Sequence record: NC_028927.1 | Length of the DNA: 64,000 nt | Direction: 5' to 3' (one strand) | Source: Escherichia phage slur02 | Part shown: piece by piece, positions 1 through 64,000 of the stretch | How the letters are laid out: the number at the start of each line of letters is the position of its first letter | Numbering within the stretch: position 1 is the stretch's first letter | Notes under the pieces: model-generated | The model's input: the letters and a program-made list of their open reading frames with translations, nothing else | The model's database searches: none | Told to the model about the DNA's origin: nothing | Program-made: the position numbers and the translations under genes

Positions 1-65
1 CAATAAAATGCCTTATTAGATTTTTATCTTTATCATTGAGAGAATTAAAATAATCAGATTTTGAA

Positions 66-362
66 TTAATTTCCCTGGCCAAATTGAATCACCTTCAGTT
101 GACGTTTTAATTCTTTTATCATCTCTTCGTTCATCGCAATATAAAGATCGCGTAAAGCAGGTTTTAGCATTCCATTTGCTGGAGAACTAAATGGACATAC
201 ATAATCTTTTCCTACGAGCTTTTTGGTGAATTCCATATTACAGAACTTAAACCCCGGTTCATTGGTATAAATTCCCCAATTAGTTGACATCATTTTATTG
301 GCATATTCTAGTGCCTGGATTTGATTCATAATTCCATCAATTTGAAACTTTTTAATATTCAT
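66..362 (-). CDS. hypothetical protein (98 aa)
   Basis: Track ORF; 1-nt stop/start overlap with upstream ORF; same strand as flanking early genes. Confidence 0.45.
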   Translation of the reverse strand: MNIKKFQIDGIMNQIQALEYANKMMSTNWGIYTNEPGFKFCNMEFTKKLVGKDYVCPFSSPANGMLKPALRDLYIAMNEEMIKELKRQLKVIQFGQGN

Positions 363-823
363 TAGTAAAGGTCCTCAGAGTAAAGTTCTTTTTCACTACC
401 ACCACGTTCAATACGTACTTGTCCAGCGTAAGTTGCAATAATCATTGCTTCTTCACGTGTCCAATAATTACTATATTGGTCAATAAACCCTTGGTCATCA
501 TTACAAACTTGTTGAGTAACTAATTGAGGTTTAACTACATCTAAAACTTCTGCCATATCTTTAGAATAATGACGAGCACCTGGAATAATAAGAGTTCGTC
601 CATCTTTTAATTTAAAACGGTTGGCTGCACAAACAATTCGTCGTTGATACTTTTGGTTTTCATCCCAATACGCAGTCTGCCAACAGATTTCAGGAACTTC
701 TTTCAGAATATCTTCTTCTGTGCATTTATAACCATGCGCTTTAAATTTTTCAACAAGACTTTCTGGAGTTTCACGAGATAAAGGCACATTCAGCATTTTT
801 AAACGATTAATAAATGGGTTCAT
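362..823 (-). CDS. hypothetical protein (153 aa)
   Basis: Track ORF; ATGA overlap with ORF 820..1149. Confidence 0.5.
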
Positions 824-1149
824 TTAAACCATCCTTTAATACGTTGCCACAAAGTTTTCTGTTGAGCTTTGTTAACACCAATTGAGCGAATAACTGGTTG
901 AGATTCCTGGAATTCTTTATAATCAGCAAGGTAAATTTCGTAAGCTGCATCCGTAAATGAACTTATCGCCGCCATAAAATTATTGCGAATACCTACTGGA
1001 GCATCTTTACTTTCACGAATAATCATGTATTTACCAGTCTTAATCTTTACGATAGTTCCAAGATAAGCTCCATGGTACCAGATGTCCCACCCCTCTTGAG
1101 TGGGTTCTGCACAACGACGAAGTTCATTAACAATTTCTAACTTGTTCAT
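820..1149 (-). CDS. hypothetical protein (109 aa), immediately downstream of motA
   Basis: Track ORF; position corresponds to motA.1 of T4. Confidence 0.5.
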
Positions 1150-1159
1150 TATTTATTCC

Positions 1160-1795
1160 TCACAGTTCAGATGCTACGGTGATTACTGCTTCAATGTTTT
1201 CTGCCGAGCGTTTAATGTCAAGATACACATTACCGTTTTTAGCGATTTTACATGACATTCCGATATCAGTAAATTTCTGAATATGATGTTCCATCATTTT
1301 GTATCCAAAAATTCGCATATTTCCATTGTTGTTAATTTCAAAATTGCGAATTCCGTGAGTGCGTTTTTCTAAAATAGCAAGATAGTTACTGCGGTAAGTT
1401 TCAACCTTTTTAAGAACAAATCCATTTTCATCTAAAAGTTTTAACATGAAGTCTTTATCTTCTTCCATATCGGAAGTAATCTCACGAGCTTTACGAGTCG
1501 CCCGTTTTTTCAGTAGTTCAGGAGCATTTTCCTGCGCATATAAAGTTGCTGCATTTGAAATAATATCCTGAGCTTCACCAGTAATGATTAATCCATCACC
1601 AGATTTCTCCACCAGGCCTTTTTTAATCAATACCCCAATATTACTATTAACTACTGCGTTACCTAAATCTGGATGCACCTCACGAACTTCTGCAGCTGTA
1701 ATGAAATCTTTCTTAGCAATAGTAATTAAAATCGCAGCGGTTTTTTCATTCAGAACATCGTTAGAAGCTTTGATGATGTAAGTTACTTTAGACAT
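1160..1795 (-). CDS. motA: MotA, activator of middle-mode transcription
   Basis: 211 aa, N-terminus MSKVTYIIKASNDVLNEK matches T4 MotA as recalled; GGAG SD upstream; early promoter upstream. Confidence 0.9.
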   Translation of the reverse strand: MSKVTYIIKASNDVLNEKTAAILITIAKKDFITAAEVREVHPDLGNAVVNSNIGVLIKKGLVEKSGDGLIITGEAQDIISNAATLYAQENAPELLKKRATRKAREITSDMEEDKDFMLKLLDENGFVLKKVETYRSNYLAILEKRTHGIRNFEINNNGNMRIFGYKMMEHHIQKFTDIGMSCKIAKNGNVYLDIKRSAENIEAVITVASEL

Positions 1796-1829
1796 TTTCT
1801 AATCTCCGTAATTCTGTATCAGTAGTTGA

Positions 1830-1872
1830 TAGTTGTATAGTACCACAGTATGCTTTGGTTGTAAACCGTTTT
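1830..1872 (-). promoter_or_regulatory. T4-type early promoter upstream of motA
   Basis: Minus strand AT-rich UP region, GTTTAC -35, 17-nt spacer, TACTAT -10. Confidence 0.6.
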
Positions 1873-1896
1873 GTGAAAAAAATTTTAAAATAAAAA

Positions 1897-1916
1897 GGGA
1901 GAGCCAAGGCTCTCCC
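1897..1916 (-). terminator. intrinsic terminator hairpin
   Basis: GGGAGAGCC / GGCTCTCCC stem followed by U-tract on minus strand. Confidence 0.6.
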
Positions 1917-1921
1917 TAAAA

Positions 1922-2071
1922 TTACTGCATGACTGTGATAACTGTCATGATAACACGTTGAATTCCGAACGCAAGAAGACCTCCTGCTACGGCTGGAACA
2001 ACGCCTAAACCCGCCAGTAAAATGCTACCGGATACTAATGCAGCGCTTGTAATACCAATGAATGGACTCAT
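1922..2071 (-). CDS. small hydrophobic membrane peptide (49 aa)
   Basis: ORF below track cutoff, MSPFIGITSAALVSGSILLAGLGVVPAVAGGLLAFGIQRVIMTVITVMQ; ATGA overlap with gene 52 stop; hairpin terminator follows. Confidence 0.4.
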   Translation of the reverse strand: MSPFIGITSAALVSGSILLAGLGVVPAVAGGLLAFGIQRVIMTVITVMQ

Positions 2072-3396
2072 TTGATTTCCTCTAAATCTTTAGTGTATTC
2101 AGTAACTACATCAGTAGTTTTCCAATATTCGTTTTCTTCTTTCTTAGCTTTAGCTTCTTCAGCAAGTTTCTTCGCTTCATCGGAAGTCATATGAAAAATA
2201 TTCATTCCAACTAGTTTATCAACATAAGAAGAATACATATCGATTTTCGAAAGTTCTTCGGTCAGTTCTTTACGAGTTTTACCTTGTACAACAATTTCAC
2301 CTGAAATTACTTTCTTAATGAAATGTGCCTTGGCAAAGGCTAAACGAAAAGCTGACTCAGTTTCTTTGATTTTGTTATCAATTCGTTTTTGGACATAAGT
2401 TTTACGAACTTCAACAAAGTCTTTAATTAAATCGACTACGTTATCGTAAACTTGTAGCTTTCCTTTCTCATTAATAACGGTAATATTTTGGGAACGACGC
2501 TCAATCAACCCAAAGTCTTTCATAATTTTTGCATGGCGTTCTTCTTCATTATCGCTCAAAGAATATTCTTTACGGAATTTAACTTTAAAGCCAAAACCAT
2601 GCTCACCACAAGCATCATCCCATGTAATGAAGCCTTTATCTTCAAGTGGGTCTAAGATTTTACTCACATAAGTTTCACGATCATACTTATACGGAATCTC
2701 AGTGATGTGCATTTGAGTTCGTGAAGTAAACTTATATGTTCCACGAATTTCATATTGTCCATCAATTTCAACGACTTCACCACGAAATTCTGGGAATTCT
2801 ACCTTCGGTTTAGTTACTTTCTTTCCTTGAAGAGCTTGTAGTACAGCTTTCTTGACAGAAGAAACACTATGAGGAAGAATGTAAGTTGCATAACCAGTTG
2901 CAATACCGGAAACGCCATTAAGAAGAACAGTAGGAATAATAGGCAAATAGAAAGCAGGCGGAATGTGTTCTTTATCTTGATGTACCGGAGCATACTCAGT
3001 ATCTTTATATACGTTATAGAAATTTTTACTTACACGAGCAAAAATATAACGACTTGCTGCTGCTTTTTGGACAGTACGAGAACCAAAGTTTCCTTGACCA
3101 TCTAACAGAGGAAAGTTATTATTCCAAGTGTTAGCCATCAAAGCACCTGCGTCTTGCGCAGAGTTTTCACCATGATGATATCCAAGGTCCGCTACACCAC
3201 CTGCAATAGAAGCGAGTTTGTGAAACTTATCTTTATTTCCTCGTGCCAAATCAAGAGCTCGAGCAATAACAAATCGTTGAACTGGCTTAAATCCATCAAT
3301 CATATTTGGAATAGCACGATTTTCAACCGTGTACATAGCATAAGCCAATGCTTCATTATCAATGATACTTTTTAAATCGCGATTATTCAGTTGCAT
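2068..3396 (-). CDS. 52: DNA topoisomerase II medium subunit gp52 (GyrA-like)
   Basis: 442 aa, same length as T4 gp52; GyrA-like N-terminus (AIPNMIDGFKPVQRFV). Confidence 0.9.
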   Translation of the reverse strand: MQLNNRDLKSIIDNEALAYAMYTVENRAIPNMIDGFKPVQRFVIARALDLARGNKDKFHKLASIAGGVADLGYHHGENSAQDAGALMANTWNNNFPLLDGQGNFGSRTVQKAAASRYIFARVSKNFYNVYKDTEYAPVHQDKEHIPPAFYLPIIPTVLLNGVSGIATGYATYILPHSVSSVKKAVLQALQGKKVTKPKVEFPEFRGEVVEIDGQYEIRGTYKFTSRTQMHITEIPYKYDRETYVSKILDPLEDKGFITWDDACGEHGFGFKVKFRKEYSLSDNEEERHAKIMKDFGLIERRSQNITVINEKGKLQVYDNVVDLIKDFVEVRKTYVQKRIDNKIKETESAFRLAFAKAHFIKKVISGEIVVQGKTRKELTEELSKIDMYSSYVDKLVGMNIFHMTSDEAKKLAEEAKAKKEENEYWKTTDVVTEYTKDLEEIK

Positions 3397-3468
3397 AAAT
3401 TTACCATACTAGTGAATGTAGTGCCATAATAACATCAGAAATGAAAAGCACGACTTGAATTAATCCGA
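3397..3468 (-). CDS. very small hydrophobic ORF (23 aa), possible 52.1-like peptide
   Basis: MFGLIQVVLFISDVIMALHSLVW read on minus strand just upstream of gene 52 start; weak SD. Confidence 0.2.
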
Positions 3469-3533
3469 ACATTATTCCGTAATATAATGCTATCAATAAA
3501 ATAGCAAGGGCTAATGAATAGCCCAAGATTTTC

Positions 3534-3692
3534 TTAATCATTAGTAGATAACAACACAAATGTTAAATATGCACACATACCCTGAGCTAAAGCTTGCGAA
3601 AACACACTGCTGGCATCAATACAGATAGTTAAAACACATGCTACTATCCAACAAATAAATGAAATAACTCCTAATAATTTTGCAATATTCAT
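3534..3692 (-). CDS. ac: Ac, small membrane protein (acriflavine sensitivity)
   Basis: 52-aa hydrophobic ORF MNIAKLLGVISFICWIVACVLTICIDASSVFSQALAQGMCAYLTFVLLSTND; GAGGA SD; position between 52 and stp as in T4. Confidence 0.6.
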   Translation of the reverse strand: MNIAKLLGVISFICWIVACVLTICIDASSVFSQALAQGMCAYLTFVLLSTND

Positions 3693-3699
3693 ATTTTCC

Positions 3700-3780
3700 T
3701 CACTGGTGTCCGAAGACGCCTTTGGTTTTAAGATTGTTACGATAGAACTGCATCACGTGTTCGTTGTGGAAATTACTCAT
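3700..3780 (-). CDS. stp: Stp peptide (26 aa), modulator of host Prr anticodon nuclease/restriction complex
   Basis: Hand translation [26 protein letters not shown]; TAATG overlap with ndd stop. Confidence 0.7.
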
Positions 3781-4238
3781 TAATATGCCTGCAAAACAAA
3801 TTTAAAGTTATCAGCCAACATACGGTTCATTTCTTCAAGTGTTTGATACTCAGAATGATGATTACGAGTAAACGCTAAAGCTAACTGTCCTTTTCCAAAT
3901 CCCGTCGTCAGAGGTTTCATCTTAGAAGCAGGCAGATAAAATACTGTGTATGGAACATTGTTATTTGCAATAGTACGTGCAAGTTGAGACCGACGCTGGC
4001 GAATATGACTTAGAACCGCACTGAATCCTTGCTTAGAACGCTGATTACCTACATAAAATCGTGCAGACACACATGGATTACTAAATGGACGACCATCTAA
4101 TTTACTTACTAAAAAGTAAAATCCAGGTTTAGATAAAATATCTTTATGCGGAGTTCCTAAAAACCATTCACCACCCTTGATTGTACCAATAACAGTTGCG
4201 CCTGCATTATTCAGATCAGTAACAGTCATGTATTTCAT
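3780..4238 (-). CDS. ndd: Ndd, nucleoid disruption protein
   Basis: Track ORF trimmed to internal ATG with GAGGA SD ([18 protein letters not shown]...), about 152 aa as in T4. Confidence 0.85.
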
Positions 4239-4298
4239 ATTAATTTCCTCTAAATTATTTTCTACTCCAAGGCCGCATAAATACACACGGCCATTAAA

Positions 4299-4514
4299 TT
4301 AATCGTCGCAGTCGACGCTCAATTCCCAAAACTCTTCTACAGTATAAGTTTCAGTATCATTTTCAATACAGAAACGTTCATTACTGTTATTTGCTAAAGT
4401 AGCGTTAACTGTCATTTTCTCGCTGGTGCTCTTAAGAGGTGAAATACGAATTAACTGATCACCGTTATCTAAACAGAAAATTTCACCAACTTTTACATCT
4501 TTAAAGATTTTCAT
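4299..4514 (-). CDS. hypothetical protein (71 aa)
   Basis: Track ORF in ndd-denB small-gene cluster. Confidence 0.45.
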   Translation of the reverse strand: MKIFKDVKVGEIFCLDNGDQLIRISPLKSTSEKMTVNATLANNSNERFCIENDTETYTVEEFWELSVDCDD

Positions 4515-4517
4515 AAT

Positions 4518-4631
4518 TCACCTCAAGGAGTATAAAATCCAAATGCAGTTGTTGACCATCCCATCCAATACGGAAAAATTTGCACCAATGTAAAACATAA
4601 GAATATAAAACCAAATGTTTAGTAAATTCAT
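4518..4631 (-). CDS. small hydrophobic peptide (37 aa)
   Basis: Hand-translated MNLLNIWFYILMFYIGANFSVLDGMVNNCIWILYSLR; TAATG coupling to upstream gene. Confidence 0.3.
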   Translation of the reverse strand: MNLLNIWFYILMFYIGANFSVLDGMVNNCIWILYSLR

Positions 4632-4828
4632 TATTTTACACCATTCCAAATTGTTTCAACCACAGATTTTAAACCATTTTGATGAATATCAATTCCGACT
4701 ACTGTCATCAAATAGATTCCAACTACAACTGAACCTAAGGCAAAAATCAGCATGAAAATGAATAAAGCCGGAAAAATATTATCGAAAAACCATTCAATAA
4801 ATGTAAAAGCACTGCGTTTACGCTTCAT
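4631..4828 (-). CDS. small membrane protein (65 aa)
   Basis: Track ORF trimmed to ATG with GAGGA SD (MKRKRSAFTF...); hydrophobic helix. Confidence 0.4.
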   Translation of the reverse strand: MKRKRSAFTFIEWFFDNIFPALFIFMLIFALGSVVVGIYLMTVVGIDIHQNGLKSVVETIWNGVK

Positions 4829-4835
4829 ATTTTCC

Positions 4836-4949
4836 TCACATAAATCCAAAGTAAACGTTTAATACATCAATCATTAAAACGATTGGGAATATACTCAAAA
4901 CTATTAGTATTATAACTACATTCCATATAGCTTTAATAATCTTTTTCAT
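4836..4949 (-). CDS. small membrane peptide (37 aa)
   Basis: MKKIIKAIWNVVIILIVLSIFPIVLMIDVLNVYFGFM; the longer track ORF contains an early promoter, so start moved to ATG after GGAGGAACAG. Confidence 0.35.
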   Translation of the reverse strand: MKKIIKAIWNVVIILIVLSIFPIVLMIDVLNVYFGFM

Positions 4950-5192
4950 TTTCTGTTCCTCCGTAGTTGATAGGGTAATAATACCACGGAAGAACAGTCC
5001 TGTAAACAACTTTTTTAAAAATATTCGTAATAAATGTGAATACCAACTACTACCGCTGAAACCTGTGCAACCCACCACGCACAAGCAATAAGTACAGAAT
5101 TCATAATTTTCATAATAACCTCATCACAAAAGTAAATGTTAAACAAATTACTGGAATACTAATTAACCAAACAAAACACCACCATAGTGAAC

Positions 5193-5465
5193 TCATAGCT
5201 CAATCTCAGCGATTTTCATTTCATTACTATTAATAGCCGCTTTAAGACTATCTGAAAGAATTACATTCCAGTGGTCATTCATATGACCATTAATTAAGCG
5301 TGTAATTTCTTCTGGAGTTGAAAAATAAGGCGTATCAGACTCCCAATGCGATAATCCTAAGCGAGTATAAATCATACCTTCATCATCGCTAGAATATTCA
5401 ACTGACACAAACTCATCAGTTATTTTATGTTTAGCGTAATAAAATTTAAATTTCATTTTACTCAA
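5193..5465 (-). CDS. hypothetical protein (90 aa)
   Basis: Track ORF; ATGA overlap with upstream ORF. Confidence 0.5.
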   Translation of the reverse strand: MSKMKFKFYYAKHKITDEFVSVEYSSDDEGMIYTRLGLSHWESDTPYFSTPEEITRLINGHMNDHWNVILSDSLKAAINSNEMKIAEIEL

Positions 5466-5668
5466 TAATCCGCTAAAAGATCGACGATTGCATCACGAAG
5501 ACACTTATTCGCAATACGTTTAAGAGCAATTTCAGTTTCTGGAGCATTTTGAATAATCATCGAATTCAACTCAGCCTCAGCAAACTGAAGTTCTTTAACT
5601 AGTTCAGCTTTATATTTCCCTTGCCCTTTCTTAGCCTTTGCCCGTTTTAATTCAGCTGTAGTAAACAT
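5462..5668 (-). CDS. hypothetical protein (68 aa)
   Basis: Track ORF trimmed to ATG after conserved leader TTGGAGAATAAAATG. Confidence 0.5.
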   Translation of the reverse strand: MFTTAELKRAKAKKGQGKYKAELVKELQFAEAELNSMIIQNAPETEIALKRIANKCLRDAIVDLLADY

Positions 5669-5695
5669 TTTATTCTCCAAATCCGTATCAGTTGA

Positions 5696-5738
5696 TAGTT
5701 GTATAGTACCACAGTCCTTGTGGTATGTAAACTGTTTT
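5696..5738 (-). promoter_or_regulatory. early promoter with conserved leader
   Basis: GTTTAC, about 17 nt, TACTAT, followed by leader ending TTGGAGAATAAAATG. Confidence 0.55.
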
Positions 5739-5750
5739 ATGAAATTTTTT

Positions 5751-6308
5751 TTAAATAGAAAGATACCATCCGTTGTAGTTGCTTTTTCTTACAACCTTAC
5801 GAAGGTCTTCTCTGTCACCGATGAACTTCGGAGTGTACTGGATGACACCTGGATGAATTTCTTTAGTGTTGAATATAATTATACAGTCCGCGACTTGATG
5901 ATTTAGAATGGGCCCTAGATTTATTCCAGAACCGTATGGATACTCTCCGCTGCATCCTGTTGTTACAGAAATCCAACGTGAGTCAGTTTGGTGTGTCTTA
6001 ACTTCTACACGAAGCCCGCAGTATCTTGGATGCGCCAATACATCCCATGCGTATGTATACGGGTCATTAACATCTTCTTGACCTTTATTAACATATCCGC
6101 TTAGCCAATCTGCCACAAAAAACTCTGCGTACACAGCGATACGACATCTTTCGATAACTTCTGCTTTATCCTGGTTCGGGTTTTGTTTTAAAGAGTATCT
6201 TGCTGTATCAGCAATTTTGACCTTCATTTCACTAGTCAAGTCACTGTTCGATAGGGTAAATGTCGGAATCTGAAATAGTCTCTGTAAACCCGGATTCGTT
6301 TTCTGCAT
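5751..6308 (-). CDS. denB: DenB, endonuclease IV
   Basis: 185 aa as in T4 DenB; synteny next to rIIB. Confidence 0.8.
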   Translation of the reverse strand: MQKTNPGLQRLFQIPTFTLSNSDLTSEMKVKIADTARYSLKQNPNQDKAEVIERCRIAVYAEFFVADWLSGYVNKGQEDVNDPYTYAWDVLAHPRYCGLRVEVKTHQTDSRWISVTTGCSGEYPYGSGINLGPILNHQVADCIIIFNTKEIHPGVIQYTPKFIGDREDLRKVVRKSNYNGWYLSI

Positions 6309-6570
6309 TTAGACTTTCCTTTTTGCCGCTGAGATAGGCGTTATATACTTTAAGAGTACCATAATAAATTCGGTCATTTTCATCTAAAGACTCGCGGTCA
6401 AGTTCATCGAGCTCCTTTTTATCCATGACTATAACATCATTACAGTAAAGAAACCCAAGTTTTTCGTGACCAAACTCAAATTTATTACAGTACACAATAT
6501 TAGCGTGATGATTTCCGTGCAGTTTAATCTCTTTTATGTCGGAATCACCGATATTCATACAATAAATCAT
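6241..6570 (-). CDS. hypothetical protein (109 aa)
   Basis: Track ORF; overlaps denB 5' end so one of the two starts is probably internal. Confidence 0.45.
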   Translation of the reverse strand: MIYCMNIGDSDIKEIKLHGNHHANIVYCNKFEFGHEKLGFLYCNDVIVMDKKELDELDRESLDENDRIYYGTLKVYNAYLSGKKESLNAENESGFTETISDSDIYPIEQ

Positions 6571-6587
6571 AATTTTTCCTTAAAACA

Positions 6588-6605
6588 AAAGGGCCGAAGC
6601 CCTTT
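6588..6605 (-). terminator. UUCG-tetraloop hairpin
   Basis: AAAGGGC-UUCG-GCCCUUU then U-rich run. Confidence 0.5.
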
Positions 6606-6608
6606 ATT

Positions 6609-6803
6609 TTACTTGAATTGTGCAATTCTTTTCTCTAGACATTCAGCATAAGATTTCATTGAGATGAACTGTGAAAGTAGTAGTTCTTGCTCAACTGCAC
6701 TAACTGTTAGAAACTTTGCGCTTTCTAAAAATTTGTTCAGTGCATTAATTTTGAGCATTAATTGATCGTATTCTTCTTTTACTCGTGCTTGATAACCTAA
6801 CAT
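6609..6803 (-). CDS. hypothetical protein (64 aa)
   Basis: Track ORF between rIIB and denB; flanked by hairpins. Confidence 0.5.
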   Translation of the reverse strand: MLGYQARVKEEYDQLMLKINALNKFLESAKFLTVSAVEQELLLSQFISMKSYAECLEKRIAQFK

Positions 6804-6831
6804 AATTTTCCTTAGTTAAGGGACGAAGCCC

Positions 6832-7770
6832 TTATTTAAATTGTTCAGTAACGTCTTCAACTACTTCGTATTGGCAGGTACGCATTTTAGCGTCGTTGTA
6901 ATCAATCGGAATTGATACTACATCGCGAGGATGTACTTTAACTTTTACAACTCGGCTGGTTGAACTGCCAAAGTGACGAATATAAGATTTAGAACACACA
7001 TGCAGACCACGAGAACAAGTTTGTGTATCATCGTCATTCACACGAGTACGTGGCATTTTAACTACTTTACCAGGACTGTTATCAAAGGTGTTTGAGTGAC
7101 AGTCAAAGTAATTGCTGCGAACTACTTTCCAAGCATAGAAGTAACCATCTTCTGTAATTTCAATATCGTTTGCTACCAAGAAATCAAAGAGTCGAGATAC
7201 AGCTTTTTGGCTTGGGTTTTCCAACAGATTTTCCAAGAACGGAAAATAAAATTCAAAGTTTTCGCCTTTTTCCATCGAGTCAAGAATACGATCAACCAAA
7301 CCAGACCGCAATTCGATATTTTGATAGAACAAGCTTCCACCTTCAATTCGAACATCACCGGAAATATATTTTTCAACAGCGCGACGAACATTAATTTTTT
7401 GTGCAGCTTCTTCCAGCTTATCCGCTACAAGCAGATTAAGAATTTCCTGGAAGTTTGAATGAGTATTAGGAGTTGCGTTATAAGTTACACCGTCAACAGT
7501 AATTGAAATGAATTTTTTAGATGCATTCCAAATAATGTCAGATTTAGCAACTGGAGCAATAACTGCATCGCTATTAACTTTAACTGTAATATCACCGCTA
7601 ATAGTAACTTTAGAGCGTTTAGCTTCTTCAGCATTTTTCAAAACACGACGGATTGTGTCAACTGATACATCCTTCCAATAAGCCAATTCCTGTTGGGTGT
7701 AATTACCGCTTGAATACAGTTTAACAATTTCAGCTTGTTCGTTTTTGGTCAGGCATTTAATATTGTACAT
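6832..7770 (-). CDS. rIIB: RIIB protein
   Basis: 312 aa, same length as T4 rIIB; synteny with rIIA. Confidence 0.9.
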   Translation of the reverse strand: MYNIKCLTKNEQAEIVKLYSSGNYTQQELAYWKDVSVDTIRRVLKNAEEAKRSKVTISGDITVKVNSDAVIAPVAKSDIIWNASKKFISITVDGVTYNATPNTHSNFQEILNLLVADKLEEAAQKINVRRAVEKYISGDVRIEGGSLFYQNIELRSGLVDRILDSMEKGENFEFYFPFLENLLENPSQKAVSRLFDFLVANDIEITEDGYFYAWKVVRSNYFDCHSNTFDNSPGKVVKMPRTRVNDDDTQTCSRGLHVCSKSYIRHFGSSTSRVVKVKVHPRDVVSIPIDYNDAKMRTCQYEVVEDVTEQFK

Positions 7771-7781
7771 AATTTTCCTTA

Positions 7782-9959
7782 TTAGGCCGCAAGGGCCTTC
7801 ATAGTTTTAGCGATTTGGGAAACTTCATCATCACTTAAAGAGTTGCGATAACCGATGAAGTCGGAAACAATACGGAATTTCTTGGTAAACTCAGCAACCA
7901 TTTTATCACTGTTTTTTGAAGCATTATTTGATAATACATCAAAAAGATTAGTTACTGTCCAGATGTCATGACCAATGGTATCTTTTCCACCATTAAAATA
8001 TACACCGCGCAATGAACTAACTATATTAGCGAGTCGTGTATATTCTTCAGAAACTTCATCTGTGCTGAAGTACTTCATCATAAAATCTAGTTCAGGATAC
8101 TTGATAATTTTATCAATATATCGTTGAGCTGAACTTGAATAACCTACGTACTTATCATAATCTACATCATCAAAAGCATCTACATATAAATCGCGCAAAG
8201 CTTCAAAAATACATTGGCACTGACCGAGTTCTTTTACCTTTTTCTGCAAAAGCGGACGAATAACATAAAACTCATTAATGCCAATAATATTAGCCATACG
8301 AATCAAAATATTCATAGATGGATGACAAAGAGATGTAGTACCATCCATAGAGAAAATATCAGAACGATGCATATACGCTACATAACCAGTAATTTCATCT
8401 GCTTCTGATGTGAGCGTAAATAATTCCTCTTTTTCCCAGCGCCCGTCTTTAATTTCAAACTTAAATGCTGTAGCAGCTTTAGGACGAGGAGCTTTACTTT
8501 TAACTACCTTTGGAATATAGCTTTTAACTAAAGCTTCAATTTCTGACAAATAATGAATGTTAACTTCATCACTTTCAAACATCGCCATAATATCAGGGAG
8601 TAAATCAATCTGCGATTCTACTTCTGGATTAATAAACAGAAGACGCTCATTATGATGAATATTCAGAGTGTTATTAAATTCACTATCATCTAACGCACGT
8701 GCTAATCCACGGACAATATTAACACGATTTTTAATATTATCAATAACGATATTAATTTTTGTTGTATTAATACCAAACAGACGATAACTTGATGCAACGG
8801 CTGAAGTTTCATGACTTTGCTTAATGCGCTTCAGTCGAGGGTCAAGATTTACTTCATACACAACTCCCGCGTTGCATAACTTACTGTCAGGTTCAAACAT
8901 GCTCTGCATCTTTTTATATGACAGATTTTTAGTCGTGAATTTGACTGAATTGCTAATCATATAATCTCGAGCAGAATACCCCATCTTCATCAATTCACGG
9001 TATGTATGACGAGGAGATGTAGATTCTTTAAATCGTTTTACATCTTCATTAAATGCTTTCTCACTGAGTTCTTTAACTCGTTCAATAATATTTTTACGAG
9101 TACGATCATCCAGTGAAAGAGCCTCGCGAGATGGAGCAATATCAAGCGAACCCATTGGAAACTTAATGTAATTCACTTCATTGCGGATGCTTAACCAGTT
9201 ACGGTCTCTAATAACACCATCGATAGGATAAACAATACCGCCGTAGATAGCATATAATCCACCACGATCTGGCCAGTATCTTTCTGGATTTACACCGTAA
9301 TAATCATCAAAATCCGGAAAATAATCAATTTCGCGGTCAAGACCATTAATGATAGCCAAATCTTTGAACGGTCGCATGATATAAGAAACTTCATAAGCAA
9401 AGTTTCTAAAGTCTTTTTCTTCAACTGGAACTACGATTTCAATACCAGTTTTATCATCTGGACCCATTTCTTTTACGAATGTAGGTTTAATCTGTGGACC
9501 ATCACCATCCATATAAGCTACATAACCACGAATTTCACCTTTATGATACGAAGTAATACTAAATGTATCAGTATAACTAAACGGAGATTTAGAACCTAAA
9601 CCAAATCCGCCAATGAAATCGTTAGATTCAGCCTTAGATGAACTGAAGTATGAATTATACAGACCAGGAGAATTATCATCACCCTGAATATCAAAATCAC
9701 TCATACCGGGACCAAAATCTCGGCAAACAAATCGTGGATCTAAACGTCCAGGAACTTGTATGATAAATTTTTCAGGATTTCCATTGAGTGCATGGGCATC
9801 AATCATGTTGGTAATCAATTCACGGACTACTGCGCGAATTTTGTTTGTATACAAATCAGATGACAGAATTTTAAATACTTTAGGAGATGCTGTGATGCTA
9901 AATGCTTTTGATTTAGAACCATTACCAAGAATTGTTTCTTTTTCAGTGGTGATAATCAT
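7782..9959 (-). CDS. rIIA: RIIA protein (GHKL ATPase-like N-terminus)
   Basis: 725 aa, same length as T4 rIIA; motif [11 protein letters not shown]. Confidence 0.9.
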
Positions 9960-9969
9960 AATTTCCTCA

Positions 9970-10173
9970 TTAATTCATATTACGCTTAATAACTTCAGCA
10001 ACTTCTAGTAGTTCATCTTTAGTTGCGGTGTCGGATTGAATTTTATCTCTAATATCTTTAAAGCGGTTTTTAAACTCTTCGGCTTCTCCCATATCGAAAA
10101 AGCGTTGAATAATTCTATATTCTCGATGAACTGCTTTATCAAAAAGTTCTAAATTTACTTTATATGATTTCAT
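9970..10173 (-). CDS. hypothetical protein (67 aa), rIIA.1 position
   Basis: Track ORF; early promoter upstream at about 10195-10230. Confidence 0.55.
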
Positions 10174-10191
10174 TTCAATATCCTCATTTGC

Positions 10192-10234
10192 CCAATTAAT
10201 TATACCACATCCTTGTGGTAAAGTAAACTACTGG
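10192..10234 (-). promoter_or_regulatory. early promoter upstream of rIIA.1/rIIA
   Basis: GTTTAC, 17 nt, TATAAT with TG upstream; palindromic spacer CCACAAGGATGTGG. Confidence 0.6.
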
Positions 10235-12048
10235 CTCATCCATTCTTTACGAAGGTCAGCATTATCTCCCATGAGCATTTCAAAAAGCTCTTTCCAGTTC
10301 TCAGGAAGTTTAACAACATCATATACTGGATTTTGAATCATCTCACGATATTCAGATTTTTCCAAAGAGCCAAGTCCTTTAATATAACGGATGCTATGTT
10401 TAGGTAGAGCATCTTTGGCACTCTCATATTCAGCGACTGTATAAAACCATTCTTGTTTTTTACCGACCTGAGCGATGATTACCGGAGTTTTGACAAAGCG
10501 AATTCGTCCTTGCTCAAACAATTCTGGCCAATTACTAAAAAACCCGAGCAGAGAAGGATAAATGCTTCCTAGACCATCATGGTCAGCATCAGTCATAATA
10601 GCAATATTGCGATAATTCAAGTTTTCAGCTTTTTCACCAAGAACTAGACCAGTGATTGCGCAAATATCAAATAGTTCTTTGTTTTTAAGCATATCAGCAT
10701 ATGACATACCCCAACTGTTGAGAACTTTACCACGCAATGGATAACCACCATGAAGTTCTTTATCACGAACATCAATAAGATATCCGATAGCCGAATCACC
10801 CTCAGTCAGGAAAAGAGTAGTGTCAGCATCTTTACCACAAAGATTCGCTTTGATATGTTTATGAACTTTAGCTTTAGAAGCCTTTTTAGCTGCTTTAGTT
10901 TCAGCTGCTTTTTCTGCTGCCAATTTACGGGCCAAGGCAGCTTCAATAATTGGCATCAAAATAGCTTCATTATTTAGAATAGCGCGTGAAATCTTTTTAG
11001 CATCAAGCTGAATATGACTACGAATTTCGCCAAATGGAGAAGTCAAACGCTCTTTAGTTTGAGAATCAAATCGCATGTTTTTCATATCACGAACAAACAT
11101 AACGATAGTCAAACATTCTTTAACACGTGCTTTAGTTACATCAATTTTGAATTTACGTTTGATTTGTGGAATAAGGTCTTCACAAATATCATCCATAACG
11201 CAGTCAATGTGATGGCCACCATTCTTAGTGTGAATGTTATTCACATAAGTTAATTGACGAAATCCATCCGGTGAACGACCAACCGCAATAGAACAATTTT
11301 CTTGTTCTTGAACAATAGCATGTTCATCATACTGTCGTGCATATTTCTTAAAATTGCCCTGAACCTTTTTACCATTAAAGGTAAATTGAATATCAGGATA
11401 AACAACAGCAAGTGTCTGGAGACGATCTAGTGTAATGTCAAGATAAACTTGGGACAGCTCATTAGTTTCAAATGACATAAAATCAGGAATGAAAGTAACA
11501 CGAGTTCCTTTCCATTTTCCAGGAATAGTTTCCCAGGATTTATTTTCCATGCCATTTGAACAACGAACTACAATATTATTTTGACCATCGCCAGTTTCAC
11601 CGACAAACATCACAGAAAAAATGTTAGTTAAACTAGAACCAACACCATTCATACCACCGGTGACGCGTTCTTTATCATCACCAAAGTTACCACCTGCTTT
11701 TGGAATAGTCCAAGCAGCAACTGGGCCAGGAATTTCTTCACCGGTAGGTGTTTTAACCATCGCTTGTGGAATACCGCGACCGTTATCTTCAACTGTTACC
11801 TGATTATTTTTAATGGTAACATTAATTTTATTTGCGAATTTAAACTTAGTACGAATACCTTCATCTACTGAGTTATCGATAATTTCATCAATAAGCTTAA
11901 CAAGACCAGGTACATACTGAACACTTTCCCATTTACCAAACAGAAAGCGCTCATGCATTTCATTAGCTGAAGAGCCAATGTACATGCCGCTACGCTTTTT
12001 GATATGTTCAATATCGCTCAGAATTTTAATTTCATTCTTAATCATCAC
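10228..12048 (-). CDS. 39: DNA topoisomerase II large subunit (GyrB-like), uninterrupted
   Basis: 606 aa; GHKL ATPase motif EIIDNSVDE and Toprim LTEGDSA; one continuous ORF with no gene 60 split. Confidence 0.9.
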   Translation of the reverse strand: MMIKNEIKILSDIEHIKKRSGMYIGSSANEMHERFLFGKWESVQYVPGLVKLIDEIIDNSVDEGIRTKFKFANKINVTIKNNQVTVEDNGRGIPQAMVKTPTGEEIPGPVAAWTIPKAGGNFGDDKERVTGGMNGVGSSLTNIFSVMFVGETGDGQNNIVVRCSNGMENKSWETIPGKWKGTRVTFIPDFMSFETNELSQVYLDITLDRLQTLAVVYPDIQFTFNGKKVQGNFKKYARQYDEHAIVQEQENCSIAVGRSPDGFRQLTYVNNIHTKNGGHHIDCVMDDICEDLIPQIKRKFKIDVTKARVKECLTIVMFVRDMKNMRFDSQTKERLTSPFGEIRSHIQLDAKKISRAILNNEAILMPIIEAALARKLAAEKAAETKAAKKASKAKVHKHIKANLCGKDADTTLFLTEGDSAIGYLIDVRDKELHGGYPLRGKVLNSWGMSYADMLKNKELFDICAITGLVLGEKAENLNYRNIAIMTDADHDGLGSIYPSLLGFFSNWPELFEQGRIRFVKTPVIIAQVGKKQEWFYTVAEYESAKDALPKHSIRYIKGLGSLEKSEYREMIQNPVYDVVKLPENWKELFEMLMGDNADLRKEWMSQ

Positions 12049-12072
12049 TTATCCTCGTTTGGTTTCGGGAAT

Positions 12073-12098
12073 ATTATACTCCAGTAATCATAAAGCTA
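12073..12098 (-). promoter_or_regulatory. MotA-dependent middle promoter candidate for gene 39
   Basis: MotA-box-like AGCTTTA, 12-nt spacer, TATAAT; immediately after UUCG hairpin. Confidence 0.5.
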
Positions 12099-12115
12099 AA
12101 GGCCCGAAGGCCTTT
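12098..12115 (-). terminator. UUCG-tetraloop terminator downstream of lipoprotein gene
   Basis: AGGCC-UUCG-GGCCU then UUU. Confidence 0.55.
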
Positions 12116-12384
12116 TATTTAAAACGGATAGTCGAATCCTTGAAGAATAGACCAGAACATACTGTTCCTTCTACTTTCTGCCCAGTAGGTCCAACAGCAC
12201 GAAATCCAGTGTGTTGGAAATCATTTTCAGAGCAACCGAACCAGTTATATCCAGTGATTTCAATATTAGTAAAACCGCTTGAAGATAAAACTTTGGTTGC
12301 ATTATCAGCATCAGTACATCCTACTAAAGATACTGCTAATACTAATGCTGCAATAGAACGATTAATATATTTCATAATTTTCAC
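12115..12384 (-). CDS. small lipoprotein (89 aa)
   Basis: Signal peptide with lipobox (LVGC); terminator hairpin downstream. Confidence 0.6.
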   Translation of the reverse strand: MKIMKYINRSIAALVLAVSLVGCTDADNATKVLSSSGFTNIEITGYNWFGCSENDFQHTGFRAVGPTGQKVEGTVCSGLFFKDSTIRFK

Positions 12385-12752
12385 TTAAATTTAATGGCTT
12401 GAAGAAGACTAATAATTCTCAAGCGACTTCTTTCATCTTTAACTGTAAAAGAAAGAGGGTCACCAGATTTCATAGTAATAGTACATTCAAAATCAAAATC
12501 TTCGGGAACTTCTTCGAATAGGTCAAATTCTTCATCATAAATTAGAACATTACTCTGAAAACTGTGAAGAATTTTTCCATCATTTCCAGATGCTGTACTA
12601 ATCATTGTAACATTATTACCTTTCATATCTTCAACGATAAATTCGCTTGTAGATATTACATTACTAATAGAACCATTCCTATAAATAGCAGAAAATAGAT
12701 ATTTCTTTTCTTCACCTTCGCGAATACGATACTTCTTACCGATTTTAAACAT
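12381..12752 (-). CDS. hypothetical protein (123 aa)
   Basis: Track ORF; ATGA coupling. Confidence 0.55.
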   Translation of the reverse strand: MFKIGKKYRIREGEEKKYLFSAIYRNGSISNVISTSEFIVEDMKGNNVTMISTASGNDGKILHSFQSNVLIYDEEFDLFEEVPEDFDFECTITMKSGDPLSFTVKDERSRLRIISLLQAIKFK

Positions 12753-12754
12753 AA

Positions 12755-12931
12755 TTACCCTTTAAGTAAGTCGTAAAAACCGCCATTCACATGCTTAGGA
12801 GCAGAAGGCCGACGAGTAGACAGACGATGACATTTAGGACAAACATCATTTTCTCGTTCAGAAATCTTTTTAATTTTTTCATATTCATGCCCGCAATCTT
12901 CGGATTGGCATTTATAATCATACATTGGCAT
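12755..12931 (-). CDS. small zinc-ribbon protein (58 aa, two CxxC pairs)
   Basis: Hand-translated MPMYDYKCQSEDCGHEYEKIKKISERENDVCPKCHRLSTRRPSAPKHVNGGFYDLLKG; coupled to flanking genes. Confidence 0.45.
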   Translation of the reverse strand: MPMYDYKCQSEDCGHEYEKIKKISERENDVCPKCHRLSTRRPSAPKHVNGGFYDLLKG

Positions 12932-12933
12932 AA

Positions 12934-13353
12934 TTATTCCTTAAAGTGTGCTTTCAACATCTGATACAAGGACCATGCCTGTTCATTATTTTCAATAGTA
13001 ACTTTCATGACCGGGAATTCTGTGAAATCTTCTATTTGTTCTTGCTCTTCCTGCTTTTGCTCTTCGGACGCTTGATATGGATTTCCAACTTCGTCAAAGA
13101 ACTCTGCTTCATTCGTGGAGAGCCAGATAAAGTTTTCATCAAGGATATCACCGCCTGTTGCGTATCCAACCGTGCCAGTAGATGTCACAATTTTAGTAGG
13201 ACGACTGAGATGGTCAACATCTAAAATTTTAAAAGGTTCCATACCTAAACGTCGTGCGTAGATTCCGTTATCAGTATGGTCTTTAATAAAAGCTTCTTGA
13301 GCTTGTTTATTTTTAAATTGATACCATTTATTAACTTCAAATCTAATAGCCAT
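12934..13353 (-). CDS. hypothetical acidic protein (139 aa), goF position
   Basis: Track ORF; Glu/Gln-rich segment; synteny only. Confidence 0.5.
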
Positions 13354-13568
13354 TAATAAATTTCCTTCCAGTAAGTTGTACCGTCTTCAGTGATTTCACG
13401 GAATACACCATAAATCGGTTGTTTATCACCAACCTTTTCATACACATAAACCGAAGTCAAGTGAGTAAACTTGATGGTGTGTTCCTTTTGAACTACTACC
13501 AAATCTGGATCGAATAATACATCTTCAAATTCGTCATTAGTACAATTCTGAACAATTTTACGTTTCAT
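13353..13568 (-). CDS. cef: Cef-like small protein (71 aa)
   Basis: 71 aa, position between goF-like and motB-like genes; synteny only. Confidence 0.45.
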
Positions 13569-13581
13569 TACAATTTCCTCA

Positions 13582-13851
13582 TTAATTAAACAGTGGAGCG
13601 ATGCGTTTCAGAAGAGTAGCAGCACCTTTGGCGAATTTTACATCATGAAAAACAGTTTCTTCTTCCGTTACAACACGAGCTTTAATGTTTTCACAATCCC
13701 AATTTTTGCGAACAATCTTCAAAAGCTGCAGTAAATCTTTACATTCAGCAATATCGATAACACATCCACGAGAATCTTCCATTATCGCACGATAACCGTA
13801 AGCCATACCATAATCGTTGAAAGATTGCTCGATGATAATTAAGTTTTCCAT
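13582..13851 (-). CDS. hypothetical protein (89 aa)
   Basis: Track ORF trimmed to ATG after TTGGAGAATAAAATG leader. Confidence 0.5.
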   Translation of the reverse strand: MENLIIIEQSFNDYGMAYGYRAIMEDSRGCVIDIAECKDLLQLLKIVRKNWDCENIKARVVTEEETVFHDVKFAKGAATLLKRIAPLFN

Positions 13852-13948
13852 TTTATTCTCCAAGTTGTTTTCTGTATCAGTAGTTGATATTGATATAGTA
13901 CCATAATCAACTACTGATGTATATAGTTTTATGAAAAAATTTTAAACT

Positions 13949-14437
13949 TTATGCATAGAGAGCATTGCTATAGTGTTTAATCCAACTTTCAGGAATGACT
14001 TTGTATGTTCCTAAAAATACCACATTGTATAACTTAACGCCATCTTCTACCCATTGATCGGTAATATATCCACACATAGCACGAGTATAAGCAGCCTTTC
14101 CATCATCTTTGATAAATTTAAATTCGCAAGGAGCAATGAACTTAATAGCTTGACCGAGTTTCCACTTAAAGTCTACGCCTACATGTGAAGTATCAATCGT
14201 TTCAATTACTTTAGCAGGAACAGCTTTCAAAAACGCAGATTCAAGAAATTTCGCACGAACATAGCCAAACTGGGGTTTAGACTTTCCATCTTTAGGAATG
14301 ATACGCACTTTTACTTCAGAATCTTCATCTTTAACGCCATGTTTAAGCTGAATGCTTACAATTTCGACCAATTTTCCTGCTGCTTTAGAGCGGGATTTAT
14401 CAGATACACGAGCTAATTCACCAATATTAATAATCAT
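13949..14437 (-). CDS. motB: MotB-like protein (162 aa)
   Basis: Length and position match T4 motB; C-terminal domain shared with ORF 14511..14948. Confidence 0.55.
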   Translation of the reverse strand: MIINIGELARVSDKSRSKAAGKLVEIVSIQLKHGVKDEDSEVKVRIIPKDGKSKPQFGYVRAKFLESAFLKAVPAKVIETIDTSHVGVDFKWKLGQAIKFIAPCEFKFIKDDGKAAYTRAMCGYITDQWVEDGVKLYNVVFLGTYKVIPESWIKHYSNALYA

Positions 14438-14475
14438 AGTTATTTCTCACTTGTTAAAAAGATTTTATACTCCGC

Positions 14476-14517
14476 GGGACCATTATACTCTGGTCCCAAG
14501 AGTTTGTAAACTAGCTT
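14476..14517 (-). promoter_or_regulatory. early promoter upstream of motB-like gene
   Basis: GTTTAC, 17 nt, TATAAT; -10 lies in loop of inverted repeat GGGACC...GGTCCC. Confidence 0.55.
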
Positions 14518-14948
14518 ACACGAACATTAATCACTGCGCTGCGAGGAACTACGGAGTACTCTCCAGCATGAACTACATTAAGAAGTTCAACGCCATCTTC
14601 AATCCACTGGTCAGTTACCCAACCGCCAATCGGATTCGCGAATGGACGACGAATATAAACTGCCTTACACAACAAATCAGTCGGGTCTTCAGGTTTTTCA
14701 ATTTCTGTCAATAGACTAAAATCTTTTTCATAAATAATAAGCGGTGATACCATTCCATAATAGTTTCTAATTTCAATATACATCATACCGATAAGAATTC
14801 CGCTATTAACACTAATAACAGTAAAAGGATATCCGCCAGTTAAACCAAGAAGTTCACAAAACTTATTATGAGCTGTATTAGACAGTACCGAAAAATTCTT
14901 AATTTCATCAAATTTTTTCAATTGATAAACAGCATTATTTTTAATCAT
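14511..14948 (-). CDS. MotB paralog (145 aa)
   Basis: C-terminal motif TDQW(V/I)EDGV(K/E)L.NVV shared with 13949..14437. Confidence 0.5.
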   Translation of the reverse strand: MIKNNAVYQLKKFDEIKNFSVLSNTAHNKFCELLGLTGGYPFTVISVNSGILIGMMYIEIRNYYGMVSPLIIYEKDFSLLTEIEKPEDPTDLLCKAVYIRRPFANPIGGWVTDQWIEDGVELLNVVHAGEYSVVPRSAVINVRVS

Positions 14949-14958
14949 AATTTTCTCT

Positions 14959-15462
14959 TTAATCTAAGGTAATAAAGCCTTTTAATTCGGCATGGGATTT
15001 GCGGAACATTACTTGGTGCCCACCAATGATAACTTCATCTTCAGGAACTTCGTATACAGCAAGATAAAATCCTTTAGAAGCTAATTCTTCACGCTCTTCT
15101 CGTGTGAACCATCTCATCATATCATATTCACTAGCGAAAGCAAAATGATAAAGAGCTATAAACCATCCTGGAATATAGTGATCTACGCCTACATATTCCT
15201 CTTTCTCAAATTTAGTATTAATTGCTATATTAGCATTTTTAACTAATAATTTGTCTTCGCGCGGAAGAGGAATTCTTTTGTTATCATTACTATGATGTGT
15301 AAAATTAGGTCTATCATAACCTACGTGTAATAACCACTCTTCGCTCCATGAATCTATTATACTCCTGTATGGCGTTATTTGAACACAAAGATTTCGACGT
15401 ATTGTTATAGCATCTTCACAATTAAGAATACTAAACGATGATTCAACACGGTAAATTTTCAT
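14959..15462 (-). CDS. hypothetical protein (167 aa)
   Basis: Track ORF trimmed to ATG with GAGGA SD (MKIYRVESSF...); early promoter upstream. Confidence 0.5.
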   Translation of the reverse strand: MKIYRVESSFSILNCEDAITIRRNLCVQITPYRSIIDSWSEEWLLHVGYDRPNFTHHSNDNKRIPLPREDKLLVKNANIAINTKFEKEEYVGVDHYIPGWFIALYHFAFASEYDMMRWFTREEREELASKGFYLAVYEVPEDEVIIGGHQVMFRKSHAELKGFITLD

Positions 15463-15485
15463 TTTATTATCCTCAGTAGCTATGG

Positions 15486-15522
15486 TGTTATAATACCACA
15501 ACTAACCGAGGAAGTAAACAAC
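15486..15522 (-). promoter_or_regulatory. early promoter
   Basis: GTTTAC, 17 nt, TATTAT. Confidence 0.5.
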
Positions 15523-15525
15523 TTT

Positions 15526-16209
15526 TTATCGTTTTGTTGGAAGAGATAGAGGATCGCACTCTTCCTCTGACGGAGCATCTTCAAGACCCATAGCATATCG
15601 CAAAGCATACTTCATCATCAGGATGTCTTTCGCACAATCATGAATAGAATCATGCGCAACGAATCCATCTAAAGTTCCCTTTGGAAGAGGACATGTAGTC
15701 ATATCACGAACAAGCAGAAGTGCTTCAATTCTGGTACGAATATCACGCTGATTCCAGAATTTACAAGGTTCTAACTTAAACGTATCAAGCTCATTCTCAG
15801 AAACGCCATTAAGACGTTGAATATCGCGAATGAGATCGACTAAAATTGGAAAATCAAACGACATTCCACGGCACCAACCTTGAGATTTCCAAGGATCGAT
15901 ATTATGCGCATTGATGTAATCATTAAATTTTGCAATACCATCGATAGTGCTTACATCTTCATCTGATGGTGCAATATTTTTTCGAGCTTCAGGAGATTGA
16001 TTTTTCCACCATTCGATAGTGCTTTTAGTAAAAAGACGATGTCCCTTTTGGCTTTTTAAATCAAACTTGATTTTAATGCCGCGTGAAACTAATTCATCAA
16101 AGGATTCAACTACTTCTGGATTAGGGTCAAAGGCAATAACAGCCAAATCAATAACAGCTGCCTTTTCACCGCTTCCCATTGTTTCAAAATCTATAATAAA
16201 ATCAAACAT
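15526..16209 (-). CDS. dexA: DexA, exonuclease A (DnaQ-like 3'-5' exonuclease)
   Basis: 227 aa as in T4 DexA; Exo I motif DFETMG near N-terminus. Confidence 0.8.
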   Translation of the reverse strand: MFDFIIDFETMGSGEKAAVIDLAVIAFDPNPEVVESFDELVSRGIKIKFDLKSQKGHRLFTKSTIEWWKNQSPEARKNIAPSDEDVSTIDGIAKFNDYINAHNIDPWKSQGWCRGMSFDFPILVDLIRDIQRLNGVSENELDTFKLEPCKFWNQRDIRTRIEALLLVRDMTTCPLPKGTLDGFVAHDSIHDCAKDILMMKYALRYAMGLEDAPSEEECDPLSLPTKR

Positions 16210-16484
16210 TAAATTTTCCTCGCTAAATCGCGAATTTGACCTACAGTATAATCTTGGATATAAACTTTATTAATGGGCTCATCAATAAATTTTGCCATAG
16301 ATTCAATATCTTTTTGTATCTCTTCAAGACTGTATACTATCTTTAAAGCTTTTTCGCGAATAGTAACATTATCAGGTCCTGGATTTTCCTCAATGACAGC
16401 TTTGACATTTGTCATAAGAGATTTAAACTGATGCAAACTTAATTCAATCATTAATAATCGCCTTATAAAGATGGCTAATTTCAC
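16209..16484 (-). CDS. hypothetical protein (up to 91 aa), paralog of 16444..16704
   Basis: Shared motif LEEI..D.......I.DY..G.I..L; start uncertain. Confidence 0.45.
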   Translation of the reverse strand: MKLAIFIRRLLMIELSLHQFKSLMTNVKAVIEENPGPDNVTIREKALKIVYSLEEIQKDIESMAKFIDEPINKVYIQDYTVGQIRDLARKI

Positions 16485-16704
16485 CTAAAATGTAATCACT
16501 GATTGTAACAGTTTTTACTTCACCACAAAAGAATTCTAACGCAATCAAATCTCGTTCAATTTCTTCCAATTGAAGCATTAACTTGCCTGATTCAATTTTT
16601 ACATTTCTGCGATTTTTACTATAAGCTATTTCATATATTTCGCTCACTTTATCTTGAAGTAGATAAAACTGGTCTTTAGTTATTTCCACGAATAGCTTCC
16701 TCAA
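16444..16704 (-). CDS. hypothetical protein (86 aa), paralog of 16209..16484
   Basis: Track ORF; sequence similarity to neighbour. Confidence 0.45.
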   Translation of the reverse strand: MRKLFVEITKDQFYLLQDKVSEIYEIAYSKNRRNVKIESGKLMLQLEEIERDLIALEFFCGEVKTVTISDYILGEISHLYKAIIND

Positions 16705-16710
16705 ATTTAA

Positions 16711-18030
16711 TCATACGTAAAACACATCATAACGACCACGAGTGACACCAACATAAAGAAGCTGCTGAGCTAGTTCAGCATCTGCATAATGAATACAAGG
16801 CGTATAGATAAAAGCACGGTCTACAGACATACCCTGAGCTTTATGGAATGTTGACGCAGGAAGTGCTTTCACTTTACTAAACTGTGATTTAGCATCCCAA
16901 AAATCACTCCACGGAGCTTTTCCACCTTTATTCCAATTTTTGTAAGTTTCTGCCGTTTTACCTAAAAATAAGTTAAACTTATACAGCTCTTCATCAGATG
17001 AAATTATTTTAATCTTTTCACGATAATATTCATCATCGCCGTAAGTTTCTACTGTTAAATCCCAATGACGAATTAGATATTCTCCAGAAACACCACGAGC
17101 TTTAACAAAGGTTGATGTATACTCTGCTTCTATAATACGAACTAATTGTCCGTTATTAAAAATAATTTCTGACACAGGCTTTCCATCAATTTTATATGTT
17201 TTAATTAATGGTTCCTGCATTACAATAATTTCACCGACAATAAAATCTTTATCAGTTTCAAAAATCTTTTTACGAATAATGCTATTTAACTTATCAACAG
17301 ATTTATTCGTAAATGCCATTACGCGATTTTCAAACAAATCATCTAGTGATTTGACGATTGAAAAATAATTTACCATAAAATCGCGTAAAGCGGTATCACC
17401 GGTAAATCCACGTACTCCATGACCGTCAACAACTTTATCATAAATCCACTTACCGTTACGAACGTCAGTAGCTACATCAATAATAGGAGCATTACTGCGT
17501 TTAACTTCAGTGAGTTCACACTGATAAAAGTCTTTGTGTGTAAAGAACGGACTGATATAAGCAGTGTTTTCTCCTGGGTCAACAGGTCTAATTTGCTTAT
17601 TATCGCCTATTCCAATTATAGTACACCATGGTGGAATAGTTGAAAGCAGAATTTTAAATAGCTTTCTATCATACATTGACACTTCGTCGCAGATTAATAC
17701 CCTGCATTTAGCTAAATCTGGTACTTCCTTCTGCTCAAAAAGAACATTTTCTTCATATGTTACTGGGTTAATTTTAAGAATACTATGAATAGTACTTGCT
17801 TCTTTCCCTGATAGTTTTGAAAGAATCTTTTTAGCTGCATGAGTAGGAGCTGCTAAAATAATACCAGTTTCACCCGTAGATATTAAAGCTTCAATGATGA
17901 ACTTAGTAAGAGTAGTCTTACCGGTACCGGCAGGTCCATTAATAGTTACATGGTGTTTCTTTTCTTTAATAGCCTTCATAATAATGTTAAAGGCATTTTT
18001 CTGGCCTTCGGTCAAATCATCAAATGTCAT
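16711..18030 (-). CDS. dda: Dda DNA helicase (SF1B)
   Basis: 439 aa; Walker A GPAGTGKTT; length as T4 Dda. Confidence 0.9.
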   Translation of the reverse strand: MTFDDLTEGQKNAFNIIMKAIKEKKHHVTINGPAGTGKTTLTKFIIEALISTGETGIILAAPTHAAKKILSKLSGKEASTIHSILKINPVTYEENVLFEQKEVPDLAKCRVLICDEVSMYDRKLFKILLSTIPPWCTIIGIGDNKQIRPVDPGENTAYISPFFTHKDFYQCELTEVKRSNAPIIDVATDVRNGKWIYDKVVDGHGVRGFTGDTALRDFMVNYFSIVKSLDDLFENRVMAFTNKSVDKLNSIIRKKIFETDKDFIVGEIIVMQEPLIKTYKIDGKPVSEIIFNNGQLVRIIEAEYTSTFVKARGVSGEYLIRHWDLTVETYGDDEYYREKIKIISSDEELYKFNLFLGKTAETYKNWNKGGKAPWSDFWDAKSQFSKVKALPASTFHKAQGMSVDRAFIYTPCIHYADAELAQQLLYVGVTRGRYDVFYV

Positions 18031-18338
18031 CGTAAATTCCCTGCAATTGGTATACTAACAATACGCCCAGTATCTAAAATTCGCTGATATAATCTTTGCG
18101 TGTCTACATCAGGCTTAACATGTTTAACTTCTATTTTATTAAACCAAAATTTACGTGGGGTCTCAACTAATCTCGGAATTCCCATACCTAAAGCTAGTCG
18201 ATACTGCTCTTTAAGAGTAGTAAATACTTTATCAGCAATCTCCCTTTCAAAAAATACAGCAGGACGATGTTCATCAAGTGGAACTGGCGCTGTAAATCCG
18301 TCTTTGTCTCGGTAAACTATCGCATATACATAAACCAT
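18027..18338 (-). CDS. hypothetical protein (103 aa), dda.1 position
   Basis: Track ORF; ATGA overlap with dda. Confidence 0.55.
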   Translation of the reverse strand: MVYVYAIVYRDKDGFTAPVPLDEHRPAVFFEREIADKVFTTLKEQYRLALGMGIPRLVETPRKFWFNKIEVKHVKPDVDTQRLYQRILDTGRIVSIPIAGNLR

Positions 18339-18339
18339 A

Positions 18340-19086
18340 TTATCCTCGGATAAGTTTAAAAATTGAACAATTTAGCGGGTATCCTCTTTTCAGTTTAAGT
18401 TTATCAATAAAAGACAAATTTTGATACCGCTCTACACCTTGAATAATTTTATCACACATATCATATTGCATTTCTGCTTCTGACAGCTTTTTCACAATTT
18501 TCCAATCCGAGCCTTTAAGAAGAACGTTCAATTTAACAACTTCAGCGCCTTCTGCTATGCGAGAACCATCAATACGTGCTTTAAGTGCTATAATCCTTAG
18601 CTTAATGTCAGAGGTCTGTTTTGATTTAGAAAGCTGAGAAATGTGTTCAATTCGGTTTTCACGTTTTTTCTGTATAGCTTTAATTTGATTATAAGTCTTT
18701 TTGATTTTAGCCCATTTCTTTTCATCTAAATTTAGTTTATGAACTTTTTTCGCAGATGAACGACCAATTCGCAAAGCAAATAAATCACGCTTTTCAATCA
18801 ACTCTTCTAAAGTATAATCAGAACGAAATGTATTATACTTTTTCTTTACTGCAATAACATTCCCTTTAATGTATCCAACGTTATTATCAAAACGTTCTAA
18901 TGATAATTTCTCTCCTTCAACACGATTATCAAAAGGTTCTCCTGAGTAAGCACAAACTTTCTGATCTAAAATGTTCTTAATGTAATTGAAGTCTAAGTTA
19001 AAATCTTTAGAACGTCTTTTTGCAGATGCCTGGGTATGCTCTAGACGACGTTTAATTTTACGAATTTGGTTATTAGACAGCTTCAT
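18340..19086 (-). CDS. srd: Srd-like protein (248 aa)
   Basis: Position between dda.1 and modA as in T4; basic, coiled-coil-rich. Confidence 0.5.
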   Translation of the reverse strand: MKLSNNQIRKIKRRLEHTQASAKRRSKDFNLDFNYIKNILDQKVCAYSGEPFDNRVEGEKLSLERFDNNVGYIKGNVIAVKKKYNTFRSDYTLEELIEKRDLFALRIGRSSAKKVHKLNLDEKKWAKIKKTYNQIKAIQKKRENRIEHISQLSKSKQTSDIKLRIIALKARIDGSRIAEGAEVVKLNVLLKGSDWKIVKKLSEAEMQYDMCDKIIQGVERYQNLSFIDKLKLKRGYPLNCSIFKLIRG

Positions 19087-19117
19087 ATTTTTCTCACATC
19101 TTACGGACGGTTAACTA

Positions 19118-19156
19118 CTTATACTATAACATTTTTACTTTAACTTGTAAACAACT
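19118..19156 (-). promoter_or_regulatory. early promoter upstream of srd-like gene
   Basis: GTTTAC, about 18 nt, TATAGT. Confidence 0.5.
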
Positions 19157-19208
19157 TTATGAAAAATGCTTTAAAACTTTCATGGTATAATGAATCTAAG
19201 TCCTTCCA

Positions 19209-19811
19209 TTATAGATTAAATCCTTCAAAATCAAGAGTATAGATAGTGTATGTTGAATACTTTTTGTATTCATATCTATCTGCAATTCTAAATACACTTC
19301 CAGCTGGTATCATTACTTCTTGTTCATCTGAAACTAATTCCATATTACGATAACGATGACTATCCGGAAACTTAAAGTTTGGATTGTATTCTTTACAACG
19401 TAGAGCTTTTATAGCATACTCCTGGAAATTGAATACCATAGGAGCTTTGAATTCAAAAATAACTTGTGTGTTATATTCTAAACCAGAAGCAAAATGTAGA
19501 GCTATATTTTTATCATATGAAGCTGATACTACTTTATCAAATGTAATAATATCAATTCCTTGATTTAATATTTGTTTAGTCTCAACTGGAACACCTCTCC
19601 AAAGAGGTTTATCGTTTGGAACCAAACGAGATTTGATTATTTCATTTAACCAAGTATGGTCATCTGGCTTATTAGTAATACAATGAATTAAAAGTTCAAT
19701 TTCAGATAAATTAAACCCTTCAGAAAGTAATTCTTCACGAATAGAAGCACGCACCGATGCATCCATTGATTTTATTTTAAAATCTTTTAGTTGCATTACT
19801 GAGTATTTCAT
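19209..19811 (-). CDS. modA: ModA ADP-ribosyltransferase
   Basis: 200 aa as in T4 ModA; C-terminal EQEVMIP (Q/E-x-E) motif. Confidence 0.75.
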   Translation of the reverse strand: MKYSVMQLKDFKIKSMDASVRASIREELLSEGFNLSEIELLIHCITNKPDDHTWLNEIIKSRLVPNDKPLWRGVPVETKQILNQGIDIITFDKVVSASYDKNIALHFASGLEYNTQVIFEFKAPMVFNFQEYAIKALRCKEYNPNFKFPDSHRYRNMELVSDEQEVMIPAGSVFRIADRYEYKKYSTYTIYTLDFEGFNL

Positions 19812-20431
19812 TCAACTACCTCAATATCATAAACTTTAAATGTTCCAAATGAATCGTGTAATTTTTCTTTTGAAATAGAAGTTATTTTATACTTTCCAAT
19901 TGGAATCATCCATTCTTGTTCACGCACAATCATCATTAAGTTATCAGTACGCTCTGAATCTAATCCATCAGTATCTTCATACGTGTACTTAAACTCAGTA
20001 TTAGGAGAAGAAAGTATAATATCGCTGATATGGTCAGAATAATTAAAAGCTTTATTAGTTTTTAAGCGAAGTATTATTTTAGTAAAATATTCAGCGTAAG
20101 AAAAAGAACATGCTGTGAGCAAACTAGTAGTAAATGAATCTACCCTGTTCGTTGAAAACACTTCTCCAACTTGTAAATCTTTAATAAGTTCTTCTGTTGA
20201 TTTTGATATACCACGATATAACTGATAAGGCGATTTAGTTAAATGCTTTTTAATGATTTTATTCAACTGTCTGTGAAGAGCTTCATTCTTTTTGGCTTCC
20301 ATACATTGCCAAAGAACAGACTGCTCAAAGTCAGTAAATTTTTCACAGACCTTTTTATACATATCATATTGAAAATCAACGCTTTCAGCTTTTATAGATA
20401 ACTGTTCAACATCTGCAAGATTAATAATCAT
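19808..20431 (-). CDS. modB: ModB ADP-ribosyltransferase
   Basis: 207 aa as in T4 ModB; REQEWMIP motif; ATGA coupling to modA. Confidence 0.75.
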   Translation of the reverse strand: MIINLADVEQLSIKAESVDFQYDMYKKVCEKFTDFEQSVLWQCMEAKKNEALHRQLNKIIKKHLTKSPYQLYRGISKSTEELIKDLQVGEVFSTNRVDSFTTSLLTACSFSYAEYFTKIILRLKTNKAFNYSDHISDIILSSPNTEFKYTYEDTDGLDSERTDNLMMIVREQEWMIPIGKYKITSISKEKLHDSFGTFKVYDIEVVE

Positions 20432-20454
20432 GATAGCCTCCGTATACTTCAGAA

Positions 20455-20490
20455 GCTATCATATCATCGTTAGAAAGGAAAGTAAACAAC
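20455..20490 (-). promoter_or_regulatory. early promoter upstream of modB
   Basis: GTTTAC, about 17 nt, TATGAT. Confidence 0.5.
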
Positions 20491-20498
20491 TTTTTGAA

Positions 20499-20681
20499 TT
20501 ATTTTGCCCAGGGAGCCCAGGGCGGAGGGTCAAGATGGTATGAAGCTAGTTCTTCTAGAAGAGCATCTGGGGCTTCAATTCCATAATTCTGTAATACTAT
20601 ACGGTACTCTTTCTTATAATCACTAGAATCATTCTGGATATTCGTAGAATGATTATCTTCTAACATCTCAAATAAATCCAT
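20499..20681 (-). CDS. hypothetical protein (60 aa)
   Basis: Track ORF. Confidence 0.4.
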   Translation of the reverse strand: MDLFEMLEDNHSTNIQNDSSDYKKEYRIVLQNYGIEAPDALLEELASYHLDPPPWAPWAK

Positions 20682-20689
20682 ATTAATTC

Positions 20690-21160
20690 CTAGCGATAAA
20701 AACCAAATTGACGATTAGCTTCAATAATCTTTCTTTCTTCTTCGGACATTCTCCAGCGTAGTCCAACATCAAAATGAGCCCAGACCATCTTAACGAATGC
20801 ATTTATATCTTTAATATCTTCAATAATGAATGTTTTACTTTTAGAAGGTTGACTCGCTAATTTAACTTTATCGTCTTCAAACAGGTCAAAAAGACCATAT
20901 TCATGAGCTCTTTTATAGCCTTTAATAGTTAAAGCTTCAGAAGAAGAAAACGGTGAATCAGTATTCTGCAAAATATCTTCAGTATGCTTTATAATTAGAA
21001 TAACATTTTCTGGGTATTTTCTTTCTTTTATATCTTTAATTAAAATATCCGGATTTTCTGCTAAAGGAATAATTAATGAGCACTTTTTGTCAAGTGTATT
21101 TACTGATTTACCTTCTTTAGACATAAATTCTATTGAATAATGTTTTGCTACTTCAATCAT
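20690..21160 (-). CDS. hypothetical protein (156 aa), mrh region
   Basis: Track ORF; synteny only. Confidence 0.45.
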
Positions 21161-21313
21161 GTGATTTCCTCTTGCCTACTAATGGGCCGTCAGGAATTTT
21201 GTTTTCCTGGATATATTTCTCATTTTCTTCCATCATTTTACTGCCAATTTTAAGAAGCAAATCCAGTGCTTCATTTGCTTTAGCTTTAGCCTCTTCCAGC
21301 GTCATATCTTTGT

Positions 21314-21517
21314 TCACGATTTATCCCCATAGATGTCTCTCATCAATTTAAGCGCTGAGCGTTCTAATTTCTTTTCTTTCTCAGCACTAATCATTGATTT
21401 CATCCATTCTTCCGATTCGTTCTGCATTTCTTTATTTGCTTGTTCAACCCAACCATCATCAATGTACATTGAGTTTGGTCTATTGAACCATTCAAGCATT
21501 TTCTTCAGAACTTTCAT
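21314..21517 (-). CDS. hypothetical protein (67 aa or shorter)
   Basis: Track ORF; start uncertain because of overlap. Confidence 0.4.
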
Positions 21518-21989
21518 TTGTTTTACCTAAAACAACAGTAGGAGCATCATCAAATTCATGAATTTTTAGCAAATTTGGATGTAAACTATTCCATACAGAA
21601 GAAATAAAGTATGATAAAGCATCTTCACTCACAATTATAAATTTATTTCCTTTATCTATTTTCCAGCTATATACTGAATCATACGAATAGAAAGATAAAG
21701 GTTTATCATTATATTGTTCTGCGCTAACATTGATGTATTCGGATTTAGTAAATGCTTCAATTGCTCTAAACGGAATATTTGGTACAGTTTCAATAATTCC
21801 GATCTTTTTAAGTTTTATTTCAGCATCTTCTGGAACTGGCATTGAAACAAAATTTTCTACGAGATACATTGGGTCACAATAACCCTTATCAATCATTACT
21901 GCTACGGTAATTGGAACGTCTTTAGCAAACGACATACTATTACTGCTAATATACATTTCAAACAAAATCGCTTCCATAATTTTCCTCAA
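21492..21989 (-). CDS. hypothetical protein (165 aa)
   Basis: Track ORF; ATGA coupling. Confidence 0.5.
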
Positions 21990-22327
21990 TCACAAGATGT
22001 AGATGAACAACTAGAATCACAAGAATTTCCACATGAATCGCCCGTCAATACATGAACAGGAACATTAGTGTCATATGAATCAGAACTAGACTGTGTATTC
22101 TGCGTATTAGATGATGTAGTAGGTGTTGACCAGCGCCAAGGATTTTTATAATATTCTTGGGCTTCTTCATAAGTCATAGTAACTGCTTCTACTGTTCCAT
22201 CTCCCATATAAACATATTCAACTACAGTTAAAGGAAGATAGTCATTTGAAATAGGAACTACACCTTCTCCAGGAGTCGTAGAGAAAAAATCTTTAAAGAA
22301 ACTTTTAAACCAATTAAAGATAAACAT
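21986..22327 (-). CDS. hypothetical protein (113 aa) with Cys/Ser-rich C-terminal tail
   Basis: C-terminus [18 protein letters not shown]. Confidence 0.5.
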
Positions 22328-22533
22328 TACAAAAAGCCTCTTTTGAATTCGACTTGCTTATCGCCATAATCATATCGAATCTCTGCGTTAAATTCAACAG
22401 AACCATCTGCGTACATCATAAATGAATGCACAACAACTTCTGTAGACCATGGTTGCAATTCATATTTCTTCATTACATGCCGTGAAATGATAATATCTAA
22501 ATCTTCATTTGGTTTAATCCAACGATTTAACAT
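22327..22533 (-). CDS. hypothetical protein (68 aa)
   Basis: Track ORF; early promoter and SD upstream. Confidence 0.5.
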   Translation of the reverse strand: MLNRWIKPNEDLDIIISRHVMKKYELQPWSTEVVVHSFMMYADGSVEFNAEIRYDYGDKQVEFKRGFL

Positions 22534-22555
22534 AGTGCTCTCCTCTATAAGATAA

Positions 22556-22592
22556 TTTTATTATACCATACTCATTTTGGAAAGTAAACCGG
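22556..22592 (-). promoter_or_regulatory. early promoter just downstream of soc terminator
   Basis: GTTTAC, 17 nt, TATAAT. Confidence 0.55.
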
Positions 22593-22603
22593 TAAAATGA
22601 AAA

Positions 22604-22626
22604 AAGGACTCCCGAAGGAGTCCTTG
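22604..22626 (-). terminator. soc terminator
   Basis: AAGGACUCC-UUCG-GGAGUCCUU then UUUUUCAUUUU, immediately after soc stop. Confidence 0.75.
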
Positions 22627-22629
22627 AAA

Positions 22630-22875
22630 TTATTCACCAGTTACTTTCCACAAATCTTCATTTGCAGCAATCCATTCAGTACGTTGATTTTCTTCATATA
22701 CTGTAGAATACGCTGCTTTTTCTGAAGGGAATGTCTGGTAATGAGCGCCAGAAATTTTGTGAACATCAGAATAAAGAGGGAAAGCTACAGAAATTTCCTT
22801 TCCTTCAATTTTCTTATTTCCATCTAATTTCTGCTCAAATGTTTTGATATTAACATAACCGCGAGTACTAGCCAT
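22630..22875 (-). CDS. soc: Soc, small outer capsid protein
   Basis: 81-codon ORF MASTRGYVNIKTF...; late promoter TATAAATA and AAGGAG SD upstream; UUCG terminator downstream. Confidence 0.85.
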   Translation of the reverse strand: MASTRGYVNIKTFEQKLDGNKKIEGKEISVAFPLYSDVHKISGAHYQTFPSEKAAYSTVYEENQRTEWIAANEDLWKVTGE

Positions 22876-22891
22876 GTAATTCTCCTTTTAT

Positions 22892-23101
22892 TTAAATTAC
22901 AAGACTATTTATAATAAATTCTTGCGGAACGTTAAAATACCCAATTTTAGTTAATATAACAACATCACCGTTAATAATTACCGGAGAATAATCGGCTGGA
23001 GCATTAAACTTCCAGTGGGCTCTAATATTATATCCATCAGAACCAAATGCTCGACTAGCAGGTCTACCGGCTTTTTGCCATGCATAAAAATCAAATTTCA
23101 T
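22892..23101 (-). CDS. hypothetical protein (69 aa)
   Basis: Track ORF. Confidence 0.45.
   Translation of the reverse strand: MKFDFYAWQKAGRPASRAFGSDGYNIRAHWKFNAPADYSPVIINGDVVILTKIGYFNVPQEFIINSLVI
22903..22915 (-). promoter_or_regulatory. late promoter of soc
   Basis: TATAAATA on minus strand about 30 nt upstream of soc ATG. Confidence 0.6.
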
Positions 23102-23301
23102 TTTGAATGCTCTATAATTAATTTTAAGGCTTCTTCATGCAACCACTTACCTGGTATATGTCCAGTTTTAATTGTGTGAGCTTTGCGGAGCTGATTAGAT
23201 AAGAGCTCACATATGAGCTCTTTGTCATAATTTTTAAATAGCTGGTCAATACGTTTCTTGCGGGCTTTCTTAAGCTGACGTTTATTTAAACGAGCCATCA
23301 A
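23098..23301 (-). CDS. hypothetical basic protein (67 aa)
   Basis: Track ORF; ATGA coupling. Confidence 0.45.
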   Translation of the reverse strand: MMARLNKRQLKKARKKRIDQLFKNYDKELICELLSNQLRKAHTIKTGHIPGKWLHEEALKLIIEHSK

Positions 23302-23816
23302 TAACCTCGGTCTTGACGAGCAAAGTTTTCAGCATTTTTCAGATAATAAAGTTTAAAGATTTCTTCAGCCGTAAGACCGAGACCTTGGAACATGTTCAGA
23401 ACGAAATGAAGAATATCAATCATTTCGAATTTAATTTCCAACTGGTCTTGTGGAGACAAATCAGTAATTAGAGTTTCACGACGTTCACCATGCTGTGACT
23501 TCCAAGGTTTCCATACAGCAGATGCATCTTTTTCACCATTGCTCATACCGCCAAGAGAAGTCAGAAGTTCACGGAATTCATCATCAATGTAATCTTTCTG
23601 ATTACGCAGCCAATCAACAACTTCGCCTGCAGTAGCCAAATCATCAGGATGACGGTTATATTCAGGTTTATCTTTAGCTAAACGAATCTGCAGAGATTTC
23701 TGCATGTCAAGCATTACCTGCAGCGGGTCTTTTTCATCACCGAGAATATCCCAATATTCATTTTGAGCTTTATCAGCGCCTTCAATCAGTTGTGAACATT
23801 CATTAAAATATGCCAT
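23298..23816 (-). CDS. 56: gp56 dCTPase/dUTPase (MazG-like NTP pyrophosphatase)
   Basis: Track ORF trimmed to MAYFNEC... start with AAAGGAAAAATA SD; about 172 aa. Confidence 0.85.
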   Translation of the reverse strand: MAYFNECSQLIEGADKAQNEYWDILGDEKDPLQVMLDMQKSLQIRLAKDKPEYNRHPDDLATAGEVVDWLRNQKDYIDDEFRELLTSLGGMSNGEKDASAVWKPWKSQHGERRETLITDLSPQDQLEIKFEMIDILHFVLNMFQGLGLTAEEIFKLYYLKNAENFARQDRGY

Positions 23817-23850
23817 TATTTTTCCTTTCAATTCATGGGTTAGTAGATTA

Positions 23851-23876
23851 ATTATACAATAAATATATAAAGCAAT
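23851..23876 (-). promoter_or_regulatory. MotA-dependent middle promoter candidate for gene 56
   Basis: TTGCTTTA MotA box, about 11 nt, TATAAT. Confidence 0.5.
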
Positions 23877-23887
23877 AAGGAGGACAT

Positions 23888-24088
23888 ATGGTACAAAAAT
23901 TAATGGCACTTGTTGATGCCATAAAAGGTAATAAAAAACGTATAGCTTTTACTATTTCTGCTATGGTAGGAATTTTACTCTGGAACTTTATTTTATCACC
24001 TGTTGCAATTGCACATGGTATTAATATTCCAGTAGTTACTCTTGATACATTCGTAGATTTAGCATTTGCTTTAGTTGGGTTAATTTAA
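23888..24088 (+). CDS. candidate small hydrophobic protein (65 aa) on opposite strand
   Basis: Only plus-strand ORF lying in a minus-strand intergenic region; AAGGAGG 4 nt before ATG, though that sequence also overlaps the gene 56 middle promoter on the other strand. Confidence 0.25.
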   Translation: MVQKLMALVDAIKGNKKRIAFTISAMVGILLWNFILSPVAIAHGINIPVVTLDTFVDLAFALVGLI

Positions 24089-25113
24089 ATCTTAGCATAT
24101 TTAGATAGCCGCATTTTAGCCATCAACCCCTGGGCAATATTATTTTTCATATATTCCATAATTTGTTCAGGGGTTGCACCTTCCTTTCTAATCATATCAT
24201 TAACATCTTTTGATTTCCAGGGAGATTTATCCCAAAACATAACCCTTTCTCCTGCATCAACTAATTTAGTCATTCGCTTAATAGTGTCAGGATGACGAGG
24301 TTCATTATCTAAAACCCACACTCGTCTATCTTTAAATGGAACAACTTCTAGGTCTAATTGACCACCCGTAATAGCTATACCATTTTCAATAAAAAGTGAA
24401 TCTATAGGTCCTTCTAGAACATATACATCACCATCTTTAACTCGTTCGACTCCATAGATTTTTGTTGCTTCAGGATAAGCTTTGATAGTGATATATTTTT
24501 GGGGAGCATCTTTCTTTAATGCACGTCCTTGAAAAGACTCAGCTTTTCCATTAGCATTATAAATTGGAATAACAAGACGAGGCTCAGGTATTTCCTTTTT
24601 ATATGTTCCCGGTGCTATGCTATTAACTAATTTAGGCCATTCAGTTGTAAACCAAAGATATTTCCATTTATCCTTTGGAATACAACGAGCTTTTACATAT
24701 TTTATAATTGGATGGTCTTCCGCCAGTTTATCTAATCTAACACATGACGGAAGAGATTTAATTATTTTCTTCTCAGGTTGTTTAGGAAGTTCTTTAGGTT
24801 TTTCTACTGGACGACTTTTACCTTTTTCTTTTCTTATTTCAAAGATATACTCACGATATAAATCAGGTTCAAACTCCTTTAAATATATTCCGATTGGTGC
24901 ATGATAGTTACAGTTATAACAATGAATATTTCCTTCATTATTATCACCATAATACCATCCACGAGCTTTATTCTGGTCGGTTTTTGAATCTCCACAAACA
25001 GGACATCTAAACCGTAATTTAAAAGTTGAACTATTATTTACTTGTGTGAATTTAGGTAAATGAGCTAATGCACGGTATGCAAACTCATTATCAATCCAAG
25101 GTATTGATGACAT
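24085..25113 (-). CDS. 61: gp61 DNA primase
   Basis: 342 aa as in T4 gp61; N-terminal zinc ribbon CPVCGDSK...CYNC. Confidence 0.9.
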   Translation of the reverse strand: MSSIPWIDNEFAYRALAHLPKFTQVNNSSTFKLRFRCPVCGDSKTDQNKARGWYYGDNNEGNIHCYNCNYHAPIGIYLKEFEPDLYREYIFEIRKEKGKSRPVEKPKELPKQPEKKIIKSLPSCVRLDKLAEDHPIIKYVKARCIPKDKWKYLWFTTEWPKLVNSIAPGTYKKEIPEPRLVIPIYNANGKAESFQGRALKKDAPQKYITIKAYPEATKIYGVERVKDGDVYVLEGPIDSLFIENGIAITGGQLDLEVVPFKDRRVWVLDNEPRHPDTIKRMTKLVDAGERVMFWDKSPWKSKDVNDMIRKEGATPEQIMEYMKNNIAQGLMAKMRLSKYAKI

Positions 25114-25115
25114 TT

Positions 25116-25280
25116 TTACTCTTCTTTTTCTTTAGATTCCTCTTTTTTCTTTTTAGGAATCTGTTCAGGGCCTTTATTTACTACAGCGCCTGACGTTGTT
25201 CCAATAGAGATATTTTCAGGATTACCACCTGAATCTCCAGCGACCATATCTTCTTTAATAAATTCTTTATATGTTTTCAT
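25116..25280 (-). CDS. small protein (54 aa), 61.1 position
   Basis: Hand-translated MKTYKEFIKEDMVAGDSGG...; TAA-T-ATG coupling. Confidence 0.5.
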   Translation of the reverse strand: MKTYKEFIKEDMVAGDSGGNPENISIGTTSGAVVNKGPEQIPKKKKEESKEKEE

Positions 25281-25325
25281 ATTAACCTCTATTCATAAAA
25301 GCATTAAAAATTTGGTCATCAATAG
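25278..25325 (-). repeat. 48-bp direct repeat copy 1 (gene 3' end plus stop/start junction)
   Basis: Near-identical to 25636..25683 (1 mismatch). Confidence 0.8.
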
Positions 25326-25638
25326 ATGGAATAGCAACCTTTTCGGCATCATTTAGCAAATCATTAATTTCATCAGATAGCATAACACATGTGCCTTTAT
25401 TTCCTGTAATTGTTACTGCACAATTACGAACGTTTTCTTTATCAAATTTTAGGTTAATATTTTCGTAGTGAAAATCCTTTAATGCCGAATATATCTTTAA
25501 AATGAAATTGTCTTTTACTACAATAAACCCAACTTCACTATTAAAACGTGGTTCATGGAAACTGTAATAAACCTTTTCATCTATGAAATCGTATGAAATT
25601 TTTTCCATTTTTAAATATGAAAATTCAGAACTATACAT
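25282..25638 (-). CDS. hypothetical protein (118 aa)
   Basis: Track ORF; C-terminal 14 aa shared with 25640..26266. Confidence 0.5.
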   Translation of the reverse strand: MYSSEFSYLKMEKISYDFIDEKVYYSFHEPRFNSEVGFIVVKDNFILKIYSALKDFHYENINLKFDKENVRNCAVTITGNKGTCVMLSDEINDLLNDAEKVAIPSIDDQIFNAFMNRG

Positions 25639-25683
25639 ATTAATCTCTATTCATAAAAGCATTAAAAATTTGGTCATCAATAG
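25636..25683 (-). repeat. 48-bp direct repeat copy 2
   Basis: Near-identical to 25278..25325. Confidence 0.8.
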
Positions 25684-26266
25684 AAACATTTACTTTAGAC
25701 TGTTTTTCAGATGGCAATTCATATCCACATATTACAATTTTATGATCAATATCAAAATACACAGAAGCAATATGATTAATGATATTTTCAGTGAAGTCTA
25801 AATCGACATCAATATCTTTTTGACCAAATCCCAGAGGATAAATAATGCGAGTAATTCGATTATCTTTAACAAAGATTCCACCGACATACTCTGTACTGCG
25901 TTTAAAGTCTACACGCCGACGAAATGAAAAATATTCAGGCTCTTTATGAGCTCGGCTCATAGGACACAACGAATAACTAGAATAAGAGATGTCAAATCCT
26001 ACGCCTTCGATATGAGCCAAAGTGTCATGATTAAACCAATTATAATCGTACGCCAAATCCATTAGATTATAATATGTAAAAGGCACCGGATTAACATCAT
26101 TAGTCACAAGCATGTAATTAGCAACTGCTATAATTTCATTGTTTTTAACGAATACAAACCGTGATTGATGCGAATGACCTGGACCCGCGTTTTCACGATT
26201 AATGATATAACACTGGGCACCTTTATATTTGTATGTATCTTTGCACTTGTGCATTTGATAGAGCAT
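25640..26266 (-). CDS. hypothetical protein (208 aa)
   Basis: Track ORF; shares C-terminal SIDDQIFNAFMNR with neighbour. Confidence 0.5.
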   Translation of the reverse strand: MLYQMHKCKDTYKYKGAQCYIINRENAGPGHSHQSRFVFVKNNEIIAVANYMLVTNDVNPVPFTYYNLMDLAYDYNWFNHDTLAHIEGVGFDISYSSYSLCPMSRAHKEPEYFSFRRRVDFKRSTEYVGGIFVKDNRITRIIYPLGFGQKDIDVDLDFTENIINHIASVYFDIDHKIVICGYELPSEKQSKVNVSIDDQIFNAFMNRD

Positions 26267-26559
26267 TATTCACCTACCACTTCAGCGATGATATTTTTGT
26301 TATTAAAGTTTTTATCGCAATACAGAACATAATTATACTGCATTACACCACCAGACTTAAGTTGTTTTTGCACTTCAGCTTTCATTTCAGGGCGATCGCG
26401 CTCAACGATATTCATAATATCTGCTTCAATTTGAGTTTCAACTTCAGTCTGATCCGCAGTCATAGACCATTCGCACAAATCTTTATCATAACCTGCCATA
26501 GCAGGCTGAGCAGCACAAGAAGCTAAAGCAAAAATTGTGGCAAAGATAAATTTTTTCAT
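26266..26559 (-). CDS. sp: Spackle periplasmic protein
   Basis: 97 aa with signal peptide; position between 61 and 41. Confidence 0.75.
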   Translation of the reverse strand: MKKFIFATIFALASCAAQPAMAGYDKDLCEWSMTADQTEVETQIEADIMNIVERDRPEMKAEVQKQLKSGGVMQYNYVLYCDKNFNNKNIIAEVVGE

Positions 26560-26573
26560 GATAATCTCCTCAG

Positions 26574-26610
26574 TAATTTATGTTTATATAGTATCTCAAT
26601 TTCCAACAAA
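26574..26610 (-). promoter_or_regulatory. early promoter upstream of sp
   Basis: GTTTAC, 17 nt, TACTAT. Confidence 0.5.
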
Positions 26611-26619
26611 AGTAAACAG

Positions 26620-26877
26620 TTATTTTAAAACTTCTGCGTAATCACATGTTACAAACTGTTTCTCTAGCTTAACGATCTTACGAAAATACCTTTTACACTG
26701 ACGAATCTGTCGCTTCGTAGGACGTACAGCAAACTTAATAAATTCCACTCGACCAAATGGAGGACTTTCTTCTGCTGGAATATCTAACACCAATTCCCAC
26801 GTATCTGCAATAAGTGCTTTGAATTGCGTATTTTTCCTGACGTTATACGGAGTAGGTTTAAATAAAACAATATGCAT
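26620..26877 (-). CDS. hypothetical protein (85 aa)
   Basis: Track ORF trimmed to ATG coupled to dmd stop. Confidence 0.5.
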   Translation of the reverse strand: MHIVLFKPTPYNVRKNTQFKALIADTWELVLDIPAEESPPFGRVEFIKFAVRPTKRQIRQCKRYFRKIVKLEKQFVTCDYAEVLK

Positions 26878-26878
26878 A

Positions 26879-27061
26879 TTATCCTCGGCAATCCACTTCA
26901 CATACTTTCTTGTCATCAATGAAAGCTTTAACTAATGCTTTATTAACTTCAGCATACTGAGTAGTAACCCATTGAACGTCATCTTTCATCATTGTGGTTT
27001 CTTTAGTAAACATGCTTTCATTCTTAAACCACCCCATAAAAACTACCTTTACCAATTCCAT
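26879..27061 (-). CDS. dmd: Dmd, antitoxin against host RnlA/LsoA RNase toxins
   Basis: 60 aa MELVKVVFMGWFKNESMF...; immediately upstream of gene 41 as in T4. Confidence 0.8.
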   Translation of the reverse strand: MELVKVVFMGWFKNESMFTKETTMMKDDVQWVTTQYAEVNKALVKAFIDDKKVCEVDCRG

Positions 27062-27086
27062 AACAATCTCCTCATTTAACCAACAA

Positions 27087-27124
27087 GACTACTATACCAT
27101 AGTCTCGTCAGCTTGTAAACTAAA
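27087..27124 (-). promoter_or_regulatory. early promoter upstream of dmd
   Basis: GTTTAC, 17 nt, TATAGT; -10 within inverted repeat AGACTA...TAGTCT. Confidence 0.55.
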
Positions 27125-28547
27125 ATTTTAATTCATTCGCCAAAGCATCTAACTGAGCTCGAGTGGATTCATTTCTTTGATAGCGATTCTGCTCAGCCTG
27201 AATCTGTTGTGAACCTGCTACTTCACTCACTTCAGTTGGAGTAGAATCTTGTTCAATTTCTACCCATTTCTGATTTCCCTTTTGAACACCCATCAAAAAC
27301 TTATTCCACTTATTCTTATCGCCATATCGTGATTTGATTTGCTTAATGAGTTGTTGTTCAGCAGCTGCTAGCTCCTCAGTTTCAATGACCGCAAGCATAA
27401 AATCGGCTGTTGCTGGAAGACCAGCAGATTCTGCAATATCGCTCATGTTAACATCAGAAGAATCCCAAGCCTGTTTGCCGACCTGTGCTGCAGTCCAAAG
27501 AACAGTTTCGGTTTCAACAGCCAGAGCACGCAATTCCTCTGCAATAGCTTTAACAGTTGTGTAACTATTTTCTGAATAAACTCTAATGCGGCAAGATTTA
27601 CAAATACCTAGATAGTCGACAATAATGATTGTTGGAACAAAATTCTTTTTGAGCTTCAATTCATTCAAGAGAGACCTGAATGTATTAGCATCTGCTCCAC
27701 CAGTAGGATACTGTTTAACGATTAAACGACCAAGAGTAGATTTCTCACGCCATTTTTCCATTTTTCCTTTATACTCAGCGTAAGAAATATGCCCATCATC
27801 AATGTCATCAAGAGAAACATCAAGCATATTAGCATCAATACGTTTCGCACAGACTTCTTCAGCCATTTCCATGGAAATGTAAAGAACGTTATGACCAAGC
27901 TGCAAATAATCTGCTGCCAATGAACACAATCCTAATGACTTACCAACGTTAACGCCAGCCATTAAAACGTTCAGTGTTCCAGTCTCAGCTCCGCCTTTAG
28001 TAATTTTGTTTAGAATTCTGAGTTTAAATGGAACCTTACGAGCTTTATTCATATAAGATAGCCAACGCGCTTCATAGTCATCCATCCAATCATGACCAAC
28101 GTAGCTATCAAATGAAATTGATAATGCTTGGCGCATGATGTCAGGAATAGCACCAACATCCGGCATTTTCTTATTTCGTTTTTCCGGAGGAAGCTCAGCA
28201 TTAGTTTGAATTTCGATTATTTTAGACGTAGCATTAAACATCGCCCTTTGCTGAACATATTTTTCTGTTTCTTTTATTAACCAACTGTGGTCTTCCGGAG
28301 AATCAGCTAGTTTTGAAATAAGTGTTTTTACACCAGAATATTCTGTTTCAGTAAATGAACTATTTTCTAATGCAACATTTAACGCATTAATAGATGGAAC
28401 GCTATGATACTCATTAACATGAGATTTAATTAATTTGAATGTATTTTTAGCTGGACCACTTTCAAAATATTCTGAATCCATATATGGCCAAACTTTTGAA
28501 AAATAAGCTTGATCAAATATGAGATGAGAAAGAATAATTTCTACCAC
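27120..28547 (-). CDS. 41: gp41 replicative DNA helicase (DnaB-like)
   Basis: 475 aa; Walker A AGVNVGKS. Confidence 0.9.
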   Translation of the reverse strand: MVEIILSHLIFDQAYFSKVWPYMDSEYFESGPAKNTFKLIKSHVNEYHSVPSINALNVALENSSFTETEYSGVKTLISKLADSPEDHSWLIKETEKYVQQRAMFNATSKIIEIQTNAELPPEKRNKKMPDVGAIPDIMRQALSISFDSYVGHDWMDDYEARWLSYMNKARKVPFKLRILNKITKGGAETGTLNVLMAGVNVGKSLGLCSLAADYLQLGHNVLYISMEMAEEVCAKRIDANMLDVSLDDIDDGHISYAEYKGKMEKWREKSTLGRLIVKQYPTGGADANTFRSLLNELKLKKNFVPTIIIVDYLGICKSCRIRVYSENSYTTVKAIAEELRALAVETETVLWTAAQVGKQAWDSSDVNMSDIAESAGLPATADFMLAVIETEELAAAEQQLIKQIKSRYGDKNKWNKFLMGVQKGNQKWVEIEQDSTPTEVSEVAGSQQIQAEQNRYQRNESTRAQLDALANELKF

Positions 28548-28556
28548 ACTTACTCC

Positions 28557-28919
28557 TTAAAAGAATTTAAATTTTTTCTTTGACCTTTTATTAAATGCAT
28601 CTTGCAGTTGCATTGTAATACATTTTTCTACATGAGGAGCTAACTCAGCTTTTCTTTCTTGGTCAAGAACAGCAAAGTCCATTACAACCTTTCCATCAAC
28701 CCAATCCAGTTTTGTTACATACACTATATGTGTAGAACCGTCTTCTAGTTTAATGACAATCTCCTGGATAACATTTTCCATGGCAGATTTAATTATCTTA
28801 AGAGATTCATTAAAAAGACGTTCTTTTCTTTCTTCTTCCCCCTCCGAAGAGGGGGATTCATCGATAATTTCTAGATCTAAATCTAAATCATCTTTATTCA
28901 TTAAATTCTTCCATATCAC
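28557..28919 (-). CDS. 40: gp40-like protein (120 aa)
   Basis: Position between 41 and uvsX; acidic N-terminus; start may be an internal ATG. Confidence 0.6.
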   Translation of the reverse strand: MIWKNLMNKDDLDLDLEIIDESPSSEGEEERKERLFNESLKIIKSAMENVIQEIVIKLEDGSTHIVYVTKLDWVDGKVVMDFAVLDQERKAELAPHVEKCITMQLQDAFNKRSKKKFKFF

Positions 28920-30075
28920 TTAACTGTTCGAGGTCAGTTTCTAAATCAGCAGCTGATTTACTTTTACTTTCTGGAGATTTAAATTTTTCAACCTTTGAGT
29001 TAATCAATTCATCAACTTCAGCTTCAACAATTTCATTACTATCAATAGCACCTAACTGATAAGCACGTTTAATAGCATCTCGGAATGGTTGATGCTTAAA
29101 TAAAGGACCCCAGAATGTAGTGCAGTTGGTATCTTTTGCACGCCAAGATTTTTCTTCGCGAATCATCTCGCCGGTTTCTTCATCAAGAAATTCGCGAGCA
29201 TACCAGCCATTTTTTGGTTTTACTACAAATCCTAATTCTAGAGCCATATCTAACAATCCAGAATAAGGATCGATACCACCGTCAAATTTAACATCAATAA
29301 AGAATTTACTTTTTTCTTTAACGGTACGAGATTTTTCTACATTTAGAACAAATTGATACCCCTGAAGATCAGAACCATCTTTAATCTGGCGTTTACCGAT
29401 AATGAATACGGTATCAGCCGAATACATTACGCCTGTACCACCTGTCATCACGGTTTTACTAAACATTTCAATTGTTTCAATTGTATGGTTAACCGCAACA
29501 CATGGAATATTTTTAATGCTAAAATAAGGAGTAACAATACGGAATAATGACTTCAGTGATTTAGCACGAGTCATATCTGCCACAGATTTTTCATTCAAGG
29601 CATCTTCCGTTTCTTTCTTAGAAGCCATATTACCGATTGAGTCGATGAATACAATAACCTTTTCACCACGCTCAATAGCTTCAAGCTGATTCACCATGTC
29701 AATTTTCAGTTGTTCAACTGACTGGATTGGTGTATGAATTACTCGTTCCGGGTCAACTCCCATGGATCGCAAATAAGCTGGAGTAATACCAAATTCGCTA
29801 TCATAGAATAGACAAACCGCGTCAGGATATTTGTTCAAATATGCCGCAACCATAGTCAAAGACATATTTGATTTAAAGTGTTTAGAAGGCCCTGCGAAAA
29901 TAGTTAAACCAGACTGCATACCGCCATCAATCGCACCAGAAATAGCGATATTAAGCATTGGGATTTTTGTACGGATTACATCCTTTTCATTAAAGAATTT
30001 AGATGTAGTCAGTTCAGCAGTCATTTTAGAAGTGGAAGCTTTAATCAAACGGGATTTTAAATCTGCAATAGACAT
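28894..30075 (-). CDS. uvsX: UvsX recombinase (RecA-like)
   Basis: 393 aa; Walker A GPSKHFKS. Confidence 0.9.
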   Translation of the reverse strand: MSIADLKSRLIKASTSKMTAELTTSKFFNEKDVIRTKIPMLNIAISGAIDGGMQSGLTIFAGPSKHFKSNMSLTMVAAYLNKYPDAVCLFYDSEFGITPAYLRSMGVDPERVIHTPIQSVEQLKIDMVNQLEAIERGEKVIVFIDSIGNMASKKETEDALNEKSVADMTRAKSLKSLFRIVTPYFSIKNIPCVAVNHTIETIEMFSKTVMTGGTGVMYSADTVFIIGKRQIKDGSDLQGYQFVLNVEKSRTVKEKSKFFIDVKFDGGIDPYSGLLDMALELGFVVKPKNGWYAREFLDEETGEMIREEKSWRAKDTNCTTFWGPLFKHQPFRDAIKRAYQLGAIDSNEIVEAEVDELINSKVEKFKSPESKSKSAADLETDLEQLSDMEEFNE

Positions 30076-30128
30076 TCATTTTTTCCATAGGCATCATTAT
30101 ATTTTCCTCACTGGTTAAAGATAGAGTA

Positions 30129-30154
30129 ATTATAACACAATAAATTTAGGCATT
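30129..30154 (-). promoter_or_regulatory. middle promoter candidate for uvsX
   Basis: ATGCCTAA box-like element about 11 nt upstream of TATAAT. Confidence 0.35.
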
Positions 30155-31001
30155 AATCAACTGCTATTGGATGAATAGCATTAAACTTATGAAATGCTTC
30201 TGATTTTTCTTTACGCGAAACACACATGCGAAGAACCTTTAGTGGTTCATCTTCTTCACCCAACGATTTTCGTTTTTCAATATTCGATGTTTTCCAACGA
30301 GCTTGCTCTGGAAACTCTCTATTGATTTGCTCAAGCGCTCTATTATGTTTAGAATTACTGCGAATTGAACTACATCCGCCAGGAGCTTGTGCTTTTCCAG
30401 ATACAACCAGATATTTGAACAAGGCCAAATGCGGATAACCTTGATTAATTAAATTGAGAAATGCATACATATCTTCGCATAAATCAATTTTTCCATACCC
30501 AATTTGTTCTGTCGTAAGTTTTCCGAGGTCATACCATGTATTCGTGAATCCATATGAATTTTCACGATAATTACCCCAAGATGAAGTAATTTTAAAAATA
30601 GGTAGACGAGCATGGCCATGATAATACCCGCAATCCATAGCATCCTCAACATATTGAATCAATTCATAGAACTGTTCACGAGTCAATTGATTAATTTTAT
30701 CTACACAACGACGATCATCTCTTTTTCGCATTGAACTCATACGAATAGTAGTATCATCGTCAATCATCCAAATTCGTTGACCTGCATACATATCAGTAAT
30801 TGCTTTACGAGTTCCAGCAATTCCATTTACATCATCAGGAATAGTTATAATTTTAGCTCTAGACCCATAGGCATCATAATAAGCTTTTTCTTCGTGTTCA
30901 CGTACTACAATATGTGGTTCATAATCAGTCGGAAACATATCAAGGGCAGAAACTGCCCCTACACGTTGATAGCTTGGAATTACGAATTGAATCATTTCCA
31001 C
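30153..31001 (-). CDS. putative GT-A-fold glycosyltransferase (candidate DNA glucosyltransferase)
   Basis: 282 aa; IPSYQR strand and IDDD (DxD) motif; occupies the beta-gt position between uvsX and 42. Confidence 0.5.
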   Translation of the reverse strand: MEMIQFVIPSYQRVGAVSALDMFPTDYEPHIVVREHEEKAYYDAYGSRAKIITIPDDVNGIAGTRKAITDMYAGQRIWMIDDDTTIRMSSMRKRDDRRCVDKINQLTREQFYELIQYVEDAMDCGYYHGHARLPIFKITSSWGNYRENSYGFTNTWYDLGKLTTEQIGYGKIDLCEDMYAFLNLINQGYPHLALFKYLVVSGKAQAPGGCSSIRSNSKHNRALEQINREFPEQARWKTSNIEKRKSLGEEDEPLKVLRMCVSRKEKSEAFHKFNAIHPIAVD

Positions 31002-31732
31002 TCACCGTTATAATCTTTTTTCACAATATGAGTTTCGCCAGTATTCCACCAATGATCAACCAAGTAAAAATGACGAGAATATACATGAAGACTTCCAACA
31101 TTCCATATAATAGAACCTGCTTTATACTGACGAGTTGAATCGCCTGCATTCAAATCAGATACTAATTTATCTAATACGTATTTTTGCCATGCATAATCAT
31201 TACGGAATCCGAAGACCACGTCATTTGAGCGCATGCTTACTACTGCATTGACTTTCTTATCACGAATCAGGTATTGTACTGTATTAGTACACATGAAATC
31301 TGACATGCCATCTTTATTGTAGTCAAATTGCATGGATGGACGAGTATAAATCATGATACCACGTCGAGAATCAGGGTTTTGACCAAGTTCAGCTAAACAC
31401 ATATCATACTGGGCATAGTTATCTTCTGACCAAATAGCCCAACCATAATTTGAGTTAATTTCACCTTTAGAAGATGCTACCTGCTGCCAAATCTTTGGTG
31501 TTTCACCTGGAATATCTTTAACAAACAAGCTTTTAGATTTATACCATTCAAGTTCACGCTGAATGTATTCATCATTAAGAGCGCCAAAAATAAACGGTTC
31601 ATCTGCTACAAATGATGCGCCAATAATTTCAATAGTTTTAACACCAGTTTTATCAACTACGAAATCTTTTTCTTTTAATGCAATCCCCAAATGAAGACGG
31701 ATTTCTTCAACTGTCATAGAGTCATTAATCAT
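30992..31732 (-). CDS. 42: gp42 dCMP hydroxymethylase
   Basis: 246 aa as in T4 gp42; thymidylate-synthase-like. Confidence 0.9.
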   Translation of the reverse strand: MINDSMTVEEIRLHLGIALKEKDFVVDKTGVKTIEIIGASFVADEPFIFGALNDEYIQRELEWYKSKSLFVKDIPGETPKIWQQVASSKGEINSNYGWAIWSEDNYAQYDMCLAELGQNPDSRRGIMIYTRPSMQFDYNKDGMSDFMCTNTVQYLIRDKKVNAVVSMRSNDVVFGFRNDYAWQKYVLDKLVSDLNAGDSTRQYKAGSIIWNVGSLHVYSRHFYLVDHWWNTGETHIVKKDYNGEWK

Positions 31733-31739
31733 TTAAACC

Positions 31740-31889
31740 TCAATTGATACATTCATATTTAACTTGTAACAGTAATAAGCTCCAACCTAAAATAATAGTT
31801 GGAATCATAAGAGGAACCGTTACACTATAGTATATACTTATTATAACCATCAAGATTAAAAGCAACACTGTTATAATTTTGCTTTTCAT
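31740..31889 (-). CDS. small membrane peptide (49 aa)
   Basis: Hand-translated MKSKIITVLLLILMVIISIYYSVTVPLMIPTIILGWSLLLLQVKYECIN; ATGA coupling to imm. Confidence 0.35.
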   Translation of the reverse strand: MKSKIITVLLLILMVIISIYYSVTVPLMIPTIILGWSLLLLQVKYECIN

Positions 31890-32137
31890 TCCTTCTCTCT
31901 GATGATAATTACCTGATTTAGTTGTGCAGACTTTTTAGTTTCACCCGCAATTGACCAAATAAATGTAATAAACCAACCAATAATTGACCAGTTAAACAGT
32001 AAAGATGTGAAAAAGATTCCTACTGTCGATTTTGACCCACGCATCAAGGCGATAAACCATGGAAGCATGTATATAATAATAGCCAACACACCTGAAACTA
32101 AAACCATAAAAATTGAACCTGCTACTAAAGTTTCCAT
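31886..32137 (-). CDS. imm: Imm, superinfection immunity membrane protein
   Basis: 83 aa, two hydrophobic helices, length as T4 Imm. Confidence 0.8.
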   Translation of the reverse strand: METLVAGSIFMVLVSGVLAIIIYMLPWFIALMRGSKSTVGIFFTSLLFNWSIIGWFITFIWSIAGETKKSAQLNQVIIIREKE

Positions 32138-32144
32138 GTTTTCC

Positions 32145-32525
32145 TCACTTAGTCAAATTTTTTACACATGAATTATAAGAATTCACTACATACTCCATCG
32201 GAGCATTTTTACCAGTACGCCATTGGTAATTATTAGCCCAATTAGCCCAAAGCTCGGCGCAGTAGTTTTCAATTTTTTCTTCGCGTGTAATTACATCCGA
32301 ATTACGATATGCTTGAGCAGATTCATCTGGACGAATAGCTTCGTCAAAATTCGCCTGCATTTGTTCTACTGTTTGCTTTGGAGCTTCTTTATAACACTTG
32401 ACATTAGGATTATAAAATTTGCTTGAACAGTTTACAATTTTTCCTACATCAGACTGATTTACTACCGGTCCTTGAGCTACACAACCAGTAAGACCTAATG
32501 CAATAACCAAAATAGCGATTTTCAT
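32145..32525 (-). CDS. lipoprotein (126 aa)
   Basis: Signal peptide with LTGC lipobox. Confidence 0.55.
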   Translation of the reverse strand: MKIAILVIALGLTGCVAQGPVVNQSDVGKIVNCSSKFYNPNVKCYKEAPKQTVEQMQANFDEAIRPDESAQAYRNSDVITREEKIENYCAELWANWANNYQWRTGKNAPMEYVVNSYNSCVKNLTK

Positions 32526-32535
32526 AATAATTTCC

Positions 32536-32772
32536 TCAAATGCAAGTAGTAATTACTCCAGTAGTGCTTATGCAGGTATTACCCATTTGCACACCTAAAG
32601 ATCCATTGGTATTCACATGAAGATTATCATCAATTTTAACTGATATTTTACCATTAGTGTGAATAACGGTGCTAGATTCAATCACAGGTTGAGTATCATT
32701 TTCAACACTAACAAATGGAACTGCTGCTAATGCAACTAAACAAACTGCTAAGCATCCCATAACAATTTTCAT
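32536..32772 (-). CDS. secreted small protein (78 aa)
   Basis: Track ORF trimmed to ATG after TTGGAGAATAAAATG leader; N-terminal signal peptide. Confidence 0.5.
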   Translation of the reverse strand: MKIVMGCLAVCLVALAAVPFVSVENDTQPVIESSTVIHTNGKISVKIDDNLHVNTNGSLGVQMGNTCISTTGVITTCI

Positions 32773-32802
32773 TTTATTCTCCAAATCTGTATTAGTTGAT
32801 AG

Positions 32803-32840
32803 TTGTATAGTACCATGGAAGAACAGTCTTGTAAACAGTT
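32803..32840 (-). promoter_or_regulatory. early promoter with conserved leader
   Basis: Same module as at 1830, 5696, 57505, 58944 and 62514. Confidence 0.55.
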
Positions 32841-32922
32841 TTGTGAAATTTTTTTAGGGAATCCAAAGGGTCCAGAATCATCTGTTTTTCATAAGTATAG
32901 ATTTATATTACTTGTATGAAAA

Positions 32923-32940
32923 AGGGACCCGGAGGTCCCT
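32923..32940 (-). terminator. terminator downstream of gene 43
   Basis: GGGACC-UCCG-GGUCCC then UUUUUC. Confidence 0.65.
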
Positions 32941-32952
32941 AGATTTATTCTA

Positions 32953-35649
32953 TCAGCCAAACAGGAAGTCTAACGAAGCTTTTTCTTCATAGTCCATACC
33001 AGCCGATTCACACATGCCCGCAAGCGGTTTAACAAACGATTTTTGGAACAAAGTTGAGTAGTCAATCCAAGACAGTACGTCAGAACGAATTTCTTTTGGA
33101 AGTTCTGTTCCCGACGGCCAAGCAATGCACTTGTCACCAAATGGATTTCCTTCACGCAATGGAAGAACCATTACCTTATTTCCATCCAAAATTGGAGCTA
33201 CACCTAAACCGCTAACAGCTCGACGATAAGTTAGCACACCACGAATATGGAACGGACATTTAAATCCTGGCCAACCTTTATCATCATATTTCGCTATATC
33301 GTTCGCAGTTTTTACTTCAGCAATAACTTTATAGTCAAGCTGACGATATTCTTTCTCGAAGTTTTTGTAATATTCTTGGACAGACTCTTCACCTTCCTGA
33401 AGAATACGACGAATACTTTCTTCGAGAGCTTCTTGCACTGCTTTTGGTGTTGAACTCTGCTGAGTTTCCATACCCATGATTTTTAGATGTGGTTCAGCAA
33501 ATCGCTTATCTTCCATATCATAAACGTTCAGAGCATAACGCTTTTTCGCTTTCCAAAATCCGCCAACGCCCTTTGAACCAAGTGGAGGGCAAGAAATAGC
33601 TTCACGGTCCATATGCATCAGATGCTCGCGGTTATTCATATAATCACATAACTCACGATATGCAACATCAATCATAGGTTCCATCTTTTTCTTACCGAAC
33701 TGATTCATGAATTCAACTAAATCATTTTGTTCTTTAAAGCGGTCAAGACCAACTTTTTCAATAACTTTATCTACGCAAACATATACCGAATCAGTATCAC
33801 CTGCCGCGATGAAATCTTCACCATTAGTTCCGCATACTTTATTCAGATATTCATTAATTTTACGAGCAATCCACTGAATACCAACTTGGCCGAAAATTGT
33901 GATAGCAGTAGCATTTCGCAAATCATAGTAACGGAAATGAATATTACCAAGAGCACCATAAAGACTGTTAATGAGAATTTTACGGTTCAGCTGATTTGTG
34001 TTAGCAAGTGTAGCTGCTTTTTCACATTCTTCAATCAGACTATTGAGAACAGATTCAGTATAATTCGATAGTTCATTTAAGAAATCATCACTGAACTTAA
34101 CATATCGTTCAACTTCTGGTTTAGTTGAACAGGACCCTGCGCCTTTCATAATAATCTTTTTAATAGCTTCGGCATTCATTTCTTCAGCGAACATTTTCTT
34201 TTTCCAATCTTTACGCTGGAAAAATACTTTAGCGATTTCCTTTGGAATGATACCTTCTTGATGCTTGTCATACATCCATCCATTCGGAGAACAAGAATAT
34301 TCATCACTCGGTTTAGGAGCTGTTCCTGCGATATATTCATGAATTGGATGAACTTTAAACTGCCCACGAATAGTCTCAGGACTAATGTTAACCTGACGAA
34401 TAATGCTCGGATACAGAGACGTCAAGTCAAAACTCATAATATATCGACGAGCAATTGGTTTAGGTTCAAACACAAATGCACCCGGAAAACTCTGTTTAAC
34501 GTGCGAACCTTGTTGAGGAATAACCTTATGTTCACTTTTCAGTGAGTTAAAAATAATAGCATCCCAAGTTTTAATAGGACTCATTACACCAGAAAAAGGC
34601 ATTTTAGCATAATAAGACATACTTAAAACTAGATCGATAAACCCACGAATTTTATCAATCGCTTGAACTGATTCTACGTCAATGATGTTATAACTAATGT
34701 ATCGTTGATGATTAGTCTCACGAAGTTTATTAATAGGACCGTCGTATGGTAATTTACCTTTTTTGGTTTCATGTTGAGCAACTGATTCCAAAGAGAATGA
34801 CGGCAAATTAGTAAATGCGAATTTCTTATACAAATCTAAATAATCAAGAATAGATACGCCATCAATAGAATAAATTTCTTTGCTGCCGTACATATTTTGA
34901 ATTAGTTTAGATTTTACTCGACCGATTGGAGAGAAGCGTTTCATACTGCGTTCACCGAGAATCATTTTAACACGATTCATAATATACGGAACGTCAAATC
35001 CCTCAATATTCCAACCAGTAAAAATAGCAGGTCGTTTCTGTTCCCAGAGATTGATATATTCCATGAGCATATCACGCTCATTATCGAATGGCATATAAAT
35101 TACTCGGTCAAGAATTTCTTGAGGAACTTCATCACCACCTTCACAGTCAAGCTTAGCAGCTAACTTTGCATCCCATTTTGATACTGAACCGTACATTGAA
35201 TTCAAAAGGTCGAAAACATAAAAACGATCATCAATTGAATCATAATGAGTGATAGCATCAATTTCATATTCTGCTTTCATTGGGTCAGGAAATTTATCGC
35301 CAGTAACCTCAATGTCACAGTTAGCTACACGAACAAATTTTCGGTCATAAACAATTTCTGAACCGTATGTATCACTGATATAAGCGAGTTTAAAATCGTT
35401 CATACCGAGAGCTTCGAGACCGATGTCTTCCATTCGTTTCATCCAATCTCGAGCATCTTTCATTGATGGAAATTTTTGAGGAGCGCAGTTTTTACCATAG
35501 ATGTCTTTGTACTTTGACTCTTCCTTACAATGCCTAAACATAGTTGGAAGATATTCTACTTCACGAGTACGTTCCTTTCCGTTTTCATCAATATAACGTT
35601 CAACAATGTTATTTCCGACTGTTTCGATAGAGATATAAAATTCTTTCAT
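32953..35649 (-). CDS. 43: gp43 DNA polymerase (family B)
   Basis: 898 aa; exonuclease FDIE and polymerase DTDS motifs. Confidence 0.95.
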   Translation of the reverse strand: MKEFYISIETVGNNIVERYIDENGKERTREVEYLPTMFRHCKEESKYKDIYGKNCAPQKFPSMKDARDWMKRMEDIGLEALGMNDFKLAYISDTYGSEIVYDRKFVRVANCDIEVTGDKFPDPMKAEYEIDAITHYDSIDDRFYVFDLLNSMYGSVSKWDAKLAAKLDCEGGDEVPQEILDRVIYMPFDNERDMLMEYINLWEQKRPAIFTGWNIEGFDVPYIMNRVKMILGERSMKRFSPIGRVKSKLIQNMYGSKEIYSIDGVSILDYLDLYKKFAFTNLPSFSLESVAQHETKKGKLPYDGPINKLRETNHQRYISYNIIDVESVQAIDKIRGFIDLVLSMSYYAKMPFSGVMSPIKTWDAIIFNSLKSEHKVIPQQGSHVKQSFPGAFVFEPKPIARRYIMSFDLTSLYPSIIRQVNISPETIRGQFKVHPIHEYIAGTAPKPSDEYSCSPNGWMYDKHQEGIIPKEIAKVFFQRKDWKKKMFAEEMNAEAIKKIIMKGAGSCSTKPEVERYVKFSDDFLNELSNYTESVLNSLIEECEKAATLANTNQLNRKILINSLYGALGNIHFRYYDLRNATAITIFGQVGIQWIARKINEYLNKVCGTNGEDFIAAGDTDSVYVCVDKVIEKVGLDRFKEQNDLVEFMNQFGKKKMEPMIDVAYRELCDYMNNREHLMHMDREAISCPPLGSKGVGGFWKAKKRYALNVYDMEDKRFAEPHLKIMGMETQQSSTPKAVQEALEESIRRILQEGEESVQEYYKNFEKEYRQLDYKVIAEVKTANDIAKYDDKGWPGFKCPFHIRGVLTYRRAVSGLGVAPILDGNKVMVLPLREGNPFGDKCIAWPSGTELPKEIRSDVLSWIDYSTLFQKSFVKPLAGMCESAGMDYEEKASLDFLFG

Positions 35650-35667
35650 AGATATTCCTTAGTTTAT

Positions 35668-35685
35668 AGCCCGAGTTATTAGGCT
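35668..35685 (-). promoter_or_regulatory. gene 43 translational operator hairpin
   Basis: Minus-strand RNA AGCC-UAAUAACUCG-GGCU just 5' of gene 43 SD; loop matches the AAUAACUC operator loop recalled for T4 gp43. Confidence 0.55.
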
Positions 35686-35707
35686 CTTGATATATTATAC
35701 TCCAAAT

Positions 35708-35725
35708 AAGGGGCCGAAGCCCCTT
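35708..35725 (-). terminator. UUCG hairpin downstream of regA
   Basis: AAGGGGC-UUCG-GCCCCUU; weak U-tract, may be a stability element rather than a terminator. Confidence 0.4.
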
Positions 35726-35727
35726 GC

Positions 35728-36096
35728 TTAATTACCAATCGTATATTTAGGAACGAGTTTCCATTCATGTTTTTGTTTAAAAGAAATAACTCGGAAGTTA
35801 TTAGTTAAATCTTTCATAAAAGTTCTTTGACCAGGAACGATTTCAATCAGTCCCCAATCTTCTAATAGCCATGCAATCGAATCACGACGAACTTCATCTT
35901 CTTCTGTCATTTCAACTTGACGACCATCCATACGAAGCATTTCTTTAAAATGAACGATATAGTATAGTCCTTTTTTCTGAAGAATATGACAGGACTGATA
36001 CAGAACTTTATCTTTATTATTAGCAATTCCCATACGAGTCAAAGTTTCTTTTACTTTCAGAAAATCTTCAGGTTTTTTAAGAGTAATTTCAATCAT
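35728..36096 (-). CDS. regA: RegA translational repressor
   Basis: 122 aa as in T4 RegA; directly upstream of gene 43. Confidence 0.85.
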   Translation of the reverse strand: MIEITLKKPEDFLKVKETLTRMGIANNKDKVLYQSCHILQKKGLYYIVHFKEMLRMDGRQVEMTEEDEVRRDSIAWLLEDWGLIEIVPGQRTFMKDLTNNFRVISFKQKHEWKLVPKYTIGN

Positions 36097-36097
36097 T

Positions 36098-36661
36098 TTA
36101 CCATTCCAATGCTAGTTTTTTGAGTTGTTTCTGTTCTTTTACGTTCTTAGTCACTTCTTTCAAAAAATCATCCGTGACTAAACCTTTTAGTTCTTTTAAT
36201 ACTAAAGGAAGTTTTCCATTTTTAGTAAGAATTGATTTATAGTTAATTGCATCATTTGTATTAACTTGATACCGTTTAGCAAGTAACTTAATAATCAATA
36301 CTTCGGTGGAATCTTCAACCAGTTTTGCCCATTTACCATATCTTTTACCACGAGGAACTGCAGCCATTAGATAATTAAAATGAGCTTCATCACTTAAGCC
36401 TGATCCAATTAAATTCATAGCATATACAGCTGGCATGCACTCTGGAAATTGTGATAATGCATTTTCAACCATGAATTTTGAATAATCTTTTTGAGCAATA
36501 GAGCATTTAGTTTTATTATTAATAGCTCCAATTATTTCAAAAAACTCATTTTCAGCTTTTTCTTTAAAAGAATCAGCAGCGGATTGGACAGCTGTCCAAT
36601 CTTTTGAATACCAAGCAATTTGATGCTCGTTTAATTGAATATCATCTTCAAATAAGCTCAT
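36098..36661 (-). CDS. 62: gp62 clamp-loader small subunit
   Basis: Track ORF trimmed to [10 protein letters not shown] start (187 aa); TGA-T-ATG junction with gene 44. Confidence 0.85.
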
Positions 36662-36662
36662 A

Positions 36663-37622
36663 TCACTTCCACTGCATTTCACATGCTAATTGAATGAAAA
36701 GATAAGCTAAATGTAATTCAGTGTTAGCTGCAATACCATGATACTGATTATTTTCACCAACAATTTCGTACATACGAATAATACTTTGTGGAGTTACACG
36801 TGAATAGATTTCTTCGGCAAGTTTACCCACGAACCACGAATAATCAGCTGCATATTTTGGTGCTAAAGCTCTGAGTTGTTTAACATCTTTATTTTTGAGA
36901 GACTCAAGAACATCATCAATAGCACCACGATCGTTAGTAACCAGTGATAAAATACCAGCATCCAAAACACCTTTAGATGAATAACTATCGAGCTCGCCAA
37001 TAGTTTTACGAAAATCAGGAAAATTCTTTTTAACCAAAGCTGCTACAACTTTCATATCAGCTATAGCAATTCCTTCATGCTTGCAGATTTCAGTCAATCG
37101 ACGAATCATCTGCTTCATCATTTCAATTTTATCTTCATCGGTCGGTTGACCGAATGTAATAACTCGGCAGCGTGACTGAAGCGGTTTAATAATACCATCA
37201 ATATTGTTAGCAGTAATAATAATACTACAGTTTGAACTATAAGCTTCCATAAAGGAACGAAGATGTCGCTGAGACTCTGCTAACCCTGAGCGGTCAAATT
37301 CATCAATAACGATTACTTTTTGACGACCATCAAATGAAGCTGCACTGGCAAAATTAGTCAAAGGACCACGAACGAAATCAATTTTACAATCTGACCCATT
37401 CACAAACATCATATCAGCATTTACATCATGACACAATGCTTTCGCTACAGTTGTTTTACCTGTTCCTGGAGAAGGAGAATGAAGAATAATATGTGGAATC
37501 TTACCTTTACTTGTAATAGATTTAAAGGTTTCTTTATCAAAGGCGGGAAGAATACATTCATCGATAGTAGATGGACGATATTTCTGTTCAAGAATGTGTT
37601 CTTTTTCATTTACGGTAATCAT
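36663..37622 (-). CDS. 44: gp44 clamp-loader AAA+ subunit
   Basis: Track ORF trimmed to MITVNEKEH start (319 aa); Walker A SPGTGKTT. Confidence 0.9.
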
Positions 37623-37656
37623 AATTTCCTCATTCAAGTTTTAGTGTAAATTATAA

Positions 37657-37670
37657 AGGGCCGAAGCCCT
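37657..37670 (-). terminator. UUCG hairpin between genes 45 and 44
   Basis: AGGGC-UUCG-GCCCU then UUAUAAUUU. Confidence 0.45.
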
Positions 37671-37673
37671 CTA

Positions 37674-38360
37674 TTAAAAATCGTGGGTAGAATCAGCTTC
37701 AAGAGCTACTACATAATTCGCGTGTTCACCTTCAAATTTAGCAGCACCTTGTTTACCTTTTGCCCAGAGCAGAAGTTTATAATTTCCTGGTTGCATTTTC
37801 ATATTTGCCATATTGATAATGAAATTAAATGTATTTTCACCATCATAATCACCAAGAGTCAAAGAATATTTAACACGAGTCAAAGCAGAATCTTCTACTT
37901 TATTAAAACCGTTAATTACGATTTTACCTTCTTTTACTGTGATAGCAATTGTATCAATCTGCAGACCACGAGATACACGCAACAGCTGTTGAAGGTCTTC
38001 AGCTTTAATTTCAGTAACAACAGATGCTACCGGGAATGGAATTGGTTTATTAGGAGCAACTACTGTACTCGGATCGGCTGCTGGCCAAAAAATTGTTGAA
38101 CGGGCATCAGCAATTTTAATATTACCATCTTCTGACTGGGAAATTTCTGCATCGTCATTAACTAGAGACAGAATACCGAGAAAACCGTTCAAATCGTAAA
38201 TTGCTACATCAAAATCAATAGTGTCAGAAATATTTGCTTCTGCATAAGTTGTACCATTAACTGCGCGAGTCATAATAAATTGACCGGATTTAAGCATAAT
38301 ACCAGAGTTAATAGTAGCGAAATTTTTAAGCAGAGCAGTAGTATCTTTAGACAGTTTCAT
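37674..38360 (-). CDS. 45: gp45 sliding clamp
   Basis: 228 aa as in T4 gp45. Confidence 0.9.
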   Translation of the reverse strand: MKLSKDTTALLKNFATINSGIMLKSGQFIMTRAVNGTTYAEANISDTIDFDVAIYDLNGFLGILSLVNDDAEISQSEDGNIKIADARSTIFWPAADPSTVVAPNKPIPFPVASVVTEIKAEDLQQLLRVSRGLQIDTIAITVKEGKIVINGFNKVEDSALTRVKYSLTLGDYDGENTFNFIINMANMKMQPGNYKLLLWAKGKQGAAKFEGEHANYVVALEADSTHDF

Positions 38361-38415
38361 GTAATTTCCTTCAATTCAAATGAGATTTAATTTTATAACT
38401 AATTTAATAAAGCAA

Positions 38416-38805
38416 TTAACGATTAAAATCAGCAGCAATTGTTTCAGCAACAATTTGAGCAGCAACAATTAGACGTTCATCTGCATTACCGCAATAATCA
38501 TCTTCAAGGCGTTCACCACATGAAGTCATAATAAATTTGGCACCAGCGTTTAGAGATTCTGCCGTATGTTTGCGCATCAGTTCAATCCATTTATCACTCA
38601 CTTCACGATCGATAGCTTCATAATACGCATGACGAGCAGGTGCAGATTTAATTTTATTCTGAATAACTTCCATTGCGTTATCAGAAAGAGACAAAACCCA
38701 TGCTCGACGAATTTTATTTTGGTTTTGTGGATTTGATTCAGAACGCACGTGTTTTGGCTGAATATCTTTTACGTCAACAGTATAATTCACAGTAATTTTA
38801 GTCAT
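38416..38805 (-). CDS. rpbA: RpbA, RNA polymerase-binding protein
   Basis: 129 aa; position between 45 and 46. Confidence 0.65.
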
Positions 38806-38814
38806 AATACACCT

Positions 38815-39015
38815 TTAGTCATAATAATCAGTAACAGTCCAAGCTTCATTTCTATTGGACATTATTTTTGTATATTCTGATTTAAATGCATTCCTAAGCA
38901 TAGATTCAGTAACTATATGCTCTTCATTAGAAAAATTATTTCTCAGAATATATCGTTTTATTTCAGGAATAGTTAATAGATGCTGTCCAGTTGAATATTC
39001 CATGTTTTCCTCCAT
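38815..39015 (-). CDS. hypothetical protein (66 aa)
   Basis: Track ORF. Confidence 0.45.
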   Translation of the reverse strand: MEENMEYSTGQHLLTIPEIKRYILRNNFSNEEHIVTESMLRNAFKSEYTKIMSNRNEAWTVTDYYD

Positions 39016-39057
39016 AGAGATTATACTCTAATAAATTAAAGCATAATCTCTTATAAA

Positions 39058-40740
39058 TTAAACCATTACAGTAAATCGACCAACTTTCTTCATTTGAAGA
39101 TGCTGACCATATTCTTGTGGGTCGTGGTCTTTATGCGAAATTATAAAAACATTAGTATTTTTCATTGAATTTATAATATTAGCTACACCTTTAATACCTT
39201 CAGCATCAAATGACCCATCAAACACTTCATCAAGAATTAATGTACTAATACTAACACCAGATACGATAGAAGCAATATCACGCCAAGTAAATAAAAGAGC
39301 AATATCGATTCGTGCTTTTTCACCTTCACTGAATGAAGCATAACTAAAATCTTCACGACCACGGGATTTAATTGTCTCATTAAATTCTTCATCTAATGTA
39401 AACACATAATCCGCTTCCATTATTTTAAGATAATGGTTAATCTGCTTATTAAATAATGGAATGTACTTTTTAATAATAGCACCTTTAATACCAGAATCTT
39501 TGAGCATATCAGTCAAAATTCCTCGGTGGTATTTTTCCATTACTAAATTAGTTTTTGTCTTAACAATTTTATCAAGTTCTTCTTGAAGCAGTGCTATTTC
39601 ATCAGCATGGTCAATAAACTCAGAAGATGCTTTTTCTATAGCCGCTTTAACTTTTTTAGCTTTATCTACTGCTGCGATCAGAGATTGCTTTTTATTGCGA
39701 ATATCATTTGCCAACGACTGCTGAGTTTTAATATTATCTCGGTATTCATCAACAAGAACTTTTAAATTATCACGATGTGTTAAAAGCTGTTCAAACGAAT
39801 GCGTACATTCAGAAACTTTATCTTTAATTTTAGAAACAACTTTATCACCTGAACTTAATTGTGACAAGCAGGTTGGACATAATCCGCCTTCGTGATACAT
39901 ATTAATGACTTTATTATACGAGTCAATTTTTGATTTAATTAAAACTGCTTCTTGACCGATTTTATTAAATGCATCAGTCGGGTCTTCATCTAAAACAATA
40001 TTAACTAATCTTTCATTAGCTTCTTCTATTTCCGATTTTAGCGTTCTAGCTTCTTTTGCCAAATCATCATACATATTTTGCAGACGAGTAAGGTTGTCAC
40101 CAGTTAATTTTTTCTGGCGTTCAACGTTATCATTATATATTTTAATTTGTTGGATAATACTATCTTTTTTAACATCAAGCACTTGGTTCTGCGAATTTAA
40201 TTCGCGTATTAGTGCTTTATTAAGCTTATCCATTTCAGCTAATGTTCCTACCTCAAGCAGGTCTTCCACAAGCTTTCTTCGCGCAGGGGTCGACAAACCC
40301 ATGAAAGGGGTATACCCTGCTGTACCAAGGACAACAATCTGCTTGAAACTGGCATATGACATTCCGATAAGCTGTTCAAATTCTGCTTGGAAATCTTTAC
40401 TGCTGGCAGATTCATTAAGACGTGTACCGTTAACGGTGATTTCGAAAACGTTCGGTTTTTGTCCTCTTTTGATATAGTACTTTTTCTCATCATATTCCAT
40501 CCACAGTTCAACTAAAAGTTCTTTCTTATTTGTGCTGTTTATTAATTGACCTTTCTTTACATCGCGAAATGGCTTACCAAAAAGCCCAAATGTGATGGCT
40601 TCTAACATAGTAGACTTACCACCGCCATTTCGTCCAGTAATAAGAGTTTTTTGAACCTTATCTAGTTGAATGTCAATAGGATTTCCACCTACTGACATTA
40701 TATTTTGATACCTAACTCGGTTTAGTTTAAAATTCTTCAC
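39058..40740 (-). CDS. 46: gp46 recombination nuclease ATPase subunit (Rad50/SbcC-like)
   Basis: 560 aa; Walker A GRNGGGKST; central coiled coil. Confidence 0.9.
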   Translation of the reverse strand: MKNFKLNRVRYQNIMSVGGNPIDIQLDKVQKTLITGRNGGGKSTMLEAITFGLFGKPFRDVKKGQLINSTNKKELLVELWMEYDEKKYYIKRGQKPNVFEITVNGTRLNESASSKDFQAEFEQLIGMSYASFKQIVVLGTAGYTPFMGLSTPARRKLVEDLLEVGTLAEMDKLNKALIRELNSQNQVLDVKKDSIIQQIKIYNDNVERQKKLTGDNLTRLQNMYDDLAKEARTLKSEIEEANERLVNIVLDEDPTDAFNKIGQEAVLIKSKIDSYNKVINMYHEGGLCPTCLSQLSSGDKVVSKIKDKVSECTHSFEQLLTHRDNLKVLVDEYRDNIKTQQSLANDIRNKKQSLIAAVDKAKKVKAAIEKASSEFIDHADEIALLQEELDKIVKTKTNLVMEKYHRGILTDMLKDSGIKGAIIKKYIPLFNKQINHYLKIMEADYVFTLDEEFNETIKSRGREDFSYASFSEGEKARIDIALLFTWRDIASIVSGVSISTLILDEVFDGSFDAEGIKGVANIINSMKNTNVFIISHKDHDPQEYGQHLQMKKVGRFTVMV

Positions 40741-41000
40741 AAAAGATTCCTTTTAATGTATCTTTTAGACCATTCTATCATATCATCATAATCTAAAAAG
40801 TATTCATCAAATTCAGCCATGCAAACAACGCCTTGTGCTGCTTTTGATGTGATATAAATTATTCCAACATATCTAGAATCTTCTTCGGTGTAATCAATAT
40901 TTGCTATGAATTCATCATTAATGTCAAATGTCGAAAACTTCACAGTATGCATCCTTAATACAAGATACAGCCATATCTTGTAATGATTTAGGTGTGTCAT
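40737..41000 (-). CDS. hypothetical protein (start uncertain)
   Basis: Track ORF; overlaps neighbour, true start probably internal. Confidence 0.35.
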   Translation of the reverse strand: MTHLNHYKIWLYLVLRMHTVKFSTFDINDEFIANIDYTEEDSRYVGIIYITSKAAQGVVCMAEFDEYFLDYDDMIEWSKRYIKRNLL

Positions 41001-41187
41001 TATCTAAAATGTTGAAGTTAAAAGATACAGCCCAGTCAGTGCAGACTGTAACCTTTTTAATACAATTATCTTCAACCTCTAACGGTTCAAACCAATATTC
41101 AATAATTTCTTTATGCCCAATATCATCTTTTACTTCGCATTCAAAATGCTGACTCATCATAACATTTTTAAATTCATCAAAAGTCAT
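40924..41187 (-). CDS. hypothetical protein (87 aa)
   Basis: Track ORF; ATGA coupling to gene 47. Confidence 0.45.
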   Translation of the reverse strand: MTFDEFKNVMMSQHFECEVKDDIGHKEIIEYWFEPLEVEDNCIKKVTVCTDWAVSFNFNILDNDTPKSLQDMAVSCIKDAYCEVFDI

Positions 41188-42203
41188 TGTGTTGCCTCTA
41201 CATATAACTGATTTGCATATTGAATAAGTGCTTCACGGTCAGAATCAGTGATGTCTGGAATTGCATTAATGTATTCTTCCATCAACGTCTGAAGAGATTG
41301 AACTTCAACTTCTTCACTGTCATCTGACTCGACAGAGTTATCAATTTTTGACACAACTCGTAATGAATGCACAACTTTTTCTAGTTCAGATTCGAACTTC
41401 GTTAGATTTTTGTCTACTTCAGTTACTATAACACGTACTGATAGATTTGTAAAATCTTTATAGTCAATTTTTCCTTTAAATGGATAATGAATTCTACGAT
41501 GCCAGGTAGTGTTGTTTGGAATAAATTCCATTCGTTCTGTTTCTGTATCAAACATCCAGAACCCACGAGGGTCATTCTCGTCACCTGCGGTTAGTGTCCA
41601 TGGTGTCCCAATATATCTGACGTTAGCAGCCTCAGAGATAGTATGGAAGTGACCAGACCACACTTCTTTATAAGTCTTAAGGAAATCAGGTTCAAGACCA
41701 TGAGATTTCATTCCTTTATAAAAATAAAATCCGTTCAGTTCCCAGTGACCAACGCAAAAAGAAGCAGATGAAGTTTTGATGTGTTCAAGAATTTCACCAG
41801 TATTTTCTTCACACATCCAAGGAATTAAATCAATTAAACATCCGTCAAAATCTACTGTAGTAGGCTTATCATACACTTTAACATTAGGATATTTAGCCAA
41901 AAGCTCAGTAGAAGCATTTGGAGTTAAAGTATTTTTAAAGTGCATATCATGGTTTCCTACAACAGTATGCAGTGTAATACCAGCATCATCAAGCATTTGA
42001 ACTATTTCACGAGCGAACTCCATAGTTTTATGCGTGATTGCTTTTCGCACATCAAAAATATCGCCGTATTGAATCCATGTAGTAATTCCATTTTTCTTAG
42101 AATATTCTATTGCTTGTTTAATTCCATCCAACTGAATGGATTGAATCCACTCATCATCGGCTTTAACACCTAAATGCCAATCACCTAAATTTAAAATTTT
42201 CAT
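41184..42203 (-). CDS. 47: gp47 recombination nuclease subunit (Mre11/SbcD-like)
   Basis: 339 aa; phosphoesterase motifs GDWHLG and GNHD. Confidence 0.9.
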   Translation of the reverse strand: MKILNLGDWHLGVKADDEWIQSIQLDGIKQAIEYSKKNGITTWIQYGDIFDVRKAITHKTMEFAREIVQMLDDAGITLHTVVGNHDMHFKNTLTPNASTELLAKYPNVKVYDKPTTVDFDGCLIDLIPWMCEENTGEILEHIKTSSASFCVGHWELNGFYFYKGMKSHGLEPDFLKTYKEVWSGHFHTISEAANVRYIGTPWTLTAGDENDPRGFWMFDTETERMEFIPNNTTWHRRIHYPFKGKIDYKDFTNLSVRVIVTEVDKNLTKFESELEKVVHSLRVVSKIDNSVESDDSEEVEVQSLQTLMEEYINAIPDITDSDREALIQYANQLYVEATQ

Positions 42204-42338
42204 ATATCAAGAACCGTCATTGAAATGCAAAATAAAATTATTGAAATAAATCCATCTGGAGTGCTAAAGAACCCAATCCAACATGCTCTAGTGAATAGAT
42301 AAAATGCAAGAAAAAGTATCACATATCCAAGAAATATC

Positions 42339-42365
42339 ATTATATCAAACTCCGTATAAAGCTAA
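42339..42365 (-). promoter_or_regulatory. MotA-dependent middle promoter candidate upstream of gene 47
   Basis: AGCTTTA, 12 nt, TATAAT directly after a-gt terminator hairpin; near-identical in layout to 12073..12115. Confidence 0.45.
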
Positions 42366-42381
42366 AGGGCCGAAGCCCTTT
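42364..42381 (-). terminator. terminator downstream of a-gt
   Basis: AAAGGGC-UUCG-GCCCUUU overlapping the a-gt stop codon. Confidence 0.55.
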
Positions 42382-43582
42382 ATTTTGTAATAATGTCAAA
42401 CTGTTCTTTAAAGCAGAAGCTTGAATCTTGATGCTGATACAAAAATTCATACGCTTTTTCTCGCTCACGGTCATAAAGAGCTCGGTCAGATGACAGTTCT
42501 TTAATACGTTCAAACGTTGATTCCATATCATTTTCATCAAACCAAACGATACCGCTATCATGCGAGGTCAAAGGAGTATTATCAACACGGAATTTTAAAT
42601 TTTCGCCAGTAGATTTCCAAAATACCGGAATTGTTCCACATGCACCAAGCTCGAGGTGAGTATATTCTAAAGAGCGCTGTAAATATTTTTTGTCCAACTT
42701 ACTCAACTGATAACCAAATCCGGATTTACTCATACGTTCAAGCATTTCGCTATTTACATAACGGTCAAGAATTTGCGTTGGCAAATTAGGAGCAATTTTA
42801 ATTTGGTCTACTTGATGAAGACGATAATACTCGTATGGAATTCCTTTTTCTTTAATAGGAATGAACGCTGGAGAACGTTCCAGACCTTCCATAATAGTAC
42901 TTAGTCCTGCAGGTTTAAGATGTTTTTCGTGAAAATCAAACATCTGATAAAAACCTTTCCATGTAGTCGTACGACCAATCCAGCGGTTGATATTCATATT
43001 AATTTCAGAAACATCTTTCCAGTAGGTTGACCGAACCTTCGCAATATCCATAGGAGGCTGAAAGTTATATACTGTCGGCGCTTCTTCAATATCATCAAAC
43101 AAAGAAACTGTTTCAGGATACCATTCTTTCATCAGAACTTTATTAAAATCACCATTATCAGAATGGCTAAAAATAACATCAGCTCGACGAACAGTTTCTT
43201 CTAATCCCAAATTTCGACGCAAAGAAAGAGAAGAATGGTCATGCTGATAAACTACAACACGAACAGAAGGTTTAATGTTATCAATAATTTTTTTATAGTT
43301 ATTAATAGTGTCTTCTTCAACCGAAGTAGCAGGAACTGAATTGATAATTAGAATATCACAATCATTTACCAGCTTAAGTGTTTTATCGTATTCTTTTGAC
43401 AATAAAACCGGAATTGAAAATGATTTATAATCATGTGCACAGTTACGAGTAAATGATTTATCTTTAGCATAAACCAAAGTTACTTCATGACCATTTTTAA
43501 TAAACCAATCACGTTGCTCAAGAGAAAATTTAGTTACACCACAACCTTCAAGACCTCGAGCCATAAAAATACATACTTTCAT
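42380..43582 (-). CDS. agt: alpha-glucosyltransferase
   Basis: 400 aa as in T4 a-gt; N-terminus CIFMARGLEGCGVTKFSLEQRDWF. Confidence 0.9.
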   Translation of the reverse strand: MKVCIFMARGLEGCGVTKFSLEQRDWFIKNGHEVTLVYAKDKSFTRNCAHDYKSFSIPVLLSKEYDKTLKLVNDCDILIINSVPATSVEEDTINNYKKIIDNIKPSVRVVVYQHDHSSLSLRRNLGLEETVRRADVIFSHSDNGDFNKVLMKEWYPETVSLFDDIEEAPTVYNFQPPMDIAKVRSTYWKDVSEINMNINRWIGRTTTWKGFYQMFDFHEKHLKPAGLSTIMEGLERSPAFIPIKEKGIPYEYYRLHQVDQIKIAPNLPTQILDRYVNSEMLERMSKSGFGYQLSKLDKKYLQRSLEYTHLELGACGTIPVFWKSTGENLKFRVDNTPLTSHDSGIVWFDENDMESTFERIKELSSDRALYDREREKAYEFLYQHQDSSFCFKEQFDIITK

Positions 43583-43825
43583 TTAATATCCTCTTTGTTT
43601 TGGTTTATTTTACCAAAATTTTATAAAGCAATATAGGAGCCGAAGCTCCTATCCACATAATACGCCATACAGAGGCTCATTAGAACTTTTAAATTTTATG
43701 CGCTTATATTTTATAGTTCCTTCTGCTTTAGCTTTATCATGAGACTCTTTAAAGAGTCTCATCATTTCCTCTTTAGAGGAACGAATTTTATTATAATCTA
43801 TTTCAGAAGTCTGGGTGTTCATCTT

Positions 43826-44032
43826 TCATAACTGCCACCATTTTTTGACTTGATAAGAATCAACCCACACTTTCATATTAGGGTCTGCTCTTACAATAGG
43901 AGGATTAACTTCTTTAATTGAACTATCATGGTATTCTTTTTCAGAAATTTTCACACAAAGATGACCATTCAAAGATTCAGTAAATCCTGCATTAATTTTA
44001 AGACGCTTGAATTTTACGTGTGTAAGCATCAA
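43826..44032 (-). CDS. hypothetical protein (68 aa)
   Basis: Track ORF. Confidence 0.4.
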   Translation of the reverse strand: MMLTHVKFKRLKINAGFTESLNGHLCVKISEKEYHDSSIKEVNPPIVRADPNMKVWVDSYQVKKWWQL

Positions 44033-44315
44033 TCATATCCTCAATTTGCGATCTAGTAGTCTTCCAAAGAATACTGATGAGTTCATCGTTATATGGCTGT
44101 TTTAGAATATCCCGACTTTTCTTGATAGCATATTCGTATTGAGCAAAATTATTGTTTTCAGCTGCAATCTGAGCGTGCTTATAAAGACGATTCAGTTCGC
44201 GTTTGTTTTTAGACAATAACTTATTTGCTTTTCTTTCTGCTTCAAGACGGTTCTTTTCTTCAATAGAAGAAATAAGCTTTTCCACTTCATCATTAATTTC
44301 GGGTTTATCAGTCAT
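43998..44315 (-). CDS. hypothetical coiled-coil protein (105 aa)
   Basis: Track ORF. Confidence 0.45.
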   Translation of the reverse strand: MTDKPEINDEVEKLISSIEEKNRLEAERKANKLLSKNKRELNRLYKHAQIAAENNNFAQYEYAIKKSRDILKQPYNDELISILWKTTRSQIEDMIDAYTRKIQAS

Positions 44316-44316
44316 A

Positions 44317-44535
44317 TTATTTCTCTAATATAAAATAAAAATCATCATCTGTTAAATGATACCTGTAATTTAATTCTACACCATTAGATTTAAAAGCGGT
44401 ATCATACGGATTTTCTGGATCAATATCAATGTCAAGAGCTAAAACTTCCCTGAGATACATTTTAAGTAAATAGGGAATAGCTTCAACTTCAGGTATTTCT
44501 TCCAAGAATCCGGAGAGGTTAATCGTTAGCCTCAT
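44317..44535 (-). CDS. hypothetical protein (72 aa)
   Basis: Track ORF. Confidence 0.45.
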
Positions 44536-45076
44536 ATAAAAAATCCAAACTAGGAGAATCGTCTACAACACTTTTCTTTTCAGCCCCCGGTGTTCTATAG
44601 GTTGATTCTTCGTAATGCGTCATTTTATCGTAGATGTCTTGAATAAAAGTTTCATCTACTAACGCAACCATATCGTCGTCACGGCTGTCATAGACATTGT
44701 GAACGAAGTAACTATATTTCTTTGCAACTTCCTTACGTTCTTTTTTAATACGTTGGACGAATGCATTAAAACAAGCTTGAGTTATATATGCATGTGGGTT
44801 TTTATATTTCGTTTCATCAAAATTATGAAGCCCCTTAATAGAAGCTTCTATACCATCTGCAATCATTTCTTGTTTCCAAGACTGGGTGTATCCTGAAAAG
44901 TTGAAACGTTTAGATAAGCCTTCTGCAATAAGCATAATGGCTAATCCGATAGTATCATTCTGACGAACTACTTTATTTGGGTCTTTATTATTTGCTAATT
45001 CTGTTTTCCAATCAATAATAGCTTGTAAAAGCTCTTTATTGTTTACGTAATTATATTTAGGCTTAGTTTCTGACAT
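44519..45076 (-). CDS. 55: gp55 late-transcription sigma factor
   Basis: Track ORF trimmed to [10 protein letters not shown] start (185 aa); GAGGTG SD. Confidence 0.85.
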
Positions 45077-45154
45077 TTTCACCTCTTAGCTCAATTCATA
45101 GATCTATTATATCATAATATTTGAAGATCTATCTTAAAGCATAGAGGATATCAG

Positions 45155-45424
45155 TTATCTAAGTAAACAGTATGCTTGGAATACTTTTTCCATCATCTTT
45201 TTAAATTCATGAATATCTATATAATGACTAGTTAGATCAGCATGATATAAAAAGTCTAAAAACTTTTCATGTGTGCTAACATATTCGCTTTCATTTAATT
45301 CAGAAACATGGCTTTCCCAATATCCAACACCAGTCTTATTTGGGAAAAATGAAATTTTCATGCATTGATCAACATAGAAAATGCCATAATTTTCAATAGT
45401 AATAGAAATATTAATAAATTTCAT
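45155..45424 (-). CDS. hypothetical protein (89 aa)
   Basis: Track ORF. Confidence 0.45.
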   Translation of the reverse strand: MKFINISITIENYGIFYVDQCMKISFFPNKTGVGYWESHVSELNESEYVSTHEKFLDFLYHADLTSHYIDIHEFKKMMEKVFQAYCLLR

Positions 45425-45636
45425 ACATTCATCAGCTTAGCCGCTCCAAGAGCTGCATCTAGTGAATCAAATTGGTCAACATATTCAATCAATTCGCCGT
45501 AATTGGCATATAACCACCATTGGCTAAATTCATACTCAAGGATGAATCCATTTCCTTCAATTTGAGTTAAACCAATGTCATTTGTATTTACTTCATACCC
45601 AGCGAGACGTAAATCGTTAATAAGAGCTTCGTTCAT
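45421..45636 (-). CDS. hypothetical protein (71 aa)
   Basis: Track ORF; ATGA coupling. Confidence 0.45.
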   Translation of the reverse strand: MNEALINDLRLAGYEVNTNDIGLTQIEGNGFILEYEFSQWWLYANYGELIEYVDQFDSLDAALGAAKLMNV

Positions 45637-45638
45637 AA

Positions 45639-45965
45639 TTATACCTTAGTAATTTTCAGGTCTGCAAATTTTTTCTTGCGTTGATTTTTCATGCGACGAA
45701 TAGTTTTATCGGAAATTTCATGCTTTTGATAAGCTTTAGATTCTACACCAAAAGCTTTAACATCAAATTCTGACAAGATATATTGAACCAACAATTCACG
45801 GATAGTATTACGTCCAATCTTCTGATCATTCTGTTTCATCGTCTGATGAAGCTCTTTTTCCCATTTATCCAAAATTTGAGGAGTTACAATATCGCCTTTT
45901 TCTAGCAAAGAAACTACTTTATCATATGCGTAAGAATTGATGGCGTTTTTAATTTGAATAGTCAT
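45639..45965 (-). CDS. hypothetical protein (108 aa)
   Basis: Track ORF. Confidence 0.45.
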   Translation of the reverse strand: MTIQIKNAINSYAYDKVVSLLEKGDIVTPQILDKWEKELHQTMKQNDQKIGRNTIRELLVQYILSEFDVKAFGVESKAYQKHEISDKTIRRMKNQRKKKFADLKITKV

Positions 45966-46003
45966 ACATTATCCTCAATTACGTTAAAATTTTATTATCC
46001 AAA

Positions 46004-46020
46004 AAGGGCCGAAGCCCTTA
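46004..46020 (-). terminator. UUCG-tetraloop terminator
   Basis: AGGGC-UUCG-GCCCUUUUUGG. Confidence 0.6.
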
Positions 46021-46218
46021 GCTAAACTTTTTGGCACCCTTCCAGCCTTCATACATCATTGCGGCTGATATTAATATTGCTCCTGAGCAACTTGAATATT
46101 TGTGATTCCAAAACCAGTTTAGAAAAACTTCGTCATCAATACCTTGGGCTATCATATTTTCAAAGAACTGACGACGAGCTTCGGCAATTCGCTGCGATAA
46201 TTTAGATTCAGGATTCAT
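46018..46218 (-). CDS. hypothetical protein (66 aa)
   Basis: Track ORF; UUCG terminator hairpin overlaps stop. Confidence 0.45.
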   Translation of the reverse strand: MNPESKLSQRIAEARRQFFENMIAQGIDDEVFLNWFWNHKYSSCSGAILISAAMMYEGWKGAKKFS

Positions 46219-46350
46219 TTAAATTTTCCAATTACCATTTTCATCAATAAATTTAATCCAGTCATTTACTGACCACTTAGTTGTATCACCTTTTGGAGTA
46301 ACATTTAAAGTGTATAACCCCTGCTTAAAAAGCATTCGTTTGATATTCAT
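46219..46350 (-). CDS. small protein (43 aa)
   Basis: Track ORF trimmed to ATG with GAGGA SD (MNIKRMLFKQ...). Confidence 0.35.
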   Translation of the reverse strand: MNIKRMLFKQGLYTLNVTPKGDTTKWSVNDWIKFIDENGNWKI

Positions 46351-46357
46351 ATTTTCC

Positions 46358-46651
46358 TCAGCTGTAACGATAACACTCGTTTGATTTACGTTTAGCAACT
46401 CGTTGAGAAGTATTATAATCAAAATCATCGTCAATGTAAACTGATTTTTTCAACTTTCTTACTTCACCGCGTAATTGACGATTTAGCTCATCTTTAACTT
46501 CTGAATCAATACCTTTCATTCTACGCCATTTATCTGAGCGAAAAATGTTTTCAACCATATCTTTATGACTTACACCATCAGGAGCTTTACGCTTTCCGAA
46601 ATAGTCATAATCACGTACTTTTAAATCTTTACGACGATACGTTTTACCCAT
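46358..46651 (-). CDS. hypothetical basic protein (97 aa)
   Basis: Track ORF trimmed to ATG with AAGGAA SD (MGKTYRRKDLK...). Confidence 0.45.
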   Translation of the reverse strand: MGKTYRRKDLKVRDYDYFGKRKAPDGVSHKDMVENIFRSDKWRRMKGIDSEVKDELNRQLRGEVRKLKKSVYIDDDFDYNTSQRVAKRKSNECYRYS

Positions 46652-46820
46652 GGAGTTTAATTTCCTTAGCAACTGAACTAAATACAGCACGATCACAAAC
46701 CATGCGTTTGTTCCATTTAATCACAGTATAATGAACATCTAGATCATCGACTGCTGTAACAATAACGATATGTCCGTTAACACGATAGTACTGGTCAATT
46801 TTAATCTCTTTATCAACCAT
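46644..46820 (-). CDS. small protein (58 aa)
   Basis: Hand-translated MVDKEIKIDQYYRVNGHIVIVTAVDD...; GAGGAA SD; early promoter upstream. Confidence 0.35.
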   Translation of the reverse strand: MVDKEIKIDQYYRVNGHIVIVTAVDDLDVHYTVIKWNKRMVCDRAVFSSVAKEIKLHG

Positions 46821-46846
46821 ATCAATTCCTCAAAGGTAATTCATAT

Positions 46847-46884
46847 GTTAATAATACCACGGTTTGAACCTGTTGTAAACAACT
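46847..46884 (-). promoter_or_regulatory. early promoter
   Basis: GTTTAC, 17 nt, TATTAT. Confidence 0.5.
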
Positions 46885-46978
46885 TTGTGAAAAATATTTT
46901 AGGGAATGATAAGAAAGGAACGATAGCTTAGAATGGTAATATACAGAATGTGAGAAAGAAAGGCCCAGAGGGCCCGTC

Positions 46979-47302
46979 TTAATCTTCTATGATATCTCTA
47001 TCATATCCAAGTGAAATGAGAGTTTCTTTGAAGTGTTTAATGTTCTTTTGTCTAGAATCATTAATGAAAATGACTGGATAACGAATGTTAAGAGATGTGA
47101 ATCCAGCGCGTTTAGCAAGAGATACAATCAGTGGACGATCATACTCAATCTTACCGTTATTTGTAAGAACTTTATAGAAAGTAAAAGGAGCATTGAGCTC
47201 CTTTAGAAGTTTTGTAACTGATTGACATCCAGGACAACGACCTACTTCATCTGGAATTCCATAGACTTCAATCTTATTCTTTAAGTTCGAGTTTTGTTCC
47301 AC
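46979..47302 (-). CDS. nrdH: NrdH-like glutaredoxin
   Basis: KIEVYGIPDEVGRCPGCQSV redox motif; no in-frame ATG near conserved N-terminus, start tentatively a GTG. Confidence 0.55.
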   Translation of the reverse strand: MEQNSNLKNKIEVYGIPDEVGRCPGCQSVTKLLKELNAPFTFYKVLTNNGKIEYDRPLIVSLAKRAGFTSLNIRYPVIFINDSRQKNIKHFKETLISLGYDRDIIED

Positions 47303-47585
47303 GAGAAATAATTCCTTGGTAAGCCCAATAAGGAGGATTAACAGAATCCTCACCAGAGTTTTCTTCAGGAAAATAAACCTGGATAACAAATCCAGACGCA
47401 TCAAAGGTAAAATAAACCGTAGGTAGTTCACCTAACAATTCGGCACGAGTATTAATTTCTTCGAGATCTCGTTCACGTCCAGCCCAAAAACTAGGATTTA
47501 GACTACATTCGTAAAAATAATAGTCATTACCGAACATATCAAAACCCTTCCAACTCTCTACCACATACCGCTCAAAACTAATCAT
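47274..47585 (-). CDS. hypothetical protein (103 aa)
   Basis: Track ORF. Confidence 0.45.
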   Translation of the reverse strand: MISFERYVVESWKGFDMFGNDYYFYECSLNPSFWAGRERDLEEINTRAELLGELPTVYFTFDASGFVIQVYFPEENSGEDSVNPPYWAYQGIISRGTKLELKE

Positions 47586-47587
47586 AA

Positions 47588-47803
47588 TTAAGCCTTTTTA
47601 TCAAGAACAGAATTCAGCTTGTTAGTAATTTTATCCAGACGCTCATTAAACTCACTAGAAGATAAGCCCTTTTCTGGAGAAATTAAACTAATAACGAAAA
47701 ATATAGCAATAAAAGGAATAAGGAAAATAGCTCCAACTGCCATAAACAGAAAGAATGTTACAGTTGTAAGAAAATCAGCTAAACCTTTACGAAATTTATA
47801 CAT
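47588..47803 (-). CDS. small membrane protein (71 aa)
   Basis: Track ORF; hydrophobic helix. Confidence 0.45.
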   Translation of the reverse strand: MYKFRKGLADFLTTVTFFLFMAVGAIFLIPFIAIFFVISLISPEKGLSSSEFNERLDKITNKLNSVLDKKA

Positions 47804-47918
47804 ATTTTACCCTTAATTAATTAACAAAGCATTGATAAGTACTAAACTATATTGGGAATAAAATTCTGGACCAAAATGAAAAATCATATCATTTATAGTA
47901 TCCATAATGCAATTCAAT

Positions 47919-48389
47919 TTAATCATGTTTCCACACCCCATCGGTATTTGACCAAAGTCGCTGATTATCTGATCCTCGCCACAGCTTTTTAGTCGGAAGA
48001 TTTTTCTCATACTTCCCATCAATAATAACATCAACATATTTAAGCATTTCTAGTTGTTTAATATCTTCAAACTTATATCCTGTCCACAACCAAATGCTTT
48101 TATTGGGATAAAGATTTTTTACTGTTTGAACCACAGAGTGAATCACATCTCTGTTATCAGGATAAAGAGGGTCACCCCCAGTTATAGTTAATCCTTCTAT
48201 ATAATCATTATTCAAACATTCAATTAATTGTTCTAGTGTTTCACCAGTGAATGGAACACCATTTCTAGCATTCCATGTTGATTTATTATAACACCCTTCG
48301 CATTTATGCAAACAACCCGTAACGAAAAGAACGACCCTGCAACCAGGGCCATTCACAAAATCGCAAGGATAAAATCTATCATAATTCAT
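47919..48389 (-). CDS. nrdG: NrdG, anaerobic ribonucleotide reductase activating enzyme (radical SAM)
   Basis: 156 aa; cysteine cluster CLHKCEGC. Confidence 0.9.
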   Translation of the reverse strand: MNYDRFYPCDFVNGPGCRVVLFVTGCLHKCEGCYNKSTWNARNGVPFTGETLEQLIECLNNDYIEGLTITGGDPLYPDNRDVIHSVVQTVKNLYPNKSIWLWTGYKFEDIKQLEMLKYVDVIIDGKYEKNLPTKKLWRGSDNQRLWSNTDGVWKHD

Positions 48390-50203
48390 TGGTGTTTAAC
48401 CCTATGCATGATTTCTTTATTTTTACCGAGATTAAATCCGCGTTCGTTCGGATTTCCCAAATAACCACATGTTCTTCTTATTGTGTTCATCTTTTTAGGA
48501 TCAGTTTCTCCACAGATAGAACAAACAAATCCGTTTTCAGTAGGAGTCATTTCATGGGTACTTCCGCATGTAAAACATTTATCTACTGGCATATTAACAC
48601 CAAAATAATCTAAATGTTGTGCAGCATAATCCCAGACGGCCTCAAGCCCCTTTAAATTGTTTTTCATATCAGGAAGTTCAACATAAGAAATGTGACCACC
48701 TGTCGCAATGAAATGATATGGCGCTTCACGAGAAATCTTTTCAAACGGAGTAATATTTTCTTCTACTGAAACATGGAAACTGTTAGTGTACCAGCCTTTA
48801 TCGGTAACATCCTTTACATTTCCGTATTTTTCTGTATCGAGTTTACAGAAGCGATAACAAAGGTTTTCAGCAGGAGTAGAATATAAACTAAAAGCAAATC
48901 CGGTTCTTTCAGTCCACTGTTTAAGATGAGCATTCATTTTAGTTAAAATTTCTCGTCCAATATCACGACCGACAAGAATATTCAATTCGTGAATACCAAT
49001 GTATCCTAAAGACACTGAACTTCTACCGTTTTTAAATAACTCAATTATGTCGTCATCAGGTTTAAGACGAACCCCGAATGCACCTTCTTGGTAAAGAATA
49101 GGAGCAACAGTTGCTTTAACTCCTTTTAAGGAACTAATTCTACACATCAAAGCTTCAAAACATAAATCCATTCGTTCATTGAACAATTCGATAAATTTCT
49201 GTTCATTGAACTGTGTTCCAATATAAGAATCTAATGCGATACGAGGAAGATTCAGTGTTACAACACCGAGATTATTACGTCCATCAAGAATTTCATTGCC
49301 AGTCGAATCTTTCCATACGCCCAAGAAACTACGGCAACCCATTGGAGAAACAGGAACAGATGAACCAGTGATAGCTTTATTATTCTTAGCTGAAATAATA
49401 TCAGGATACATCCTTTTGCTTGCGCACTCTAGAGCAAGTTGCTTAATGTCGTAATTCGGATCGTCTTTATAAAGATTAACGCCTTCTTCAACGAACATAA
49501 CAAGCTTAGGGAAAATAGGAGTTATTCCATCACGACCAAGACCTTTAATACGATTTTTCAGAATTGCTTTCTGAATCATTCGTTCAGTCCAGTCAGTTCC
49601 CGTACCAAATGTAATTGTTACAAAAGGAGTTTGTCCGTTTGAACTAAAGAGAGTATTTACTTCATATTCATAAGCTTGGAATGCATCGTATACGTCTTTT
49701 TCTGTTTTAGATTGAGCATAATTCAGTGCATCGGCGATTTGCCATTTTTCTGCATCCTCAATATGTTTTGCATAGGTGCGTTTAACATAAGGAGAAAGTA
49801 CTTTATCTACATTCGCAAAAGTCGTTCCGCCGTATTGGTGAGAAGCAACCTGTGCAGTAATTTGTGCCATAATTGCAGTAGCAACTCCAATTGATTTAGG
49901 AGTTTCAATCTGTGCATTACCAAGCTTAAATCCGTTCTCAAGCATTCCTTTTAAATCTACTAAACAGCAATTAGTAAATGGAAGAGCAGGGGAATAATCA
50001 ATATCATGGAAATGAATAATTCCGCTTTCATGCGCTTTCATAATAAAAGACGGGACCATATTTTTGGCAATGTGTTTAGACACAATACCAGCCATAAGGT
50101 CCCGTTGAGTTGGAAAAACACGAGAATCTTTATTAGCATTCTCGTTTAAAAGGTCTTTATTAGTTTTATGAATCAATCCTTCAATTTCTTTTTCAATTGT
50201 CAT
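48386..50203 (-). CDS. nrdD: NrdD, anaerobic ribonucleotide reductase, intron-less
   Basis: 605 aa continuous ORF; C-terminal glycyl-radical motif RTCGYLG and zinc cysteines. Confidence 0.95.
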   Translation of the reverse strand: MTIEKEIEGLIHKTNKDLLNENANKDSRVFPTQRDLMAGIVSKHIAKNMVPSFIMKAHESGIIHFHDIDYSPALPFTNCCLVDLKGMLENGFKLGNAQIETPKSIGVATAIMAQITAQVASHQYGGTTFANVDKVLSPYVKRTYAKHIEDAEKWQIADALNYAQSKTEKDVYDAFQAYEYEVNTLFSSNGQTPFVTITFGTGTDWTERMIQKAILKNRIKGLGRDGITPIFPKLVMFVEEGVNLYKDDPNYDIKQLALECASKRMYPDIISAKNNKAITGSSVPVSPMGCRSFLGVWKDSTGNEILDGRNNLGVVTLNLPRIALDSYIGTQFNEQKFIELFNERMDLCFEALMCRISSLKGVKATVAPILYQEGAFGVRLKPDDDIIELFKNGRSSVSLGYIGIHELNILVGRDIGREILTKMNAHLKQWTERTGFAFSLYSTPAENLCYRFCKLDTEKYGNVKDVTDKGWYTNSFHVSVEENITPFEKISREAPYHFIATGGHISYVELPDMKNNLKGLEAVWDYAAQHLDYFGVNMPVDKCFTCGSTHEMTPTENGFVCSICGETDPKKMNTIRRTCGYLGNPNERGFNLGKNKEIMHRVKHQ

Positions 50204-50673
50204 TTTAAACTCTTTCTAAGCTGCTTCTTAAATGAAGCTATTAACTGTGTTTTAGTGTCAGATTCATTATATTCAAATCCTCTTTGAAGCATCTCGGCCA
50301 TCATTTCCTCTTTTCCTAAACGAGAAAATTCCTTTGATTTATCTCCAACAAAGTTAGGGTGAATATTATTTTGGGTGTAATCGGATTTTAAATAAGTAAG
50401 TAAATTTTCTAACCATTCAAGATAATCAACACCCTGTCCCTTTAAGCCAGAACGATTAAATTTATGCTTCATTTGACCTTCTGCGGCATTGCAGAGATTA
50501 CAAAGCAATCCACGTACTTTTCCTGCTTTTGGTCCATTTAATTCATGGTCATGGTCAAGGTGATTAGCTTGAACATCAGGATTTAGTTCTCGTTGGCAAA
50601 TTAAGCATTTACCATTTTGTGCATCATAAAATTTCTGTTTTTCTTCTTTATATAATTTGCCAGTCAATAACAT
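50200..50673 (-). CDS. 49: gp49 endonuclease VII (Holliday junction resolvase)
   Basis: 157 aa; zinc/His-Me motifs CLICQ and HLDHDH. Confidence 0.9.
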   Translation of the reverse strand: MLLTGKLYKEEKQKFYDAQNGKCLICQRELNPDVQANHLDHDHELNGPKAGKVRGLLCNLCNAAEGQMKHKFNRSGLKGQGVDYLEWLENLLTYLKSDYTQNNIHPNFVGDKSKEFSRLGKEEMMAEMLQRGFEYNESDTKTQLIASFKKQLRKSLK

Positions 50674-50714
50674 AATAAACCCTTACCTTAAATAGATAAG
50701 GGTATTTATTATTT

Positions 50715-51218
50715 TCAAGTATTGTAAAACATTTGATTCAATCGCTTATATTGCCGAATCTTTTGGTCAGAAAAAGAAATTTGGGTTTCAAGCCATTCAA
50801 TATATTCTGCCGCAGCTTGCATTAAATTTCCTTCATAGCCATCGTTATTTTCTTGTGCAGCTAATTTAGCTAATGCGTATGAAATACGTTCACCTTGAAA
50901 ATCGGCTTTAGACTTCTGAACAGCTTGATTAGTTCGCTCTACAACTTCTTCAATTTCGCCATTTTCGACTGATTCAGTATTCCACAAGCACCAATACGTA
51001 ATTGGCTTATCATAGATGTTAATAATCTTTCCATCAGAAAGTTCAATTTCAATAATTCCAGTATCAGGTTCTATATCATCTTCACATTCTTTTGCAAGTT
51101 CACGAACTTTAAAGACAGTACCTGCACTAAGTTCCGGCCAGTAATTACATAGCCCTGTATCAGCACGATTAATTCTAAACCACTTATCTACTGTAATCAT
51201 GTCCCATCTCCATATCAA
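50715..51218 (-). CDS. pin: Pin-like protein (167 aa)
   Basis: Position downstream of gene 49; synteny only. Confidence 0.45.
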   Translation of the reverse strand: MIWRWDMITVDKWFRINRADTGLCNYWPELSAGTVFKVRELAKECEDDIEPDTGIIEIELSDGKIINIYDKPITYWCLWNTESVENGEIEEVVERTNQAVQKSKADFQGERISYALAKLAAQENNDGYEGNLMQAAAEYIEWLETQISFSDQKIRQYKRLNQMFYNT

Positions 51219-51322
51219 TTAAGTCATTTATCGTTGGTTCATTATACACCGTTTCTTCATCAGTGTAAACCGGTTCTTCCGGCTCTGGCTCTACAGTTTC
51301 CCATCTAGCCGCCCACCAAGGT

Positions 51323-51493
51323 TTAACCCCGAAGCTTATTAAGTTCTTCATAATCAATCCAGGATTCTAATCCTGATGGCAAATCAGATTCAATTTCCCA
51401 AAGAAGTTCTTCAATTTTCTGAAGACGATCTAGTTCTTCGGCTGGAATAGTAACCATTGACGGAGCTCGTGATACACTAATATCGTAAATCAT
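51323..51493 (-). CDS. small protein (56 aa)
   Basis: Track ORF trimmed to ATG coupled to upstream stop. Confidence 0.35.
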   Translation of the reverse strand: MIYDISVSRAPSMVTIPAEELDRLQKIEELLWEIESDLPSGLESWIDYEELNKLRG

Positions 51494-51495
51494 AT

Positions 51496-51711
51496 TTACC
51501 CCAGTTTGACCATGCAATCGCCGTATTTCCACTTAGAAATAGACTTTTCACCGTTAGAATAATAAACTTCGAGTTTAGCACGATTATTTTTAATTTGAAT
51601 AACCTTGGCTGTCATCAAAGTTCCATACCCATAGTAAACTGCAACTTCATCACCTACATATACCGCGCTTCCGCGGTAATCGTGAATATAGTCAGTTCCT
51701 TCGAGCATCAT
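51496..51711 (-). CDS. hypothetical protein (71 aa)
   Basis: Track ORF; ATGA coupling to nrdC. Confidence 0.45.
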   Translation of the reverse strand: MMLEGTDYIHDYRGSAVYVGDEVAVYYGYGTLMTAKVIQIKNNRAKLEVYYSNGEKSISKWKYGDCMVKLG

Positions 51712-51971
51712 TTAAAATATTCTCGCAGTTGGTCAAATCCACCAATATGACTTCCATCAGGAGCAAATACCTGAGGCATTGTCAAGCCGATTTGAGTATC
51801 ACGACCTAGTTTCGTTAGAAGCTCAGCGATTTTCTCATCATCAAAAACACCTTTTTCCGGCATAATGTTGATAAATTCAAACGGCTGTTTCTTCACGGTC
51901 AAAAGACGTTTTGCATTATCGCAATACACACATTTGTGGATGTTGCTATCATAACCATATACTTTAAACAT
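51708..51971 (-). CDS. nrdC: NrdC thioredoxin/glutaredoxin
   Basis: 87 aa; CVYC active site. Confidence 0.8.
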   Translation of the reverse strand: MFKVYGYDSNIHKCVYCDNAKRLLTVKKQPFEFINIMPEKGVFDDEKIAELLTKLGRDTQIGLTMPQVFAPDGSHIGGFDQLREYFK

Positions 51972-51972
51972 A

Positions 51973-52215
51973 TTATTCCTTAATTCCTAGTACTTGTTTA
52001 AAAGTCTCGTCGTAATCAAGACTTTGGCCCGTTTGTTCTTTATGTTTGTATATAATATCACTTACTTCTGATAGCATATTTTTATATGAACGAGTTAAAG
52101 CAGATTTAAGCACACTGTATCTATCAGGAAATTTACCATGTTCATTATAATAAGCTATTGCTAATTCACGGACTGCCTTTTCAGCAGCCTCCATATATTC
52201 TTTACGCTTGGTCAT
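51973..52215 (-). CDS. hypothetical protein (about 80 aa)
   Basis: Track ORF trimmed to [13 protein letters not shown] start. Confidence 0.4.
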
Positions 52216-52519
52216 TTTCTTCTCGGTCAAATCGGTGTTTACAATGGCGGCATTTATAACGAAGATTACTAGTCTGCCAATGGACCAATTGCACCTGTTC
52301 AGTTCCACATTCAGGGCAATTAGGAACGTTTTTAGAAGCCCTTTCGCGACGTTTAACCATAGCCATAATGGCATCCCATGCTGGAGGTTTAAAATCTAAA
52401 TCGTCACAACCATGAATCTTTCCACGCATTTCCATATCATCTTCCTCACCAGCCATAATAATTTTAATTAAACTGGAATTACTTGAAGCTGCAATGTCTT
52501 CTAATAGACGCTTTTTCAT
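52202..52519 (-). CDS. zinc-finger protein (105 aa)
   Basis: CPECG...CRHCKH zinc ribbon. Confidence 0.5.
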
Positions 52520-53445
52520 TTCAATACCTCAATAGCATTACGTAAACCATTTGCTTTTGCATTAAGAGCTTTTAACAATTTGGTGTGTTCTGCAATTTGG
52601 GCTTCAACTTCAATCAAACGAGCATTGAGATATTCGCGTTCTTCACTCAGATTATCAACCTTTTCTACTTTAGGCTCTTTTACAACTGTCTTATATGTAT
52701 TAGGGTTCTTCAGTTTAATTAGAATGCGTGAACTGTATAACATTGAACCATTATCTTCGGTTTCGTCATACATTTCTACTACATCCATAATTTTTAACAT
52801 CATGCGGAGTTTATAAGACAACGAACGAATAGTTTTGTTGTGCTTATTAATTTCTTTAGCTGTCATGGTGCCGAGATTACGTGAGTAATAATAAGGAACC
52901 TGGATATTAATTAATACTGATGAACCACCTGGCTTGTGTGTTACTTCATCAGCAATAACCCAATCCTTAACATGAACTGTATTTGTACGGTCATCGCCCG
53001 CGGTAAATAGTTTGCGAGCATGCTTAAAAAGCATATTCACTTGGTCATTGAATTGACAAGCAAATTTATCAGCAAATTTAGTTTCAGGAATGGTAGATAA
53101 CCAATCAGCCAAATGGGTCTTTTTAACATCGTTAACAATAGTAAATTCAACCAAATCAGTTATAGATGTCTCAGATTTAATAAAGCTCGGCTTCATAAAG
53201 TTTTTAATGTTATCGCGAGCTACAGTAGAAGATAACATACGAGAACGTTTAAACCATTGAAGCAAATTGCCCAACGAATGAGAATAAGCGTTTTGAGTAT
53301 CTTTACAGATATGATTTTCCTGGCCAACATATTGAAGGAAATCACGAAGAATATTATTGATTACTGCTCTGTGTCCGATCTGATAATTACGGTGTTTAGT
53401 AATAAGACTGTCAAAATAATCAATATAATGTTTACGAGTTTTCAT
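52516..53445 (-). CDS. paralog family member A (309 aa) with C-terminal coiled coil
   Basis: Shares motif LFKHARKLFTAGD with next three ORFs; heptad C-terminus. Confidence 0.6.
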   Translation of the reverse strand: MKTRKHYIDYFDSLITKHRNYQIGHRAVINNILRDFLQYVGQENHICKDTQNAYSHSLGNLLQWFKRSRMLSSTVARDNIKNFMKPSFIKSETSITDLVEFTIVNDVKKTHLADWLSTIPETKFADKFACQFNDQVNMLFKHARKLFTAGDDRTNTVHVKDWVIADEVTHKPGGSSVLINIQVPYYYSRNLGTMTAKEINKHNKTIRSLSYKLRMMLKIMDVVEMYDETEDNGSMLYSSRILIKLKNPNTYKTVVKEPKVEKVDNLSEEREYLNARLIEVEAQIAEHTKLLKALNAKANGLRNAIEVLK

Positions 53446-53497
53446 ATTCTTCTCACTTGGTTAATGATTTATACTCCGAGCCATCCTTGGCTTTAAA

Positions 53498-54499
53498 TTA
53501 CTTAATTAACTGTAAAGCTTGTTCAAGACGATCAAGACGATTAACGGATTCTTCCCAAATCTTTTTAGCCTGCTCATATTCTTTCTGCGCTTTATTAGAA
53601 ATTTCTAGAACTTCTTTATAAGCTTTTTCTAGTGCAATAACTTCTGGACGAATTTCTACCGGTTCAGGAGAATCATCAAGATTATCCATTAGTTCCTCAA
53701 GGGTAGTTTCTTCTTTAGGAGTATTCACAATTTCATCACATTTTTGTTGGTAAATTTCTTTATCAGTCGGTGAGTACGCACACTTTACTTCACGAAGACT
53801 AACTACAATTTTATATCCTTCCCAACCGCATATATTCTTAAAAGGATATGTATGAATATTTTCTACTGTTTCCATACAAAGTAATGCGGTCTCTAATTGA
53901 CGAGTTATAGTGCTAGCAATTGAGAAAAATTTATTAATGTTCTTTTGGTTAGTTTCTGGTGTAAAAAATCCATAATTCACAAAAATAGCTACTTTATTTT
54001 TATCAAGTTCATATTCTTTTATGATAATCATATCAGAAGCCAAAGGATGAATTTGACGATAATCACCATAACATAATTTAGAAGCTGATTTTAGAATTTG
54101 CTTCTTAAAAAGTCTGAAATTACTAATCCAACGACGAGTAAAAATATTCTCAGGGTCTTCTTTATTATTAAGATGATAAGAATTAACATCACCGAACCAA
54201 TTATATCCTACTACATCTTTGGTTCGTTTAATTTCTTTCCCAAAATTACCAAGAATATCCCGATTAACCAAATATGAAAGAAGACGAGACTCTTTAAAGG
54301 TTTTCTTGATAACATCTTTATCTACACGGCTAGAAATTTTACGAATTTCATGAATAAATTTAGTAGAAGAAACAATACTTGCATCAACACTATTGAGCCA
54401 TTGATTGATAATAGAAAGAACGATATTTTGACCAAACATCGGTATAGCTTTATCATCAATAACGCTATTGAATGATTTGATATATTCGTTACGAGTCAT
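53498..54499 (-). CDS. paralog family member B (about 333 aa)
   Basis: Start moved to ATG after GAGGAG SD; motif QILKSASKLCYGD; C-terminal coiled coil. Confidence 0.6.
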   Translation of the reverse strand: MTRNEYIKSFNSVIDDKAIPMFGQNIVLSIINQWLNSVDASIVSSTKFIHEIRKISSRVDKDVIKKTFKESRLLSYLVNRDILGNFGKEIKRTKDVVGYNWFGDVNSYHLNNKEDPENIFTRRWISNFRLFKKQILKSASKLCYGDYRQIHPLASDMIIIKEYELDKNKVAIFVNYGFFTPETNQKNINKFFSIASTITRQLETALLCMETVENIHTYPFKNICGWEGYKIVVSLREVKCAYSPTDKEIYQQKCDEIVNTPKEETTLEELMDNLDDSPEPVEIRPEVIALEKAYKEVLEISNKAQKEYEQAKKIWEESVNRLDRLEQALQLIK

Positions 54500-54527
54500 A
54501 TTAATCTCCTCATTAGAAAGTAAGAAC

Positions 54528-54560
54528 ATTATACCACATCTTTGTGGCGAAGTAAACTAG
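54528..54560 (-). promoter_or_regulatory. early promoter upstream of paralog B
   Basis: GTTTAC, 17 nt, TATAAT; palindromic spacer CCACAAAGATGTGG. Confidence 0.55.
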
Positions 54561-55582
54561 TTTAGTGCATTTAGTGCATTGTTCAGTTTAGAACGTTGCT
54601 TTGTCAGATTTTGAACCCTTGACTGAGCTTGTTCTAACACCTTTTCAGCTTCTAGCACTTCATTGGTCGCTTTAACGAGTTCATCATCTACTGCCTTAAG
54701 AGACTTCTCAATCGCGTCAGCGTGCCATTTTTCTACAGGTTTAAGACTCGGATTTTCAACAGGAAGAAAATTCACTTTATTGAATTTCCATGCATCATTA
54801 TTACCTGAACTATACATCCAAAATTTAGAATCGTTTGATGAGTAATTGGATAAATTTAAATTTAAGTTATCTTGCACTTCTTGCTTTTTCTCTTGCGGGA
54901 CTTCGTCCTTTCTCAAAAAATCGTATTTAAATGAAACGATCATATCAAGTTCATATGTTGTCGTATCTAACTTAAATCGTTCAAAACGAGGTAAAATCTT
55001 AGATTGAACAGCAGCAACAACATCCATATACTTAAATGCTTCTGTCAACTGTGATTTAAGGCATTCACAAATTGAAAGAGAATTTTTTGTATTAGGTTTA
55101 AAGCTAATTCGTGCAGTTCTATTATTTTCTTTTAACGGTCTTACTTCCATCTGAAGAGTATAACCATCAAATTTCAGATTCTTTAAGTTAATATCAGAAC
55201 CTTTTAATCGACTAGCCGTAGACAAAATTTGCTTTAATTGTTTACGGAATAGAGCAATAAATCTCCATTCAAGACGATAATGATTTGGATTAAAAAATCC
55301 TGTTGATAAATCAACCTTACTCTGACCAACGCCTTGAACAAATAGAGGATTTTTATAATCAATAGTTTTACAGAAATCGGTGAGCTGCTCACGAGCAGTC
55401 ATTTGTGTAATATATCCCGCTTTACTAAAATGACGTAACCATTCACTGCTATTCATATATTTAAAGTGAATGGAACTATTAACTCTATCAGGGTCTAAAT
55501 TATTTTGGCACAAAAATGTCATAACATTACGGGTATAGCTAGCATTACGAACCATATCTTCAATTTGAGAACGAGTTTTCAT
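54557..55582 (-). CDS. paralog family member C (341 aa)
   Basis: Motif QILSTASRLKGSD; C-terminal coiled coil. Confidence 0.6.
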   Translation of the reverse strand: MKTRSQIEDMVRNASYTRNVMTFLCQNNLDPDRVNSSIHFKYMNSSEWLRHFSKAGYITQMTAREQLTDFCKTIDYKNPLFVQGVGQSKVDLSTGFFNPNHYRLEWRFIALFRKQLKQILSTASRLKGSDINLKNLKFDGYTLQMEVRPLKENNRTARISFKPNTKNSLSICECLKSQLTEAFKYMDVVAAVQSKILPRFERFKLDTTTYELDMIVSFKYDFLRKDEVPQEKKQEVQDNLNLNLSNYSSNDSKFWMYSSGNNDAWKFNKVNFLPVENPSLKPVEKWHADAIEKSLKAVDDELVKATNEVLEAEKVLEQAQSRVQNLTKQRSKLNNALNALN

Positions 55583-55590
55583 GGTGTTCC

Positions 55591-56478
55591 TTAAGATTTA
55601 AGTAAATCAACAATTTTAATTAATTTTTCACGCTCAGATTTAGCTTTACTACTCAGTCCAGATAGTCTGAAAATTTCATCGTCATATTGTTGAATAGAAA
55701 TATTCAGCTCTTCAATCTGCTTATTAAAATAATCAATTTGTTCAGAATGTTTTTCGTTACTACGAACTGGTACAGGTTTTGTAGGCAATTTAGTTGAACT
55801 GGATTCATCCGGGCGATAAATTAAAATACAACTTGAACCAATAGGGCATTTAGCACCAGATGAATATTCTAATGTTCCGGCTTCTTTTAAAACTTCAAAA
55901 GCTAAACAGAGATGATGCCCCATATTAACATAATCTGTAGAGTGAGCTCTGATATAATAATCATCGCCGCGAATACTAAATTTAAAGCATTTAAGGTCTT
56001 CTGTATTATTGGTCTTAAAAATCATTTGTTTATCTAGACCTTTAGCTAATCGAGCGCCTAATGCTAATAATCGTCGTTGATTTTCCCACAAATCCGTAAT
56101 CATTTGATCGAATGATAATTTAGGCATTAGTCGACCATAAAGGTCATATCCTTTATTATAATTGCGAAGGATTTCACTCGCATTAATACGAGACAACGCT
56201 CCAATTTTATTAAGGGCTTTCATGATGCGATCAGATAAACTCATTCCAGACCCGTTTGTTCGCTGTAAATGTTTATCTAATCCAAACCCAATATCAACTT
56301 TAAACTTATCTAAAATTTCTGCATGAACATCTCTGTCAATAACATTCAAATCCAAAGTTGGGTTAAATCTATGAAAAAATTTATCTGGCTCTCCACGACG
56401 AAGTACAGTCCATTCATTCAATTTTTTATTAACTAAAGATTTAATTACTGCATTGACATTATTAATTACTACTGACAT
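55591..56478 (-). CDS. paralog family member D (about 295 aa)
   Basis: Start moved to ATG after GAGGA SD; motif LLALGARLAKGLD; C-terminal coiled coil. Confidence 0.6.
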   Translation of the reverse strand: MSVVINNVNAVIKSLVNKKLNEWTVLRRGEPDKFFHRFNPTLDLNVIDRDVHAEILDKFKVDIGFGLDKHLQRTNGSGMSLSDRIMKALNKIGALSRINASEILRNYNKGYDLYGRLMPKLSFDQMITDLWENQRRLLALGARLAKGLDKQMIFKTNNTEDLKCFKFSIRGDDYYIRAHSTDYVNMGHHLCLAFEVLKEAGTLEYSSGAKCPIGSSCILIYRPDESSSTKLPTKPVPVRSNEKHSEQIDYFNKQIEELNISIQQYDDEIFRLSGLSSKAKSEREKLIKIVDLLKS

Positions 56479-56485
56479 ATTTTCC

Positions 56486-56893
56486 TCACTCAATTTCAAT
56501 TTTACTAAATACGCAGAATATGATGGAAAAGACTATATAAGCACCGCATACAGATTGAACTAATACCATTCCAAAGAACCAAACAATATTATCAAACAAT
56601 GTCTGTTTTACGTCGAAAGGACGTAAACTTACAGTAATATTATCGCCTTTTTCTATTGATGAATACATCTCTGGGGAAATATATTCACTAAATCTATAAC
56701 CGTCTTTGAGTTCATATACGGCAATAAACGATAAACTAGACCCCTTTCCTTGAGTTCCTGTAAGGGTATTAACTACAGTAACATCATAATCTTTATAATG
56801 CATATAATCATTAATTGCGTAATAACCATATGCAATTACTATACATAAACAACATATCAATAAATTCAATCTTTTAATTATCAACTGTTTCAT
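56486..56893 (-). CDS. membrane protein (135 aa)
   Basis: N- and C-terminal hydrophobic helices. Confidence 0.5.
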   Translation of the reverse strand: MKQLIIKRLNLLICCLCIVIAYGYYAINDYMHYKDYDVTVVNTLTGTQGKGSSLSFIAVYELKDGYRFSEYISPEMYSSIEKGDNITVSLRPFDVKQTLFDNIVWFFGMVLVQSVCGAYIVFSIIFCVFSKIEIE

Positions 56894-56948
56894 AATAATC
56901 TCAATTAAAAGGGCTTAGAACCATTATACCATCCTTGGTATAAAGCGG

Positions 56949-57476
56949 TTATGCGAGTACCGTCTTTAACCGTTCTTCAAACTTCCGAAGAGTATTCTGG
57001 CGTTCAGCTCTTTGCTTTTTGTAAGTTTCAATACGCTCTGAAATGAGAGTGTATCGTTCATTTACTGATTCTTTCATAAAATCAGGAATTTCACGAGAAG
57101 CTTTAATCTCGTCAAATTTATCAATAACAGCTTGCTCTTCAGCAATTAAGTTATCATACATCAAAATATCTTTCTTGATGAACTCAATATCTTCTTGAGT
57201 TACACGAGATAATTTAGATGCTTTATCCTTTTTGTACTGTTCGTTAGTATCACGAGACCAGTGTAATGTACGATTTTTATTCGTATTTTTGTAAATTTCT
57301 ACAATACCAATCTCATCAATAATAACGATCCAATTCCAACGAGATTTGTAAATTTGCCCTCCATCAACTGTGATTTCACCTCCGATTGAGATGTCATTAA
57401 AGAACTTGCTTTGTGCTTCTGATTTAAATTTACCATCATTGTAATTTACCAGGTTGAAAATATCTTTAGCGTTCAT
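56949..57476 (-). CDS. hypothetical protein (175 aa)
   Basis: Track ORF; early promoter module upstream. Confidence 0.5.
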   Translation of the reverse strand: MNAKDIFNLVNYNDGKFKSEAQSKFFNDISIGGEITVDGGQIYKSRWNWIVIIDEIGIVEIYKNTNKNRTLHWSRDTNEQYKKDKASKLSRVTQEDIEFIKKDILMYDNLIAEEQAVIDKFDEIKASREIPDFMKESVNERYTLISERIETYKKQRAERQNTLRKFEERLKTVLA

Positions 57477-57504
57477 TTTCTGTTCCTCCGTAGTTGATAG
57501 TTGT

Positions 57505-57538
57505 ATAGTACCACAGAGGAACAGTCTTGTAAACCACT
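57505..57538 (-). promoter_or_regulatory. early promoter with conserved leader
   Basis: Conserved module GTTTAC...TACTATACAACTATCAACTAC. Confidence 0.55.
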
Positions 57539-57851
57539 AAAAGAAACTTCTTTCACAATTTTTTCCACTGAACCACGCGCTCACTGCTTTCTTAGTCTCA
57601 GGAGCAGTGTTATCCATAAACCATTCAAAGGCAGCCTTTTTATGATTCTGGAGGGCTTCTCGGGCTTTAATCTGCTCACGGTCTATTAACACTAACATAT
57701 GAGCCTTTCTTGTCACCAAGGGCTTCTTATGATTTTTTGAATACTCCCAGTCATTTGTCCATCGCATTGTCGTTGCGAATTGAAATACAGCTTCTTTAAT
57801 TTTAGTTTCGTAAATTTCACGAGCCTTTGAGTATAACATCATTACCTCCAT
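57537..57851 (-). CDS. hypothetical protein (104 aa)
   Basis: Track ORF. Confidence 0.45.
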   Translation of the reverse strand: MEVMMLYSKAREIYETKIKEAVFQFATTMRWTNDWEYSKNHKKPLVTRKAHMLVLIDREQIKAREALQNHKKAAFEWFMDNTAPETKKAVSAWFSGKNCERSFF

Positions 57852-57940
57852 TTACCAGTTTAATTCTAGTCATCTTTTTGATGGCAGTCCATATAATCTA
57901 TTTCTGAACTGCCTTTTTATCTTAGAAGTCCTCTTATGAA

Positions 57941-58909
57941 TTATTTCAGAAGAGTAACCTCAGCAATTTCTTCCCAACCGTTTTTGTCGGTCATAATAAA
58001 GTCAGCAAGATAAAGAGCAGTACGCAGTGAAACATTGCGTAAACGATTAACATTGACTTTCATCCATGATAATGCTTTATAAGTTTCTTCATCAGAAAGA
58101 CCGCGCTTTTGCATCATGTCGGTTGAAAGAATAACATCTTCAACCCTGACCATAATTTCTTCATTAGTGTGAACACCCAAATCCAAATAAACTGAGCGGG
58201 ACACTAATGCTTGTAAATGTGGAGCAAGTTTAGTACCACGGTCTAATTCGCGGTCAATGTCAACGTTTGTGATAAAAACAATCGTTCCTTTAAATTCAAA
58301 CTCACGCTCAATGCCTTTTTCTTCTAAGTAAGAAGATGCAGTGCTCCAGCAGACTTTACGGGTCTCTCCAGTGTCCAGAGCAGCTTTCAGAAGATTAAGA
58401 ATGTCCATATCAGAGAAAACATCCACATCATCAATCAAAAGGACAGAATTCTCTTCACGATTATTCCAAAGCTGTTCATAAAGACCGATACCGGAGATTT
58501 TACCGTTAATGCTTTTATATTCAATGTATCCAATATCATTTGCTTTATTTAAAGCTTTATCTAAAGAATACGTTTTACCAATACCTGCCGCACCAGAGAT
58601 AATTAATGAACGAATGTTTCCGTTAATAATACCATTCGTCATCATTCCCATAACATTAAATCTTTTATTAATGCGGGTTTTCATATCTTCATACGATTCT
58701 TTAACTTCTTCAACTTTTACACCATCATATGAAATGTCTGATTTGTAAACCCAAACACCGCGACGTTTACCGTCAATTTCAACAAAAACTTTACCATCTC
58801 CTTGCGCATCTACCGGAGCATTATCTGGGAACCATTCGCCTAAGAGCTCAAAAGTTCCAGAGATTTCTTTACCGAAGTAGATACCCTTATTGATAGTTAC
58901 AGTTTTCAT
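57941..58909 (-). CDS. predicted AAA+-like P-loop ATPase (about 322 aa)
   Basis: Walker A GAAGIGKT, Walker B LLIDDVD, sensor-1-like FITN; start set to ATG after TGGAGAATAAA; own early promoter. Confidence 0.6.
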   Translation of the reverse strand: MKTVTINKGIYFGKEISGTFELLGEWFPDNAPVDAQGDGKVFVEIDGKRRGVWVYKSDISYDGVKVEEVKESYEDMKTRINKRFNVMGMMTNGIINGNIRSLIISGAAGIGKTYSLDKALNKANDIGYIEYKSINGKISGIGLYEQLWNNREENSVLLIDDVDVFSDMDILNLLKAALDTGETRKVCWSTASSYLEEKGIEREFEFKGTIVFITNVDIDRELDRGTKLAPHLQALVSRSVYLDLGVHTNEEIMVRVEDVILSTDMMQKRGLSDEETYKALSWMKVNVNRLRNVSLRTALYLADFIMTDKNGWEEIAEVTLLK

Positions 58910-58943
58910 TTTATTCTCCAAATCCGTATCAGTTGATAGTTGT

Positions 58944-58976
58944 ATAGTACCATAAAGCTTTATGCTTGTAAACAAC
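58944..58976 (-). promoter_or_regulatory. early promoter upstream of AAA+-like gene
   Basis: Conserved module followed by TTGGAGAATAAAATG. Confidence 0.55.
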
Positions 58977-59003
58977 TTTGTGAAAAATTTTTGAAATAAA
59001 AAA

Positions 59004-59021
59004 AGGGAGCCCGAAGGCTCC
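59004..59021 (-). terminator. terminator downstream of nucleotidyltransferase gene
   Basis: GGGAGCC-UUCG-GGCUCCC then UUUUUUUAUUU. Confidence 0.75.
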
Positions 59022-59024
59022 CTA

Positions 59025-60038
59025 TCATTTATAATAACTTCGGTGGTTTTCAAGATAAACCTGTTCGAGGAAATTATTCCAAAAGCTCATATCTACTGTT
59101 TTAGGCATACCATTCTTAGAAGCTTCAGTAGATGCTGCTTCTACTTGATCGACCACATCTTCCAAAAACTCTTGAACCGTTTTAAATGGATGTTTACCCA
59201 ACTTCACGTCGAGAATAAATGGAGCGTCTTGAAGTGGATAAACCAAGTCACCAGTTTTGTAAATTTCCAATAGTTGAAGTCCACCACGACAAGCATGGCT
59301 CAGAGCTTTCCAGTCAATGCCTTCATTGGCTTCGGCCTTTCGAGCGCGTTCACCATATTCAGCATCTAATTTGTTCAGTGACTGCTTAAGCTCAATAAGA
59401 GAAAGCGTTGTCTGATATTTACGACCCAACACTGTGTAAAACGTCTGTGGGCCTGTTTTCTCATGATTATGGAACACCCATTCACAGAATTCGTTTTCTG
59501 GAAGACGATGCTTAATATCTTCAACTTTAGTACGACGCTGCTTAATGGAACCGTCTTCTTGGTAATCAACCCATTGCTCAGGGATTTGATTAACTACTTT
59601 CAATACATCACGTAATGCAGCCAAACGAGAACCCTTGACACCGTATTTAGAAGCTTGCTTGCGGACATATCCTAAATAGGATTTCATGTTAGTCGTATAA
59701 AAACGAGAACGGTTGTCTTGAATAAACTTCCACACATCAGGCAAATCTGATTTAACTACTAGCTCAGGTGGAGTGTGAAGCATATCCAATGCTACGGTTT
59801 CACCATCTGCTGCTAATTTAAAGAAATATTTAAGACTGTATAGTTCATGGTCAATATCATCTTTAGTGTTTTTAGATGATGTATTGTTAGTATTTTTACT
59901 CATATGCTCTTTAACATTTCCGATAAGAATATCGCGAGCAGGAGGAACAAAGATTTCTTTAAAATCTACATCAGATTCTGGGGTAGAAGTTCCATAAAGA
60001 TGACTACCAAAATAGCTTTTCATTACTGTTTTCATCAT
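59025..60038 (-). CDS. predicted Pol-beta-superfamily nucleotidyltransferase (337 aa)
   Basis: N-terminal FGSHLYGTSTPESDVDF ([GS]-x10-DxD) with third acidic residue about 60 aa later (VALDMLH); ATGA-coupled to upstream membrane protein gene; strong terminator downstream. Confidence 0.55.
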   Translation of the reverse strand: MMKTVMKSYFGSHLYGTSTPESDVDFKEIFVPPARDILIGNVKEHMSKNTNNTSSKNTKDDIDHELYSLKYFFKLAADGETVALDMLHTPPELVVKSDLPDVWKFIQDNRSRFYTTNMKSYLGYVRKQASKYGVKGSRLAALRDVLKVVNQIPEQWVDYQEDGSIKQRRTKVEDIKHRLPENEFCEWVFHNHEKTGPQTFYTVLGRKYQTTLSLIELKQSLNKLDAEYGERARKAEANEGIDWKALSHACRGGLQLLEIYKTGDLVYPLQDAPFILDVKLGKHPFKTVQEFLEDVVDQVEAASTEASKNGMPKTVDMSFWNNFLEQVYLENHRSYYK

Positions 60039-60496
60039 TCAGCCTTATATTCAATAACAGGACATACTTTAGCTTTACGAGCTTTTAAAAATTCGACGAT
60101 AATCGATTTCTTGGGTTGAATAGGAGGTAAACCTTTATACGCTCTATCAATATTTTCTACGTGTAAAGCATAATCCTTTTTCCATTTATAATCTTTATAT
60201 TTTTCACGCAAATGTGCAGGAATAACAAATGAACCGATAATAAGTAAAACAACCAAAAGCGCAAGTATAAATGCTGATGGAAGCAAAGTCCATAAACTAC
60301 CGAAAATAAGCCAACGTTGTAGGCTTTCTGCACAAATAATTGTTAACCCTACGAGTATAGCACACCCAAAAATAGAAACGAAAAATGTAGGAATGGCAAT
60401 AGACCAAAAATATGCGCATAATGTCTTAGGTCGTTGCCATTCATCGTTAAACAATTTGAATAATTTATAGTGCCAAGAGTTTTCATTAATAATCAT
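60035..60496 (-). CDS. integral membrane protein (153 aa)
   Basis: Three predicted transmembrane helices. Confidence 0.5.
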   Translation of the reverse strand: MIINENSWHYKLFKLFNDEWQRPKTLCAYFWSIAIPTFFVSIFGCAILVGLTIICAESLQRWLIFGSLWTLLPSAFILALLVVLLIIGSFVIPAHLREKYKDYKWKKDYALHVENIDRAYKGLPPIQPKKSIIVEFLKARKAKVCPVIEYKAE

Positions 60497-60498
60497 AA

Positions 60499-61020
60499 TT
60501 ATCCTTTCATTGAAGGCGTAATGGTTGTTAAATACTTAATCATAGCTTCAGCTTCTGATTTTGATAATGAAATTTCTCCATTGTTTTGACGAATAGAAAT
60601 AAAATCCGGATGACGGTCACCACCAGCTTTTAAAACACACATATAAGTATCAACTTCACCTTCAATATTTGAAATGATTGAAGCAGTTCCACATGAATGT
60701 GGTTTTTGATAAATCAATGCAGCTTTTCTTCCACCATTTGACTGTTCATAGGCTTTTAATACATCAAACAAATCAGTTCTTTTATCAATAGCTAAAATGT
60801 TATTTTCATCTTCAATGTTAAATCCTTCGGATACTTCATAAAGCGTTACCCATAAATCACCGATGTCAATAACAGCATTTACTTTTCCACGGCTTTCAAG
60901 AGTATGACAAATTTTCTTGATTTCGTCATAACTCATTTTAATAATATCATCTCCTTGACTAAGGAAGATGTCATTTTTAAATTCAACACGAATTAAACCA
61001 CTTTCACTTGAAATAAACAT
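60499..61020 (-). CDS. hypothetical protein (173 aa), paralog of 61027..61572
   Basis: Shared C-terminal and central motifs with neighbour. Confidence 0.5.
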   Translation of the reverse strand: MFISSESGLIRVEFKNDIFLSQGDDIIKMSYDEIKKICHTLESRGKVNAVIDIGDLWVTLYEVSEGFNIEDENNILAIDKRTDLFDVLKAYEQSNGGRKAALIYQKPHSCGTASIISNIEGEVDTYMCVLKAGGDRHPDFISIRQNNGEISLSKSEAEAMIKYLTTITPSMKG

Positions 61021-61026
61021 ATTTCC

Positions 61027-61572
61027 TCACTTTGAAATCATAGTTGGAATAACAGAATCAAGATAAGTCTTTAGTGCAATAGCTTCGTCTTTGGTAAATG
61101 TGACAATATGTGCTCGAAAATCATCAATTTGACGAATAGTTAAGACATCTCCATCTTCATAACATTTTGATACGTTTAAAACAGTTTCATCATTCTGATT
61201 GCAAGCGTTAGTAATAATAGCATTGCAATTTTTAAACCATTTTAAACTATGTTTTCTTTCATTAGAATAATAAAAATATTTAATCTTATCTATAAAACTA
61301 TCCCAATGGATAACTGATAAGCATATTGACTCGCTTTCAATATTAAATCCTGGGCATGAAGAATAAAAATGAATTTTATGCTTATCATTAATGCTTACAA
61401 TTTTATCAGTATAAGGATTTTCAATTTTGGTTAAATGAATGATTTCACTAGGCGTAAAATACAGCATATCGTCTTCTTGTGTCAAACGATACATATTATT
61501 TACTTTTTCTATAGCCAATTCACCAAAAAGTGAACTAACTTCTAATACTAATCGTTTCGCCGCTACCGTCAT
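61027..61572 (-). CDS. hypothetical protein (181 aa), paralog of 60499..61020
   Basis: Track ORF; sequence similarity to neighbour. Confidence 0.5.
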   Translation of the reverse strand: MTVAAKRLVLEVSSLFGELAIEKVNNMYRLTQEDDMLYFTPSEIIHLTKIENPYTDKIVSINDKHKIHFYSSCPGFNIESESICLSVIHWDSFIDKIKYFYYSNERKHSLKWFKNCNAIITNACNQNDETVLNVSKCYEDGDVLTIRQIDDFRAHIVTFTKDEAIALKTYLDSVIPTMISK

Positions 61573-61701
61573 TACATACTCCTCTGAATCATATCAATAA
61601 TGTTGTTTACCAGATTATAAGTAAACATTGGGTAATTATATTGAATCATCACATACACAACAAACAAAACTTTCATTCTCTTCTCCTTGGCAGTTGACAA
61701 G

Positions 61702-61738
61702 ATTACTATACCATAACCTTGCCAACTTGTAAACCATT
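61702..61738 (-). promoter_or_regulatory. early promoter upstream of paralog pair, membrane protein and NTase genes
   Basis: GTTTAC, 17 nt, TATAGT. Confidence 0.5.
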
Positions 61739-61910
61739 AAATGACGTTTTCAATAAAATTCTGAAGCTTTGTATGAGCATCAACCATGATTTTCATTTCT
61801 TCTTTGGCGAAAGCTATACCTCTTTCCCGAGAAGAACACTCATAGTCAGAAACTGCATTAGCATATTCTTCAATTAACTTCATTAAAAACATCTGCTTTT
61901 CAGTTTTCAT
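61737..61910 (-). CDS. small protein (57 aa)
   Basis: Hand-translated MKTEKQMFLMKLIEEYANAVSDYECSS...; AGGTGG SD. Confidence 0.3.
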   Translation of the reverse strand: MKTEKQMFLMKLIEEYANAVSDYECSSRERGIAFAKEEMKIMVDAHTKLQNFIENVI

Positions 61911-62094
61911 TATTCCACCTAATCATTTCAAGATATTGAACTAACTTAGCTTTAGATTTATCCAAATCCTTTTTAGCTGCTTCTATACCGTCGTATGAAT
62001 ATCCTTCACAATGCTCAACTGCTAATTGATATGAATCTATTTCAATATCACGTGCTAATTTAATGATTTTTTCAAACTGTTCGCGTGTTAGCAT
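61900..62094 (-). CDS. hypothetical protein (64 aa)
   Basis: Track ORF. Confidence 0.45.
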   Translation of the reverse strand: MLTREQFEKIIKLARDIEIDSYQLAVEHCEGYSYDGIEAAKKDLDKSKAKLVQYLEMIRWNNEN

Positions 62095-62096
62095 AC

Positions 62097-62300
62097 TTAA
62101 ACTCTCGTATTATGATCGATAATTTCATCAAGAAACATATCTAACGCTTCTACAGCATTATTAACTTTATCTTCAAGTTCTTCAATACTTTTATTTGCAA
62201 TGCCTGACGAAAACCAAGCAAAGTCACTAAGTTCCTCATCTGCTTTACGAATTAAAGCTACCAATTCCTTAATTTTATCCGCTTGTTCGATACTAATCAT
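62097..62300 (-). CDS. hypothetical protein (about 67 aa)
   Basis: Track ORF trimmed to ATG coupled by TAATG. Confidence 0.4.
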   Translation of the reverse strand: MISIEQADKIKELVALIRKADEELSDFAWFSSGIANKSIEELEDKVNNAVEALDMFLDEIIDHNTRV

Positions 62301-62488
62301 TATTCCACCACATATGAAAGAGAGAATATTGCACACGCCATGTGAGTTGCAACTTCATCACACATATTATAACGTTTCTTAAGAAATTCTACAAGTTCTT
62401 CACTAGTAACTTCATCCATGTCGACGAAAAAATCACCATTAATGATGACGTAGATATTTCCTTCTTGATTAAGTGCTTCAATTTTCAT
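62300..62488 (-). CDS. hypothetical protein (62 aa)
   Basis: Track ORF trimmed to ATG after AAAGAGGAG SD. Confidence 0.45.
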
Positions 62489-62513
62489 GATGTTCTCCTC
62501 TTTATCCGATAGT

Positions 62514-62548
62514 TGTATAGTACCACAGCTCAAACGGAAAGTAAACCG
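62514..62548 (-). promoter_or_regulatory. early promoter with conserved leader
   Basis: GTTTAC, 17 nt, TACTAT; directly after UUCG terminator. Confidence 0.55.
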
Positions 62549-62562
62549 GTAAAATGAAAAAA

Positions 62563-62578
62563 GTCTCCCGAAGGAGAC
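62563..62578 (-). terminator. terminator downstream of rI.-1-position gene
   Basis: GUCUCC-UUCG-GGAGAC then UUUUUUCAUUUU. Confidence 0.7.
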
Positions 62579-62583
62579 TAATG

Positions 62584-62970
62584 TTATTCGAGGGAAAGAA
62601 GATACTTACTCTGGTAAAACATTCCAGTAATATCATCTATCGTGCTTTGGATGGCTGGAGGCATTTCTTTATAAATGCTGTTAGATTGGTCTAGTATGTG
62701 ATCAATCATTTTAATTGTGTCGGTAGGAAGTTTACTGGCATCTGGAATTGAAGGTGTGTATTTTCTACCAGAATACCCCAAATATTGCTCACCAAATTTA
62801 TCAATCAAATCTGGCAACTCGGAGAAAATAAAATCGTATGCTTTGTGTCTAGCATAACTTTTAGTTTCAAAATGTGCAGAATGAAAATAAGCTTGTGCAG
62901 CCATTAATAAACCTAAGTATTCATCTGCCTTTGAAGGTTTTCCACTTTGTGAAAAGTCGCTGAATTTCAT
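62584..62970 (-). CDS. hypothetical protein (128 aa), rI.-1 position
   Basis: Track ORF adjacent to rI. Confidence 0.5.
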
Positions 62971-63260
62971 TCAGTCTCCAATTTAATGTTCATAATTCTA
63001 GCGTATGATTGTGCCATCTCCGCGCCTCGCTCTATACATTCAAAATCAGAAGAGCACGGGTCATTTTTATAGGTCGTTCTCATAAAACTATAGAATTGTT
63101 CAGACGATTCTACGCTTTTATTTTCAAAAAGCATATAAACGTGCCTAATACCAGATTCCATAAATTTATCAAAATGAGGATCGACATTCGCTTCAATCGG
63201 TGGAGATAAAACAAATGACAATCCTAGCATGGCAAATAGTGCCGTTGCTTTTAAGGCCAT
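62967..63260 (-). CDS. rI: RI lysis-inhibition regulator
   Basis: 97 aa with N-terminal signal anchor, length as T4 rI; immediately downstream of tk. Confidence 0.8.
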   Translation of the reverse strand: MALKATALFAMLGLSFVLSPPIEANVDPHFDKFMESGIRHVYMLFENKSVESSEQFYSFMRTTYKNDPCSSDFECIERGAEMAQSYARIMNIKLETE

Positions 63261-63272
63261 AAAGGCCTCCTA

Positions 63273-63485
63273 TCATTTTTGTCCTGTATTTACTTTATGC
63301 CGATGCACGGCCTTAACTTTATCAAGGTATTTTTCAAAATTTCGCAATCTAGTATAGTCTGCCGGAGATTGGTTGAGTGATACTTCTCGACGCAAAGCTG
63401 AAATGATATTTCCAACTTCCCTACGAATTTCATCTAATTGAAGCACAGTAAGATTGCGAAGTTGCTTTTCAGTTAATTGTAGCAT
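63273..63485 (-). CDS. hypothetical protein (70 aa), rI.1 position
   Basis: Track ORF. Confidence 0.5.
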
Positions 63486-63527
63486 ATATACCCCTTTAGT
63501 TAGATAAACCTATTTATAACTTTTGCA

Positions 63528-64000
63528 CTAACCGAGCTTTTTAGTTAATTCATTCCAATGTTTTCTACACAAAGAAACATAAATTTCATCACCAATACAG
63601 ATTTGATTACCTTCTTTAACTGGTGTTCCATCTTCCATTAATCGAGCTGTCATAATCGCTTTTTTACCACAATGACAAACTGCTTTTAATTCAATAAGTT
63701 TATCTGCAATCGCTAAAAGTTCTTTAGAACCTTCAAATAATTTTCCAGCGAAATCAGTCCTTAATCCATAAGCCATAACAGGAACATTATATGTATCAAC
63801 AATTCGGCTCAATTGATGCACTTGTTCAGTTTTTAAAAACTGAGCTTCATCTACAAATACGCAATGAATATCTTTTTGTGCTTCAGCCCATTTATAGAAC
63901 TCGAAAATATCCATATCATCTGTAATAATATTCGCTTCCTGTTTAATTCCAATGCGAGAAACAACTTCACAGACAGAATCGCGAGTATCAATAGCAGGCT
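63528..64000 (-). CDS. tk: thymidine kinase, 3' part (5' end lies beyond window)
   Basis: Walker B VDEAQF and zinc cysteines; reading frame stays open to the window edge. Confidence 0.8.
   Translation of the reverse strand, partial: PAIDTRDSVCEVVSRIGIKQEANIITDDMDIFEFYKWAEAQKDIHCVFVDEAQFLKTEQVHQLSRIVDTYNVPVMAYGLRTDFAGKLFEGSKELLAIADKLIELKAVCHCGKKAIMTARLMEDGTPVKEGNQICIGDEIYVSLCRKHWNELTKKLG

Follow-up and report, generated by a model that had tools for sequence, protein, structure and literature searches.

A consensus for the early promoters of phage T4 is reportedly that of Liebig & Rüger (1989, J Mol Biol 208:517). T4 early promoters are described as combining an UP element, a -35, a TGn motif and a -10 with 'additional regions of consensus' (PMC2988021), and published logos place a T at -7 and the start at 0 (PMC1524935). 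T4 early mRNAs also carry strong sites for RegB and S1, with the consensus GG*AGRAYARAA, and RNA structure shields from RegB cleavage (PMC3014915). A second body of work concerns promoter-early stem-loop (PeSL) cassettes, which were described in RB49/phi1 (Arbiol et al. 2010, PMC2839356) and then extended to PST/T4, including the ndd locus, and to nt-1/KVP40 (Comeau et al. 2014, PMC4122927). Modular shuffling proceeds through these terminator-promoter-Shine-Dalgarno (SD) cassettes; the crossovers were mapped to the stretch from the -10 to the SD/ATG, and mini-circles were detected (PMC2839356). Recombination in T4 at microhomologies of 6-10 bp is experimentally established (PMC9391042).

Here we analyse a set of repeated promoter-leader modules in a 64-kb stretch of T-even phage DNA, the whole of which we call the window. 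The module set is real and it is already known, being covered by the T4 early-promoter consensus, the RegB sites and the PeSL model of modular shuffling taken together. We consider it very probable that the modules are T4-type, sigma-70-dependent early promoters, each joined to a very short leader, and that constraint and recombination together keep the copies alike.

The window is the classical T4 early/middle region (arn-motA-52-ndd-denB-rIIB-rIIA-39...dda-modA...43...nrdC.x-mobD.x-rI-tk), and nearly all of its annotated genes lie on the minus strand. Over the first 8 kb, Escherichia phage slur04 and sister isolates (genus Tequatrovirus) are 100% identical to it and hundreds of T-even phages are ~95-97% identical. 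Annotation was taken from the slur04 record, NC_042130.1, where window positions 1-21614 correspond to 145685-167298; from window position 21615 on, the window coordinate equals the NC_042130.1 coordinate plus 21487, and the record ends overlap by 127 nt.

Anatomy of the modules and their T4 counterparts

A 17-nt core, GGTACTATACAACTATC, occurs seven times in the window at no more than 3 mismatches, on the minus strand only, against a chance expectation of 0.04 for the 64 kb; six copies are exact and the remaining one (13886-13902) has 3 mismatches. An annotated CDS starts exactly at the 3' end of all seven modules (ATG positions in Table 1), and when direct repeats of the window were ranked by an independent repeat finder, the modules made up the leading families (8 x 71 nt, 7 x 77 nt and 4 x 96 nt). 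An earlier sequence-only reading of this DNA had listed seven minus-strand modules, and all seven stand at the coordinates it gave; what it missed is an eighth, partial copy with a diverged core, whose spacer and leader are like those of copy 5 and which the repeat finder, in one family, scores at 82%. The ATG of this eighth copy starts a small ndd.4-like ORF that is unannotated.

Table 1. Coordinates of the module copies and their elements (window positions; elements listed in the direction of the minus strand)
Module	Span	Strand	Upstream elements and -35	-10 and core	Start and leader	ATG
Copy 1, motA early promoter	1793..1917	-	terminator hairpin 1917-1896; UP ~1890-1868; -35 GTTTAC 1866-1861	TGG + -10 TACTAT 1845-1837; discriminator ACAACT 1836-1831	predicted +1 1830; leader 1830-1796	1795-1793
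Eighth copy, partial	4947..5030	-	-35 5007-5002	TGG TATTAT, -10 4983-4978; core diverged to TACCCTATC	leader AACTACGGAGGAACAGAAA	4949
Copy 2	5666..5751	-	-35 5732-5727	-10 5708-5703; core 5710-5694	predicted +1 5696; RegB-consensus/SD block GGAGAATAAAA 5678-5668	5668-5666
Copy 3, degenerate	13849..13943	-	-35-like TATATAC ~13925-13919	-10 13900-13895; core 13902-13886	RegB-consensus/SD block 13861-13851	13851-13849
Copy 4, downstream of DNA polymerase gene 43	32770..32855	-	-35 32836-32831	-10 32812-32807; core 32814-32798	RegB-consensus/SD block 32782-32772	32772-32770
Copy 5, nrdC.8 homologue	57474..57553	-	-35 57534-57529	-10 57510-57505; core 57512-57496	leader AACTACGGAGGAACAGAAA	57476-57474
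Copy 6, nrdC.10 homologue	58907..59023	-	terminator hairpin 59023-59004; -35 58973-58968	-10 58949-58944; core 58951-58935	RegB-consensus/SD block 58919-58909	58909-58907
Copy 7, mobD.5 homologue	62486..62579	-	terminator hairpin 62579-62562; -35 62546-62541	-10 62522-62517; core 62524-62508	leader GGATAAAGAGGAGAACATC	62488-62486

Read 5' to 3', the modules run through an A/T-rich UP region, the -35, a spacer, TGG plus TACTAT, the stretch ACAACT, then ATC(AACT), a variable stretch, the GGAG of the SD and the ATG. GTTTAC, 17 nt of spacer and the -10 are found together in six of the seven copies; in copy 3 TATATAC takes the place of GTTTAC, in agreement with the earlier description of that copy as degenerate, and the TGG-extended -10, TGGTACTAT, is present in 7/7. 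Five copies keep the UP block AAAA(A/T)TTTTTCA(C/T)AAAAC (also AAAA(A/T)TTTTTCAYAAAAC), and copies 5 and 7 have another A/T-rich stretch at its position. A G+C-rich hairpin followed by a T-run, the signature of an intrinsic terminator, lies directly upstream of copies 1, 6 and 7; at copies 2, 4 and 5 a terminator scan found no convincing upstream stem-loop. In copy 3 spacer and leader are reverse-complementary (arms 13876-13895 and 13899-13918), giving a hairpin around the -10 (-20.2 kcal/mol, z -5.6) that is reminiscent of RB49. When the copies are aligned, conservation goes beyond the -35 and -10 hexamers: the UP block, the -35, TGGTACTATACAACTATC and TTGGAGAATAAAATG are conserved, and the 17-bp spacers vary in sequence. 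The alignment thus does not show the restriction to the hexamers that the sequence-only reading had named as its refutation.

Transcription probably starts at the A of ATCAAC, as judged from standard spacing, a position with which the published logos agree (PMC1524935), and the 5' UTRs measured from this predicted +1 would be ~22-37 nt long. A literature search for genome-wide T4 5'-end maps turned up nothing usable. The conserved transcribed block claimed by the sequence-only reading, the 28-mer GTACTATACAACTATCAACTACTGATAC, is exact in copy 1 only and, with up to 3 mismatches allowed, is found in just one more, since elsewhere ACT is missing or the sequence changes past ...CTATC. It also consists mostly of the -10 hexamer and discriminator.

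The same modules are present in T4, at motA (163651), ndd.6 (167064), cef (6608), imm.1 (27058), nrdC.8 (53921), nrdC.10 (55362) and mobD.5 (58758). The core at these seven loci is identical to that in the window and the leader mostly so, and further T4 copies stand at e.8 and frd.3. The nrdC.10 module, the orthologue of copy 6, appears in the T4 record U76612.1 as 'early promoter 54.4', with its terminator, -35 and -10 annotated, and the -35/N17/-10 arrangement is found before early-region genes, which together uphold the view of the module as an early promoter plus leader. Compared with T4 early promoters in general, the modules share the UP element, the -35 GTTTAC, the 17-bp spacer, TGn, a TAnnnT -10 and extra conserved positions near +1, and they do so at the same loci (motA, nrdC.8, nrdC.10, mobD.5, imm.1 and others) with identical sequence. 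There is no substantive difference; the window copies form a TACTAT/ACAACTATC subclass.

How large that subclass is can be seen from the early promoters of the window at large. The minus strand has about 19 promoters of the form GTTTAC-N17-TAnnnT with an SD and an ATG, the plus strand a single GTTTAC-type match, and the core is carried by 7-8 of the ~19. Since only about a third of the early promoters have the core, those that do are a distinct subclass. A generic sigma-70 scan gave 55 promoter-like matches in the window and 60 in shuffled sequence and, with matches no commoner than in shuffled sequence, such a scan cannot discriminate in this AT-rich DNA; its use, and that of the terminator scan run with it, was confined to confirming the hexamer coordinates and the three terminators.

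If the modules are indeed T4-type early promoters, host RNA polymerase would bind the UP element, the -35 GTTTAC, the 17-bp spacer and the TGn-extended -10 TACTAT, open the A/C-rich discriminator ACAACT and start at the A of ATCAAC, and the resulting short, unstructured 5' UTR would end in the GGAG SD. Promoter activity in the phage of the window is in this sense a prediction from sequence. Where constraint acts within the module can be stated more closely. A 47-nt block that runs from -17, 2 nt upstream of the core, to the ATG is found at 95% identity or more in 345 phage records, nearly all of T-even type. Orthologous modules taken whole show no extra conservation, with 4.35% mismatches against 4.15% for the window on average, and the core and the SD are the only invariant parts, where the invariance of the core among IMG/VR instances is by construction because those instances were retrieved by exact core match. 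The RNA polymerase footprint covers the stretch from -15 to +3, which does not vary among the copies, so that for this part a constraint at the level of the promoter is more likely than one at the level of the RNA. Other T4-like genera have the same architecture with cores of their own that are internally uniform (AGACCTATC, TACCTCATACC, AGTCTTATC, AGACCTATCAAC), and function alone therefore does not dictate the exact T4 sequence. A looser motif, nnnC(C/T)TATCAA near +1, recurs in many distant T4-like genera.

Cores that differ by lineage raise the thought, conceivable though rather improbable, that the segment from -15 to +7 (TGGTACTATACAACTATCAAC in T-evens; AGACCTATCAAC and TACCTCATACC in sister genera) is read by a phage-specific factor or is a recombination hotspot for cassette capture, kept long and uniform by selection. 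If either were true, the core would mark a subclass of promoters under separate regulation, evolving together with its phage lineage. In a related proposal, the core/start region TACTATACAACTATCAAC is an operator for a phage factor and sets apart a separately regulated subclass of early promoters, with Alt-modified polymerase or a factor of early-transcription shut-off as candidates. The presence of the core in 7/19 early promoters and its lineage specificity are both consistent with such an operator, as are reports that Alt stimulates some early promoters only and that the mechanism of early shut-off is called unknown (PMC2988021). Yet the TATCA..TGATA inverted repeat is variably spaced (N5 vs N2) and absent from 3/7 copies, which is unlike a dimeric operator, the Alt effect could not be traced to any one position when P8.1 was mutated, according to the review (PMC2988021), and the subclass drives functionally unrelated genes. 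We regard an operator, whether for Alt-modified polymerase or for a shut-off factor, as improbable.

Probable gene exchange at the modules

T4 and five T-even contigs of IMG/VR, a small panel of 6 genomes that are mutually related and not independent, were set against the window, and 28 distinct loci of indel or replacement emerged. The edge of such an event falls within the module or no more than 20 nt from its ATG at 5/7 modules and at 1/12 other early promoters (Fisher p=0.0095), an enrichment that is modest against a null of indels at any gene start. The suggestion that the modules are recombination sites flanking exchangeable cassettes, for which a comparison of cassette boundaries had been proposed as a check, is supported by these edges and by the mosaic spacers and cassette transfer described below, with the rider that several junctions need SD/ATG microhomology only.

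The individual loci show what is gained and lost. At copy 2, downstream of denB, there are three arrangements after the ATG: an ORF beginning MFTTAEL plus an ORF beginning MKFKFYY in the window, MKFKFYY alone in the five contigs, and only the last 8 codons of MKFKFYY in T4, with the junctions at GAG(AA)TAAAATG repeats. Copy 4 would drive an extra 78-aa ORF in the window and imm.1 directly in T4, with the repeat ATGAAAAT at this locus. At copy 3, a 200-bp deletion in T4 and four contigs begins 8 nt past the ATG (edge 13841-13845). At the motA locus three contigs have a 75-aa ORF (cassette MKFKIEN...) between a core-type promoter and a second promoter, the modules sharing 23 nt, and at copy 6 (nrdC.10) two contigs have two or three extra ORFs behind a core-type promoter, with edges inside the module. 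The junctions vary in place: some fall within the core, others at the SD or in the ORF itself, 8-14 nt from its start, and three of the five module events (5666, 13844, 32759) involve only 5-10 nt of A-rich SD/ATG microhomology, or nested deletions, and do not need the long core.

Two further points bear on how the association is read. Abrupt shifts in identity to relatives, as homologous exchange without an indel would leave, show no enrichment at modules (2/38 at p<0.001, versus a background of 14%). Accessory genes that vary may tend to have strong promoters, which would produce the same association without a causal role for the modules, and the association could partly reflect this. Mosaic boundaries occur throughout the compared genomes.

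The modules themselves are mosaic, in that the same upstream flank and spacer are joined to differing leaders and genes across relatives. The spacer of the frd.3 promoter is of nrdC.10 type in T4 and of e.8 type in three other phages; the ndd.5 promoter, at the locus of our eighth copy, has a diverged core in T4 and the window and a full core with the nrdC.8 spacer in contig L032. Within the window, 62536-62563, which comprises the terminator tail and -35 of copy 7, is identical over 28 nt to 22579-22606, and the -10 regions of the two differ. Exchange also reaches across genera. A terminator-to-terminator island (module, e.8 and hairpin) is shared at 92% identity by T4 and a phage with a MotA of only 52% identity, and the flanks of the island are unrelated between the two phages. 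A two-ORF cassette is 88% identical at the nucleotide level (94-96% aa) between a T-even contig and a genus in which the adjacent nrdC.10 is 69% identical (73% aa). The homology of this cassette starts at the ATG, which is fused to a T4-type module, and on which side of nrdC.10 the same cassette gene lies, upstream or downstream, differs among phages.

Could the copies have become alike without any exchange? By pure functional convergence, each would have been optimised independently, and recombination would have had no part in either their likeness or the movement of genes. Several of our observations would suit this: the invariant stretch from -15 to +7 inside the polymerase footprint, the recurrence of nnnC(C/T)TATCAA around +1 in many distant T4-like genera, the fit of the SD block to a functional consensus, and the lack of enrichment of identity-shift breakpoints at modules. 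But convergence does not account for spacers that should be free of sequence constraint and yet are common to paralogous loci and differ between orthologous ones (frd.3; ndd.5 in L032), for the 28 nt of terminator tail and -35 that recur exactly before unlike -10 regions, or for the difference in indel edges between modules and other early promoters, and the use of AGACCTATC, TACCTCATACC and AGTCTTATC in other genera means that the exact T4 sequence is not required. We therefore think convergence by itself unlikely.

We favour instead early promoters whose near-identity would have two causes: functional constraint on the promoter, the start region and the SD, and homogenisation or exchange through the phage's very active short-homology recombination. 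The same 17-47 nt stand in direct orientation before many small accessory genes, so crossovers could swap single-gene cassettes and leave expression intact. Crossovers within the module or at its SD-ATG end would insert, delete or swap cassettes, and we infer recombination as the cause of the junctions from where they lie. Copies 1, 6 and 7 would then be self-contained terminator-promoter-SD units of the kind named 'PeSL'.

The comparison with PeSL cassettes is close. Both consist of an AT-rich region and a sigma-70-type promoter with an SD and ATG at the 3' end, to which T-even PeSLs add a stem-loop just upstream; both are dispersed direct repeats in hyperplastic early regions that are tied to insertions, deletions and replacements; and both have crossovers between the -10 and the SD/ATG. 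The ndd-locus exchange in the window is at the very locus of T4/PST Fig. 6A (PMC4122927). The differences are that the upstream terminator, the defining stem-loop of the T-even type, is found at only 3/7 window copies, and that several window junctions need SD/ATG microhomology only.

Leaders and predicted RegB sites

All seven leaders have an SD with GGAG at 7-9 nt from the ATG. The SD block of four copies, GGAGAATAAAA, is identical to the consensus published for strong RegB/S1 sites, and the continuation to TTGGAGAATAAAATG, which had been noticed earlier in several copies, is found in four (ATGs 5668, 13851, 32772 and 58909). The window matches the 11-nt consensus GGAGRAYARAA exactly at 4 places, where 0.48 would be expected, and none of them is outside a module copy. 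The SD of the copy 1 leader, at motA, is GGAGATTAGAA and matches the consensus at 10/11 positions; copies 5 and 7 match it at GGAG only. In T4 such sites are cleaved, and the window sites, which lie in a similarly unpaired context, are predicted from the consensus. A 462-nt gene annotated as 'endoribonuclease' in slur04, with the size and position of T4 regB, lies just outside the window, and the ORF adjoining it is labelled RegB; both assignments are those of the annotation. We predict that the RegB endoribonuclease, together with ribosomal protein S1, cuts at GGAGAATAAAA in the four copies. Because the SD block is itself the RegB/S1 consensus there, the mRNA would be translated efficiently at first and soon afterwards inactivated.

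The sequence-only reading had also raised selection on the leader RNA and proposed folding of the leader as a check. The first idea survives in part, in the form of an SD that conforms to the RegB/S1 consensus; the part that would involve RNA structure does not. Taken to its end, that part would make the transcribed block a structured cis-regulatory RNA (riboswitch, attenuator or thermosensor) or a small RNA. Sequence is indeed conserved downstream of the -10, and some leaders could form a weak 5'-terminal hairpin of 4-5 bp (UAUCA...UGAUA). Yet none of the seven leaders is more stably folded than its shuffled controls (MFE -0.2 to -5.8 kcal/mol, z -0.7 to +0.95), and an Rfam scan found no family at gathering score anywhere in the window. 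The leaders are moreover only some 22-37 nt long and of six different types downstream of one core, and a fold would block access by RegB and the ribosome (PMC3014915). With both the folding and the Rfam scan negative, we dropped a structured leader RNA, which we consider very unlikely.

Cassettes, seams and landmarks

Phage 'morons' are expressed from prophages, and integrons use an integrase and structured attC sites. By analogy, the modules may be seen as turning small accessory genes into self-contained expression units bounded by regulatory repeats, as in morons and integron cassettes; unlike in integrons, exchange here appears to be homology-driven, with no recombinase involved. That the modules are mobile-element ends or sites for a site-specific recombinase (integron-like attC/attI), and not passive homology, is hardly credible: cassettes flanked by two modules would fit, and the original PeSL paper detected mini-circles and left homologous versus site-specific exchange open (PMC4122927, PMC2839356), but no integrase or transposase is annotated in the window and the junctions vary in position, some with 5-10 nt of microhomology only, such scattered junctions and short microhomology being typical of homology-driven exchange.

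The window thus adds one more T-even genome with near-identical promoter-leader units, in each of which a transcription start would be joined to ribosome binding and to programmed cutting by RegB. Early promoters kept alike by constraint and recombination would also be seams for the gain, loss and exchange of small accessory genes, even across genera, and many of the accessory genes borne by modules are candidates for host takeover or anti-defence. The modules are practical pointers to the places at which T4-like genomes are plastic or open to engineering. They are also good landmarks in annotation, both for early transcription units and for small ORFs that tend to be overlooked, such as the one that starts at ATG 4949.

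A hairpin at the degenerate module and cores of other lineages

In the degenerate third copy of the early promoter-leader module, the start of the leader, ATCAACTACTGAT, is the reverse complement of the spacer, ATCAGTAGTTGAT, and the -10 is thereby enclosed in an RNA hairpin (-20.2 kcal/mol, z -5.6). T4 has the same spacer/leader arrangement at about 6608, and the hairpin resembles the stem-loop that overlaps the -10 in the RB49-type PeSL, the promoter-early stem-loop cassette. The hairpin may act on motB read-through transcripts.

Phages of other T4-like lineages also contain T4-type core modules, in two of the compared sequences (L055, about 9667; L023, about 335-850 of the alignment), where they lie within short high-identity islands with unrelated flanks. 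NrdC.10 is 78% identical in the first of these phages, and MotA 52% identical in the second. Across the nrdC.10 regions of 37 T4-like phages (L048-L084), every lineage favours a sequence of its own between the -10 and about +15 (AGACCTATCAACTAC, TACCTCATACCAAACAAATAG, AGTCTTATCAAATCAAA and ACTCCTACACAAACA); what these have in common is a loose C(C/T)TA(T/C)CAA motif surrounding the start site.

Repeats and deletions at module and non-module sites

One exact 28-nt repeat, CTTTTTTCATTTTACCGGTTTACTTTCC, joins a terminator tail to a -35, and the -10 and leader attached to it differ between its two loci. In IMG/VR contig 2974787500_000001, a T-even genome, deletions of ~45-50 bp affect two separate module copies, one at the motA locus (L018/L036) and the other at the nrdC.10 locus (L034/L051); each takes away the terminator T-tract, UP element and -35 but spares the -10, core and leader. 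These deletions could reflect genuine inactivation of the promoters or a fault in the assembly.

Elsewhere, a gene start is spanned by a 49-nt direct repeat (98% identity between copies), and between the two copies lies a 309-bp segment that T4 and three IMG/VR relatives lack; in the comparison with these four, the alignment overlap at the segment is exactly 49 nt. The segment is a cassette gained or lost via a repeat other than the promoter module.

Further features of the window

A family of six nearly identical G+C hairpins, AAAGGGC-TTCG-GCCCTTT, has the appearance of terminators between genes or of stability elements. A stable hairpin of the UUCG type is a classic feature of T4. Downstream of the partial eighth module is a small ORF, MKKIIKAIWNVVIILI..., similar to T4 ndd.4, for which the slur04 RefSeq record has no annotation. 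That record, NC_042130.1, has the same 127 nt at both ends, so the window passes from the record's end to position 128; the repeat is probably an overlap left behind when a circularly permuted genome was assembled.

Window coordinates of the hairpins, repeats and small ORF
Feature	Position	Strand or detail
Third-copy hairpin	13876-13918	minus
28-nt repeat	22579-22606, 62536-62563	minus
49-nt direct repeat	25278-25326, 25636-25684	
UUCG hairpins	6581-6610, 12091-12120, 35701-35730, 37648-37677, 42357-42386, 45996-46025	tetraloop on minus
ndd.4-like ORF behind the partial module	4829-5014	minus; ATG 4949
slur04 end repeat	21488-21614

Follow-up and report, generated by a model that had tools for sequence, protein, structure and literature searches.

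A T4-type stp gene between ndd and ac in Escherichia phage slur02, and related peptides in siphoviruses

The Stp peptide of bacteriophage T4 is a delayed-early product that is both necessary and sufficient to activate PrrC, a latent tRNA-Lys anticodon nuclease (PMC3014915). Namely, PrrC is kept inactive by the restriction enzyme EcoprrI and is unmasked by Stp in conjunction with dTTP, the hydrolysis of GTP and EcoprrI sites that are unmodified in the DNA, while the tRNA that it cuts is mended, in T4, by polynucleotide kinase-phosphatase and RNA ligase 1 (PMC3014915). A review from 2025 (PMC12707154) still treats the mode in which Stp inhibits the restriction enzyme as unknown, and our search of the literature found no structure of an EcoprrI-PrrC-Stp complex. 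A shared logic, in which a restriction inhibitor is sensed and an abortive-infection effector is freed as a result, is found in the pair formed by T7 Ocr and PARIS (PMC9122126, PMC12409349), and Ronin is likewise triggered by anti-restriction proteins (preprint 10.1101/2023.04.06.535777). The two arrangements do differ, however. In particular, Ocr is a DNA-mimic protein without any sequence relation to Stp, and while it is EcoprrI that keeps PrrC latent, PARIS can do without a restriction enzyme as a partner. A claim that Stp itself acts as an activator of PARIS (preprint 10.1101/2024.01.29.577857, citing Rousset et al. 2022) was set aside in the present analysis; in Rousset et al. 2022 (PMC9122126), the trigger of PARIS is Ocr, and PrrC and Stp are compared with it only conceptually. 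Finally, a T4 Stp-like peptide in phages TLS and Stevie was already noted in the announcement of the phage Stevie genome (PMC4319613).

Here, we describe the stp locus of phage slur02, as it appears in a window of 64 kb (1..64000), which is the whole stretch of DNA that was analysed. The gene, its two junctions and its neighbours are the following:

3700..3780, minus strand: stp, a coding sequence of 26 codons followed by TGA, with an ATG start (from the list of open reading frames and its translation)
3778..3782, minus strand: TAATG, the overlap of the ndd stop and the stp start (the same junction is present in T4, T6 and Dhakavirus 04086)
3698..3701, minus strand: GAGG, the ac ribosome-binding site, which shares bases with the stp stop TGA at 3702-3700 (read from the sequence)
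3780..4238, minus strand: ndd, nucleoid disruption protein, 152 amino acids, immediately upstream of stp (Pfam PF06591, 317.8 bits)
3534..3692, minus strand: ac, acridine resistance membrane protein, 52 amino acids, immediately downstream of stp (PHROG 2501)
3401..3541, minus strand: 52.1, small membrane protein, 46 amino acids (43 of 46 residues identical to T4 gp52.1; PHROG 3595)
2068..3396, minus strand: gene 52, topoisomerase II medium subunit, which fixes the T4-type gene order

A preliminary description of this DNA had placed a 26-codon ORF between ndd and ac, joined to ndd by TAATG, and all of these details match the list of open reading frames and the sequence itself. Namely, base 3780 is common to the ndd stop codon TAA (3782-3780) and to the stp start codon ATG (3780-3778), which together give TAATG, and it is likely that the translation of stp is coupled to that of ndd through this overlap. 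On the other side, ac starts seven bases beyond the stp stop, and the GAGG in front of it is invariant in the slur02 window, in T4 and in phage FelixPlatter. The genes 52, 52.1, ac, stp, ndd and ndd.1 lie in this order on one strand, exactly as they do in T4. The neighbouring proteins are close to their T4 counterparts as well: slur02 Ndd (152 amino acids) and T4 Ndd (151 amino acids) have 149 identical residues, while slur02 Ac retains 51 of the 51 T4 residues and carries one inserted Thr near its C-terminus. As a side remark, slur02 Ndd reads ...KLDGRPF... where T4 Ndd reads ...KLGGPF..., and it also carries D11N. At the DNA level, the 921 bp around stp are 100% identical to those of Escherichia phages slur04, slur11 and slur13, all of them T4-like (genus Tequatrovirus), and slur13 (LN881737.1, positions 3881..28880) matches the initial 25 kb of the window with 100% identity.

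We are highly confident that this ORF is the orthologue of T4 stp in a T4-like phage and that, as homology suggests, it would have the T4-type role towards type IC restriction enzymes and PrrC. T4 Stp (NP_049878.1; NC_000866 165505..165585) is likewise a peptide of 26 amino acids, and 25 of the 26 residues, that is, residues 1-24 and 26, are identical in the two phages. The coding sequences differ at 3 nucleotides, of which 2 are synonymous, while the remaining one makes a conservative exchange of Arg25 for His (R25H, CGC to CAC). What is more, T4 stp also lies between ndd and ac, shares the TAATG with ndd and has a stop codon overlapping the ribosome-binding site of ac. Among the protein families, Pfam PF08133, 'Anticodon nuclease activator family', matches the slur02 peptide with 70.8 bits (E = 5.5e-20; the curated cut-off of the family is 25 bits), with residues 1-26 aligned to model positions 1-26, and the score against PHROG 6763, which is described as 'activator of host PrrC lysyl-tRNA endonuclease', is 70.8 bits as well (E = 1.2e-19). 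The alignment with T4, the two family scores and the T4 gene order bear out the preliminary identification of the ORF as Stp. The peptide is widespread, too: a tblastn search with it returned 822 phage records, 59 of them at an identity of at least 99% and 413 at 95-99%, and in about 59 database records the peptide is identical to that of slur02. In the near-identical BASEL phage FelixPlatter, the same His25 codon is present and the ORF is annotated as 'type IC restriction inhibitor Stp'. Finally, the peptide is under purifying selection. Namely, in a comparison with the Kagunavirus homologue, whose gene has 80% nucleotide identity, there are 11 synonymous and only 2 non-synonymous codon differences, which shows that selection acts on the peptide.

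Would the exchange of arginine for histidine at position 25 make slur02 Stp inactive? Judging from the work on T4, the H25 variant is expected to be functional. In particular, the loss-of-function (suppressor) mutations of T4 stp cluster at residues 4-14 (PMC3014915, summarising Penner et al. 1995), and the N-terminal 18 residues of Stp are almost invariant among the relatives of T4, while the remainder is polymorphic (PMC3014915). In slur02, both residues 4-14 and the N-terminal 18 residues are as in T4, and R25H falls inside the last 8 residues. Deletion of the last 8 codons of T4 stp makes both activities only moderately lower (PMC3014915), and since residue 25 belongs to a tail whose complete removal has such a limited effect, one can expect that its substitution is tolerated.

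For the remaining steps, we infer the timing of expression, the binding of the target, the activation of PrrC and the repair of tRNA in slur02 from the work on T4. Following the T4 scheme, slur02 Stp would be made early, from an ndd-stp-ac transcript, and with its translation coupled to that of ndd. It would then act on type IC complexes such as EcoprrI and EcoR124I, blocking restriction while sparing modification. In the minority of hosts that carry prrC in a type IC locus, this same interaction would free PrrC and lead to the cutting of tRNA-Lys, whereupon the polynucleotide kinase-phosphatase and the RNA ligase 1 of the phage, encoded far outside the window, would heal and reseal the tRNA. 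The central step, already put forward in the preliminary description, namely that Stp inhibits the type IC enzyme EcoprrI and so activates PrrC, agrees with the literature (PMC3014915, PMC12707154). It had also been anticipated there that tRNA repair enzymes would be encoded elsewhere in the genome, and this turns out to be right for the genome lineage. Within the 64-kb window itself, a tblastn search for Pnk, Rnl1 and Rnl2 yielded a best E of 0.69, and none of them is present. Outside the window, pnk, rnlA and rnlB are found in the lineage: slur04 encodes a Pnk of 302 amino acids with the domains HAD_PNKP (199 bits) and AAA_33 (P-loop kinase, 83 bits), an Rnl1 of 374 amino acids with the Pfam domains RNA_lig_T4_1 and T4_Rnl1_C, and an Rnl2 of 334 amino acids, likewise confirmed by Pfam. 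In slur13, a 909-bp ORF at the position of pnk (143270..144178) is labelled 'Zeta toxin', and an RNA ligase is annotated at 145928..147052. What the presence of stp shows is that slur02 has the standard T-even set of stp, pnk, rnlA and rnlB.

The further proposal that the presence of stp implies that the phage meets prr-type hosts, on the other hand, goes beyond the evidence, as stp is passed down in the T-even phages as a whole and type IC enzymes in general are targeted. Indeed, the stp locus is found at the DNA level in 549 records, and the number of records with the peptide at an identity of at least 90% is similar, while Stp is directed at the type IC enzymes as a class and not at PrrC as such (PMC3014915). 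Nor is Stp alone a predictor of repair genes, since it is also carried by siphoviruses that are free of Pnk and RNA ligase. The siphovirus genes concerned are the following:

Ro145c2YLVW (Kagunavirus), 2501..2578 of the examined locus: stp ORF, unannotated, passes the PF08133 cut-off
BEK2 (Braunvirinae), 2483..2575 of the examined locus: stp ORF of 30 amino acids with a GTG start, unannotated, passes the PF08133 cut-off
SA30RD (Tunavirus), 2501..2581 of the examined locus: stp ORF with a GTG start, unannotated, passes the PF08133 cut-off
BS5 (Skatevirus), 2501..2584 of the examined locus: stp ORF, peptide MSNWHNEHIMQWYRRRIKAITNSYEVQ, unannotated, passes the PF08133 cut-off
TLS (Tlsvirus): gp05, annotated as stp in the record

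The PF08133 scan of siphovirus peptides covered Ro145c2YLVW, BEK2, SA30RD and BS5. In these four phages the stp ORFs sit in gaps between annotated genes, and the gene contexts of the siphovirus homologues are altogether quite unlike the T-even locus. The core SN[FW]HNEH[VI]MQ[FW]YR is common to at least four unrelated lineages of enterobacterial phages, and the Skatevirus form of Stp is found, at an identity of at least 80%, in about 130 siphovirus records. The T1-like form, represented by TLS gp05 and by Citrobacter phage Stevie, belongs to the same Pfam family and has the core S-[NS]-[FW]-H-N-E-H-[VI]-M-Q-[FW]-Y-R, but its C-terminal half is unrelated to that of slur02 (HRIKKMLNSTNC), and its context is without ndd or ac. 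As for the repair genes, Pnk, Rnl1 and Rnl2 were not detectable by tblastn (E up to 1) in the whole genomes of Ro145c2YLVW and BS5, while in the whole genome of TLS the gene 'pnkP' (3132..3695) matches only the phosphatase domain of Pnk, and there is no RNA ligase. The idea of a mobile module made of ndd and stp was also considered, for which the gene preceding stp in Tunavirus SA30RD would have to be an Ndd homologue; this ORF gives no Pfam match, and the idea was dropped.

A different question is what slur02 itself gains from an inhibitor of restriction. The window contains several genes for the hypermodification of cytosine:

30153..30995, minus strand: glycosyltransferase of the TAGT family at the beta-gt position (annotated in slur04 as beta-glucosyl-HMC-alpha-glucosyltransferase)
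30992..31732, minus strand: gene 42-like enzyme of the thymidylate synthase family
42380..43582, minus strand: alpha-glucosyltransferase (PF11440, 784.6 bits)
23298..23816, minus strand: gp56-like protein

Owing to their cytosine hypermodification, T-even phages were at most very weakly sensitive to the six restriction-modification systems against which they were tested (PMC8594841). With hypermodified T-even DNA nearly insensitive to restriction, it is doubtful how much slur02 benefits from a peptide directed against type IC enzymes. Together with the strong purifying selection on the core of the peptide and its occurrence in at least four unrelated phage lineages, this can be read to mean that the ORF is a real Stp orthologue, but that its selected role concerns another host factor, e.g. 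a different Hsd-associated or decoy defence, the activation of PrrC being a side effect in rare hosts. In particular, the fact that the core is kept both in restriction-protected T-even phages and in siphoviruses without repair genes makes a broader target possible, and the mechanism of Stp being undescribed (PMC12707154) leaves space for it, as does the existence of Hsd-based decoy systems such as Ronin. The main target of Stp might then differ from the type IC enzymes, or exceed them, and consist, for example, of a conserved surface that Hsd-type complexes have in common with the defence modules lying within them; we regard this as a long shot. If it were true, the PrrC story would be a special case of a wider interaction between peptide and defence. 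However, the activities demonstrated for Stp are the inhibition of type IC enzymes and the activation of PrrC only, and our literature search turned up no further target. What is more, the T-even route of glucosylation is not seen in the siphovirus carriers, and plain anti-restriction explains the spread of the gene well. All in all, a selected role directed at some other host factor strikes us as improbable, and the T4-type role of Stp in type IC inhibition and PrrC activation is by far the preferred reading.

It could also be argued that it is the RNA that is conserved, through a hairpin and through the coupling of translation from ndd to ac, and that the short ORF is incidental. The element in question is the following:

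3705..3720, minus strand: hairpin in the stp mRNA, codons 21-25, GGCGUC-UUCG-GACACC (from folding energy)

Codons 21-25 of T4 stp (GGCGUCUUCGGACGCC), at its 3' end, fold into a stable C(UUCG)G hairpin whose stem of 6 bp is perfect (z -3.27, at -12.3 kcal/mol), and which stands just before the ribosome-binding site of ac (at about 3011..3026 of the examined T4 locus), and the overlap of this site with the stp stop would fit such a reading as well. In slur02, however, the G-to-A change of the His25 codon introduces a C.A mismatch, and the weakened hairpin has a folding energy of -6.8 kcal/mol (z -0.64). In T6, the tail of the peptide at its C-terminus differs, and CTTCGG is missing from the genes of the Kagunavirus, TLS, SA30RD and BS5, yet the peptide core is kept in them, and this in siphovirus contexts that differ from the T-even one. 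A hairpin that is weak in slur02 and absent from the siphovirus genes is thus not what maintains the ORF. Since, in addition, the codon differences are mostly synonymous and missense mutations of T4 stp abolish its function (PMC3014915), we give conservation at the level of RNA practically no credence next to selection on the Stp peptide. Hardly any weight, finally, can be given to the reading of a chance ORF without a product: very short ORFs are indeed common, with 54 of at least 20 amino acids in the 4-kb stretch around stp, and the record of slur04 is without this one, but E values of 5.5e-20 (Pfam) and 1.2e-19 (PHROG), 822 phage records and 25 of 26 residues in common with an experimentally characterised T4 peptide speak strongly against it.

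Several other elements around the gene were considered as well. An antisense ORF of 25 amino acids (3706..3783, plus strand) was rejected, as it mirrors stp and is without support. A promoter scan of 3300..6500 gave 14 promoter-like sites, against 13.2 expected in shuffled sequence; sigma-70-like sites do lie upstream of stp on the minus strand, e.g. at 5006..4978 and 4807..4778, with a total count that is not above that of the shuffled sequence. The terminator scan of the same region (3300..6500) gave a terminator-like match at 3705..3720 (plus strand), which corresponds to the stp hairpin read from the opposite strand. An Rfam search of the whole 64-kb window (1..64000) at gathering scores returned no family.

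The stp gene of slur02 is an already known gene, and its biology is textbook T4 biology, in a T4-like phage that has already been sequenced. What the present analysis adds to this is limited to gaps in annotation and to the caveat on inferring prr-type hosts. Concerning the former, genomes of Kagunavirus, Skatevirus and Drexlerviridae yield stp genes that are unannotated there, which is useful for catalogues of anti-restriction genes and for predicting the triggers of PrrC-type defence. The gaps extend to the closely related T4-like records too: in the slur04 record NC_042130.1 the annotation skips stp and passes directly from ac to ndd (149376..149464), and the deposited record of slur13 is likewise without stp.

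Follow-up and report, generated by a model that had tools for sequence, protein, structure and literature searches.

The minus strand at positions 4299-5680 of the 64,000-nucleotide window (the whole stretch of DNA analysed) carries, as judged by sequence comparison, the slur04 copy of the catalogued T4 ndd.1-ndd.6 accessory block of the Tequatrovirus D region, together with two ORFs that are missing in T4. The region has 100% nucleotide identity with Escherichia phage slur04 (Tequatrovirus), and comparison of the annotated slur04, RB14 and T4 regions revealed that the gene order and strand of the ndd to denB interval are as in T4 and RB14. Eight tightly packed ATG-initiated ORFs of 28-87 aa were observed (Table 1). 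Six of these are orthologues of T4 ndd.1, ndd.2, ndd.2a, ndd.4, ndd.5 and ndd.6, and the remaining two, orf87 and orf68, have no T4 counterpart and encode soluble proteins. The explanation that best accommodates the data as a whole, in which an ndd.1-ndd.6 block with two early promoters and serial translation would give rise to single-helix membrane peptides that act by binding partner proteins, is considered likely to be correct.

Table 1. Features of the ndd.1-ndd.6 block and its flanks. Distances run from the stop codon of the preceding ORF to the start codon of the ORF listed.
Feature	Position	Strand	Distance (nt)	Description
P1, candidate early promoter	5703..5731	-		TTTACA-17-TG-TACTAT, A-tract upstream; consensus scan
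orf68	5462-5668	-		68-aa soluble helical protein, RB32ORF266c type; PHROG 4535; SD duplex -6.4
orf87	5193-5456	-	+5	87-aa soluble protein, RB14ncORF269c / RB69ORF270c type
ndd.6	5110-5196	-	-4 (ATGA)	28-aa predicted single-helix peptide MSSLWWCFVWLISIPVICLTFTFVMRLL; PHROG 8851
ndd.5	5015-5113	-	-4 (ATGA)	32-aa predicted single-helix peptide; PHROG 5011; start overlaps ndd.6 stop
P2, candidate early promoter	4978..5006	-		TTTACA-17-TG-TATTAT, within the ndd.5/ndd.4 spacer; consensus scan
ndd.4	4836-4949	-	+65 (promoter inside)	37-aa peptide, N-terminal KK..K then one predicted helix; SD GGAGGA, -9.5 kcal/mol
ndd.2a	4631-4828	-	+7	65 aa: basic N-terminus (MKRKR), one long predicted hydrophobic helix, 19-aa polar tail
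ndd.2	4518-4631	-	-1 (TAATG)	37-aa frameshifted variant of a canonical 35-aa aromatic-rich peptide
ndd.1	4299-4514	-	+3	71-aa acidic soluble protein; PHROG 2183
Two stable RNA hairpins	4271..4325	-		At the stop codon of ndd.1 and between ndd.1 and ndd

The block shares with T4 ndd.1-ndd.6 (NC_000866, T4p269-T4p275) its position between ndd and denB, its strand, its gene order and a protein identity of 95-100% (100% for ndd.4 and ndd.6, 97% for ndd.5 and ndd.1, 95% for ndd.2a), and predicted-membrane labels apply to both. It differs in that slur04 has the additional soluble ORFs between ndd.6 and denB, that ndd.2 is frameshifted and that ndd.2a is intact at 65 aa, whereas in the T4 reference it is divided between "ndd.3" and an ndd.2a of 40 aa. 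Given that the split results from a one-base deletion in the T4 reference sequence, T4 "ndd.3" is an artefact. A sequence-only reading of the window had described several of these ORFs as lying below the cut-off of its ORF list. They are not overlooked genes, as all carry ndd.1-ndd.6 names in the T4 and RB14 annotations, and the finding is not new since the T4 annotations are decades old. The slur04 record lacks annotation for ndd.2, ndd.4, ndd.6, stp and 52.1.

One peptide offered as an example in that reading, MNLLNIWFYILMFYIGANF..., corresponds to ndd.2 and does represent a conserved gene, but its C-terminal half is frameshifted in the present genome. Nucleotide alignment placed the cause in an extra T, whether real or a homopolymer error, within the run at 4574-4578, owing to which just the N-terminal 19 aa match T4. 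The canonical frame was observed in 11 of 13 loci and ∼483 records, and the slur04 frame in just 4 slur records; in JEP6 the gene is deleted. Given the frameshift in slur04 and the deletion in JEP6, at least ndd.2 can be lost, a point that speaks against the best explanation. Two further peptides had been pointed out elsewhere in the window as unlisted. That at 1922-2071 is motA.1, a gene with annotations in T4, RB14 and slur04, and that at 31740-31889 is indeed a real 49-aa ORF, which overlaps the imm stop codon. This imm-coupled ORF is missing in the T4 reference annotation.

At least six translationally coupled ORFs of 27-72 codons had been proposed for the interval. The eight tightly packed ORFs uphold the substance of this proposal, but both 72-codon readings start at an upstream TTG, and their conserved starts are ATG codons that give 68 and 65 aa. 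ORFs cover 93% of the minus strand over 4299-5680, and four of the eight are strongly hydrophobic. None of 1000 dinucleotide shuffles matched these values (mean of 2.9 ORFs, 23% coverage with a maximum of 59%, and 0.15 hydrophobic ORFs), and the plus strand, which served as a control, contained 2 ORFs with 18% coverage and 0 hydrophobic. SD/anti-SD duplex energies of -5.2 to -9.5 kcal/mol were obtained for ndd.1, ndd.2, ndd.2a, ndd.4, ndd.5 and orf68, when just 12.9% of all minus-strand ATGs attain -5. The SDs of ndd.6 and orf87 are weak, and both starts overlap or directly follow an upstream stop. Given that, outside the ndd.5/ndd.4 spacer, stop and start codons overlap or sit ≤7 nt apart, ribosomes can move from cistron to cistron; the cistrons would be translated serially.

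Of 13 Tequatrovirus loci, 11-13 have the reading frames intact, and about 490-850 phage records retain them. Values of pN/pS lie at 0.07-0.13, comparable with those of ndd (0.10) and denB (0.03), and changes fall preferentially at third codon positions, with the exception of ndd.4. In other genera, ndd.6, ndd.4 and ndd.1 are still recognisable, with dN/dS values of 0.16-0.5. The sequence-only reading was to be abandoned if neither a translation signal nor conserved frames were found; SD sites precede most starts, and hundreds of relatives keep the frames. By these comparative measures the ORFs are genuine conserved genes, and translation of the five peptides Ndd.2, Ndd.2a, Ndd.4, Ndd.5 and Ndd.6 is probable.

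Alternatively, the hydrophobic ORFs could be T-rich by-products that do not encode protein, in a sequence retained for a role at the RNA or DNA level. T makes up 36% of the coding strand, which by itself favours hydrophobic codons, and ∼25 small hydrophobic ATG-ORFs, mostly spurious, lie on the minus strand of the whole window; moreover, the T4 peptides are unseen in proteomics, and ndd.4 has almost no synonymous variation. A non-coding origin is nevertheless difficult to reconcile with third-position-biased variation at a pN/pS of about 0.1, with length, start and stop being held across genera though nucleotide identity drops to 61-69%, with the SD sites that precede the starts and with a tiling that was never reproduced in shuffles; a search of Rfam for a known RNA element also returned no match at E ≤ 1. 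This alternative is close to refuted, and its chance of being right is minimal. The low synonymous variation of ndd.4 was considered as a special feature and set aside, as the tract concerned spans 4750-4949 and similar tracts lie inside denB, so that it is not clearly special. The two hairpins downstream have an MFE of -24.4 kcal/mol (z = -3.65), and their stems survive base changes in relatives.

Individual genes differ in their reach. Within the block, conservation is widest for ndd.1, with 851 records extending as far as Klebsiella T4-like phages and a pN/pS of 0.13; a structure model of its product was unusable (pLDDT 47). For ndd.2a, 493 records, a pN/pS of 0.08 and variable sites of 3/2/19 by codon position were obtained. 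Its product belongs to Pfam DUF7248 (68.1 bits vs a gathering cut-off of 27, residues 6-63), and large-database searches confine the family to T4-like phages; matches in giant repetitive proteins look spurious. The ndd.5 gene is intact in all 13 loci (variable sites 2/0/7; pN/pS 0.12), and tblastn counts are uninformative for it because perfect matches barely clear the E-value limit. The ndd.6 gene (492 phage records; pN/pS 0.07) retains its length and position in Mosigvirus and Dhakavirus at 48-54% identity. Finally, ndd.4 is present in 595 records, ∼100 of them at 60-80% identity, and has a dN/dS of 0.16 against Dhakavirus JS10. Its pN/pS within Tequatrovirus is 1.26, a value that derives from four variable sites only and that counts against the best explanation.

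Both candidate promoters are kept in all 13 Tequatrovirus loci and fit the T4/PST PeSL promoter consensus TTTACW-N17-TAYWAT (PMC4122927). The P2 hexamers are retained even though nucleotide diversity in the ndd.5/ndd.4 spacer (π 0.057-0.071) is above that of the flanking ORFs. From their sequences, P1 and P2 are putative σ70 early promoters of the T4 PeSL type from which transcription would begin in the first minutes of infection, P1 serving orf68, orf87, ndd.6 and ndd.5, and P2 serving ndd.4, ndd.2a, ndd.2 and ndd.1 and probably continuing into ndd, stp and ac. In T4, RNA-seq classed ndd.1-ndd.6 all as "early". The expectation that the peptides are made early is thus sustained by two conserved early-type promoters in the block and by the T4 orthologues. 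In a T4 proteome time course, Ndd.1 was detected as an early protein and none of Ndd.2 to Ndd.6 was detected; the same time course also missed Stp and Ac, both of which are established products. The arrangement resembles the PeSL cassettes of T4-type hyperplastic regions (Arbiol 2010; Comeau 2014) in its promoters and in the adjoining small ORFs that are variably present in close relatives, with orf68/orf87 indel boundaries in a shared leader. The orf68 gene is missing in T4 and in 11 of 13 loci compared, and its indel boundary falls within the shared promoter/leader cassette. The likeness concerns the promoter half of the cassette; upstream of P1 and P2, only A/T-rich tracts were seen.

Membrane character was assessed from hydrophobic stretches of ∼19 residues or longer above a Kyte-Doolittle threshold of about 1.6. 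The 19-residue cores of Ndd.2a, Ndd.4, Ndd.5 and Ndd.6 have means of 2.71, 3.06, 2.17 and 2.33, respectively, and exceed this value; that of Ndd.2 is borderline at 1.29-1.55, and Ndd.1, Orf87 and Orf68 are hydrophilic. The earlier description of most of the ORFs as encoding one hydrophobic helix therefore applies to five of the eight, with Ndd.2 as the borderline case, the other three being soluble. K/R residues at the N-terminal flank number four in Ndd.2a, three in Ndd.4 and one in Ndd.5, a positive charge from which an N-in topology with a single inner-membrane pass is predicted. Taken together, the hydropathy data suggest that the five peptides are very probably single-pass inner-membrane micro-proteins, and we infer their insertion and topology on this basis.

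Many records carry the labels "outer membrane protein" or "periplasmic protein". These were rejected, as the peptides show neither a cleavable nor a lipoprotein signal: at 28-37 aa with a single hydrophobic core, they cannot accommodate both a signal and a mature domain. Residues 8-11 of Ndd.5, LIAC, resemble a lipobox, but the Cys is preceded by just 10 residues, which is judged too short for a lipoprotein signal. The labels are propagated predictions ("hypothetical predicted"). Searches for function by homology gave DUF7248 alone in Pfam (Ndd.2a), with no match at E ≤ 0.01 for Ndd.2, Ndd.4, Ndd.5 or Ndd.6, and PHROG matches were all of unknown function or carried propagated "periplasmic" or "outer membrane" labels. 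Homology, domain and structure searches returned nothing indicating a partner or activity, and significant similarity among the peptides themselves was not found. The neighbouring T4 small membrane peptides Ac (acridine sensitivity), gp52.1 and MotA.1 and the membrane proteins Imm and Sp (superinfection exclusion) are similar in being early, non-essential products, 46-97 aa long, that contain one or two hydrophobic helices and whose genes share these deletable regions, and envelope behaviour is altered by Ac and Imm; they differ in that no sequence relationship to the Ndd peptides is detectable and in that no Ndd peptide has an assigned phenotype.

The Ndd peptides are dispensable in laboratory hosts. 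The saΔ9 deletion, which runs from 52.1 through denB and includes ndd.1-ndd.6, is viable (PMC6071114), and CRISPRi-ART knock-down in T4 scored every gene of the block as "Not fit", with no fitness effect. Given their near-invariance in about 500 T-even phages despite this dispensability, the peptides are presumably important in nature. Each peptide would most likely act through its helix, packed against a specific inner-membrane protein of the host or the phage, and so tune envelope physiology during takeover, in the manner of small bacterial membrane proteins that control transporters and sensors, with the alteration of acridine sensitivity by T4 Ac as a model for peptide action. The benefit would be conditional, appearing in natural hosts or in competition and not in laboratory strains. 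In bacteria, the regulatory pairs AcrZ-AcrB, MgrB-PhoQ and MgtS-MgtA each involve a small protein of ∼30-50 residues with a single helix that binds a larger membrane protein. AcrZ, MgrB and MgtS resemble the Ndd peptides as small single-helix proteins and offer a functional analogy only; they have no homology to them and, in the bacterial systems, are partner-bound. Taken by itself, partner binding is put forward tentatively, as a mechanism whose chances fall somewhat short of even. Roles in superinfection exclusion, membrane remodelling or inhibition of host defences had also been suggested, and no link of the Ndd peptides to any of these was found in the present data or in the literature searched.

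An alternative possibility is that the peptides are conditional conflict genes that block superinfecting phages or neutralise membrane-embedded abortive-infection or defence effectors and so matter only in hosts with a matching system. The lack of a fitness effect in laboratory hosts would be explained in this way, and the setting is suggestive: the block sits in a hyperplastic PeSL-flanked accessory region, of a kind said to carry adaptive host-range genes; the nearby genes stp, denB and rIIB are involved in conflict; the alleles of orf87, whose translation is coupled to that of ndd.6, diverge strongly; and the superinfection-immunity gene imm has a comparable 49-aa peptide coupled to it. However, the peptides are nearly invariant in ∼490 genomes, unlike typical arms-race genes, the text of a T4 transposon screen against defence systems makes no mention of ndd genes, and no family match to Imm or Sp was found in Pfam or PHROG. 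A conflict role is accordingly regarded as rather unlikely.

The saΔ9 deletion also abolishes the stimulation of phosphatidylglycerol (PG) synthesis that follows T4 infection (PMC6071114), and at least one of the peptides could be responsible for this stimulation as a lipid-metabolism effector, several products of the region being predicted membrane proteins according to the authors of that study. Nevertheless, PG stimulation is also absent from a mutant in which only dCTPase, endonuclease IV (denB) and Alc are missing, and rIIΔDD2, which partly overlaps saΔ9, likewise loses the stimulation (PMC6071114). By these results, denB or alc is at least as strong a candidate as the peptides, and Pfam and PHROG gave no match of the peptides to enzymes of lipid metabolism or to regulators of these, making a lipid role improbable.

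Because many small immediate-early T4 genes are host-lethal once cloned (Kutter et al.), and because the peptides are like hydrophobic toxin peptides in size and composition, type I toxin- or holin-like action that depolarises or permeabilises the host membrane to aid shut-off was also weighed. No match of Ndd.2, Ndd.4, Ndd.5 or Ndd.6 to a described toxin or holin family was found in Pfam at E ≤ 0.01. T4 requires an energised membrane early in infection, which counts against such action. In an AV110 early-protein screen, the six growth-inhibitory proteins (gp94, gp135, gp204, gp208, gp214 and gp263) fall outside the estimated position of the block at ∼gp100-105, with the qualification that the screened set may not include the Ndd peptides. 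A toxic function is thus highly improbable. Emp (AV110 Gp94) was considered as a member of the block and rejected, being instead a 109-aa protein that adjoins motA; gp263 is not near ndd because AV110 numbering begins at the terminase.

Nucleotide diversity in orf87 is 0.19-0.27 vs 0.02-0.05 in the flanks, and its alleles are highly divergent, with 52% aa identity within one genus and a pN/pS of 0.44. An AF2 model of the protein (pLDDT 88) gave no structural neighbour. In Mosigvirus and Dhakavirus, too, orf87 adjoins ndd.6. Residues of Ndd.6 that are invariant across the three genera share one helical face (moment 0.59 vs 0.29, P = 0.03, from three sequences only), which also speaks for specific packing of the helix as proposed above for partner binding. 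Conceivably, Orf87 and Ndd.6 form a two-part module in which the soluble, fast-evolving 87-aa protein would be anchored at, or delivered to, the inner membrane by the 28-aa helix and there engage a variable host envelope factor; every other Ndd peptide would likewise have its own specific target among host membrane proteins, the whole constituting a toolkit of transmembrane-helix regulators. The retention of the ATGA-coupled pair in three genera fits such a module, as do one natural orf87::ndd.6 fusion, on a single contig, and the one-face conservation of Ndd.6 alongside the divergent orf87 alleles; that T4 keeps ndd.6 without orf87 does not. The module is offered as a long shot.

As the result of a genome scan, the block offers nothing new, given that the names and the membrane prediction date from the T4 genome annotation. 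Its practical value lies in annotation, namely the omissions in slur04, the T4 "ndd.3" artefact and the 49-aa ORF coupled to imm. For the biology of the T4-like phages, the Ndd peptides are among ∼130 T4 genes that are still uncharacterised, and their targets could show new modes of modulating E. coli envelope proteins.

The segment at 3400-6400 was 100% identical to the Tequatroviruses Escherichia phages slur04, slur11 and slur13, and was matched by 563 phage records. Given the gene order annotated in the slur04, RB14 and T4 records (52, 52.1, ac, stp, ndd, ndd.1 ... ndd.6, denB, rIIB; all minus strand), the stretch at 4299-5680 is the ndd.1-ndd.6 block of T4. The block is thus already known by orthology to named T4 genes, and the T4 annotation gives all of its members as "hypothetical predicted" membrane or periplasmic proteins. 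In the RefSeq record of slur04, the block is represented by no more than ndd.1, ndd.2a, ndd.5 and two other ORFs; ndd.2, ndd.4, ndd.6, stp and 52.1 are omitted from that record, the last two encoding Stp (26 aa; 3700-3780) and the hydrophobic gp52.1 (46 aa; 3401-3541). The "outer membrane" and "periplasmic" labels of the peptides are predictions passed on from record to record and find no support in the sequences: products of this length leave no room for both a signal peptide and a mature domain. Many GenBank records of the 71-aa Ndd.1 or 37-aa Ndd.4 are labelled "naphthalene 1,2-dioxygenase", which is implausible given the product size and evidently a propagated mis-annotation.

Eight ATG-initiated ORFs were found on the minus strand of the block, with successive stop-to-start distances, from orf68 to ndd.1, of +5, -4, -4, +65, +7, -1 and +3 nt; the cistrons are serial and closely coupled, and five products each amount to little more than one hydrophobic helix. 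Shine-Dalgarno (SD)/anti-SD duplexes of -5.2 to -9.5 kcal/mol were present at 6 of the starts, a value of -5 kcal/mol being reached by only 12.9% of all minus-strand ATGs. The SDs of ndd.6 and orf87 are weak, and their starts lie immediately after the upstream stop or overlap it. In 1000 dinucleotide shuffles, mean strand coverage by ORFs was 23% (maximum 59%) as compared with 93% in the block, and strongly hydrophobic ORFs averaged 0.15 against four observed. The opposite (plus) strand holds two short ORFs, neither hydrophobic. The cluster of tiny hydrophobic ORFs proposed in the sequence-only reading is real and far beyond chance. An identical 16-nt translation-initiation region, GTGAGGAAAATATGAA, occurs at ac (3692-3707) and ndd.2a (4828-4843).

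Features of the ndd.1-ndd.6 block and control genes (KD, Kyte-Doolittle value averaged over the best 19-residue core; positions in the window unless stated)
Feature	Position	Strand	Description	Variable sites, codon positions 1/2/3	pN/pS
Promoter P1 (predicted early)	5731-5703	minus	TTTACA, 17 nt, TG, TAYTAT; upstream A-tract		
orf68	5462-5668	minus	68 aa, soluble		
orf87	5193-5456	minus	87 aa, soluble		
ndd.6	5110-5196	minus	28 aa, hydrophobic, KD 2.33	2/0/3	0.07
ndd.5	5015-5113	minus	32 aa, hydrophobic, KD 2.17	2/0/7	0.12
Promoter P2 (predicted early)	5006-4978	minus	TTTACA, 17 nt, TG, TAYTAT; upstream A-tract		
ndd.4	4836-4949	minus	37 aa, hydrophobic, KD 3.06		
ndd.2a	4631-4828	minus	65 aa, hydrophobic, KD 2.71	3/2/19	0.08
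ndd.2	4518-4631	minus	37 aa, borderline hydrophobic, KD 1.3-1.55		
ndd.1	4299-4514	minus	71 aa, soluble	1/5/13	0.13
Two stable RNA hairpins	4271-4325		ndd.1 stop and ndd.1/ndd spacer; MFE -24.4 kcal/mol, z -3.65		
ndd (control)				10/7/41	0.10
denB (control)				7/5/49	0.03
T4 "ndd.3" region	NC_000866 166548-166628		counterpart at 4631-4828		

Conservation was assessed by comparing 13 loci from Tequatrovirus with those of the Mosigvirus phage 55 and the Dhakavirus JS10. Between 11 and all 13 of the Tequatrovirus loci retain the start, length and frame of ndd.1, ndd.2a, ndd.4, ndd.5 and ndd.6, and purifying selection is strong. For ndd.4, a within-genus pN/pS of 1.26 means little because it derives from only four variable sites; comparison with JS10 (69% nucleotide identity) gave a dN/dS of 0.16. 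In phage 55 and JS10, ndd.6 occupies the same place at the same length (48-54% identity, dN/dS 0.26-0.51). Across the phage collection, records numbered 492 for ndd.6, 493 for ndd.2a, 595 for ndd.4, 851 for ndd.1 and about 483 for canonical ndd.2, the last with additional weak Klebsiella-phage matches. Nucleotide diversity, 0.015-0.054 across the small ORFs, reached 0.057-0.071 in the ndd.5/ndd.4 spacer. With translation signals present and frames conserved in relatives, the proposed cluster withstands the refuting condition named in the sequence-only reading. Non-coding sequence is nearly excluded as an explanation; ndd.2a, ndd.4, ndd.5 and ndd.6 are very probably real translated genes, and ndd.2 somewhat less surely so. 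Very low diversity (0.014-0.019) marks 4750-4949, comprising ndd.4 and the start of ndd.2a, a tract that may simply reflect recombination history because denB has similar ones; among 13 genomes, only a single third codon position of ndd.4 varies.

Several members required correction. In the window, ndd.2 is frameshifted by an extra T in the T-run at 4574-4578, which replaces the canonical C-terminus ...PYWMGWSTTAFGFYTP by ...SVLDGMVNNCIWILYSLR. This frame occurs only in four slur records (slur04, slur11 and slur13 among them) and represents either a lesion particular to this lineage or a sequencing error in the homopolymer; the canonical 35-aa ndd.2 is found in 11 of 13 Tequatrovirus loci, and JEP6 carries a separate 13-nt deletion in ndd.2. 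The T4 "ndd.3" and 40-aa "ndd.2a" are artefacts: NC_000866 lacks one base immediately behind the ATG and has ATGAA-CGT where two other T4 records (KJ477684, OZ035787) and all relatives have ATGAAGCGT; the real T4 gene is the intact 65-aa ndd.2a, as in the window. The 42-aa ndd.4 of T4 begins at a T4-specific upstream ATG that arose inside the Shine-Dalgarno region (CTATGGAGG versus CTACGGAGG; 4940-4965), the conserved start giving 37 aa. On one contig, a one-base deletion disrupts the longer upstream in-frame reading of ndd.4 and leaves the 37-aa ORF, and an 81-aa in-frame extension through the promoter, annotated in fPS-2, is unlikely to be real.

The block probably comprises two early transcription units, headed by predicted promoters P1 and P2. 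Both are conserved in 13 of 13 Tequatrovirus loci and fit TTTACW-N17-TAYWAT, the published consensus of promoter-early stem-loop (PeSL) cassettes in the T4/PST group (PMC4122927). In T4 itself, the transcripts of ndd.1-ndd.6 belong to the early class by RNA-seq (PMC9697503, Table S2). The presence/absence boundaries of orf68, found in only 2 of 13 Tequatrovirus loci (slur04 and RB14), and of orf87 lie within the shared leader that follows P1, consistent with, and as expected for, PeSL-mediated shuffling. Pairing in the second RNA hairpin was kept through base changes in relatives; as no U-tract comes after this hairpin, a simple terminator is improbable.

All three genera share the sequence of genes denB, orf87, ndd.6 (ATGA overlap), one or two further transmembrane peptides, ndd.1 and ndd, except in T4, which lacks orf87. 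Alleles of orf87 within Tequatrovirus are very divergent (52% amino acid identity, nucleotide diversity 0.19-0.27), and one metagenomic contig (Logan SRR25011005, 2501-2848) carries a natural in-frame orf87::ndd.6 fusion of 115 aa. Gene order, allele divergence and this single fusion offer a slender basis for a possible module of orf87 and ndd.6. At one IMG/VR locus, a frameshift at the end of ndd.6 lets the frame run on to 83 aa.

Similar unlisted peptides had been proposed at two other places. That at 1922-2071 is motA.1, an annotated gene of T4, RB14 and slur04. The ORF at 31740-31889 (49 aa, MKSKII..., hydrophobic) is indeed unannotated in the slur04 and T4 references; it lies between gene 42 and imm, its start overlapping the imm stop (ATGA), is present in the T4 sequence at 26227-26376, matches PHROG 3610, is annotated in some relatives (phage NR1, NR1_177) and may have been overlooked as a partner of the superinfection-immunity gene imm. 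A further minus-strand ORF of 44 aa at 12787-12921, behind a good Shine-Dalgarno site (-5.9 kcal/mol), encodes a hydrophobic helix at its C-terminus. For denB (5751-6308) the start varies between records: slur04 and T6 use the ATG at 6227 (158 aa), T4 and RB14 position 6308 (185 aa), and the longer version runs into the ORF upstream of it (6241-6570). The 64-aa DenB.1 product (Logan SRR25011005 contig 1381-1575; window 6609-6803) has a precomputed match to Pfam PF21825 "Sequestin".

In T4, Ndd.1 was detected as an early protein and Ndd.2 to Ndd.6 were undetected (PMC9697503); given that the established products Stp and Ac were also missed in the same data, non-detection of tiny hydrophobic peptides says little. 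By CRISPRi-ART, ac, stp, ndd, ndd.1-ndd.6 and denB were all "Not fit" (no measurable fitness loss on knock-down), with an acknowledged false-negative rate (PMC11879866), and the saDelta9 deletion (52.1 through denB) still gave a burst 50% of wild-type (PMC6071114). Beside these phenotypes stand rival accounts of the peptides as conditional conflict genes, small toxins or lipid effectors. Stimulation of phosphatidylglycerol synthesis after infection is abolished in saDelta9 but is also absent from a mutant lacking only dCTPase, endonuclease IV and Alc (PMC6071114), such that the peptides are not specifically implicated in it.

The location is likely to be the inner membrane, in the single-pass form that the sequence-only reading proposed: the peptides would insert there, the N-termini of Ndd.2a and Ndd.4, which are basic (MKRKR and MKKIIK, respectively), and the lone N-terminal lysine of Ndd.5 (MK) facing the cytoplasm. 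Paralogy was not detectable when the block peptides were compared with one another. More tentatively, they may act through helix-helix binding to larger membrane proteins. The sole direct hint of such binding comes from Ndd.6, in which seven residues invariant across three genera (W6, W10, I14, P15, I17, C18 and F21) lie on one helical face (helical moment 0.59 versus 0.29 expected, P=0.03; three sequences).

Follow-up and report, generated by a model that had tools for sequence, protein, structure and literature searches.

An uninterrupted, T2/T6-type topoisomerase gene 39 with an empty MobA homing site in Escherichia phage slur02

The window analysed here is a 64,000-nucleotide stretch of Escherichia phage slur02 DNA (NC_028927.1). 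Gene 39, which encodes the large subunit of the phage topoisomerase II, lies within it in the local gene order rIIB, rIIA (7782..9959), rIIA.1 (9970..10173), 39 and 39.1. The gene, the sites within and beside it and the gene of its partner subunit are as follows.

10228..12045, minus strand: gene 39, topoisomerase II large (GyrB-like) subunit, 605 aa from the ATG at 12045 (Pfam, T2/T6 alignment)
10564..10627, minus strand: empty MobA homing site, a 64-nt stretch of gene 39 (gene nt 1419-1482; blastn against T4, alignment)
10570..10575, minus strand: codons GGT-CTA (Gly491-Leu492), adjacent here (T4/T2 alignment)
12049..12114, minus strand: upstream intergenic region of gene 39, with a hairpin, TAGCTTTA, a spacer, TATAAT and GAGG (sequence inspection)
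2068..3396, minus strand: gene 52, the GyrA-like DNA-cleavage subunit and partner of gp39 (Pfam DNA_topoisoIV, 9.1e-77; annotation)

Gene 39 occupies a single open reading frame (10228..12048, minus strand) that counts 606 aa from a GTG, has no internal stop in the ORF listing or in its translation, and ends in its only stop codon. The 606 aa consist of 605 aa plus the GTG at 12046-12048, and the ATG at 12045 is the codon directly after it. This ATG has a GAGG 7 nt upstream, begins an N-terminus (MIKNEIK) found also in T4, T2 and T6, and is the annotated gene 39 start in the slur04 and slur13 records. Because of this ribosome-binding motif, the N-terminal match and the database annotation, the ATG at 12045 is most likely the true start, and the product would then have 605 aa, as does gp39 of T2 and T6. 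The original prediction of a single 606-aa GyrB-like ORF holds for the one stop-free frame, while its length should most likely be shortened to 605 aa.

Gp39 has the ATPase, transducer and TOPRIM domains of a B-type subunit of type IIA topoisomerases, and its partner gene 52 is present. Pfam placed HATPase_c (GHKL ATPase) at residues 48-150 (1.9e-9), DNA_gyraseB (PF00204, the transducer) at residues 251-385 (1.5e-13) and TOPRIM_C at residues 520-605 (4.3e-7). The TOPRIM E...DxD metal-binding motif is complete on one polypeptide, with E415, D486 and D488 all present; these are the metal-binding residues named for T6 gp39, in T6 numbering (PMC11461880).

The region upstream of the gene (12049..12114, minus strand) contains a GC-rich hairpin (AAAGGCCTTCGGGCCTTT), followed by TAGCTTTA, a spacer, TATAAT and the GAGG ribosome-binding site. 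It looks like a putative T4-type (MotA-dependent) middle promoter, and was not flagged by a simple sigma-70 scan. Right after the gene 39 stop, positions 10199-10227 (minus strand) contain a strong sigma-70-like promoter (TTTACT, 17 nt, TATAAT, with TG) that faces rIIA.1 and rIIA.

T4 gp39 and gp60 form the orthologous enzyme and are 98% and 95.5% identical to slur02 gp39 over the parts they have in common. Residues 1-473 of T4 gp39 align to window residues 2-474 with 98.3% identity, and residues 27-160 of T4 gp60 align to window residues 473-606 with 95.5% identity (both in the 606-aa numbering); the two alignments abut at residue 473/474 and leave no extra residues over. In the DNA, blastn matched window 7771-10563 to T4 1-2793 and window 10628-12377 to T4 3911-5661, and T4 nt 2794-3910 (1,117 nt) correspond to just 64 nt in the window, at 10564-10627. 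According to the T4 annotation, the 1,117 nt contain the gp39 C-terminal extension, the mobA pseudogene, 60.1, the gp60 N-terminus and the 50-nt bypass. The 64-nt stretch, conversely, is missing from T4-type phages, having been lost to the 1,117-nt MobA element.

In contrast to T4, slur02 gp39 has neither the 43-aa gp39 C-terminal extension nor the 26-aa unique gp60 N-terminus, mobA and 60.1 are lacking, and the gene, with 64 nt in place of 1,117 nt, has no GGA-UAG take-off site and no 50-nt gap. No mobA remnant was detected when the window was searched by tblastn with the T4 mobA fragment and gp60.1 (best E 0.76 or worse). At the bypass position T4 reads GAT GGA TAG, a 50-nt gap and TTA GGT, whereas the window reads GAT GGT CTA GGA without interruption; in T4 the equivalents of Gly491 and Leu492 are separated by the GGA take-off codon, the UAG stop and the 50-nt coding gap. 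The claim that T4 carries a gene split by a mobA cassette, with a 50-nt bypass, agrees with the T4 annotation and the alignments. The accompanying claim that slur02 gene 39 has no frameshift or bypass is likewise confirmed, as the frame is continuous and the codons at the bypass position are adjacent, and the proposed alignment against T4 genes 39 and 60 and against T2 found the gene uninterrupted and the cassette absent.

T2 gene 39 (LC348380, 2458..4275) has the same 1,818-nt length as the window gene and is 96.5% identical to it in nucleotide sequence. The two proteins differ at three residues, F70, T173 and R479 in slur02 being L, D and H in T2. The 64-nt segment at 10564-10627 shares 62 of its nucleotides with T2, which has served as the MobA target in experiments, and the 2-nt difference that falls inside the segment is the one that distinguishes R479 from H479. 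The best match to a solved structure is T6 gp39 (chain 8ylu_C, 1-605 to 1-605, 1,384.6 bits). Gp39 of T2 and T6 (structures 8YLU, 8YO5 and 8YOD) has the same 605 aa, domain order and E...DxD metal site as the window protein, and the neighbours rIIA, rIIA.1, 39 and 39.1 are common to them, only point substitutions differing. Bacterial GyrB and ParE and the N-terminal half of eukaryotic Topo II share the GHKL ATPase, transducer and TOPRIM architecture with gp39, but only at a distant level of sequence similarity (E about 1e-35 to 1e-60). Unlike gyrase, the phage topoisomerase relaxes DNA (relaxation assays in PMC11461880) and is not known to supercoil it.

Topoisomerase II of T2 and T6 is composed of two subunits, and that of T4 is the sole three-subunit type IIA enzyme (PMC11461880). 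The structure of the T6 topoisomerase has been solved by cryo-EM and its activity published, with relaxation assays (PMC11461880). By near-identity to this characterised enzyme, slur02 gp39 would supply the ATPase and TOPRIM functions and, together with gp52, would form a heterotetrameric type IIA, ATP-dependent DNA-relaxing topoisomerase II for phage DNA replication. We infer the enzymatic function of gp39 by homology to the solved T6 enzyme. Translation of gene 39 is conventional here and proceeds without recoding.

A 2.5-kb query around gene 39 was 100% identical to Escherichia phages slur04, slur11 and slur13 (Tequatrovirus, species slur02), and the ORF is an already known, annotated gene of a phage genome in GenBank (that of slur04 or of a sibling almost identical to it). 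Positions 3881-67880 of slur13 correspond to the entire window, the only difference being a 1-bp indel near window 36122. In a comparison of eight 8-kb blocks with slur04, across the junction of the linear record, seven were exact matches; the eighth block (window 16001-24000) spans the slur04 record ends, which overlap by 127 nt. The indel is one extra base in slur13 at about 36122 (3' end of gene 62), relative to both the window and slur04, which shifts later slur13 coordinates by 1 and alters the annotated gene 62 end. It is probably a sequencing or assembly difference.

The uninterrupted ORF could in principle be an assembly or annotation artefact that masks a real interruption, given that the slur records are short-read, draft-style assemblies, with the slur13 versus slur04 indel elsewhere and the 127-nt overlap of the slur04 record ends as visible irregularities. 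Three independent slur records agree across gene 39, however, and the same 1,818-nt gene runs without a break in hundreds of relatives sequenced independently, T2, RB14 and T6 among them, leaving this explanation with almost no probability.

The inserted MobA element is described as about 1.1 kb long and as deleting 55-75 nt of the gene (64 nt in the schematic example, for which phage HY01 is used); in the E. coli clade it extends 9 nt past the bypass, and 'parental' genomes are those without the insert (bioRxiv 10.1101/2022.08.31.505936). The configuration in the window is exactly the published 'parental' one, with a parental-type segment of about 64 nt present at 10564-10627. With a probability of roughly 0.96, slur02 gene 39 is such a 'parental' empty-site allele, in which the MobA element was never received or was cleanly lost: a T2/T6-type Tequatrovirus gene 39 encoding the GyrB-like ATPase/TOPRIM subunit of a two-subunit topoisomerase II. 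No evidence contradicting an intact gene 39 was found in this analysis.

A different history, 'hit and run', would have the MobA element once inserted and then excised, re-creating a fused ORF. Cases of this kind have been proposed for a clade of Aeromonas phages (bioRxiv 10.1101/2022.08.31.505936), and cassette-bearing, co-infecting relatives are common in the same genus. The Aeromonas cases, however, keep insert-derived C- and N-terminal extensions, whereas slur02 gp39 has 605 aa, colinear with T2 and T6, and nothing extra. The 64-nt segment is also of the parental type (62/64 as in T2) and not of the T4 homR type. CTE- or NTE-like residues and homR-type synonymous changes are absent around residues 466-492, and gp39 has no scars of insert-derived C- or N-terminal extensions, as judged by the T4 alignment and by a length equal to that of T2 and T6. 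Insertion followed by excision is thus extremely unlikely for this gene. A hit-and-run scar in gp39 was considered and rejected, the gene being colinear with T2 and T6.

The parental empty-site allele is also the frequent one among related phages. A search with the T4 junction segment (T4 2700-3900) matched 478 phage records, 41 of which have 80% or more of the cassette; a further record has 76%, and the remainder match flanking gene 39 sequence only. About nine-tenths of related phage records are thus, like the window, without the cassette, in a set of 478 that includes GenBank/RefSeq duplicates and many T4 laboratory isolates. The figure of 520 records with at least 80% coverage, from the gene 39 query, is not a count of uninterrupted genes, as split matches may be joined. 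The original prediction presented slur02 as a departure from T4, but the reverse holds: an uninterrupted gene is the usual, parental condition, and it is T4 that is recognised as the outlier (PMC2988022; bioRxiv 10.1101/2022.08.31.505936; record count).

By the literature, the 64-nt site at 10564-10627 would contain the MobA nick site, and on the published spacing the nick would fall near window 10593, some 20 nt upstream of the point at which the bypass is inserted. MobA nicking and conversion in mixed infection are reported to have been shown for T2 (ref. 19 of bioRxiv 10.1101/2022.08.31.505936). Since gene 39 of the window offers an empty site that is almost the same as in T2, MobA is predicted to home into this gene when a MobA-positive phage infects the same cell. 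The R479 codon (CGC) lies within the 64-nt target, about 15-20 nt upstream of the nick site on the published spacing. There is a slim chance that this allele might alter MobA recognition and help the lineage to stay cassette-free despite cassette-bearing relatives in the same hosts.

The T4 region that corresponds to the window contains seven selfish elements, none of which is present in slur02 according to the blastn map. The corresponding sites, together with nrdD, are as follows.

10564-10627, minus strand: site of the mobA cassette with its bypass site, 64 nt here
22914..23310, minus strand: T4 segF site, between soc and gene 56, with two small ORFs here (22892..23101 and 23098..23298)
30064..31009, minus strand: T4 segA and beta-gt site, with a 280-aa beta-glucosyl-HMC-alpha-glucosyltransferase here (30153..30995)
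43574..43597, minus strand: empty mobB site, 24 nt long, the T4 counterpart having 861 nt (blastn)
48369..48389 (approximate), minus strand: empty mobC site, nrdG and nrdD overlapping directly and T4 nt 42917-43517 having no counterpart
48386..50203, minus strand: nrdD, 605 aa, uninterrupted, with full NRDD coverage
About 49665-49668, minus strand: T4 insertion point of the nrdD intron with its endonuclease, an exon junction here (blastn map)
60040..61001, minus strand: T4 mobD site, with a 153-aa membrane protein (60035..60496) and a 173-aa y05I-like MobD.1 paralogue (60499..61020) here

The two ORFs at the segF site belong to DUF7422 and to PHROG 5773 and 5782, for which PHROGs gives the annotations head protein and virion structural protein. 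Neither ORF at the mobD site has a nuclease domain; the 173-aa y05I-like protein (60499..61020) and the MobD.1 homologue next to it (61027..61572) are paralogues. The glucosyltransferase at 30153-30995 (minus strand; PHROG 842, 6.9e-89; Pfam TAGT) replaces T4 segA and beta-gt, alpha-gt being kept, and points to DNA glucosylation of the T2/T6 type.

No T4 endonuclease was found in the window by tblastn with 15 T4 genes (including the mobA pseudogene fragment) and gp60.1, the best E value being 0.029. GIY-YIG and HNH profiles built from T4 proteins, which recovered every T4 member used in building them, gave no hit among all six-frame ORFs of at least 30 aa in the window (best E 0.6 or worse; HNH best E 0.62). 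The 13 window stretches without a blastn match to T4 contain 20 ORFs, none of which has a nuclease domain by Pfam and PHROGs; their matches are limited to DUFs, the glucosyltransferase, an AdfA-like fragment, a membrane protein and the y05I-like protein. Rfam gave no group I intron match in the window at the gathering threshold, and recovered the T4 nrdD intron used as positive control (RF00028, 105.3 bits). The original prediction had reported no GIY-YIG or HNH homing endonuclease genes and no nrdD intron. Within the 64-kb window it is correct on both, by tblastn, HMMs, Pfam/PHROGs and Rfam with working T4 controls, and the HMM check it had proposed for the two domains detected none there.

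Several other differences in gene content from T4 were observed in the window. The dam gene, located between genes 56 and 61 in T4, is absent from the gene 56/61 junction (window 23857-23876) and from the whole of slur04. Its absence was considered as an unusual feature and rejected as such, since the junction is contiguous in many relatives including RB14; a few relatives (FL08, vB_Eco-B1.1) have a homing endonuclease at this junction. An extra 118-aa ORF with no T4 counterpart lies between 61.1 and 61.2 (25282-25638, minus strand) and aligns with the C-terminal half of the AdfA profile in Pfam (anti-DarT factor A; 211 positions, 2.3e-8); the ORF may represent an anti-defence gene paralogue in truncated form. 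A small ORF at 51323-51532 (minus strand), in a stretch unmatched in T4, replaces T4 49.1-49.3; its Pfam match to the T7 gp5.9 RecBCD inhibitor is weak and below threshold (6.8e-4), and the RefSeq annotation there is antitoxin.

The same searches across the slur04 genome revealed a single GIY-YIG gene and a single HNH gene, neither of which lies within the window.

slur04 93677..94294, upstream of uvsW: SegE homologue, GIY-YIG, 99.5% identical to T4 SegE (Pfam SegE_GIY-YIG)
slur04 123350..123991, between nrdA and nrdB: full-length MobE-like HNH gene, 213 aa (Pfam HNH and NUMOD3)

The MobE-like protein is 64.7% identical to T4 MobE over 119 aa. Homologues of segB, segC, segD and segG are absent from the slur04 genome, and Rfam at the gathering threshold found no group I intron anywhere in it, its matches outside the window being tRNAs only. 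The suggestion that this lineage lacks the T4-specific selfish elements therefore stands for the seven of seven empty sites in the window and fails for the genome, where SegE and MobE-like genes occur elsewhere in slur04. A whole lineage free of homing endonucleases, for example through an active exclusion mechanism, would fit the empty window sites and the lack of group I introns, segB, segC, segD and segG in slur04; it is refuted by the SegE and MobE-like genes and is very improbable. T-even phages other than T4 typically have few endonucleases (PMC2988022). Slur04 is endonuclease-poor, not endonuclease-free, and a 64-kb window is too narrow a basis for conclusions on a whole lineage.

Around segE and uvsW, slur04 (NC_042130.1) positions 93368-96866 are 95-100% identical to T4 in 250-nt bins, mostly 98-100%, compared with 77-94% in the bins on either side. 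By this pattern of identity, the segment looks like a co-conversion tract from SegE-mediated homing.

The unsplit gene 39 is already known as the well-documented majority state of the T-even phages and is in this respect ordinary, the split, bypassing gene of T4 being the known exception. The slur02 gene confirms the textbook view in which T4 is the oddity, its split 39/60 and ribosomal bypass being derived and brought in by an element, and in which gene 39 stays intact in most of the T-even relatives. The only practical value of the slur02 gene is that of a further 'empty-site' reference allele in work on MobA homing.
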